From positions 1 to 32,000 of the forward strand of contig JAISYR010000011.1 of assembly GCA_031269795.1 (NCBI GenBank): 32,000 nt of DNA, read 5' to 3'. Source of the DNA: Puniceicoccales bacterium. Lineage in GTDB: Bacteria; Verrucomicrobiota; Verrucomicrobiia; Opitutales; JAIRKQ01. Below, piece by piece: positions 1-32,000 of this stretch (the first letter of the stretch is position 1; the number at the start of each line of letters is the position of its first letter). Both the position numbers and the translations under genes were made by a program. A model generated the notes under the pieces. That model did not search any database, had not been told where the DNA came from, and saw only the letters and a list, made by a program, of their open reading frames with translations.

Positions 1-893
1 TCTCTCCCTTTGCCACCATTTGCCAAATCAATGGTAATGAAACCATCCACAATTGGTTGCTGCCGGACTGCATACCCACTCGGAAAGGTGAATTGGTCAC
101 TGCTTAACATCTGCGTATACATTTTGATCAGCCGCTCCGGATGATTTCGGATTTCTGCATTGATGAGAGAACATATCGCGCATGTTGGCAAAGCCTCTTG
201 CCTGTGGGGAGTGAACAGGGATGCCACTATGACTTCAGCAGGCCTCAAAGGTGGTTCTCTGCCATTCGACATGGTGGCTAAAATTGATTGTCCATGTTCC
301 CCGACGGGGATACCGTTGGCAGCATCTAATCGGTCCCTTGAACCGTTTTTGTTAGTCCAAAGACATTCGCATACCCTATGCATTTGTGAACGCATGAGCT
401 CTGCGTGGGGAATGAAACGGTATGGTTCGGTCCTGAAATTTTCTGCATCCCCAAGAAACTCCATCCATCTTCTGAGCTTTACGACATCGATCTCACCATC
501 TTCTCCAAAACAATCCACTGCCACTTCATTTGCTATCGTTTGCCAAATCCCACGGGCTTCCCCTAGGGTCATGTTCCTTAGTCTGGCGCGAACACCATTC
601 CACAACGCATCATCTATGCTGTCGGTTCTGCCAAAAAACGCTCGCCTAACCCCGTCTTTCAATACCTGCCGTGGATTAACTGTAATAACCATGGGAGCAG
701 GAATTTCCACGTCTCTCAATGGTATGAGATGCGGTTGCACGATTGTCCCTTCTTCGGTTCTCAATGGCCAAGGATTTAAGCTATTTCTCAAACCATGCAA
801 ACTCGCTGCAGCCGATGATTCTTCATCTCCTGGAACTAATACTTCTCTCCGGGGGGCTATCCCACAATTCGTTACAACACTAGTACCATTCAT
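1..893 (-). CDS. hypothetical protein, 5' part only (ORF continues past left edge); possible papain/UCH-like Cys-peptidase motif
   Basis: Absent from the supplied ORF track because no stop lies inside the window. Hand translation of the minus strand from ATG (complement of 891-893): MNGTSVVTNCGIAPRREVLVPGDEESSAAASLHGLRNSLNPWPL...HRQEALPTCAICSLINAEIRNHPERLIKMYTQMLSSDQFTFPSGYAVRQQPIVDGFITIDLANGGKGR. That is 297 codons with no stop down to base 1. The listed + ORF 160..906 (Cys/Ser/Pro-rich, no motif) is its antisense shadow. Confidence 0.6.
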   Translation of the reverse strand, partial: MNGTSVVTNCGIAPRREVLVPGDEESSAAASLHGLRNSLNPWPLRTEEGTIVQPHLIPLRDVEIPAPMVITVNPRQVLKDGVRRAFFGRTDSIDDALWNGVRARLRNMTLGEARGIWQTIANEVAVDCFGEDGEIDVVKLRRWMEFLGDAENFRTEPYRFIPHAELMRSQMHRVCECLWTNKNGSRDRLDAANGIPVGEHGQSILATMSNGREPPLRPAEVIVASLFTPHRQEALPTCAICSLINAEIRNHPERLIKMYTQMLSSDQFTFPSGYAVRQQPIVDGFITIDLANGGKGR

Positions 894-904
894 AGTTTTT
901 CCTT

Positions 905-1014
905 GATTATTATATCTGACAAGCACCTATCCAAAAAATCTTTTTATGGCAAGTGTTTTTTGCAAGAAATTTTACTTTTGTGGGATGGCAGAAAAGTTGG
1001 CAAAGCTATGGCGT
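905..1014. repeat. intergenic repeat copy 1 (partner 1455..1551), roughly 70% identical by eye
   Basis: Strings shared with copy 2: ttattatat; acctaNNNaaaaaaNctttttatgRcaag; ttttttR; aaagctRtggcgt. It lies between the tRNA-Pro 3' end and the start of the minus-strand gene at 893. On the minus strand both copies read TTGNCAtaaaaagNttttttNNNTAGGT, a possible -35/-10-like arrangement. Confidence 0.55.
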
Positions 1015-1089
1015 ATTTGACGGCGCACATTAAGCTGCTCAATAGCTTCGCATCTACTTTAAAATTTGATGTGTCCTTAGGAAGGTTTA

Positions 1090-1166
1090 TGGTCGGGGCG
1101 GCCGGACTCGAACCGACAACAACTTGCTCCCAAAGCAAGCGCTCTGCCAGATTGAACTACGCCCCG
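1090..1166 (-). tRNA. tRNA-Pro, anticodon UGG, CCA encoded
   Basis: Minus-strand sequence: CGGGGCGTAGTTCAATCTGGCAGAGCGCTTGCTTTGGGAGCAAGTTGTTGTCGGTTCGAGTCCGGCCGCCCCGACCA. Acceptor stem CGGGGCG/CGCCCCG. Anticodon stem CTTGC/GCAAG with loop TTTGGGA. T arm GTCGG-TTCGAGT-CCGGC. 77 nt. Confidence 0.95.
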
Positions 1167-1178
1167 ACATACTATCCA

Positions 1179-1262
1179 TGGTGCTCAGAACGGGACTCGA
1201 ACCCATACACCATAGGTACACGCCCCTCAAGCGTGCGTGTCTACCGATTCCACCACCTGAGC
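1179..1262 (-). tRNA. tRNA-Leu, anticodon GAG, long variable arm, CCA encoded
   Basis: Minus-strand sequence: GCTCAGGTGGTGGAATCGGTAGACACGCACGCTTGAGGGGCGTGTACCTATGGTGTATGGGTTCGAGTCCCGTTCTGAGCACCA. Acceptor stem GCTCAGG/TCTGAGC. Leu-type D loop GAATCGGTAGA. Anticodon stem CACGC/GCGTG with loop TTGAGGG. Variable arm of about 13 nt. T loop TTCGAGT. Confidence 0.93.
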
Positions 1263-1454
1263 ACAATCTTCATTGCATCAAAAAAGTTTTGCACCTAAAG
1301 GCAACAAAAAAACGGCTTCCCGTTATTTTCGTGCGGGGTATTTAGTTCTCGGTTAAGGATCAAGCGGAAGCCGAAAAGAGTGGACAAGCAGGACGAGAAG
1401 GATGTGAAAATGGGAAATGGACAGTTTAAGGGAGAGGCTAGATATTCTTTCTTT

Positions 1455-1551
1455 GGTTATTATATATTACCTACATAAAAAAACTTTTTATGACAAGCAT
1501 TTTTTATAAAACTTCTTACGGACAGCGGAAAAACTGATAAAGCTGTGGCGT
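1455..1551. repeat. intergenic repeat copy 2 (partner 905..1014)
   Basis: See copy 1. It lies upstream (minus-strand sense) of the tRNA-Leu/tRNA-Pro pair and downstream of ORF 1617..1994. Confidence 0.55.
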
Positions 1552-1616
1552 TCCCCTGGGCTTAGGGCCCCATAAAAAAACAAAGCTCAAAAATGATCAA
1601 AAAGGTCAAAGAAGCC

Positions 1617-1994
1617 TTAGGGATTCAACTTTTTAATTTCGGTGCTATAAACCCAAATCGCTGTTGTAGCAGTCTCTTCGAATTGGGATCCCCTCAATGT
1701 TCCAAATTCATAGGTTGGGGGAGTACCATCCACTTTTCTAACCGCCAGACGGGGAATATCCTGATGCATATACCAAGTATAATTACGGTCGCCAATAGGA
1801 TAGGCCTTCCCGAATTCCATAGTGTCCGGATTTAAGGCCAGTAAGGCATCTATGTCAATGTTCTCCGCATGATTACCAATATTGCTACCATTACCTTCTG
1901 TTTTCACACGCATGTAGCGGTATCCAAGTCTCCGTTGGGCTGCGGCCTGTTCTTTTAATTCTGCTATTCCTTCTAAAAAATTTGTATCGTCCAC
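1617..1994 (-). CDS. hypothetical protein (GTG start), possibly the 3' part of a frameshifted longer gene
   Basis: The ORF-track 125 aa has ordinary composition (…NPDTMEFGKAYPIGDRNYTWYMHQDIPRLAVRKVDGTPPTYEFGTLRG…). The start codon is GTG, with an in-frame TAA four codons upstream. It overlaps ORF 1891..2253 in another frame. No family recognised. Confidence 0.4.
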   Translation of the reverse strand: MDDTNFLEGIAELKEQAAAQRRLGYRYMRVKTEGNGSNIGNHAENIDIDALLALNPDTMEFGKAYPIGDRNYTWYMHQDIPRLAVRKVDGTPPTYEFGTLRGSQFEETATTAIWVYSTEIKKLNP

Positions 1995-2340
1995 AAACCC
2001 ATTTTAGAAAATTTCCCATACAAGTTAATCTATCATTAGACGGATGACTCGCACCGATTATACCAGCCGTGCGATTCTCTATGGATTCACCTGGAATGGA
2101 TGAACCTGGAGTCTTTTTATCCGATTGCTTTCGAATTCCATCACATGGGGTTCCCGAAACAAAGGATAAATTCCTATCCTCAAATTGTCCTTTGGCCCCT
2201 ATCTGTCCGCCTTTCTCGGCTAAACCTCCACCACCTCGCACTCGACCTACCATACCTTGACCCGGAGGGGAGGATAGTATAGCTTAATTGGCTTCTGTCA
2301 ACATAATTTCACTACACCGCACTTGTACTTTTCAAGGCAT

Positions 2341-2370
2341 AAAAACAATTGGGCAAAATCAAATTTTGCC
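2341..2370 (-). terminator. putative Rho-independent terminator downstream of the autotransporter gene
   Basis: Perfect 8-bp stem ggcaaaat(2352-2359)/attttgcc(2363-2370) with loop caa. On the minus strand it is followed by caattgttttta. It sits about 45 nt after the stop at 2415. Confidence 0.45.
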
Positions 2371-2414
2371 ATTTGATGCCAGGACATCAGAAGGTCGAAG
2401 TCGGGAAACACCCA

Positions 2415-3794
2415 TCAAAAAGAATATTCAGCACCGAGGGAAAGGTTATGGGTAAAAATATCCTTGTTAAATCTCGCGATGTAGGAACCAACAATGCTCC
2501 AGTGGACGTTCAATTTTTGAGAAGCCCCAAAAGATATAATAGCAGCACTCCGCGAAGGATGCCTAAATGCTGGAGCGAACTTGCCCAAACCCAAGTTATT
2601 ATCAAAAGAAAGGGTAGCAGTGGAATATTTCCACACTACCTGACATTCCCAACCAGTCTTCAAGGAAAGTGTCAACTTTTTATCCACCTGTTCCAAATCG
2701 GGGATTTCCTTTTCCATGTTGAAACCGATGACGGTGGTAAGGAAATCGTGGTTGACGGAAGAAACATGTTGTGCTCCCATCGCTGCTGCCGTTGACTCAT
2801 CGTACCCTTTTTGAGCAATACGGCTATAATTCGCCCGGAGCCATAGGCCGAATTGATAACCTTTGTAGGCATACAAATTTCTAACAAACTCCATACCCAT
2901 GAAAAAATTATTAGACCCAACTTTAGCATCAAAAACATTGGACCCTAAGTCGGTCCTACGCAATCTGTCATTGGTGCGGCTATATCCCATGGTAACCCCG
3001 ACGTTTGTTTTTAAATACCTATCGTTGAAGCATTCATAGGCTCCAAACAATTCAATCGTGTAAACGTCATGCTTAGCGGATTTTCCAAGGCCAGCAGCAG
3101 AACCAGAAAAAATTGTCTTCCCGTACGCGTATCCGAAAGCAACACCCATTCGCAGATATCTTTCGTTGGGAAATGTCCAAACGTCATCAAGCCCCATAAC
3201 GAAGCCACCCATGTGACTACTATACCCAAGTCCGGAGATCTTATTCTGACAAGCGTGACCATAGATGATATGAATAAATGGGTCAGCAAGACAACCTTTG
3301 ACACTTATCATGCGGTCGGCAAGGGCATTGGTAAGCAATGTATTGGCCGCCAATGTCAAAGATGCTAGCTCAGAATTAACATGGGTAACGACATATTTTG
3401 CTTCCCCATCATTTGTGTCAGGCCAAAACGCATACGTGTTTAACTGCAAGTCAGAATCTACGTTCCTTTCTAACATCAAAGGTTGTTCATTGGCCATGTC
3501 CCACCACCGACTTGCAACATTACGAACAGCCTGGTCGTTACTCAAATCCTCAGAGCGTATACTACGCATAAATTCCGCAAATTCAAGCCTTCTTTGGAGA
3601 GTGGGATCCGCTCTAAATCGAGCATCCACCACTTCTTCCATGCTGCCATGATTTAAAACTAAATTGGCAGTCTCTTCGGGAGTCATAAAAAAATCACCCC
3701 ACAGAGTATTTCCAGAAAATAATATCTTGCCCATGGCAACTACTATCAAGCAAACCTGGAACTTTCTTAAATTTAAACTAAGTTTTTTGATCAT
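2415..3794 (-). CDS. autotransporter-type outer-membrane protein (short passenger plus C-terminal beta-barrel)
   Basis: The C-terminal ~280 aa show alternating aromatic/Gly beta-strand patterning and end in LSLGAEYSF (terminal Phe), typical of the autotransporter beta-domain. The start at ATG 3794 gives MIKKLSLNLRKFQVCLIVVAMG, which is signal-peptide-like. The track start at 3842 is GTG and ATG 3839 is an alternative. Confidence 0.8.
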   Translation of the reverse strand: MIKKLSLNLRKFQVCLIVVAMGKILFSGNTLWGDFFMTPEETANLVLNHGSMEEVVDARFRADPTLQRRLEFAEFMRSIRSEDLSNDQAVRNVASRWWDMANEQPLMLERNVDSDLQLNTYAFWPDTNDGEAKYVVTHVNSELASLTLAANTLLTNALADRMISVKGCLADPFIHIIYGHACQNKISGLGYSSHMGGFVMGLDDVWTFPNERYLRMGVAFGYAYGKTIFSGSAAGLGKSAKHDVYTIELFGAYECFNDRYLKTNVGVTMGYSRTNDRLRRTDLGSNVFDAKVGSNNFFMGMEFVRNLYAYKGYQFGLWLRANYSRIAQKGYDESTAAAMGAQHVSSVNHDFLTTVIGFNMEKEIPDLEQVDKKLTLSLKTGWECQVVWKYSTATLSFDNNLGLGKFAPAFRHPSRSAAIISFGASQKLNVHWSIVGSYIARFNKDIFTHNLSLGAEYSF

Positions 3795-3909
3795 TTTTTT
3801 ACGTACTTTCTCTGTTTTTGTGCAAGTCAGTCCCTGCATCACTTATCCGCGAACATATAAAACCTCATACCTCTTCTTTTAGTACATTAACGCGTGCCTG
3901 TACTAATTT

Positions 3910-4287
3910 TCACCCACTGATCGAAACATAGCCAATCGAATAAACAAAAAACTGGTTAAAGTCAGGAAATTGGTACAAAAAATTATAGTTAACATCTCGC
4001 TTGTAAATTTTACGGGCCCTTTCCAATCTTTCCATGGTAGGATTATGAAGTTCAGCCATTTCACGCACAGCCAAACGCCTAGAAGGCATTTGGGTGCGTT
4101 TTGTTTGGCTAGTTTCCATCGGCACGGTAAATACGACATCGGCCTTCCCATATCTTAATGACTGTACCATCAGATTTTTGGCCCTTTTATTACTATCATT
4201 GGAAGCTACGAAACGTACCAAGCTATTGCTACTTCCATCGACGTAAACACACCACCCTCCCTTTGTATCTAAACCGCACATGCTCAT
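3910..4287 (-). CDS. hypothetical protein
   Basis: 125-aa ORF with an ATG start preceded by GAGGG 8 nt upstream (minus strand). No family recognised. The overlapping ORFs 3903..4151 and 3970..4158 look like shadows. Confidence 0.5.
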   Translation of the reverse strand: MSMCGLDTKGGWCVYVDGSSNSLVRFVASNDSNKRAKNLMVQSLRYGKADVVFTVPMETSQTKRTQMPSRRLAVREMAELHNPTMERLERARKIYKRDVNYNFLYQFPDFNQFFVYSIGYVSISG

Positions 4288-4367
4288 TTGATATCCCTCA
4301 AATTTTGCTTTTTGAAACTAAATTTTCTTTCGAAAATCAAACCTCTTTTGCGATAGACTTTATCTGC

Positions 4368-5282
4368 TTAAAAAATGTAACTAAAGTCCAGATTAGCTAA
4401 AAAGGAACCTACATCCTCAAGTTGTTGCTGAGGTACAGGTGCCTGGGGTCCTGCCGCCGTCGGCAAGTATTGATCAAAAAGTGCGGTACCATCCCGCTCT
4501 CGTATTGCCTCTTGATACTTTACATAGCTACGTCCACACTCACCTATTACCCGTTTTAGGTTATCTGGTCTTAAGACTAGCTTCGGGGCACACCAATCAA
4601 TGGCACTGTATACATCTACTTCTCGATCTTGCTCACTAAGGTAATCCTCACTTAACTCTTTTAGCGTTATACTATGTACTTTCCGAATAACTTCCTTTAC
4701 ATCTGGTAATTCTAATGGCACGTCTTTTACCGCCCTTAAAAACTTTGTCACTGCGTCTAAACGTTGTGACGCTTTTTCCTTTTCCATAATTTCAATTGGG
4801 AAAAAACGACTTACTTGGTTATCGCCTACCGACACTTGGCAAGAGACACATCCAGGATTTAAAACACGTTGTGCCAAAAGGTTCATAAATATCACCGCCT
4901 TCGCGTTAAACTCAGAAAATTCTTTCCCTGCTGCTTGCATCCTCGTTGCCAATGACTCTCCCGACTCCGCGACAATCGCCCCTGCCCTATCCCATAGCGC
5001 ATTCATGAGTGCAAAAGATTTGGCTTTTCTCGTCTCCTCATCTTCTAGAGGAGAATTGCCCATTTCCGTAATACGAACTGCTCTCTGCTCCAGTTCAGCC
5101 TCTGCTATTCCCGCTAGCTTGACAATAAAAGGTGCTGGGACCTGCGCAGGGACAGCGACTTGATGCCCCAGAGGTGCTGGGCCTGCATTTCCTGCCGCGC
5201 CAGGCACAGAATTTAGCCCTACCGGAGGAGGAGGAGGAGGAGGTTCGAAAGATGCATTATTTGGTCTTCGTGGTCTTGACAT
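4368..5282 (-). CDS. hypothetical protein with Pro-rich N-terminus (PPPPPPP…PGAAGNAGPAPLGHQVAVPAQVPAP)
   Basis: 304-aa ORF with an ATG start. Residues 1-50 are low-complexity Pro/Ala/Gly and the remainder has globular-looking composition. No family recognised. Confidence 0.7.
   Translation of the reverse strand: MSRPRRPNNASFEPPPPPPPVGLNSVPGAAGNAGPAPLGHQVAVPAQVPAPFIVKLAGIAEAELEQRAVRITEMGNSPLEDEETRKAKSFALMNALWDRAGAIVAESGESLATRMQAAGKEFSEFNAKAVIFMNLLAQRVLNPGCVSCQVSVGDNQVSRFFPIEIMEKEKASQRLDAVTKFLRAVKDVPLELPDVKEVIRKVHSITLKELSEDYLSEQDREVDVYSAIDWCAPKLVLRPDNLKRVIGECGRSYVKYQEAIRERDGTALFDQYLPTAAGPQAPVPQQQLEDVGSFLANLDFSYIF
5223..5243 (-). repeat. trinucleotide repeat (CCT)6-CCG encoding Pro7
   Basis: The plus strand reads c-gga-gga-gga-gga-gga-gga-gg at 5223-5243, which is codons 14-20 of the 304-aa ORF. 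Confidence 0.9.
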
Positions 5283-5445
5283 ATTCTATCTAATTTAAAT
5301 GTTGGTAAAAATTTTCCACCAAGACAAATCTTGATGTTGCCTAAGGGGTTACACGAAATTTATAGCAATGCAAGAAAAATTTGCATTTTAAAATTATTTT
5401 TTGAAAACCTTGAAAATATCATACGCAGCACAGATATAATCGGCA

Positions 5446-6639
5446 CTAGCGCGAGTAAGGACTAATAAATTTTCGCCTGGTCGGTTTTCCTAGTCGCTCC
5501 TCGCTCGAATTGCGGCAGTCCCATTCTATTTGATTTTCACTAAAACAGTTCAGTAAAAGTCCAATCATGAAAGAGAGCAATACCAGGTTAGACCCTCCAT
5601 AGCTTATGAAAGGAAGCCCCATACCCTTCGTTGGAAATAAACCAGTAACAACGCCAACATTGATTATCACTTGGTAAATTATGGTCAGGGCTATGCCATA
5701 GGATAGAAATTTGGTAAAATTACTGTGAAGTTTTTTCGCAGAATGCGTGACGGTTAGAAAAAATGTTAAATATATCGCCAATGCTGCAGTGGCAGCTAGG
5801 CTACCCAATTCCTCGCTGAATATTGGGAAGATAAAATCCGTATGGGCTTCCGGCAAATAAACCAGTTGCTGGCGCCCTTGTCCCAGGCCTCTTCCATACA
5901 ATCCACCGGAAGCAAAACCAAGCATCCCCTGCCAAAGTTGGTATGCTCCCGCCAATTTATTATTTTCAACGTCGAGAAACGCAACTATTCGCCCCATTCG
6001 GGTAGGATTCAGATATATTAAAATTGAGATGGCCAATAATCCACCGAATATTGCAAGCCATATGTACAATAGGCGGGTCCCTGCTAAAAACAATAGGGTT
6101 ATCGCCACCGCTCCAATCAACATCGCCGTACCGTAGTCGGGTTCTAGAAATATCAAACCACATATGCTAGCAACTACCAGCAAAGGATTCAAAAATCCAA
6201 TCCCAAAACTCGACCGATTGTTTTCGCTATTGTTCAAATATTGTGCCAACCAGAGTATCGTGGCAATCTTGGCAAATTCTGAAACTTGAATATTGAAACC
6301 TCCCATGGATATCCATCGTCTCGATCCATTGACCATTTTCCCAATACCTGGAATTAATACGATGACCAGAGCGGCGATAAAAAATGTTAAAATCCATAGG
6401 CAATGTTTTTTCAAAAATCTTAGGTCAACAAAGCATCCGGTCAAAAAAAAAGGAACACCGAGGACACACCACAGCAATTGTTTGTAAAAATAGTTCTCCG
6501 ATTTTATAAACGACAAACTTGCACTCGATAAAACAATGAGACCAAGCCCCACTAGTAACCCGGTACACAGTAAAATAAACCAGCCAGCTTTACGCTGGCT
6601 GAAATAACCATAATACGCTTCCAATTTCTCTAGAATCAC
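5446..6639 (-). CDS. ftsW: SEDS-family peptidoglycan glycosyltransferase FtsW (FtsW/RodA family)
   Basis: 397 aa, polytopic membrane protein with FtsW/RodA family motifs (…RWISMGGFNIQVSEFAKI…, …EAHTDFIFPIFSEELG…, …GMGLPFISYGGSNL…). Its position after murD supports ftsW. GTG start 8 nt after the upstream stop. Confidence 0.9.
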   Translation of the reverse strand: MILEKLEAYYGYFSQRKAGWFILLCTGLLVGLGLIVLSSASLSFIKSENYFYKQLLWCVLGVPFFLTGCFVDLRFLKKHCLWILTFFIAALVIVLIPGIGKMVNGSRRWISMGGFNIQVSEFAKIATILWLAQYLNNSENNRSSFGIGFLNPLLVVASICGLIFLEPDYGTAMLIGAVAITLLFLAGTRLLYIWLAIFGGLLAISILIYLNPTRMGRIVAFLDVENNKLAGAYQLWQGMLGFASGGLYGRGLGQGRQQLVYLPEAHTDFIFPIFSEELGSLAATAALAIYLTFFLTVTHSAKKLHSNFTKFLSYGIALTIIYQVIINVGVVTGLFPTKGMGLPFISYGGSNLVLLSFMIGLLLNCFSENQIEWDCRNSSEERLGKPTRRKFISPYSR

Positions 6640-6647
6640 GGAAACAA

Positions 6648-7775
6648 CTAATCTTTAATCTCGATGACAGGAATTTCTTCAAAATTTTCGAAAAAATCTT
6701 CACCCCTTGGTTCGGAAGTATGCGCAACAGGAGGCTTAGGCTCAGTTACTACTTTTTTTTGTGGAATTAGAAGCTTCTTACCTTCCTGCAATGAGGAATT
6801 GTTCCCAAGGTTATTCAATTTTATCAAATCCGCTTTTTCTACTTCCAAATCACGGGCGATTTTGTCGATGGTGTCACCACTTTTTATTACGTATAAATCC
6901 CCCGAAGTCTTCGAAGCCTTAGGTGCGTGTTGCGGTGAAAGAACTAGGGCATTGTCTTTCCTCGCTTTTACGCTACTCGTTTTGTCCGAAGTGACGGCTG
7001 TTTTGGTAGGAATGACTAGCTTTTGTCCAACGCGTAATTTGTTTGGATTGTCCATATTATTAGCCTCCTGCAAAGCAGTTTGCTTTATGCCGAAGTGTTT
7101 TGCAATCAAGGTCAAATTATCTCCCGGTTTTACGGTATACTTGCCATCGTCATCTAACACCCTTTGGGTTCCTGCCGAATTATTAGCGTTAAAATCTTTA
7201 GCCATGGATTCCGGAATAGTTAGCTTCTGCCCTATTATCAATTTATCAGAAGATAAATTATTCACTGCTTTTAACGATTTTACCGTAACTCCGTAGGCGT
7301 GTGCTATTTTGGATAAAGAATCGCCCGCTTGGACAGTGTAAACGGTCGTCTTTGCAGTCGTAACTGGCGATGGCCATTCGGATTTACCACCCTCAATCTT
7401 CAGTCGCTGACCAACTGCCAGTTTACTATCCTTACCCAGGCCATTGACAGCCATAAGCGTTGCCGGTGACATTTTTACCTTCCTGGCAATCCCATAGATT
7501 GTATCCCCCTTTTGGACGACATAAACTTCATAGGCCAGCTCAAATGCGCTAACATCTCTAAAAAGACGATTTTCCACTCCAGTTTCCTCGAATGATTGCC
7601 TCGGTTGGGTAGGTTTTCTCCTCGCATTTGCCCCATTAAAAGCTACTTCAGGTGCAATAGAAGAGGCAACATTGTTGTATTTTTTCCCACTAGCACCATC
7701 AAAAATAGAACATCCCGTCATCAGCAATGCGAATGGTGTAAAAACATATACAATTAACACGTTTTGCAATTTCAT
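6648..7775 (-). CDS. lipoprotein with four LysM peptidoglycan-binding repeats, no recognisable catalytic domain
   Basis: Signal peptide plus lipobox MKLQNVLIVYVFTPFALLMTGC. Four LysM units: YVVQKGDTIYGIARK…, YTVQAGDSLSKIAHA…, YTVKPGDNLTLIAKH…, YVIKSGDTIDKIARD…, each ending GQxLxIP. No HxxxD/HxH M23 motif seen. Confidence 0.9.
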   Translation of the reverse strand: MKLQNVLIVYVFTPFALLMTGCSIFDGASGKKYNNVASSIAPEVAFNGANARRKPTQPRQSFEETGVENRLFRDVSAFELAYEVYVVQKGDTIYGIARKVKMSPATLMAVNGLGKDSKLAVGQRLKIEGGKSEWPSPVTTAKTTVYTVQAGDSLSKIAHAYGVTVKSLKAVNNLSSDKLIIGQKLTIPESMAKDFNANNSAGTQRVLDDDGKYTVKPGDNLTLIAKHFGIKQTALQEANNMDNPNKLRVGQKLVIPTKTAVTSDKTSSVKARKDNALVLSPQHAPKASKTSGDLYVIKSGDTIDKIARDLEVEKADLIKLNNLGNNSSLQEGKKLLIPQKKVVTEPKPPVAHTSEPRGEDFFENFEEIPVIEIKD

Positions 7776-7802
7776 ATTATAAGATCTATCCGTTTATAGT
7801 TG

Positions 7803-9146
7803 TCATTTATTTTGTAAATTCAAACATAAAACTCCATTTTCAAAAAATTTTCCCCTGTCCGCGTAGTCTTTAAACCAGTCAAGGCTTGAAAACCCTGGAC
7901 TTAACAACACCACATCTCCATCCTCAGCTACGATGAAGGCATATTCGGCAATATGAGCCATTAGTTTTTCCAAATCGCCATCGTTTGGAAAGAACGCATA
8001 TGCCTCCAAGTTTTTGATTAAATTCGCCCCCATGGTTTGATATAAAATTTTACCCGTTTCCCCCATCAGCAATAGAGCCTTAATCCGTCCTGTGACGATC
8101 CTTTGAAATTTTTCAAGGGGCTCACCCTTCGATTTTCCACCGGCTATCAGGATAACTTTTTTATTGAACGATGCCAATGCAGCATTCAATGCATGAAAGT
8201 TGGTCGCCTTTGAATCGTTCCAAAATTCCACCTCTTTTTCTTTCCCTGTTTGGATATCACACCATTTGACTTTGGTAACCATTTGGAGGCGATGGGGAGG
8301 AATTTTAAATGTTAGGGCGGCCTCTTGTAGGCACCCAACAGGAAAGTCGTTGGAAGTCCAAAACTTTTGGACCAGTGCAAAATTTTCTTGCTGTGTTTTA
8401 ATATTTAGTGCCGACTTCGTGGGCAACAGGTCAAATTCCGAACAAACGGTATATTTGCCCAAAACGTCCATGATTTGTAAGTTTTTACAAAAATCATGCA
8501 CACTTCGCCCGACGAAGCAGTGCCTTTGAGGACCATTGGGCATCTTGACATTCCTAAGCAAGTTTGCTTTACAATTAAAGTACTCCCTCATCCCCACATG
8601 AATATCTAGGTGATCATCTGCGAAATTCGTCCACAGGACATAATCTGGTTTGAACAATGCTCCTCCATCCATTTGAAATGAGCTCACCTCTATAACAGCC
8701 CAGGTATCCTGTTCATTCATATCAGAATCTATTATTTCTATGAATGGTCTCCCCATATTTCCACCCATGATTGCTTTTTGGCCATGAGTTTGCAATGCAT
8801 GGACCACAAATTCTGTGGTCGTTGTTTTCCCATTTGTCCCCGTAATAGCTACAATTTTTCCATGCCAAAAGCGTGATGCTAGGTCTAATTCACCTACGCA
8901 ACGGCAGCCCACAGCCATTGCCAATTTTGTCCACCCGTGGGAAAGTGTAAAACTTGGACTTCTAACAATTAGACGGCACTTCTTCGCCTCCTCTTCCGAA
9001 AATTGTTCTTCCCGTAATCCCGATTCGTTAAAAACTTTGTATGAAATGCTCCGCTTTTCACAAAATCGTACCACTGCTTTCCCGGTCACCCCATACCCAA
9101 AAATACCGACCGTTCCTGGAGCATTAATGACATCCAGTGTATCCAT
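7803..9146 (-). CDS. murD: UDP-N-acetylmuramoylalanine--D-glutamate ligase MurD
   Basis: Motifs GIFGYGVTGKA, ITGTNGKTTT, PHRLQ and NDSKATN. The track start at 9158 is TTG. ATG at 9146 (MDTLDV…) is preferred and overlaps the mraY 3' end by about 23 nt. Confidence 0.93.
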   Translation of the reverse strand: MDTLDVINAPGTVGIFGYGVTGKAVVRFCEKRSISYKVFNESGLREEQFSEEEAKKCRLIVRSPSFTLSHGWTKLAMAVGCRCVGELDLASRFWHGKIVAITGTNGKTTTTEFVVHALQTHGQKAIMGGNMGRPFIEIIDSDMNEQDTWAVIEVSSFQMDGGALFKPDYVLWTNFADDHLDIHVGMREYFNCKANLLRNVKMPNGPQRHCFVGRSVHDFCKNLQIMDVLGKYTVCSEFDLLPTKSALNIKTQQENFALVQKFWTSNDFPVGCLQEAALTFKIPPHRLQMVTKVKWCDIQTGKEKEVEFWNDSKATNFHALNAALASFNKKVILIAGGKSKGEPLEKFQRIVTGRIKALLLMGETGKILYQTMGANLIKNLEAYAFFPNDGDLEKLMAHIAEYAFIVAEDGDVVLLSPGFSSLDWFKDYADRGKFFENGVLCLNLQNK

Positions 9147-10245
9147 AAAATATGACAAATAGTGTTATTAATATGCAAATCACCTGCAGACAAAACGCAG
9201 CTTTAACAATTTCACTTTCTAAAAACCCTTTTAATTCGAAGTGATGGTGTAGTGGGGCCATCAGGAACACTTTTTTCTTAAAAACCTTTTTCGAGGCTAT
9301 CTGTAGCATAACGGAGAGTGTTTCGATTACAAAAATTACCCCCACGGTCAGTAAAATAAACGGCAACCGTAACAAACAAGCAACTATGGCTAATAGTCCT
9401 CCAAGACCGATGGAACCTATGTCACCCATGAAAATGGAAGCTGGATGTATATTAAAAATGCCAAAGCCAAAACATCCTCCTGCAAAACATGCGCATAAAA
9501 CTGCCAATTCCGTGGAACCCGCAATATATGATAGCATTGTTTCCCTAGTAATGTTTATGTTGTTTGCATAGAAGGCACACACGGCAAGGGACACAAAGCA
9601 CAGAGCTATGTTTACAATGGCTAATCCATCAATTCCATCGGTTAAATTTACCGCATTACTCGTCCCTGAAATGACGCAAAAATAGAAAACAACTATTATC
9701 ACCATGGCAATCTGTGGATCAAAGTAGCCATGGAACCATTTCCAATGCACATGCATCAAAAGACTATTAATGGGTGGATTTTGAGATGCTACGTAGAAAA
9801 TAAAACCAGTTATTAGTGCCTGTACGCATAGCTTTTGCCCGGACGTTACCCCCTTCGAATTTCCTTTTATGATTTTCAAAATATCATCGGCTGCCCCCAG
9901 CAGGGAGCAAAAAAGATAAACCAACAGGGATGTAATGACCAAATCGTTGAAAGATGTCCAAATGGCAATAGCAACAAACGAAGCCAGTGCAATTATGATA
10001 CCCCCCATGGTGGGAACCCCCCTTTTGTGGTCATGCAAAATTGCCAAGTTCTTTACCTGTTGCTTGGTCCGAAAAACTTGACGCACCTGATGTTTTGAAA
10101 GTGTTCTTATTATGGGTTTGCCCACTACCAATGCCACGACGAAAGCAGTAACAAAACCCCACACACATCTTTCGTACAGGCTATATTGCTTTCCAAATAG
10201 CAGCGAAACAAGAGGATTGAAAGGCCTTATGTCCAAATCTAGCAT
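9124..10245 (-). CDS. mraY: phospho-N-acetylmuramoyl-pentapeptide transferase MraY
   Basis: 373-aa polytopic protein with MraY motifs (…GVPTMGG…, …NAVNLTDGIDGLA…, …FMGDIGSIGLGG…, …APLHHHFE…). Confidence 0.95.
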   Translation of the reverse strand: MLDLDIRPFNPLVSLLFGKQYSLYERCVWGFVTAFVVALVVGKPIIRTLSKHQVRQVFRTKQQVKNLAILHDHKRGVPTMGGIIIALASFVAIAIWTSFNDLVITSLLVYLFCSLLGAADDILKIIKGNSKGVTSGQKLCVQALITGFIFYVASQNPPINSLLMHVHWKWFHGYFDPQIAMVIIVVFYFCVISGTSNAVNLTDGIDGLAIVNIALCFVSLAVCAFYANNINITRETMLSYIAGSTELAVLCACFAGGCFGFGIFNIHPASIFMGDIGSIGLGGLLAIVACLLRLPFILLTVGVIFVIETLSVMLQIASKKVFKKKVFLMAPLHHHFELKGFLESEIVKAAFCLQVICILITLFVIFYGYTGCH

Positions 10246-10575
10246 ATTTTTCTTTTTTATCCAAAAAAATCTGGCCGGATTCCTATTAAAAACAAACCTT
10301 CTCGCAAGGTTTTTTTGGAATCAGTCGTAAAATCTTCATCCCTCTCCGGAAACAGCTAGGCAACCTTTCCACTTTTTCTGTTTTTCCCTCCTCTTTTCCT
10401 AATTTTCCTGGGAGTTTGGAAGATTCGTAAAATCCCCTATCCCATTAAATTTAACGGCAGTTGGAGCGATTATTTTATTCTTTTTAAAAATTTAAATAAG
10501 TTTCTTTTGACAAAATGCATCGATATTTTACACTAACATTCCACTTTGACAAACTTTTATATTAAAGGATAATGT

Positions 10576-12162
10576 ATGGATTCAGCAAGTTTAGTACCGT
10601 TTGACCCCTCTCAAAATCTTTCCCAAAGTAACCCGAGCGACCCTACGTTTTCGATTAGGACAGCGGGAGAAGGGACCAATGCGTCCATAGTAAGTCTACT
10701 TAAGGACATAGAAAGTAAAGTAACGACGGCTCTTAAATTTTTTGGAGTAGATACTCGATTTTTCCCAAAATTTGTTCAAAATCTAAGGGGTGCTGTAAGG
10801 CCTGCATGTATCACGGCTGTGTCCTGTTTTGTGGCACTTCATCTTTTCTCTACAATTGGAGTATGCTTCATTGGAGGCACGATTTTTTTTATAAATCTGG
10901 CCATATCGCGAGCCAAGCTAGAAATGATGAAAGAGGATTTGGAAGCGATTAAAAAAAATGCGGATGAAATAGAATTCACCAATCAACAGTTGGGGACACA
11001 AAATGATGAATTATCTAGGCTCAACCAAGAGCAAAAGACAACGCTAGACGAACAAAAAGAGACAATAGAGGGAGCACAGCAGAATTTGGAAACGGCCCAA
11101 CATGAACTTTCGGAGGCTCAAGCAAGTCTCGCCCAGGAACAACGACTTAAAGAGTTGCAAGAAAAACAATCGGAGGAACAAACACAATTAATTGCCCAGC
11201 AAGAGGCGCAACTCAAAGCACAAGAAACTTATATTGCCCAATGTCAAAACTGCCTTGTTTCGGTTTTTACGTCTCAACAAGACCTGATCCACAATTTAGA
11301 ACAAAGTCTAAAGACGCAAACGGCCACGGTCCAACGAATTTTACAAAATGTACAAGACATTGCGAGGGGAGAACAGAAGTTGACTGACGCATTGAGTTGG
11401 GCTCAGAGTCGAATAGCAGCAGCCCAAACCCAATTAGCAACGGTGATTAATATGAGTACGGATATGACGGATCCTGTGAAGTGTAAAGAGCTCATCGAAA
11501 ATGGTCAATTTGCAGAAAAGGCTCGAGCAATGCAACAGGCTGCCCAAGAAGCATATAACATAATGAACGAGCTAAACTCTGGACTTACAACAAAGATTTT
11601 AGATGCTCAAAATGCAATAGCAACCAGTAGACAACAGGCAGAAGCTCAACTTAAAGCGCTGACATCGCAACAGCAAGCAACAAGCCATTCTTTGGCGCAA
11701 GCCAATGCCCAAATTCAACAAAAGGAACTGCAAATTAAGCACCTCCAAACAGAGCATCAAAGGGCATTGGCGCAGATGGGAACAACCAACAAAACCAAAA
11801 TACAAGCCTTGGAAGCTAGTATTAAGAAAGAAAAACAATCTCTGACGACGCTAACCAAAGAGAAAGGTTCACTAGCCAAACGCTTGCAAGCGGTTGAAAC
11901 TCAACTCACAGAATTACAGGGAAAGGTTCAATCGTTGGCCTCGTCCAATGAAGCACTACAAACACAGTGTAGAAGGCAAGAACAAACCATAGCGGAACAA
12001 CGGGAAACTATTGATAGCCAAAGACAAGCATTGGTAACAGCCCAAGAAAACCTTAATCGTCTCCAAACTCAAGTACAAAGTACAGGTTGGCTCCAAACTG
12101 TTGCTACTGTTGCTGGTACAATGGCTGGTACAATGGCAGCTGGGGCAATTTTCCATCGTTGA
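10576..12162 (+). CDS. Inc-like membrane-anchored long coiled-coil protein (hypothetical)
   Basis: 528 aa. AAGGA lies 7 nt before the ATG. Residues 77-110, ACITAVSCFVALHLFSTIGVCFIGGTIFFINLAI, form a hydrophobic stretch with a central polar/Gly break. About 390 aa of Gln/Glu/Ala/Leu-rich heptad-like sequence follow. The C-terminal hydrophobic tail is WLQTVATVAGTMAGTMAAGAIF. Confidence 0.8.
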   Translation: MDSASLVPFDPSQNLSQSNPSDPTFSIRTAGEGTNASIVSLLKDIESKVTTALKFFGVDTRFFPKFVQNLRGAVRPACITAVSCFVALHLFSTIGVCFIGGTIFFINLAISRAKLEMMKEDLEAIKKNADEIEFTNQQLGTQNDELSRLNQEQKTTLDEQKETIEGAQQNLETAQHELSEAQASLAQEQRLKELQEKQSEEQTQLIAQQEAQLKAQETYIAQCQNCLVSVFTSQQDLIHNLEQSLKTQTATVQRILQNVQDIARGEQKLTDALSWAQSRIAAAQTQLATVINMSTDMTDPVKCKELIENGQFAEKARAMQQAAQEAYNIMNELNSGLTTKILDAQNAIATSRQQAEAQLKALTSQQQATSHSLAQANAQIQQKELQIKHLQTEHQRALAQMGTTNKTKIQALEASIKKEKQSLTTLTKEKGSLAKRLQAVETQLTELQGKVQSLASSNEALQTQCRRQEQTIAEQRETIDSQRQALVTAQENLNRLQTQVQSTGWLQTVATVAGTMAGTMAAGAIFHR

Positions 12163-12317
12163 TTCTATGGTATCAAGAATTACTCTATGGCACATGGGGA
12201 ATAATTCTGCAAGCTGACCCTGTGCCCAGATTGTTCAGTTTTCCAATGGTAAAAGTTACTTCCCTCCCCATACTGATTCCTTTATTCCCTCGGAACATCC
12301 GCAAAACACAAGCTTCA

Positions 12318-13454
12318 TCAGGTAGACGGTGCCATTAATGCTTTGATTCTGCTACGAAATTCTTGCCCATCTGGATCTGATTCGTCTACCGGAAAATCCC
12401 CAAAGCTTTGAATTTTTTCTTCCGTCGCGACGATTTTAAATTTAGTTCCCGCGTGTAGCAAGTATACAAGTTCAAAATGGCTCGTCGCTCCTTCTTGATT
12501 GTCCGTGGACAAATTTTTATCAGCCAATGCCTGGATAGCAGCATTGACGCGTGCACCAATGGTTGGTTTGTCAATGGGAGTATCGGAAATTGGACTATCT
12601 GGCCCATTGCTTGCTTCATAGGCCTGACGAAATACATGATAAGCATAAAGATTTTTTAAATCTCCATGATCATTTATCTTTGATAAAATCTTGGGTGACA
12701 CAACACCAAACAGCATAAATTGGTAATCAGGGCTGGGCCCCATGGAGTCAATTTGTCTCAAAATTTCTTTCCAAATATGATACGATGTAAATACTCCCTG
12801 GGCGGTAAATGTGTGACCGTACGCGCCTTCGGGAAATATGAATGCTATATCTCCTCCTTGGTAAGACACATATTGAATACGCCCTACAAAATCCATTCCC
12901 CATGTTGAGAATCCGAAGGATGGAACTGACCACAGTGTCCATCCAATTGCAGGCATGACATCGCCGCTTTGGTTTCTAGGGGTTAAAACATCTTCAGTAT
13001 ACCCCAACACAATGCTTCCCTGTGCATTGATGTAATTAAAAAGCGTGACTAAGGTGTTATGCTGTGGGCTACTAACATCTAATTGGCCTATAATATCGCC
13101 AATTTTTTCACCCAAGCCTTGCAATTCCGCATCAGGTAATTTGCCATCTAATAGCCGGTTGATCTGATTCAACGTATCTCGATCAAACGTAGCCCATCTC
13201 GTGGAGATCTCGCCCAATGATGCCCGCCTCTTTGAGGCTCGATAATTTGCGATACGTTCCCTTAATACCTGTCTCGACCGACTTGATCTCCTTGAGACAA
13301 GTGGCATATACTGTGTAAGTAACCTACGAAGAATAGTGTTGGCATATGTTTGTTGATACCAATCAAACCTCGGTTTCTCAGATCTTAGATCCACAAAACT
13401 TCGTACAGCCATCGCCCCTCTATGACTGCTATCAATGAACGTTCTGCCGTCCAT
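12318..13454 (-). CDS. hypothetical protein, paralog B of the tandem family
   Basis: The track start at 13490 is TTG. ATG at 13454 (MDGRTFIDSSHRGAMAVRS) aligns with the paralog A N-terminus (MSKEIFIDRSRAAAMALRR). The core is shared with A: …NRLLDG.LPD.ELQGLG…YINAQGSIVLGY.EDVLTP…LWSVP.FGF..WGMDF…YVS.QGGDI.FI.PEG.YGHTFTAQGVFTSYHIWKEILRQIDSM…SHFEL.YLLHAGTKFKIVATEEKIQSF.DFPVDESDPDGQE. Confidence 0.8.
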   Translation of the reverse strand: MDGRTFIDSSHRGAMAVRSFVDLRSEKPRFDWYQQTYANTILRRLLTQYMPLVSRRSSRSRQVLRERIANYRASKRRASLGEISTRWATFDRDTLNQINRLLDGKLPDAELQGLGEKIGDIIGQLDVSSPQHNTLVTLFNYINAQGSIVLGYTEDVLTPRNQSGDVMPAIGWTLWSVPSFGFSTWGMDFVGRIQYVSYQGGDIAFIFPEGAYGHTFTAQGVFTSYHIWKEILRQIDSMGPSPDYQFMLFGVVSPKILSKINDHGDLKNLYAYHVFRQAYEASNGPDSPISDTPIDKPTIGARVNAAIQALADKNLSTDNQEGATSHFELVYLLHAGTKFKIVATEEKIQSFGDFPVDESDPDGQEFRSRIKALMAPST

Positions 13455-13617
13455 GTTGCAGAAATGTAGAAAAATTTTTTCATCTGTCAAAAAGAAGTAA
13501 AATTTTTCACAAAAAGAAATTATCTACGTAGGAACAAACACATAAACGGGGAATATAGATATTATCTCCTATAGGCGAAGATAAGACTAAGCTCAATCCC
13601 AAAACTATCTACGAAAA
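12318..13617 (-). repeat. tandem duplication unit, copy B (gene plus conserved leader)
   Basis: Blocks matching copy A by eye. 12358-12482 vs 14224-14347: about 4 mismatches in about 125 nt. 12740-12822 vs 14617-14699: identical, 83 nt. 12823-13190 vs 14700-15060: roughly 80-85%. Leader 13543-13617 vs 15420-15504, including the identical 17-mer ggaatatagatattatc. Segments 12483-12739 and 13200-13454 are far more diverged. Confidence 0.85.
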
Positions 13618-13664
13618 TAAATCTGACCCTATTCCTAGATTTTTCAATTTTCCAGTAGAGAGAA

Positions 13665-14132
13665 TTACTTCTTCCGTAATGCTGACTCCTTGATTTCTTC
13701 GAGGCATCCGTCAAATACAAGCCTCGTAAGTCGTATGATTTGCGGCACTTCTTTCCAGTGATTGTAGTCATCATATACAAGTACTGCACTTTGCTCCTTC
13801 AAATTATTCCCATAAAACTTACAGAGAATCATTCTTTCGACTTGGGAGGAATGTTCATCGACTAACCCTAGCAAACTTTCCGCAAACAGCGGATCAAATA
13901 GTTGTTCCTGCATTGCTTCATTGAATTTCCAAAAATACTCTTCGTCGGTTTGGCCAATTAGCATGTTGGGTTTGTGATCCACAAAGTCATAGTAAGTATA
14001 GGTATATGCTCCCCTATCGGAAATATCAATTTCGCATATCACCTCTATCTTCCCCTTGGATAACCCTTCCTTTGCGTCATCTACCAATTGCACAGATTCA
14101 TGCCTATAACTGATTCTTACTGGATTATTCAT
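13665..14132 (-). CDS. small acidic hypothetical protein, co-oriented partner of paralog A
   Basis: 155 aa. ATG lies 50 nt after the paralog A stop, preceded on the minus strand by AAGGAAATAAGGGTACG. By hand count it has about 28 Asp/Glu vs about 18 Lys/Arg. No family recognised. Confidence 0.7.
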   Translation of the reverse strand: MNNPVRISYRHESVQLVDDAKEGLSKGKIEVICEIDISDRGAYTYTYYDFVDHKPNMLIGQTDEEYFWKFNEAMQEQLFDPLFAESLLGLVDEHSSQVERMILCKFYGNNLKEQSAVLVYDDYNHWKEVPQIIRLTRLVFDGCLEEIKESALRKK

Positions 14133-14182
14133 CGTACCCTTATTTCCTTAAAAATAAAAAAAACAGAACCACTGGCAAGTCA

Positions 14183-15346
14183 TCAAGTAGACGGCGCCGC
14201 TGATTTTCTAATTCTGTCACGACATTCTTGCCCGTCGGGATCTGATTCGTCTACCGGAAAATCCCTAAAGCTTTGAATTTTTTCTTCCGTCGCGACGATT
14301 TTAAATTTAGTTCCCGCGTGTAGCAAGTATGCAAGTTCAAAATGGCTTACCTCTCCCTTGTTCCCGCTCCTGAAAATTATTTTGCAGCCATGCTCTTTCC
14401 ATGCTTCGATAGCACTTCGAACGCGTGCACCAATGGTCGATTTGTCAATGGGAGTGGTGGCAATTAAACTGCCTCGCCTATTGTATGACGCATAAACTAA
14501 ACAAAATATATGATAGGCATAAAGAATTCTAAGATCCTCCTTTTTGCTGCACGATAAAAATTTTGATCCTATCAAAGAATCCAATTCACACATATTTCGA
14601 TAATTGGGCTGGGGATCCATGGAGTCAATTTGTCTCAAAATTTCTTTCCAAATATGATACGATGTAAATACTCCCTGGGCGGTAAATGTGTGACCGTACT
14701 TGCCTTCGGGAAGTATGAATGTTATATCTCCTCCTTGGGAAGACACATACTCAAGACGTTTTCTAAAATCCATTCCCCATGATTCGAATCCGAAGACTGG
14801 AACTGACCATAGTGGGCACCCAATTGCAGGTATGACATCACCGCCTGGAATTTTAGGAGTCAAAACATCTTCCTTGTATCCCAATACGATGCTTCCCTGG
14901 GCATTGATGTAATTTAAAAGTTCAATAAGAGCATTACGCTGTGGGCAACTAACGCTTAACTGACCTATAATATTGGCAATTTTTTTACCCAAGCCTTGCA
15001 ATTCCGTATCGGGTAATCCGCCATCTAATAGCCGGTTGACCTGATCCTTTGTATCTTGATCTAAACATGCCAGCTTCAGCCTCTTTGAAAATTTGCCACA
15101 AGAGGCCGATCTTCTTAAACCCAGGCCTGAAGTTTGTCCCACTATTGGTGTGCTTGGTTCATGCTCCTGACTCAATTTCCGTGTACCAAGTGCCCTCCGT
15201 CGGCTAAGTACCCCACATTCTTCGAGAGACGGATAAAGAGTGTTGAAACTATAGCTGTATTGGCAACGCGAATCAGCCTGATCCATAATTCTTCTTAGAG
15301 CCATCGCTGCTGCACGACTTCTATCAATAAAAATTTCTTTGCTCAT
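14183..15346 (-). CDS. hypothetical protein, paralog A of the tandem family
   Basis: 387 aa with an ATG start. See paralog B for the shared core. The N-terminal ~100 aa are Arg/Ser-rich and diverged from B. Confidence 0.8.
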   Translation of the reverse strand: MSKEIFIDRSRAAAMALRRIMDQADSRCQYSYSFNTLYPSLEECGVLSRRRALGTRKLSQEHEPSTPIVGQTSGLGLRRSASCGKFSKRLKLACLDQDTKDQVNRLLDGGLPDTELQGLGKKIANIIGQLSVSCPQRNALIELLNYINAQGSIVLGYKEDVLTPKIPGGDVIPAIGCPLWSVPVFGFESWGMDFRKRLEYVSSQGGDITFILPEGKYGHTFTAQGVFTSYHIWKEILRQIDSMDPQPNYRNMCELDSLIGSKFLSCSKKEDLRILYAYHIFCLVYASYNRRGSLIATTPIDKSTIGARVRSAIEAWKEHGCKIIFRSGNKGEVSHFELAYLLHAGTKFKIVATEEKIQSFRDFPVDESDPDGQECRDRIRKSAAPST

Positions 15347-15504
15347 ATTACATGAACATGTGGTGAAATTTTTCGCCTGTCAAGGGAAAAAGTAAAACTA
15401 TTTACATAATTACAAATATATAAACATGGAATATAGATATTATCGTCAACAGGCGAAGATAAGGCCAGGCTCAACCCGTACAACTTCAAAACTATCTACG
15501 AAAA
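14183..15504 (-). repeat. tandem duplication unit, copy A (gene plus conserved leader)
   Basis: See the copy B entry for block coordinates. Confidence 0.85.
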
Positions 15505-15605
15505 CGCTAACATGGTGCTTGCTCGTTCTTCCTGCCCTTGAGAATTGCCACCATGTGGGGCAATGCAGTTTCAGTATGCCATAATTCTTCCAACAAATAT
15601 TTTAC

Positions 15606-18101
15606 TTAGCTGGATGACAGTGATAACTTTTCACCATCTTTTTCGTGGGAAATGGTAATTTTCGTTCCACTGGAAATTTCACCACTCAGCCACCTATCGG
15701 CAAGGGGGTCTTCGACATTTTTTTCGATGGCACGCTTTAGCGGACGGGCACCAAACTTCTTGTCGTAGCCATTTTTCACGAGGAAATTTTTTGCATCATC
15801 GGAAAAGGTAAGGGTTATTCCCTTTTCGGCAGCACGTTTGCTGACTTTGTCCAACTCGATGTCGACAATTTTTTGCAGAGCTTCATGGTCAAGTTGTTTA
15901 AACACAATCATGTCCGTTAGCCGATTGATAAATTCAGGCTTAAAAGTCTTCTTCGCTTCCTCGATGATCGACGTTTTTATCCGCTCAAAACTTTGGGACG
16001 TATTTTGATCCGCAACAAAGCCAAGGGACATGTCCTTCTGCAAGATCTCAGCTCCGACATTACTCGTCATAATTAAAAGCGTATTTTTAAAATCCACCTT
16101 GCGGCCTTGACTATCCGTCATGTGGCCATCTTCCAAAACCTGTAATAAAATTTGTAAAACATCGGGATGGGCCTTTTCCACCTCATCGAAAAGAATAACC
16201 GCATAGGGCTTACGCCTAATCTTTTCCGTTAGCTGGCCTCCGTCATCGTGGCCAACGTATCCCGGAGGCGATCCAACCATTCGTGACACGGAATGTTTTT
16301 CCATGTATTCGGACATATCGATCTGGATAATGGCGTCCCTGTTACCGAAAATCTGTTCAGCCAACATCTTAGCTAAATAGGTCTTCCCCACCCCCGTAGG
16401 GCCAAGGAATAAAAATGACCCAATTGGTTTGTTGGGGTCATTCAAATCCGTCCGTGAACGGCGGATCGCACAGGCAATGCCTTCGACGGCTTCATCCTGG
16501 CCGATTACGATTTTTTTCAATGCTTCACCGAGATGTAGTAAACGTTCCGACTCTTTCTTCTCAAGGCGTGTAATTGGAATCCCTGACCAACCAGCGATAA
16601 CAGCCAAAATGGCATCAACATCAATCCTAATGATACTATTTTTTGATCTCCTTTGGGCCTGCCGAAAAAGTTTCTCTTTCTCTTTCATTAGCTGTTTTTC
16701 CGTATCCCGCAATTGGGCAGCTTTTTCAAAGTTCTGCGCCTTGATCGCTGATTCTTTGTCGCAATGTACCTCTTCGATCTTTTTCAACAATTTCTCCATT
16801 TTTGGAGAATTGGTGGGTACGTTTAATCGCGCCTTAGCTCCCGCTTCATCGATGACATCAATGGCTTTATCCGGCAAAAATCTGTCCTGGATATACCTTG
16901 CAGAAAGTTTCACAGCCTCTTCAATTGCCTCATCCGTATATTTTACAGCGTGGTGTTCCTCGTAGCACTTTTTAACTCCCTGTAGAATCAAAATTGCATC
17001 CTGAATGCTCGGAGGGTCAACCTGCACAGGTTGAAATCGACGTTCGAGTGCGCTGTCTTTTTCTATGTGCTTGCGATATTCATCGAGGGTGGTCGCTCCA
17101 ATGCATTGAACTTCGCCCCGCGACAGTGCCGGTTTCAAGATATTCGACGCATCCATGGCTCCCTCCGATGATCCTGCACCGACGATGGTATGCAGCTCGT
17201 CCAAAAACAATATGACATTTTTGGCACGCTTAATATCCTCCATGACAGCCTTCAAACGCTCTTCAAATTGTCCCCGATACTTTGTCCCTGCCAGCATGAG
17301 GGCCATGTCGATGGAAATGATTTTTTTATTGAGTAGGGCCTCGGGAACTTTGCCAAAGGCTATTGCCTGGGCCAACCCTTCCGCTATCGCCGTCTTCCCC
17401 ACACCCGCTTCGCCAACTAAAACGGGATTATTCTTTGATCGCCTACATAAAATTTGTAATACCCGCGTAATTTCTTTTTCTCGACCAATCACAGGATCCA
17501 ACTTGTTTTCCTTTGCGATTTCCGTCAAATCTCGGCCAAATGCATTTAACGCCGGTGTTTTTATGCCCGATGGTGGGTTGTCTTTGTCTGATATTTTTTC
17601 CGATGTGAAATGGAAATCATCGTTGTCATTATTCCCTTCGTCCACGCCAACAAAGTTGGGATCGAGGGCCGATAGTATCGCCTGTCGGCAGCTTTCCATT
17701 CTTACACCTGCTTCCGCCAACAGCCTGGCTGCAACTTCATCACCCTCGCGCAAAATTCCCAATAGGAGATGTTCGGTACCAACGTAGGGATGTTGTAGCA
17801 TGTTTGCTTCCTTTGCCGCTGCCAGAAGAACCTTTTGCACGAGCGGAGACAGCGTAATGTTCGATCCATTTTGAGCATCTGTATTTGTTGTCGACAGGTG
17901 CTGTTCGATCTTGGCGCGAATTTTTCCAAGGTCAACCCCCATGGATCGTAGGATGTTAATGGCAATGCATTGTGGCAATCTCATAAGTGCCAACAGGAGA
18001 TGTTCGGGCCCTATGACAGATTGACCAAGTCGTTCTGCTTCCTGCCTGGCCATCGCGAGGATCTGCTGGGCACGCGGAGTTAAATTTACCATTGAATTCA
18101 T
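15606..18101 (-). CDS. clpC: ATP-dependent Clp protease ATP-binding subunit ClpC
   Basis: Two Clp_N repeats (…GPEHLLLAL…, …GTEHLLLGI…). AAA-1 GEAGVGKT. UVR-like linker (…AIKAQNFEKAAQLRDTEKQL…). AAA-2 GPTGVGKT. The track start at 18191 is TTG and adds 30 implausible residues. ATG 18101 (MNSMVNLTPRAQQIL) is preferred and ATG 18092 is also possible. Confidence 0.95.
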   Translation of the reverse strand: MNSMVNLTPRAQQILAMARQEAERLGQSVIGPEHLLLALMRLPQCIAINILRSMGVDLGKIRAKIEQHLSTTNTDAQNGSNITLSPLVQKVLLAAAKEANMLQHPYVGTEHLLLGILREGDEVAARLLAEAGVRMESCRQAILSALDPNFVGVDEGNNDNDDFHFTSEKISDKDNPPSGIKTPALNAFGRDLTEIAKENKLDPVIGREKEITRVLQILCRRSKNNPVLVGEAGVGKTAIAEGLAQAIAFGKVPEALLNKKIISIDMALMLAGTKYRGQFEERLKAVMEDIKRAKNVILFLDELHTIVGAGSSEGAMDASNILKPALSRGEVQCIGATTLDEYRKHIEKDSALERRFQPVQVDPPSIQDAILILQGVKKCYEEHHAVKYTDEAIEEAVKLSARYIQDRFLPDKAIDVIDEAGAKARLNVPTNSPKMEKLLKKIEEVHCDKESAIKAQNFEKAAQLRDTEKQLMKEKEKLFRQAQRRSKNSIIRIDVDAILAVIAGWSGIPITRLEKKESERLLHLGEALKKIVIGQDEAVEGIACAIRRSRTDLNDPNKPIGSFLFLGPTGVGKTYLAKMLAEQIFGNRDAIIQIDMSEYMEKHSVSRMVGSPPGYVGHDDGGQLTEKIRRKPYAVILFDEVEKAHPDVLQILLQVLEDGHMTDSQGRKVDFKNTLLIMTSNVGAEILQKDMSLGFVADQNTSQSFERIKTSIIEEAKKTFKPEFINRLTDMIVFKQLDHEALQKIVDIELDKVSKRAAEKGITLTFSDDAKNFLVKNGYDKKFGARPLKRAIEKNVEDPLADRWLSGEISSGTKITISHEKDGEKLSLSSS

Positions 18102-18194
18102 GTTTTTTCGAAAGGATACATGATATGCATTGCGGTATAATTTGCAAGTGTCGATGCAATTCTCACACCACTTTGGATTAAGATTAAGCAATTT

Positions 18195-20240
18195 TTATGC
18201 CACACTTCCATTCAAATTTTCCAATAAATCGGTCTCGTTCCAGATTTCCAAGCCAAGAGATTGAGCTTTTTCCAATTTTGAACCACAATTTTCTCCGGCA
18301 ATCAGTATGTTCACACGTCCAGATATGGTATTGGCAACATTGCCGCCAAGGTGTTCGATTTTTTCAATCGCTTCTTGGCGTGTCATGGATGACAATGTGC
18401 CGGTTAGGACAAAATTTTTCCCGTAGAATTTTGAATTTTGATTCTGCGAAATTTCCAAATGCCTATCGCCAGGAATGATCCCCAACATGCGTAAATCATT
18501 GAGGGTGTTCCCGTTATGTTGTTCCCTAAAAAACGCAACTATCGCACTGGACAATTTCATCCCAATGCCATTAAGCTGTTCCAATTCTTCGGGTGTCGCA
18601 GCAATCAGATTGTCCAAGGAATGGAAATGGCTTGCTAGAATCTTTGCCGTTTGTTCCCCAATGCCCAAAATGCCGAAACCGTGCAGCAAGCGCCAAAGGG
18701 GTCGATTTTTACTACCGTCAATGTTGCTCAAAATTTTCAAGGCCGATTTGGTCCCAAATTTTTCCAAACATTCTAGATCATTAAAGGTTAGGCGGTAGAT
18801 ATCGGCGATATTGTTTAATTTTTTTACCGCCATCAGTTTTTCAATTATGACTGTACCTAGCCCATCAATGTCCATGGCTGCCCGTGAAACGAAATGTTCC
18901 AAACGCCTTTGGATTTGTGGCAAACAGCACAAATTTTGACATCGCCAAGCAACCTCTCCAGGCAATTGTATCAATTGTGACCCACAGGATGGACAGGTTC
19001 TAGGGAAAATAAATGGTATGGAATCTGCGTTTCGCTTTGTACTATCGACGGCTACGATCGCCGGAATTATTTCCCCCGCCTTTTCCACCGTCACATAATC
19101 TCCAATGCGGATATCTTTTTTCGATATTTCATCAGCATTGTGTAGGGTTGCCCGGGAAACATTTGTGCCCGACAATTGTATGCTTTCCAAATCTGCTACC
19201 GGGGTAATTATTCCCGTACGGCCGACTTGCAGGACAATGTTTTTGATTTTTGTCGTTGCGCGTTCCGGGGCGAATTTATAGGCAATGGCCCACCGTGGAG
19301 ATTTTGCCGTTGCCCCTAAGATTCCATAAAGTTGTAATTCATTGACCTTTAACACCGCCCCATCGGTCCAATAGGGAAAGATATGCCGCGTCTCGTTTAG
19401 TTCTTCGACACATTTCCAGGCTCCTTCGATATCTTCCGCTAGCCAATATTTTTCCTGGGATGCAAATCCGAAATTTTTCAAAAGTTCTAGAACTTCACTT
19501 TGGAGGTTTACAATCTTTTCTGAACAATGGCCGATGGCATAGGTAATTAATTTTAAATCTCGTTCGGCAACTTCATCGATGTTAAGGGTCTTCAGGGTTC
19601 CGGCGGCCAGGTTACGCGGATTGGCAAATAGTTCGAGCCCCTGTTCCTCCCGTGTTTTATTTATTTCAATAAAGGTTTGCTTATCCATGTAAACTTCCCC
19701 ACGAATTTCAATGGCTTCGGCATAATTTTCGATTTCCCGCGGCAAATCTCTAATTGTTTTAATATTCGCACTGACATCGTCTCCCACCACGCCGTTCCCT
19801 CTGGTTAACGCCCTAAAAATTTTCCCCTTTTTGTAGATCAAATTGATCGCGATACCATCGATCTTCGGTTCAATGACATAGGAAAATTTTCGCGGTCCAA
19901 GCGTAGCCCCCAGATGGTTAGAAAATTGGAACAGTTCTTCCCGGGAATAGGTATTTGATAAACTCATCATGGGGGACAGGTGGGCAAACGATTGAAACCC
20001 GGAATTGCTGTCATCCCCGATGGCCGTATCTTCTATCTCTACCGAATAAACTGCCAAAATTTCTTGTAACCTTTCCACTTCAGACTTCAAACAATCATAT
20101 TCAAAATCAGAAATTCTAGGGTTGTTTTCTCTATAGTAGAGCCTATCGTGCAAATTCACTTCGGACAATAATTTATCATATTTCGCTTTCAGGGCCCGGA
20201 TTTCGGATGTCGAATAAGTTTTCGTAATGTTGCTCACCAT
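18195..20240 (-). CDS. ligA: NAD-dependent DNA ligase LigA
   Basis: 681 aa. Adenylation motif EPKIDG. Zn-finger cysteines CPSCGSQL…CQNLCC. HhH region. C-terminal BRCT (GKNFVLTGTLSSMTRQEAIEKIEHLGGNV). Confidence 0.97.
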   Translation of the reverse strand: MVSNITKTYSTSEIRALKAKYDKLLSEVNLHDRLYYRENNPRISDFEYDCLKSEVERLQEILAVYSVEIEDTAIGDDSNSGFQSFAHLSPMMSLSNTYSREELFQFSNHLGATLGPRKFSYVIEPKIDGIAINLIYKKGKIFRALTRGNGVVGDDVSANIKTIRDLPREIENYAEAIEIRGEVYMDKQTFIEINKTREEQGLELFANPRNLAAGTLKTLNIDEVAERDLKLITYAIGHCSEKIVNLQSEVLELLKNFGFASQEKYWLAEDIEGAWKCVEELNETRHIFPYWTDGAVLKVNELQLYGILGATAKSPRWAIAYKFAPERATTKIKNIVLQVGRTGIITPVADLESIQLSGTNVSRATLHNADEISKKDIRIGDYVTVEKAGEIIPAIVAVDSTKRNADSIPFIFPRTCPSCGSQLIQLPGEVAWRCQNLCCLPQIQRRLEHFVSRAAMDIDGLGTVIIEKLMAVKKLNNIADIYRLTFNDLECLEKFGTKSALKILSNIDGSKNRPLWRLLHGFGILGIGEQTAKILASHFHSLDNLIAATPEELEQLNGIGMKLSSAIVAFFREQHNGNTLNDLRMLGIIPGDRHLEISQNQNSKFYGKNFVLTGTLSSMTRQEAIEKIEHLGGNVANTISGRVNILIAGENCGSKLEKAQSLGLEIWNETDLLENLNGSVA

Positions 20241-20325
20241 AAATAATTTTTATCAAAATGAAATGTCAGCTTGTCTTTTGACCACAAAAAAATAACAAAG
20301 AATCACATCTTTTTCAAAATTTATT

Positions 20326-21450
20326 ATGAAATTTTCAATAGAAAAGGCTACGTTTGTTAATGGCTTGCAGCAAGTTTTGAGCATTGTCGAACAACGGGCA
20401 ATTATTCCGGTCCTAAGCAATGTGTTGTTGGACTGTGCCGACGGTAGGCTGAAAATTACTGCAACCAATTTGGACATTTCCATCCATTGTCAGGTGAAGG
20501 CAGAAATCGAAAGCGAAGGCAAAATAACACTTCCGGCGAGGAAATTGTCCGCCATTGTCCGCTCCTTGCCAGGGGATACGGTCGTGTCAGAACTCGTCGG
20601 TACGACGGTGAAAATTTCCTCAGGCCGTTCCAATTTTCAAATCATGGGACTTCCGGGGGATGATTTTCCAAGCACAAATGAACCAAACCTGTTGAATAAA
20701 ACACAGTTGCAACAGGCGGAAATGGCAAAAATGTTGAAAAATGTTTCCTTTGCCCAGTCCAACGATGACAACCGTTTTATTTTAAACAGCGTATACTTTT
20801 GCTTCGACCAGAACAAACTAACATTCGCTGCAACGGATGGCCGTCGTTTGAGTCTGGTATCTAAGGAGATAGCTGAAAATGTAGAAAACACAAAGGGAGT
20901 AATAATTCCCAGCAAAACAATCCGAGAAATTGAAAGACTTCTTGGCCAAGGAGAAGATGTATCCTTTCTGTTCGATAATCGCCAAATTGTGTTCCTCATT
21001 GCCGTAGATAAAGAAAATCAGGACGGCCTAATGGGTGACATCAAGGTGGTTTCCAAAATCGTTGAAGGCAATTACCCAAATTTTCGCCAGATTATTCCCC
21101 AGGGGGCAGAAAATCGTGTAAAACTCGATCGCCAACTCACCCTTGAATGCATTCAAAGGGTAGCAATCGTTGCCAATGACCAAAAAAATCTAGTCAAACT
21201 ACATTTTGAAAATAATACCCTGGAGATATCCGCTGAAAGCCAAGAATACGGAAATGCCCATGAAAAGATTGCCATTGTTTACGAAGGAAAACCGATTGAA
21301 ATCGCGTTCAATTACATGTTTATTTGTGATCCATTGAAGGTTTTGACACAGGATGAAGTGTTTTTCGAATTTAAGGATGAGTTGAGCGCTGGAGTGTTTA
21401 AAACCCTAGAAGATTTCCTATATGTCGTTATGCCATTGCGAATGGGATAA
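20326..21450 (+). CDS. dnaN: DNA polymerase III beta sliding clamp DnaN
   Basis: 374 aa. Typical N-terminus MKFSIEKATFVNGLQQVLSIVEQRAIIPVLSNVLL and C-terminus …YVVMPLRM. Confidence 0.95.
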   Translation: MKFSIEKATFVNGLQQVLSIVEQRAIIPVLSNVLLDCADGRLKITATNLDISIHCQVKAEIESEGKITLPARKLSAIVRSLPGDTVVSELVGTTVKISSGRSNFQIMGLPGDDFPSTNEPNLLNKTQLQQAEMAKMLKNVSFAQSNDDNRFILNSVYFCFDQNKLTFAATDGRRLSLVSKEIAENVENTKGVIIPSKTIREIERLLGQGEDVSFLFDNRQIVFLIAVDKENQDGLMGDIKVVSKIVEGNYPNFRQIIPQGAENRVKLDRQLTLECIQRVAIVANDQKNLVKLHFENNTLEISAESQEYGNAHEKIAIVYEGKPIEIAFNYMFICDPLKVLTQDEVFFEFKDELSAGVFKTLEDFLYVVMPLRMG

Positions 21451-21479
21451 GTTTAAAAAATTTAAAGTGGGATTTAGAC

Positions 21480-22775
21480 ATGTGGACGATTTTACTGTAT
21501 AGATTTTTGTTCATTCCATGCTTCCTTTTGGTCATGCCATACTATGCCTATCGCATGATAAAAAGAGGTGGCTACAAAAAAGATTTCAAGTATCGCTTTG
21601 GGTTGTTCAAAAGGCTTCCGAAAAGAAAATTTGGCAAAAAGCGACTGTGGATACAAGCCGTAAGTGTCGGAGAAGTCAAAGCCCTTGAAAAATTGATAAA
21701 TTTGCTCGTTGGATCGGATTTATACGAAATCGTTCTAACAACGACGACCAGTACGGGATATGAGCTAGCTCGTCGGATGTACGCAAACAAGATACTATTT
21801 GTGGGATTGTTTCCCTTTGATTTTTGGTTGTTTAGCTGGTTGGCCTGGAAAAGGATTTTCCCCCACCTAGCAATTCTCATGGAAAGTGAAATCTGGCCGG
21901 AACATATTTGGCAGGCACATTTGCGTGATGTCCCAGTCATTCTAATAAATGCACGTATTTCAGATAAAACATTGGCCCGCTACAAAACTTTCCCCAACTT
22001 GGCAAAATCAACCTTGGACAATATTTCCTACGTGCTGGCATCGGACCAGCTGATGGCGGATCGTTGCCATGAAATAGGAATTGCCTCGGATCGCATAAAA
22101 ATTGCGGGAAATATGAAGTTTGATAATAGGATCCCTAAATTGGACCCGATGAAATCATCATCCCTCAGGAATGCCCTTGGTTTTACGAAAAATGACCTAA
22201 TTTTGCTAGGATCATCCACCTGGCCCGAGGAAGAAGCCATGCTTATTAGGGCACTCAAGAAGTGCCGAAATGACGACAGGCGGTGGAAATTATTGCTTGT
22301 CCCTCGCCATGCGGAAAGGCGCAATCAGATCTTTGACCTATTAAAAACATCCGGTTTCAAATGGCATCAACGGTCAAAAGGCAAGGCAAGTGCAGAAGTT
22401 GATATTTGCTTTGCCGATACCACGGGAGAGTTGCAAACGTTGACATCGATTGCCGACCTGGCATTTATCGGGAAAAGTTTGGCTCCGAACTCCGGTGGAC
22501 AATCCCCCGTGGATGCTGCATGTCATGGAATCCCCATCGTCTATGGCGATAAAATGACTAATTTTAAAGGTGTTTGTTTATCCTTGGAACACTCCAAGTG
22601 TGTTGTCAAAGTTAAAGATTCAGCCCGTGCAATTATGGCCATAACTATACTTGCAAAGGATGAAAGCAAGAGGCAAAGTTTTGCTCAAAAATTGCAAGAA
22701 TGGCATAGAAACAACTGCGGAGCATCTGAATTCATTGCTAAAAAAATTCAAGATATTGCATTTGCTAATAGGTAA
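21480..22775 (+). CDS. waaA: 3-deoxy-D-manno-octulosonic acid (Kdo) transferase WaaA/KdtA
   Basis: 431 aa. N-terminal membrane anchor, a WIQAVSVGE motif, and a GT-B C-terminal half (…LVPRHAER…, …GGQSPVDAA…). Confidence 0.9.
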   Translation: MWTILLYRFLFIPCFLLVMPYYAYRMIKRGGYKKDFKYRFGLFKRLPKRKFGKKRLWIQAVSVGEVKALEKLINLLVGSDLYEIVLTTTTSTGYELARRMYANKILFVGLFPFDFWLFSWLAWKRIFPHLAILMESEIWPEHIWQAHLRDVPVILINARISDKTLARYKTFPNLAKSTLDNISYVLASDQLMADRCHEIGIASDRIKIAGNMKFDNRIPKLDPMKSSSLRNALGFTKNDLILLGSSTWPEEEAMLIRALKKCRNDDRRWKLLLVPRHAERRNQIFDLLKTSGFKWHQRSKGKASAEVDICFADTTGELQTLTSIADLAFIGKSLAPNSGGQSPVDAACHGIPIVYGDKMTNFKGVCLSLEHSKCVVKVKDSARAIMAITILAKDESKRQSFAQKLQEWHRNNCGASEFIAKKIQDIAFANR

Positions 22776-22782
22776 TACGCCT

Positions 22783-23601
22783 GTGGAAATAATTACAAGC
22801 AGACAAAACGATCGAATAAAATTTTTATGCAAACTACGAGATCGCGTAAAACGGGACCGCTATGGGATGTTTCTTGTGGAGGGCTACCGCGAGCTATCGC
22901 GGGCCATGGATAATAACATTCCCGTGGATACGGTTTTTTTCTGTGAAAAGTTTTTCAGAGATCTTGTCCCGTGGGATTTAGTTCAACAGGCTGGGAATAA
23001 AAATATTCAAGTTTGCCAAGTAAGCAGCGAAGTTTTCGAAAAAATTAGTTGCCGTGAAAACTGCGACGGTATCCTTGGGCTGGCCAAATTTTGGCATTTG
23101 GATTTTTCCCATGTCAAGCTTTCAAACAACGCCCTTATTCTAGTAGCGGAAAGCATCGAAAAAGCTGGTAATCTTGGTGCCCTGATGCGTTCGGCGGAAT
23201 CTGCCGGTGTTGACATGTTAATTTTGTGCAGTCCCATAACCGACATTTTCAATCCCAATGTTATTCGGGCATCCCAGGGGGCAGTTTTCAGTCTGCCAAC
23301 GGTCGTCACGAACAATGAAAAAACATTGGAATTTTTAGAGGCAAACGCCGTCCAAATCTTTGCCACAACACCATCCGCCAAAAATATTTATTTCCATGAA
23401 AATTTTACATCTCCCACGGCAATCATCGTTGGATCCGAGCACGATGGATTGTCGAATTTCTGGCTAAAAAATGATAGCCTAACGCCCATTGCTCTCCCAC
23501 AAAAAGGGATGAGCGATTCCCTCAATGTCAATGACGCAGCTGTGATCGTCCTATATGAAGTTGTGCGACAAAGGACGCAAAAAGAATCCAACCATACGTG
23601 A
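22783..23601 (+). CDS. SpoU/TrmH-family RNA 2'-O-methyltransferase
   Basis: SPOUT motifs AGNLGALMRSAESAGVD, IIVGSEHDGLS and MSDSLNVNDAAVIVLYE. The track ATG at 22651 would overlap waaA by 125 nt. I place the start at GTG 22783 (VEIITSRQNDRIKFL…), just after the waaA stop. TTG 22756 and 22762 are alternatives, so the start is uncertain. Confidence 0.85.
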   Translation: MEIITSRQNDRIKFLCKLRDRVKRDRYGMFLVEGYRELSRAMDNNIPVDTVFFCEKFFRDLVPWDLVQQAGNKNIQVCQVSSEVFEKISCRENCDGILGLAKFWHLDFSHVKLSNNALILVAESIEKAGNLGALMRSAESAGVDMLILCSPITDIFNPNVIRASQGAVFSLPTVVTNNEKTLEFLEANAVQIFATTPSAKNIYFHENFTSPTAIIVGSEHDGLSNFWLKNDSLTPIALPQKGMSDSLNVNDAAVIVLYEVVRQRTQKESNHT

Positions 23602-23649
23602 TTTTTTTATTGTCAATGCTGATAATTTATCAATTTTCAGAGAAACCGA

Positions 23650-24486
23650 ATGGCATTTACCCGCAAAAATTTACCAGAGGGAGAACGTATCGCTCTCATT
23701 GCAGGGCGAGGAGATTATCCAATTTTATGTGCCAAAAATATCGTGGCTTCTGGGCATGATATCGTCGTCATCGCCGTAGACGATGATGTAAATGTTGAAT
23801 GGCTCAATGGTTTTCCCGCACAAAATATCACAAAAGTTTCCGTTGGACAAATATCGAAATTGCTAAAAGCATTGAAACGTTTTGGTGTAAAATTTGCTAT
23901 CATGGCTGGCCAGGTAAAGCCCAAAAAGCTTTTCCGGGGGATGTTGCCGGACCTCAAAGCTCTCAAGATGCTAATGACATTAAAGGAACATAACGCTGAA
24001 TCTATTTTCGGAGCCATCGCCAAAGAAATGGCAGACATCGGTGTGGCATTATTGGATGCTCGTTCCTTCATGGAAGAGTACCTTGCCACCAAGGGACCCA
24101 TGACATCCAGGAAATCGGAAATCAATGAAAAAACCCTCCAACTGGGAATTAATACCGCCCGTGAAGTTGCCCGCCTAAATATAGGTCAAAGTGTTATCGT
24201 ACGCCGAGGAACCATCGTGGCAGTCGAAGATTTTGCGGGGACCGATGACCTCATCAACCGGGTAGAAAAATTTAATTTGGAAGGTACAGTTTTTGTAAAA
24301 ACGGCTAAATACCAACAAGATTTTCGTTTTGACGTGCCCGTTTTTGGCATGCAAACGTTGAAAAACTTACACAATGCCAAGGTAAAGCATGCCGCTTTGG
24401 AGGCACAAAACGTCATAATCCTAGACAAAAACAATGTGTTAGACTGTGCTATCAAATCAAAAATCGACATCATCGGTTTCGAATAA
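23650..24486 (+). CDS. lpxI: UDP-2,3-diacylglucosamine hydrolase LpxI (DUF1009 family)
   Basis: 278 aa. It matches my recollection of Caulobacter LpxI at IALIAGRGDYP (vs LGLIAGGGALP), NIGQSVIVRRGTIVAVEDFAGTDDLINR (vs DIGQGAVVCEGLVLAVEAQEGTDAMLRR) and FDVPVFGMQT (vs VDLPTIGVAT). Confidence 0.85.
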   Translation: MAFTRKNLPEGERIALIAGRGDYPILCAKNIVASGHDIVVIAVDDDVNVEWLNGFPAQNITKVSVGQISKLLKALKRFGVKFAIMAGQVKPKKLFRGMLPDLKALKMLMTLKEHNAESIFGAIAKEMADIGVALLDARSFMEEYLATKGPMTSRKSEINEKTLQLGINTAREVARLNIGQSVIVRRGTIVAVEDFAGTDDLINRVEKFNLEGTVFVKTAKYQQDFRFDVPVFGMQTLKNLHNAKVKHAALEAQNVIILDKNNVLDCAIKSKIDIIGFE

Positions 24487-24604
24487 ATCTAATCACGTAT
24501 TACCCACGGTACTCCCGAAGGCCATGTAAAGCAACAGCGTGGAACAATAAGCAATACCTTCTTTCTACATTTTAGGAACGCTTTTAGAAACAGGGATAAA
24601 TCAA

Positions 24605-25849
24605 CTATGCCATTATCTGGAGGGTTGTTGCCGAGAATGCTGTTTTTAACGCCGATTGCATGTGAGGGTTTCCTCCTCCATTATATGGCAAAACTACTTT
24701 ATTCCCAAACGATTGCACACACCTGCCTTGGTTTCTACCAGCAAACACCTTATCGCTTATAATATCTCCCTGCACTGATATTTGTAATCCATGACTTCTA
24801 GCGTAAAGCAATTGACCGATTGATAATCCTAGCAACAAATTTTCATTAACGGCGGCCGGATTAAGAGAAATGCCTGGTATCTTTAGCGATGCTGAAGCAA
24901 ATTGACATAGGCTCCCCCCGAGTGAATGTCCGGTTAGCAAAGTTTTGCCCGATCCAAATGCACTGGCTGCACAGTCGGCCAAAATAACAGCCTCACAGAA
25001 CATTTTGTGGACACCTCCTGTCGCTATTTGTAGATCCGCAAGCATTGTCTGCTTCCCTCTCCCCCGGATAGAAGGCTTTGTCCCACAATAGTAGATGCAT
25101 ATTTTTTTTGTTTCAGTGTTGTAGGTTATTGTTGCCTGCAACCCAGATCTTGTTTTTATCACTCCATTTTTGAAATAAAACATACCACTTTTCCCAAGTT
25201 TATCGATAAAGCCTGCTACTTTAGCCTGACCATCAGCTGGAATTCTGCCAGAAATAGATGTACCACCTATTAACACATGGCGAGGGGCTTCGCCAGTGTC
25301 GGGAGGTTTAGATTTAATGGCGGCGATAGCTATTGCATCTTGCACGTCCTCTACATCAAATGGCATATTTTCAATGACGCTCGAAAGGCTTGTGTGCTTC
25401 TTTTGAGGCATCTTTATTAATTGTTTGTTGGCCTCTATTTGGCATATCCGGCTCTGATCAACATTTGTTCTTCCATAGATCAAATTGCAGACCAGTAATA
25501 CGAATTTTTTCCATAGGTTATATGAAGAAGGACTAATTCTTTTAAGCATGCGAATTGGGGAATTTTGACAACCTTCGATGTATCTTCGACATACCGTAGG
25601 ATAATCGCTACTCCCAGAAACTCTCGAAGCTAGCAAATCCGCCCTCTCAGTCTGCCTTTGCCCGACGAATTTTCTCAATGGGTCTAATACAGAAGGACTA
25701 GTGCAAATTGGGGAATTGATATATTTTTGACATGTTATAGGATAATACCTAGCCCTGGAAACTCCTGGGGATAGAACATCCACCCTCCTAGGCTGCCTTG
25801 GAGGACCCTGATTTCTCCTCGTCGATCCTGTCAAATTTGTATTATTCAT
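24605..25849 (-). CDS. class-3-lipase-like alpha/beta hydrolase with disordered basic N-terminus; candidate type III secreted effector
   Basis: 414 aa. Nucleophile elbow GHSLGG is encoded at 24914-24931. An upstream ICIYYCGTKPS strand is present. Candidate Asp (QGDIISDKV) and His (GGNPHMQSAL) lie after the Ser. The first ~130 aa are Arg/Pro/Ser-rich. The ATG lies 22 nt after the stop of a CesT-like chaperone gene. Confidence 0.8.
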   Translation of the reverse strand: MNNTNLTGSTRRNQGPPRQPRRVDVLSPGVSRARYYPITCQKYINSPICTSPSVLDPLRKFVGQRQTERADLLASRVSGSSDYPTVCRRYIEGCQNSPIRMLKRISPSSYNLWKKFVLLVCNLIYGRTNVDQSRICQIEANKQLIKMPQKKHTSLSSVIENMPFDVEDVQDAIAIAAIKSKPPDTGEAPRHVLIGGTSISGRIPADGQAKVAGFIDKLGKSGMFYFKNGVIKTRSGLQATITYNTETKKICIYYCGTKPSIRGRGKQTMLADLQIATGGVHKMFCEAVILADCAASAFGSGKTLLTGHSLGGSLCQFASASLKIPGISLNPAAVNENLLLGLSIGQLLYARSHGLQISVQGDIISDKVFAGRNQGRCVQSFGNKVVLPYNGGGNPHMQSALKTAFSATTLQIMA

Positions 25850-25871
25850 GCTTGCCTGCGAATCTTAGAAA

Positions 25872-26297
25872 TTACGCTTCCTGGACTTGAAAAAATGTAT
25901 CTCGAATTCCCGTAAATTTATTCGTAAATTTCGTCAGCCATTTAATTAAATCTTCTGCCGATTGGAGCTTGCTGAGAGCTATATCTTCGAACACGGTTAG
26001 TTGCAGTGTGTCAAACTCAAATCCGATACTTGCTCCCTTTGTCTGAATGAAATACATATTCATGGCCAAGGCTTTTACCAATTTTTCAATTGCATCATGT
26101 TCCTCTCCAAAATCAACCGGACAAAGCAATGAGCTAACAAATACCGTTGGATCTGCAAAAAATACTCCATCACTTAGAATTTCAAATTGAAACATGTTAT
26201 TTTCAGCCTGAAAACGGTAAACATTGAACATGTTGTCAAATAAGAACATATTGCTAAATTTATCTGTCAATTCCTTGCGTAAAGATAGTTCATCCAT
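25872..26297 (-). CDS. CesT/Tir-like type III secretion chaperone (putative)
   Basis: 141 aa, acidic. The central …KLVKALAMNMYFIQTKGASIGFEFDTLQLTVFEDIAL… resembles the LLxxNlf…g..lg.d……l.l core of class I chaperones. The gene lies immediately 5' of the lipase-like gene. Confidence 0.65.
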   Translation of the reverse strand: MDELSLRKELTDKFSNMFLFDNMFNVYRFQAENNMFQFEILSDGVFFADPTVFVSSLLCPVDFGEEHDAIEKLVKALAMNMYFIQTKGASIGFEFDTLQLTVFEDIALSKLQSAEDLIKWLTKFTNKFTGIRDTFFQVQEA

Positions 26298-26420
26298 ACT
26301 TGGAAAGCAATTGAAGCGATTTTGGCTAAAACGTCAAAAACAAAATAAATTTTTCCGGCATCTCGAAGAAGAATCAGCCATGGCGCACATCGTAATTATC
26401 TAAATTTATAAGGATCGAAG

Positions 26421-27002
26421 CTAGATCTTACGGGCATACTTTTTGGCATAATATTTGTAAATTTCACTGCAAATTACCCCCAAAAGCGGTCCCAAAATTA
26501 TTGCCCCAAGGGTTATGGTGGCAAATATGCGAACGGTAAATTTGCCATACTGCAGAATCGCATGTTTATCGAAGGTTGTAATCATGGGCAACATTTCCGC
26601 CCCTGCCCCAAGCCAATGCACCACATAAAGGCCTACTTTATATGTCACAGCCCAAAAGAAAAGGAATGTGGCAATGTTGGAAAGAATCGGCAAAAACATC
26701 AGAATGGCTACGTTTGCCCGACACACCAGGGCAGCAAAAAATGCAAGAATAATGTGCACCACATAGGGAAGTGGTGTTAGGGTTATTATCCACCCGATGT
26801 AAAATGCTGGTACCACCTCTGAAACCCTAAATGACCACAGGTAGGATCTTTTCCGAGCTGCATGGGCAAATTTATTCAAAACAGGATACCTGTGGATGGA
26901 CGACTTTCGTGGCATACGGCGCAGGAATTTCTTAACAAACCTAACGCGTTTAAACTTTGGATTTTTGTCGTCCGGATTTCCCTGTTTTTTATTCGTCATC
27001 AT
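26421..27002 (-). CDS. DUF2062-like small polytopic membrane protein
   Basis: 193 aa. Basic N-terminus followed by 3-4 hydrophobic helices. …AFYIGWIITLTPLPYVVHIILAFFAALVCRANVAILMFLPILSNIATF… resembles my recollection of the DUF2062 pattern. Confidence 0.6.
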   Translation of the reverse strand: MMTNKKQGNPDDKNPKFKRVRFVKKFLRRMPRKSSIHRYPVLNKFAHAARKRSYLWSFRVSEVVPAFYIGWIITLTPLPYVVHIILAFFAALVCRANVAILMFLPILSNIATFLFFWAVTYKVGLYVVHWLGAGAEMLPMITTFDKHAILQYGKFTVRIFATITLGAIILGPLLGVICSEIYKYYAKKYARKI

Positions 27003-27156
27003 TGGGAGTTATGCTTCAATAATCGATTTTAGCAACCCATCTTTTGATGATGGAAAAGATTTGTCGGGTAAGCCACGCGAAAATCCATACAAAATTAAAC
27101 GCTGTTGGGAAACTAATTTGTATAAGTTTTAAAATTTTTTATTAAAACTTAAAAAT

Positions 27157-27453
27157 TTAACTTTTTTTTTTGCTAAAAATTTGTACACCTGGCAGGCGTC
27201 GGAGTTTTGCACCATTTCCTGTGAACAAATGTAGCTGTCCTTGATCTTTCTGGAAGATTGATTTTTTCTCTGAAGGCTGGGACACCTTTCGAGAGGAAAG
27301 ACGTTTAGAAACCGAGGAAGTAATAGCCCCCAGCAATCCTGGAAAGTTATTAGCTTTCTTATATTGTATCGCTTTATAGGACAGAGAAGGGAACCCATAC
27401 ACTTCAGATCCCTTGTCCGCCATATTCGCGCCACTTGTAGCAATTATGCTCAT
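27157..27453 (-). CDS. small Ser/Lys-rich hypothetical protein downstream of a T3S chaperone
   Basis: 98 aa. ATG start with GTGGGGG about 8 nt upstream on the minus strand. The composition looks disordered. The competing overlapping ORF 27129..27443 starts at TTG and is Cys/Trp/Arg-rich, so it is less likely. Confidence 0.35.
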   Translation of the reverse strand: MSIIATSGANMADKGSEVYGFPSLSYKAIQYKKANNFPGLLGAITSSVSKRLSSRKVSQPSEKKSIFQKDQGQLHLFTGNGAKLRRLPGVQIFSKKKS

Positions 27454-27501
27454 TCAATAACCCCCACTTTTATGACGAAAAACAACTCGTAAATCTTCAC
27501 A

Positions 27502-27942
27502 CTATTGCTCTTCGTTTGCAATTAACTCCGCGTCTGTAGACATTTTTTCTAGTCGGGAAATCCAACTCTCAGTTACTTCTACAAAGAGAGCCAATCTCTC
27601 TTCAAAACTTTCTTTTCTCTTTAGGGGAAGTTCCATTGGAAATGCTAGCACGACAGTTTGGGTTTGTTTATCGATACCTATGGTAGCCCCTTGGGTGCCT
27701 TTCCAAAAAAGGTTTGATTCCAACAATGTCTCAAAAATTATCTCCCGTCCTTCAAAGGGGACTTCGCCAATGTAGGAATATATTATCAACAGTTCCTTTT
27801 CTACGTCTAATTCGATATTTAAAACAACCTTATCATCAAACAATAGTACGCAATGGTCATTTTCATCGAGAGCCAAACCAGGCAAATCCAGCGATTTACC
27901 AATCGCTTTCAACAATTCATCCACATATTTATGTAAATCCAT
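27502..27942 (-). CDS. CesT/Tir-family type III secretion chaperone
   Basis: MDLHKYVDELLKAIGKSLDLPGLALDENDHCVLLFDDKVVLNIELDVEKELLIIYSYIGEVP…ETLLESNLFWKGTQGATIGIDKQTQTVVLAF is a textbook class I chaperone pattern. The track start at 27948 is TTG, so ATG 27942 is preferred. Confidence 0.8.
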   Translation of the reverse strand: MDLHKYVDELLKAIGKSLDLPGLALDENDHCVLLFDDKVVLNIELDVEKELLIIYSYIGEVPFEGREIIFETLLESNLFWKGTQGATIGIDKQTQTVVLAFPMELPLKRKESFEERLALFVEVTESWISRLEKMSTDAELIANEEQ

Positions 27943-28185
27943 TTTCAAATACGTCTCGACGTTAGCCTAACATGATGCATGACTTTTCCTAAGAATCAAC
28001 ACTTTTATGAAATTAAATATAATTGCAAGCCCAAGATTGTATTCTTTGAAAAAAAACGTACAAAAAATCATCATTCGCAGATAAATAGCATAAAAGCGAT
28101 TATGTGGGCACATTTTCCATGTGCATTGTCGAAGCCTTCCGTCCAAATAAAATTACTGACTCTTGGAGGAAAAATCTTTTTTTGA

Positions 28186-30531
28186 ATGGCAATGGTGTCG
28201 AAAAAAGAATGGAAATTTTGGCAAAAAAAACAAAAAAGTGAGAAAAAGCGCCATGTGGCCTGGGGTACGGTAGTTTTCGTTTTGGCGGTATTGCTGCTCA
28301 TTGCGTTCATTGACTTCTCGCCGAATCAAACGGGATTGGTCACCACATGCACAGACGACCAAATGGTAGATCAAAATATTATCGGAGAATTTGGGGCCAG
28401 TGTGGTATTTTTTAGCATGAGATATTTCGGTTTTGCCGCATGGCTAATACCGATCACTCTGTTTATCGTTTCTCACATGCTCTTCAGGCCCGAAACAAAA
28501 CCTCTAAACAAGGGACGCGTGACTGCGTTGGTCATGATGTTTGTCAGTGCAACGGGACTGTTAGAGTATGTCCAGCGATATTGCCTATCGACGGAAACGT
28601 TTTTAAAATTTTCGAACAACAAATTTTCTGCAGGACTGGGAGGAACAGCCGGGTACTTTACATTTCACCATATGGCTGAAAGAATATTCGCCGCCACGGG
28701 AAGTGCTATTTTACTATTCTCACTCTTTGTTCTGTCCTTCCTATACCTATTTACGGCGAGTCTATCTTTGGATGGAGCACTGGAAAAAAATATCCAACGC
28801 TATGGATATTTTCGCACCATCATCTGGGGAGGCTTGAAATTTACCTGCATCACGTCATATAAATTAACAGCATGGGTCATAAAGAAAATTTTTTCCGCAA
28901 TGTCATGGATATTGCGAAAAATATTCCGCGTGGGTAATGGGCATATTCCCCAAACGAATACTAACTTTAACAAACATGATAAACATGCGGGCGAAAAAAC
29001 TTCTCCCCGCGAACATGGAGTGCCAAAGGGTGATTACATTTTACCCCCCATGGAACTATTGCAGCGTGCAAAAAAGACATCCAGTGACGATGACCACGCC
29101 GCCGTTTCCAAACAGCTGGTTGACACGCTAGCCCAATTTGGTATTGCCGTACATGCTGGAGAAGTCCACATCGGTCCCGTAATAACGAGATACGAAATTT
29201 CTCCTGCACCAGGCGTACGGGTGGAAAAAATTGTCAACTTGGACAAAAATATTGCCCTAAATTTACGGGCCCAATCCGTCCGGATTCTCGCTCCCGTTCC
29301 AGGCCGAGGATGCGTCGGTGTGGAACTTCCCAACCGCAATCCCCAAATGGTATGTCTGCGTGAAATCCTCGAGTCCAATGATTGGCGTACCATGAAGGCG
29401 GATATTCCCATTATTCTTGGGCGAGGGACAACGGGGGAACCCATGATCAATGATCTGTCGAAAATGCCCCATTTGCTTATCGCGGGTGCGACCGGATCGG
29501 GTAAGACCGTCTGCATAAATTCAATCATTGCGTCGCTGGTATATCATTCCACTCCCGATGATTTGCGGTTTATCATGGTCGACCCGAAAATTGTGGAAAT
29601 GCAGGTATTCAACAAATTGCCCCACATGCTCATTCCCGTGGTAACGGATCCGAAAAAAGTTCCCAACGCCCTGAAATGGTTAATTTCCGAGATGGAACTC
29701 CGCTATAAAATTTTTGCCCAATTGGGCGTTCGCAACATCGCTGGTTTCAACGCGAAGATTCTAAAAAATGCCGATGAAGTTGCCCGTGCCGAAGAGCTGG
29801 AACGGTCTCTTTCTCCCGAAGAACGTTCCGCCATGAGTGCTGCCATTCCCCAAAATCCAGAAAACGTCGATATTCCTAACCAAAGAATGCCGTACATTGT
29901 CTGTATCATCGATGAGTTGGCAGATTTGATGATGGTTGCTCCCGCCGACATAGAGACCTGTGTGGCACGGCTCGCCCAACTAGCCCGTGCGGCGGGGATA
30001 CATCTGATCCTTGCCACCCAACGCCCATCCGTAAATGTTATCACGGGCATCATCAAAGCAAACCTACCAAGCCGCATTGCATTTAAGGTGGCATCGAAGG
30101 TCGATAGCAGAACGATCCTCGATGCGGGAGGGGCGGAAGCGCTTCTCGGGAGAGGGGATATGCTTTTTCAACCTCCGGGGGCCAGTGGTTTGTTGCGTGC
30201 CCAGGGTGCTCTTGTTTCCGACGAAGAAATCAATAGAATTGTAGACTTTCTGCACGATAAAAATGGAGATCCGGAGTATGCCATGGACATCCATGCCCTC
30301 GTGGAAAATGGGGAAGAAACCGACAGTGCATTGGACAATGAAAACTGGGAAGATGACATGATCCCCCGGGCTTTGGAAATCATACGCAGCAATGATCGGG
30401 CTTCCATATCCTTCCTCCAGCGCAGACTAAAGATCGGGTATAACCGGGCGGCGAGGATCATGGAAACGTTGGAAGCCAAGGGGCTAGTGAGCAATCAAAA
30501 TAACCAGTCCTACGATGACGGTCCGGACTAA
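28186..30531 (+). CDS. ftsK: DNA translocase FtsK
   Basis: 781 aa. N-terminal transmembrane helices, Walker A GATGSGKT, Walker B IIDELADL, and a C-terminal gamma winged-helix (SISFLQRRLKIGYNRAARIMETLEAKGLV). Confidence 0.97.
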   Translation: MAMVSKKEWKFWQKKQKSEKKRHVAWGTVVFVLAVLLLIAFIDFSPNQTGLVTTCTDDQMVDQNIIGEFGASVVFFSMRYFGFAAWLIPITLFIVSHMLFRPETKPLNKGRVTALVMMFVSATGLLEYVQRYCLSTETFLKFSNNKFSAGLGGTAGYFTFHHMAERIFAATGSAILLFSLFVLSFLYLFTASLSLDGALEKNIQRYGYFRTIIWGGLKFTCITSYKLTAWVIKKIFSAMSWILRKIFRVGNGHIPQTNTNFNKHDKHAGEKTSPREHGVPKGDYILPPMELLQRAKKTSSDDDHAAVSKQLVDTLAQFGIAVHAGEVHIGPVITRYEISPAPGVRVEKIVNLDKNIALNLRAQSVRILAPVPGRGCVGVELPNRNPQMVCLREILESNDWRTMKADIPIILGRGTTGEPMINDLSKMPHLLIAGATGSGKTVCINSIIASLVYHSTPDDLRFIMVDPKIVEMQVFNKLPHMLIPVVTDPKKVPNALKWLISEMELRYKIFAQLGVRNIAGFNAKILKNADEVARAEELERSLSPEERSAMSAAIPQNPENVDIPNQRMPYIVCIIDELADLMMVAPADIETCVARLAQLARAAGIHLILATQRPSVNVITGIIKANLPSRIAFKVASKVDSRTILDAGGAEALLGRGDMLFQPPGASGLLRAQGALVSDEEINRIVDFLHDKNGDPEYAMDIHALVENGEETDSALDNENWEDDMIPRALEIIRSNDRASISFLQRRLKIGYNRAARIMETLEAKGLVSNQNNQSYDDGPD

Positions 30532-30639
30532 TGCCCCGCGAACCTAGGATTAAATGGGGATTTCGCAAAGCTTATACGGAAACTCATCGGTGCCTCACCG
30601 CCTTTCCCGGTTAGCCTATGGCCCCTTGCGTTTTGCCAA

Positions 30640-32000
30640 TCATAGGGCGGTCAAGGATTGCAGAGTGACGTGTTTCAACTGCTCTTCGTCGTTGACCATA
30701 ATTTTTATATGGCCAACATCTATGGTGATGCTCCCGTCATCTTCCACCTGTTTATGGGTACTAAGCCACGCTTGAAACTTTCGTTCCATATTTTCCTGGC
30801 ATTGTTCGAGCGCTGTTCCTTCTTCGCTTTCAGACAACCCCGAGCTCTTTTTGATAAACTCTATGGTTTTATTCAGTTCATTACGTATTGTTCTCAGTTC
30901 AGCGTTGAAAAGTAGCCCATCCAAATCGGTGGGAGTTTTTTTGGGTTTGTCACAATATTCCTTGTAGGCAGCCTTCAGCTTCCGGCGCAGGTTTGTACTC
31001 CCGGGAAAACTTCGATAGGCAATTTTAACCATTTGTTCAACGAACTCGGAGCCATAATATCCCCTAAGCTCTTGTAGCCGGCCGGCTGTAATTTCTCCGG
31101 TATCAGGATCCATCAGAACTCCATCTAACGCCGTTGCTACTCCGGAAAGCAAGGGATTATAGATTCTTGGGCTCCGGCCCACATTATTTCCTCCTATACA
31201 CCATTCCAAGGATGCAACTTGATGTTCCGGCTTGTTGCAGATTTCTAGAAGTCCTTCTATAACCTGCTTTCTACCAGCAACTTGTGCCCTTGCTGCCTCT
31301 TGCGCAGCACTTAATGCTTTTTTTCCCTCACTGGATTTTTGCGCATCGGTTAAATCAGAACATTTGACAGCACATGATTCCACAGTTCGGACCAAAGAAT
31401 TCAGCTCTACTAAAACCCCGGCTCCGGCTATTCTGGCTTTATCCGGTGGCTGATATGCCTGGAACGGGTCGACACCCGCATTCTTTCCCTGGAGTGCCTG
31501 CTGCCTCATGCTCTCATTACCCGTTATATATCCTTCCGTACTCACTCCGGCCATACAAAAGCCTCCTAATCGACTCCAGGTTGTCTCGGGAAAGCCAAGT
31601 TTTTCAAAAAATTCCCACATAGGAACAGTCTGGTCCTTTATTTCGTCACCACTCAACAGACCCGGCTGTCTCAAAATGGCTGCAATTTCTCCCAAAGTCG
31701 CTGCCCTTTTTGCACATAGCTCTACGTGCGCTTCACCGACCACCAGGGATGCCGTTTTATACCTTGCATTTCGTGCCGCCTCTTCTGGTGTTGCCGGCTT
31801 CGCTGGGGCTGCTGGGGCTTCTGTTTTCGGCGCTTCCGCCGGTGTTTCCGCTGGGGCCGGGGCCGGCTTCGCTTCTGCTGCTGGGGCTGCCGATTTCGTT
31901 GGGGCCGCTTCGGCTGCCGGCTTCGCTGGTGCCGGTGTTTCCGCTGCTGCTCTTGCCTCTTCTTCTGTCCCTGCCTCTAGGATCGCTGCATAATTGAGTC
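30640..32000 (-). CDS. hypothetical protein with Pro/Ala/Glu/Lys-rich repeat region; ORF open to the right window edge
   Basis: The track start at 31743 is GTG. My translation shows the frame stays open upstream to base 32000: LNYAAILEAGTEEEARAAAETPAPAKPAAEAAPTKSAAPAAEAKPAPAPAETPAEAPKTEAPAAPAKPATPEEAARNARYKTASLVVGEAHVEL…. There is no in-frame ATG in that stretch, so the true start is probably beyond the window. No family recognised. Confidence 0.7.
   Translation of the reverse strand, partial: LNYAAILEAGTEEEARAAAETPAPAKPAAEAAPTKSAAPAAEAKPAPAPAETPAEAPKTEAPAAPAKPATPEEAARNARYKTASLVVGEAHVELCAKRAATLGEIAAILRQPGLLSGDEIKDQTVPMWEFFEKLGFPETTWSRLGGFCMAGVSTEGYITGNESMRQQALQGKNAGVDPFQAYQPPDKARIAGAGVLVELNSLVRTVESCAVKCSDLTDAQKSSEGKKALSAAQEAARAQVAGRKQVIEGLLEICNKPEHQVASLEWCIGGNNVGRSPRIYNPLLSGVATALDGVLMDPDTGEITAGRLQELRGYYGSEFVEQMVKIAYRSFPGSTNLRRKLKAAYKEYCDKPKKTPTDLDGLLFNAELRTIRNELNKTIEFIKKSSGLSESEEGTALEQCQENMERKFQAWLSTHKQVEDDGSITIDVGHIKIMVNDEEQLKHVTLQSLTAL
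31790..31960 (-). repeat. imperfect GC-rich coding repeats (gccggcttcgctgg / ggtgtttccgctg units)
   Basis: gccggcttcgct recurs at about 31793, 31863 and 31916. ggtgtttccgctg recurs at about 31841 and 31935. On the minus strand these encode the PA(K/E)P-type repeats. Confidence 0.6.

Follow-up and report, generated by a model that had tools for sequence, protein, structure and literature searches.

What is the gene family that stands in two adjacent copies beside clpC in a Puniceicoccales (Verrucomicrobiota) MAG, and why is the DNA of the two copies nearly identical in some stretches and barely alignable in others? The window, by which we mean the whole stretch of 32,000 nt analysed here, had been assumed to be chlamydial in the initial annotation, but the genome is verrucomicrobial. 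Related MAGs originate from the guts of dry-wood termites, and small-genome verrucomicrobial lineages of lower-termite guts are considered putative endosymbionts of flagellates. We compared the window with seven syntenic contigs, which together gave eight genomes and 12 family genes. The position of the module is stable across these genomes, with clpC on one side and the mraY-murD cell-wall cluster on the other. A neighbouring gene encodes an Inc-like coiled-coil membrane protein that evolves fast, and elsewhere the window also encodes a type III chaperone of the CesT family.

The two genes, A and B, indeed form a tandem pair on the minus strand. The proposed repeat unit, a gene with a conserved upstream region, proved right as far as it went, but the actual unit is larger and also takes in the 155-aa partner gene. 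The layout of the locus is as follows.

15347..15504, minus strand: upstream region of A and start of repeat unit 1, with a distal conserved block containing TTGACGATAAT and the 17-mer at 15428-15444
15355..15383, minus strand: putative sigma-70-like proximal promoter of A (TTGACA, 17 nt, CATGTT), ending 8 nt before the ATG
14183..15346, minus strand: copy A, ORF of 387 aa, the fast-evolving paralog
14133..14182, minus strand: intergenic spacer from A to the partner gene; the Shine-Dalgarno-like AAGGAAATAAGGG lies ahead of the partner ATG
13665..14132, minus strand: partner gene, 155 aa, pI 4.85, highly conserved and of no known family
13618..13664, minus strand: last segment of repeat unit 1, flanking the partner gene on its 3' side; its homolog downstream of B is 12211-12256
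13455..13617, minus strand: upstream region of B, which opens repeat unit 2 and contains the 17-mer (13550-13566)
13463..13490, minus strand: putative proximal promoter of B (TTGACA, 16 nt, TACATT), ending 8 nt before the ATG at 13454
12318..13454, minus strand: copy B, ORF of 378 aa from the ATG at 13454, the conservative paralog
~12211..12316, minus strand: relic of the second partner copy (the final ~61 nt of the gene and ~45 nt of 3' flank), joined directly to the end of B

The repeat unit of 1887 bp thus comprises the upstream region, the ~380-aa gene, the partner gene and ~45 nt of flank, and the junction between units 1 and 2 lies at 13617/13618. This unit was duplicated in tandem, and the second partner copy was then almost wholly deleted. 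Its relic translates as LMKLVFCGCSEGIKESVWGGK followed by a stop codon, and the counterpart in the intact partner is LTRLVFDGCLEEIKESALRKK, also followed by a stop; the partner HMM gave an E value of 0.05 on the relic, and a matching relic was found in L001 by DNA alignment. L001, an independently assembled MAG from another termite, also has the tandem layout of the window, and two further contigs (L002 and L003) carry two-copy arrays. All eight close loci have the partner beside a family gene, with the two genes 44-50 nt apart in the related loci, the exception being L006 with its late-called partner start. A protein identical to copy A is on record as LBS22_01870.

The family could not be assigned, as had been stated before: Pfam, NCBIfam, PADLOC and PHROGs gave no match, and no toxin, trafficking or immunity domain was detected in the large protein or its partner, distant members included. 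A PDB sequence search returned a single match, a designed helical bundle, which was dismissed. In copy A, a basic, disordered N-terminal stretch of ~95 aa, which may be a secretion or targeting signal as had been suggested, precedes a folded core of ~290 aa; for this core, AlphaFold2 predicted an alpha/beta structure with a pLDDT of 92.2 and a pTM of 0.90. Foldseek searches with this model yielded best E values of 0.99 (PDB) and 0.72 (BFVD) with TM scores of at most 0.21, and the core fold is thus a confidently predicted one without a known relative. The invariant polar residues of the family are few (Q150, R197 and E337), and therefore no catalytic site is evident. On reading of the sequences, no hydrophobic Sec-type leader or transmembrane segment was apparent. 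The partner likewise matched nothing in Pfam (E up to 1) or the PDB.

We then investigated the upstream regions. The blocks at 13543-13617 and 15420-15504 are homologous, as previously noted (65 of 85 aligned positions match), and the window contains exactly two copies of the 17-mer, where shuffled sequences lead one to expect none. The upstream region of A is homologous not only to 13455-13617 but also to the regions upstream of all 12 family genes in the eight genomes. These regions had been described as conserved untranslated leaders; a promoter/operator region is more likely. TTGACA is invariant in 12 of 12 genes and always lies equally far from the ATG, and RNA structure was unsupported. 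Indeed, an Rfam scan returned two tRNAs only and no leader RNA, single-sequence folds gave z-scores of -1.0 and -1.6, and the alifold consensus of the upstream alignment (-0.13 kcal/mol, six pairs) revealed no conserved structure. The promoter of B is the best promoter-like minus-strand match in 12100-15700 (10 of 12 positions), and we infer that the TTGACA-containing elements act as promoters. The TTG at 13490 opens the invariant -35 box, and the ATG at 13454, not this TTG, is the most likely start of B. As the predicted promoter of A ends 8 nt before its ATG, the mRNA would be leaderless or nearly so. Two proximal types were distinguished: the A-type is 80-89% identical among W_A, L1_A, L2_2 and L3_2, copies from three lineages, whereas A-type and B-type regions share 44-59% identity; the proximal promoter of B is conserved as the B-type. 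The A-type and B-type genes are thus old paralogs, each with its own putative promoter.

The proteins of A and B are 56% identical, with 11 cysteines in copy A and, beyond what had been reported for its core, none in the whole of copy B. Their DNA similarity is strongly mosaic, and the following blocks stand out.

12740..12822, minus strand: 83-nt block in B, an exact match to A, inside an older conversion tract
14617..14699, minus strand: counterpart of the 83-nt block in A, an exact match to B
12358..12482, minus strand: recent 3' conversion tract in B, with A-B near-identity and clustered genome-grouping sites
14223..14347, minus strand: counterpart of the 3' tract in A, defined by the same alignment and site evidence

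The identity of the 83-nt block, reported earlier, is exact and cannot be extended. For the 3' tract, the near-identity held, but the register had been off by one, since 12358-12482 aligns with 14223-14347, and there are five mismatches in 125 nt rather than about four. The ~370 nt after the 83-nt block are 80% identical, at the lower end of the 80-85% claimed. The other segments align as poorly as described, with 42-63% identity between the two best blocks and 35-67% over the N-terminal ~300 nt of coding sequence; across the 5' third of the genes, identity is ~45-50%.

The mosaic is far beyond chance. In a GENECONV-type test, as had been advised, the longest A-B matching run was significant at P<1e-4 when polymorphic sites were permuted; the same Sawyer-type permutation (our own implementation, 10,000 permutations) gave P values of 1e-4 for the L002 pair and 0.004 for the L003 pair. 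Gene conversion and constraint on particular modules had both been put forward as causes, and dS together with the ortholog comparison decides between them. Between A and B, dS falls to 0.0 in the codon-alignment segment over the 83-nt block and to 0.085 in the 3' tract, as compared with 0.49-0.68 in the flanking segments. Orthologs of other genomes have a dS of 0.6-0.7 over the 83-nt block, which argues against a general constraint on its DNA. In the quartet of A, B and their two L001 orthologs, 224 informative sites support orthology and 17 support grouping by genome, 13 of the latter falling inside 75 nt within the 3' tract; there A and B are 98% identical, versus 76% for A and L1_A and 71% for B and L1_B. 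Within genomes, the cores are 81% (W pair) and 85% (L2 pair) identical and the 3' tracts 88% and 96%, respectively, whereas same-type copies from different genomes reach only 74-76% in the core. These sequence comparisons show that the A-B mosaic reflects gene conversion and not constraint.

A rival account would explain the mosaic without conversion, by uneven purifying selection or by collapsed or chimeric repeats in the MAG. The most similar DNA blocks are indeed those that encode the best-conserved protein motifs, and chimerism is possible in MAG contigs. However, purifying selection does not account for a tract dS of 0-0.09 against 0.6-0.7 in orthologs of other genomes, nor for paralogs that are nearer to each other in the 3' tract than to their own orthologs, and the two-copy layout returns in L001, assembled independently and from a different termite, and two further contigs have two-copy arrays. 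This account is thus largely refuted, and we regard it as highly improbable. For conversion of the 3' tract, the evidence points to A as the probable donor, since the PVDESDPDG motif in the tract is A-type. The 83-nt block sits in an older tract that takes in both L001 copies, and the L001 pair carries its own tract, different from that of the window. Genome by genome, short conversion tracts thus repeatedly homogenise the cores and 3' ends, whereas divergence accumulates in the N-terminal ~100 codons and in some loops. Segmental gene conversion between bacterial paralogs is known, for example, from Helicobacter babA/babB and E. coli tufA/tufB. As in those cases, some within-genome segments are near-identical and others divergent, and the tracts vary between strains, with some grouping by genome. 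The present genes differ in forming an uncharacterised family of an uncultured symbiont, and in being adjacent direct copies with separate promoters and one common partner gene.

The two copies also evolve unequally. Diversification of the N-terminus, suggested earlier, was borne out by a paralog DNA identity of 49% in this region and by the divergence of A from its ortholog. Against L001, copy A has a pN/pS of 1.82 (codons 1-325, P=0.023), versus 0.45 for copy B (codons 1-320), 0.29 for the partner, 0.07 for clpC and 0.07-0.22 for the neighbouring housekeeping genes. Copy A thus appears to be under diversifying selection, but its non-synonymous excess is modest and could stem from relaxed constraint. 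The partner, 78-96% identical across the eight genomes, is by its pN/pS under strong purifying selection. A-type genes always lie immediately upstream of the sole intact partner gene; the B-type is the version retained by single-copy genomes, with which B shares a canonical N-terminus.

As for function, the large protein is probably an exported effector or toxin and the small partner its binder, as we infer from several hints: the lack of an apparent Sec leader, the CesT chaperone of the window, the Inc-like neighbour, the toxin arrays beside distant relatives and the termite-gut hosts. In the joint reading, to which we assign a probability of roughly 45%, the duplicated and conversion-homogenised pair encodes an exported, antagonistic or host-directed effector and a cognate acidic binding protein, acting as escort/chaperone or as neutraliser. 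One conserved partner would then serve two diverging clients, A and B, and selection would favour conversion tracts that restore an identical core and C-terminus, because both paralogs would thereby be kept compatible with the single partner. Several observations weigh against this reading. The partner resembles neither CesT nor any other chaperone or immunity family, and its conservation, far higher than that of the large protein and without co-variation with copy A, is unusual for toxin-immunity pairs and awkward for a chaperone that binds a hypervariable N-terminus. In addition, no catalytic site is evident, the excess in A could reflect relaxed constraint, and the two toxin-array neighbourhoods may be a single association.

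In a narrower version, A and B would be type III effector paralogs injected into the flagellate host, with the 155-aa partner as a class I chaperone. In effector-chaperone pairs, conservation is typically higher in the chaperone, and in gene pairs such as Tir/CesT and YopE/SycE, as here, an acidic protein of ~150 aa lies beside a larger one whose N-terminus is disordered and which shows no apparent Sec signal. The likeness extends to the host-associated lineage, to the true CesT homolog elsewhere in the window, which implies a type III system, and to a client that evolves faster than its small partner, with a pN/pS above 1 for copy A and a variable N-terminus; the adjacency, size and charge of the partner would suit a chaperone as well. 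However, having a small acidic neighbour, which here starts 50 nt downstream of A, is no specific mark of the chaperone family. Neither sequence nor profile comparison linked the partner to a chaperone family, and hhalign against the CesT protein of the window gave a probability of 0.1-0.7%, i.e. no similarity. Of genes related to type III secretion, the window shows the CesT-family chaperone alone, and apparatus genes were not seen. Unlike in the pairs named above, the putative chaperone-binding N-terminal region is hypervariable here, the least conserved part of the protein, yet the partner is nearly invariant. Furthermore, distant members, on contigs of unassigned taxa, lie beside CDI-like toxin arrays and not type III loci. 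We consider this version unlikely.

The distant relatives bear on a second alternative. The gene and its partner recur together with relatives of ~17-25% identity in six of the seven contexts read, and therefore form an old two-gene module; partner homologs adjoin family members in L016, L009, L017, L034 and L033 and are absent only in L008. The large-then-small order, with a spacing of 16-57 nt, is kept at five of the six partner-carrying distant loci and in all close relatives. Two distant members adjoin polymorphic-toxin arrays with Ntox8, WHH nuclease and SUKH immunity genes, although these arrays are homologous and may thus count as one association. The family, ~40 proteins in 15 billion, is patchily distributed, and its gene context is not conserved outside this clade.

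These features would suit a toxin-immunity or toxin-antitoxin-like module, in which a new-fold toxin is paired with an acidic immunity protein, B being an orphan toxin that is cross-protected by this one immunity protein. Polymorphic toxin and effector-immunity cassettes (CDI CdiA-CT/CdiI, Rhs, WHH-SUKH, T6SS) likewise have a large gene closely trailed by a small acidic one, tandem duplication, decaying orphan relics and inter-copy recombination. Besides the partner relic after B, L002 has a 5' relic of the partner and L008 a fragment of the family, and the tight linkage of gene and partner is kept across distant relatives. In such cassettes, however, the C-terminal toxin tip varies, whereas here the N-terminus is variable and the C-terminus homogenised, and no pre-toxin region common to the family and the neighbouring arrays was found. 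The small protein is 78-96% conserved against ~50% for the supposed toxin and does not co-evolve with A; neither protein has a known toxin, trafficking or immunity domain, and PADLOC was negative. The stable vertical inheritance at one chromosomal site in eight genomes and the partner lying upstream of the family gene in L033 also speak against such a module, which we hold to be improbable.

The pair might instead form a non-secreted cellular complex, in which a regulatory subunit is joined to an enzyme or structural protein specific to the lineage; ordinary paralogy would then account for the duplication, and relaxed constraint in small symbiont genomes for the fast evolution. The stable synteny between clpC and the mraY-murD cluster, the well-folded, conserved core and the purifying selection on the partner are consistent with this view. 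Against it stand the unconserved context outside the clade, the patchy distribution, the disordered, hypervariable N-terminal region and a pN/pS of 1.8 for A, compared with 0.07-0.22 in the neighbouring housekeeping genes; a purely cellular role thus seems quite unlikely. A basophilic-kinase-type site, R[RQ]x[ST][LW], is conserved in the N-terminus and reads RRASL in copy B. A scattered two-gene system with a new fold could act here as a host-delivered effector, its N-terminal site being read by host kinases or serving in targeting, and selected conversion would keep the interfaces of both paralogs compatible with the single partner; we offer this as a speculative and rather unlikely possibility.

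The locus has implications beyond the window. It is a clean and quantifiable case of segmental gene conversion between old paralogs in uncultured, probably intracellular symbionts, in which recombination is often presumed weak. The two-gene module is described by no database, has a fold that is predicted with confidence but lacks any structural relative, and sits among other candidate host-interaction genes. If the large protein is exported, the family would be among the first candidate effector families of the verrucomicrobial symbionts of termite-gut flagellates, and would provide a test case for conversion that is selected to hold several clients compatible with one partner.

The cassette consists of three ORFs, copy A, a 155-aa ORF (the partner) and copy B, lying between clpC (end 15606) and a convergent coiled-coil gene. 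The ORF listing gave the following features:

10576-12162, plus strand: coiled-coil membrane gene, 528 aa, convergent to the cassette ORFs
12318-13490 as listed, minus strand: copy B
13665-14132, minus strand: 155-aa ORF (partner)
14183-15346, minus strand: copy A, 387 aa

Protein A exactly matched the hypothetical protein LBS22_01870 of a 'Puniceicoccales bacterium' MAG, and only 15 close clusters of the A/B family were found among 5.8 billion, all the named ones from Puniceicoccales MAGs. The species-representative genomes with the family bear isolate names such as Cc175_bin120, Gsp477_bin153 and Ncb351_bin8, whose sample codes stand for lower, dry-wood termites (Glyptotermes, Neotermes cubanus) in PMC11707648. 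Small-genome Opitutales lineages of lower termites are putative flagellate endosymbionts, including the intranuclear Ca. Nucleococcus (PMC11257099). These exact and close matches, together with the termite-gut isolate names of the relatives, ruled out the Chlamydiota origin that the initial annotation had wrongly assumed.

The A and B proteins are 56% identical. A sliding-window DNA alignment bore out the strongly mosaic similarity described for the two units: identity was 100% around an 83-nt block (12740-12822 versus 14617-14699), which proved exact on re-measurement, and 98% around 12380-12480/14245-14345; the central core stood at ~80-88%, and the first third and one internal segment at 35-65%. 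The ~370 nt past the 83-nt block, put at 80-85% identity, measured 80%. The 125-nt tract at the 3' end of the genes was indeed nearly identical, with five mismatches counted instead of about four, but its register had been shifted by one base. Upstream, the homologous blocks of the units have 65 of 85 positions in common, and the identical 17-mer occurs exactly twice, where no occurrence is expected. Copy B, whose core had been described as cysteine-free, has 0 cysteines versus 11 in A; their orthologs in the related contig L001 have 1 and 8, respectively, and other family members 1-5.

Seven more contigs keep ligA, clpC, the family gene or genes with the 155-aa gene, the convergent coiled-coil gene, mraY and murD. 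Four of these have a single family gene, with the 155-aa gene starting 44-50 nt later; in L006 this gap looks larger because the partner start was called too late. L001 shows the same order as the window (A, partner, B) and is 87% identical over the cassette region, and L002 and L003 carry two family genes and then the partner. The ~106 nt directly 3' of the B stop (12316-12211) share homology with the final 61 nt of the partner gene and 45 nt of its 3' flank; this relic translates to LMKLVFCGCSEGIKESVWGGK*, the counterpart in the intact partner being LTRLVFDGCLEEIKESALRKK*. The duplicated unit thus spanned 1887 bp (15504-13618), from the upstream region through gene and partner to the flank. 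After duplication, ~460 nt were deleted, which removed the spacer and the greater part of the second partner copy. A 5' relic of a partner copy also lies between the two family genes of L002 (partner HMM, E 2e-8).

Three independent duplications (window/L001, L002 and L003) were suggested by the differing gene orders and the within-genome clustering, but this view was revised, since the proximal upstream regions form two orthologous types. The A-type is common to the A copies of the window and L001 (W_A, L1_A) and to one copy each of L002 and L003 (L2_2, L3_2), which are 80-89% identical mutually and 44-59% to the rest. All remaining copies have the B-type, save that of L006, which fits neither type well; single-copy genomes, L006 excepted, thus keep the B-type region. 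The presence of two orthologous types indicates that the duplication predates the split of these lineages.

The initial annotation labelled the upstream regions untranslated leaders; they are instead read as putative promoters, since a TTGACA box near the ATG is invariant in 12 of 12 family genes, spaced by 16-17 nt from a TAnnnT-like hexamer whose 3' end is 7-9 nt upstream of the ATG. From this geometry, mRNAs with no leader, or almost none, would be predicted. The partner gene has its own Shine-Dalgarno-like AAGGA/AGGG. The TTG listed as the start of B (13490) is the first triplet of the TTGACA box, and the orthologs all begin at the aligned ATG; it was thus rejected in favour of ATG 13454 as the most likely start. 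The clpC gene (15606-18191, minus strand) is also listed from a TTG, at 861 aa; orthologs are called at 828-831 aa, and the true start probably lies ~30 codons downstream. A distal conserved block (the TTGACGATAAT block) combines TTGAC[GA]ATAAT with the 17-mer and a small inverted repeat. Rfam had no match for this block, and no fold of it was significant or covarying, so that a structured RNA is unsupported; the block may be an operator or a second promoter.

Given the age of the paralogs, copies of one type would be expected to be closest relatives throughout. However, this was the case only at the 5' end, where B-type N-termini are 65-96% identical, and in the core and 3' segments the copies group by genome. 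In the core, the window pair is 81% and the L002 pair 85% identical, versus 74-76% for same-type copies across genomes; in the 3' tract, the values for the two pairs are 88% and 96%. In the quartet of window and L001 copies, orthology is backed by 224 informative sites and grouping by genome by 17, of which 13 fall within 75 nt of the 3' tract. When polymorphic sites were permuted, P was <1e-4 for A versus B of the window; the L002 and L003 pairs gave 1e-4 and 0.004. Furthermore, dS between A and B drops to 0.0 in the region of the 83-nt block and 0.085 in the 3' tract, from 0.49-0.68 in flanking segments; the two conversion tracts fall at residues ~205-240 and ~330-375 of A. Of the two explanations initially offered for the mosaic, conversion or constraint on modules, these results demonstrate conversion, and DNA-level constraint is excluded by a dS of 0.6-0.7 in the 83-nt block between orthologs of other genomes. 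The A-specific motif PVDESDPDG in the 3' tract is present in the window's B and absent from that of L001, which argues for conversion from A to B; L001 has a different conversion tract whose shared state is B-like, pointing to the opposite direction. Tracts may also have been imported from a third allele.

Between the window and L001, codons 1-325 of A showed a pN/pS of 1.82 (73.5 non-synonymous versus 11.5 synonymous differences, one-sided P=0.023), in agreement with the proposed N-terminal diversification alongside conversion. The ratio was 0.45 for codons 1-320 of B, 0.29 for the partner, 0.58 for the coiled-coil neighbour and 0.07-0.22 for clpC, ligA, mraY and murD. Synonymous divergence was 0.05-0.11 in the cassette versus 0.30 in clpC and mraY. 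Recent horizontal transfer was considered as a source of this low value and set aside; identity between the window and L001 ranges between 67 and 99% over the full 17 kb. The 6000-23400 interval diverges very unevenly: dnaN and ligA are 95-99% identical, clpC 90-93%, and mraY and murD 86-90%, with 67-75% for the terminal parts of B and the coiled-coil gene. This pattern suggests that the population recombines or that evolution is accelerated locally. Across genomes where the large protein is ~50% identical, the partner is 78-96% identical, a conservation that would suit an escort or chaperone of the large protein better than an immunity protein against it.

The family could not be assigned, as initially stated: neither the large protein nor the partner matched Pfam, NCBIfam, PADLOC or PHROGs, and neither had a meaningful hit when searched by sequence against the PDB. 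A profile search of 1.84 billion representatives returned 23 proteins, ~17 of them distant relatives (E 3e-11 to 4e-4), two from other Puniceicoccales MAGs, with the common motifs AQxxIxLG, W, WGxxFxxR, GxIxF and TxFExAYL. With distant relatives in the alignment, the core (A residues 96-387) was modelled (pLDDT 92.2, pTM 0.90) as an alpha/beta domain that is rich in helices and has three short strands, and residues 1-30 and 49-91 of the full-length model fell under pLDDT 50. The first ~100 residues are basic, their pI being 9.5-11.6 in all but one of the 12 copies, and carry a conserved R[RQ]x[ST][LW] site, RRASL in B. Foldseek returned TIM barrels, zeta toxin and TcdB glucosyltransferase, none of them significant (E 1-5, TM <=0.19), and a family-profile match to designed helical bundles (6egc, E 1e-4) was compositional. 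The match to P0017, a 1391-aa ankyrin/NACHT protein (E 1e-15, 7 stretches), summed weak repeats on one 45-residue helix region and does not reflect homology. A metagenome scan with back-translated GxxT[YF]FELAYL gave 15 loci, none encoding a family member.

Partner homologs adjoin distant family members in L016 (30% identity, E 7e-27), L009, L017 and the ENA metagenome contig L034 (E 1e-21), and one lies upstream of the distant member in L033 (E 9e-11), so that gene and partner appear to form an old module. Only L008 among the distant loci has no partner; a short ORF (7121-7357, family HMM E 6.5e-7) just 3' of its distant member P0020 is instead a fragment of a second family copy, at the position expected for the partner gene. 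Homologous polymorphic-toxin arrays adjoin the distant members in L033 (1-8643) and L034 (5843-9047). Besides SUKH (SMI1_KNR4) immunity genes, they contain Ntox8, along with WHH/Colicin-DNase toxins that have a pre-toxin region in common. In L033, which comes from a termite-gut sample, there are in addition a DUF2750 gene and a gene for a large protein whose repeats look beta-helical. This context and the relics would fit an immunity protein against the large protein better than an escort. No relatives were found in plasmids, phages or viral contigs.

Elsewhere in the window, a 148-aa CesT-family type III secretion chaperone (27502-27948, minus strand; PF05932, E 3e-20, above the gathering score) would imply a type III system in this verrucomicrobial genome, and the ORFs at 24605-25849 (414 aa) and 25872-26297 (141 aa), without Pfam matches, could be its clients. 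The 528-aa coiled-coil protein is 'Inc-like': it has a bilobed hydrophobic segment at residues ~75-115, and further a long coiled coil and, at the C-terminus, a hydrophobic tail. Its gene keeps the same position in all eight syntenic contigs and is fast-evolving (pN 0.165 versus L001). Autotransporter beta-domain proteins (PF03797) are encoded at 2415-3842 (minus strand; E 1e-18) and in L005 (14929-16311). Five ORFs of 141-414 aa (160-906, 4368-5282, 24605-25849, 25872-26297 and 30640-31743) had no Pfam match at E 1e-5, and orphans, counting these, the cassette and the coiled-coil gene, make up about one third of the window's genes. Two adjacent tRNA genes (1093-1166 and 1182-1262, minus strand) were its sole Rfam matches.

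We consider, on direct evidence and with a probability of about 0.9, that a two-gene unit was duplicated in tandem, that one of the partner copies was lost, that divergence was asymmetric and that conversion recurred. Gene conversion is a well-known process and gene pairs of such shape are of a known kind; no description exists of the family, of the fold predicted for it or of its partner. As for function, the large protein might, at slightly under even odds, be exported and act as an effector or toxin-like protein, with the partner as its cognate binder. This reading draws on the tightly linked small acidic partner, the lack of an apparent Sec signal, the disordered, fast-evolving N-terminus, the diversifying change in one paralog, the CesT-family chaperone and Inc-like neighbour, the toxin arrays beside distant members and the host-associated source. 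One hypothesis is that conversion between the copies persists because a single invariant partner has to accommodate both paralogs.
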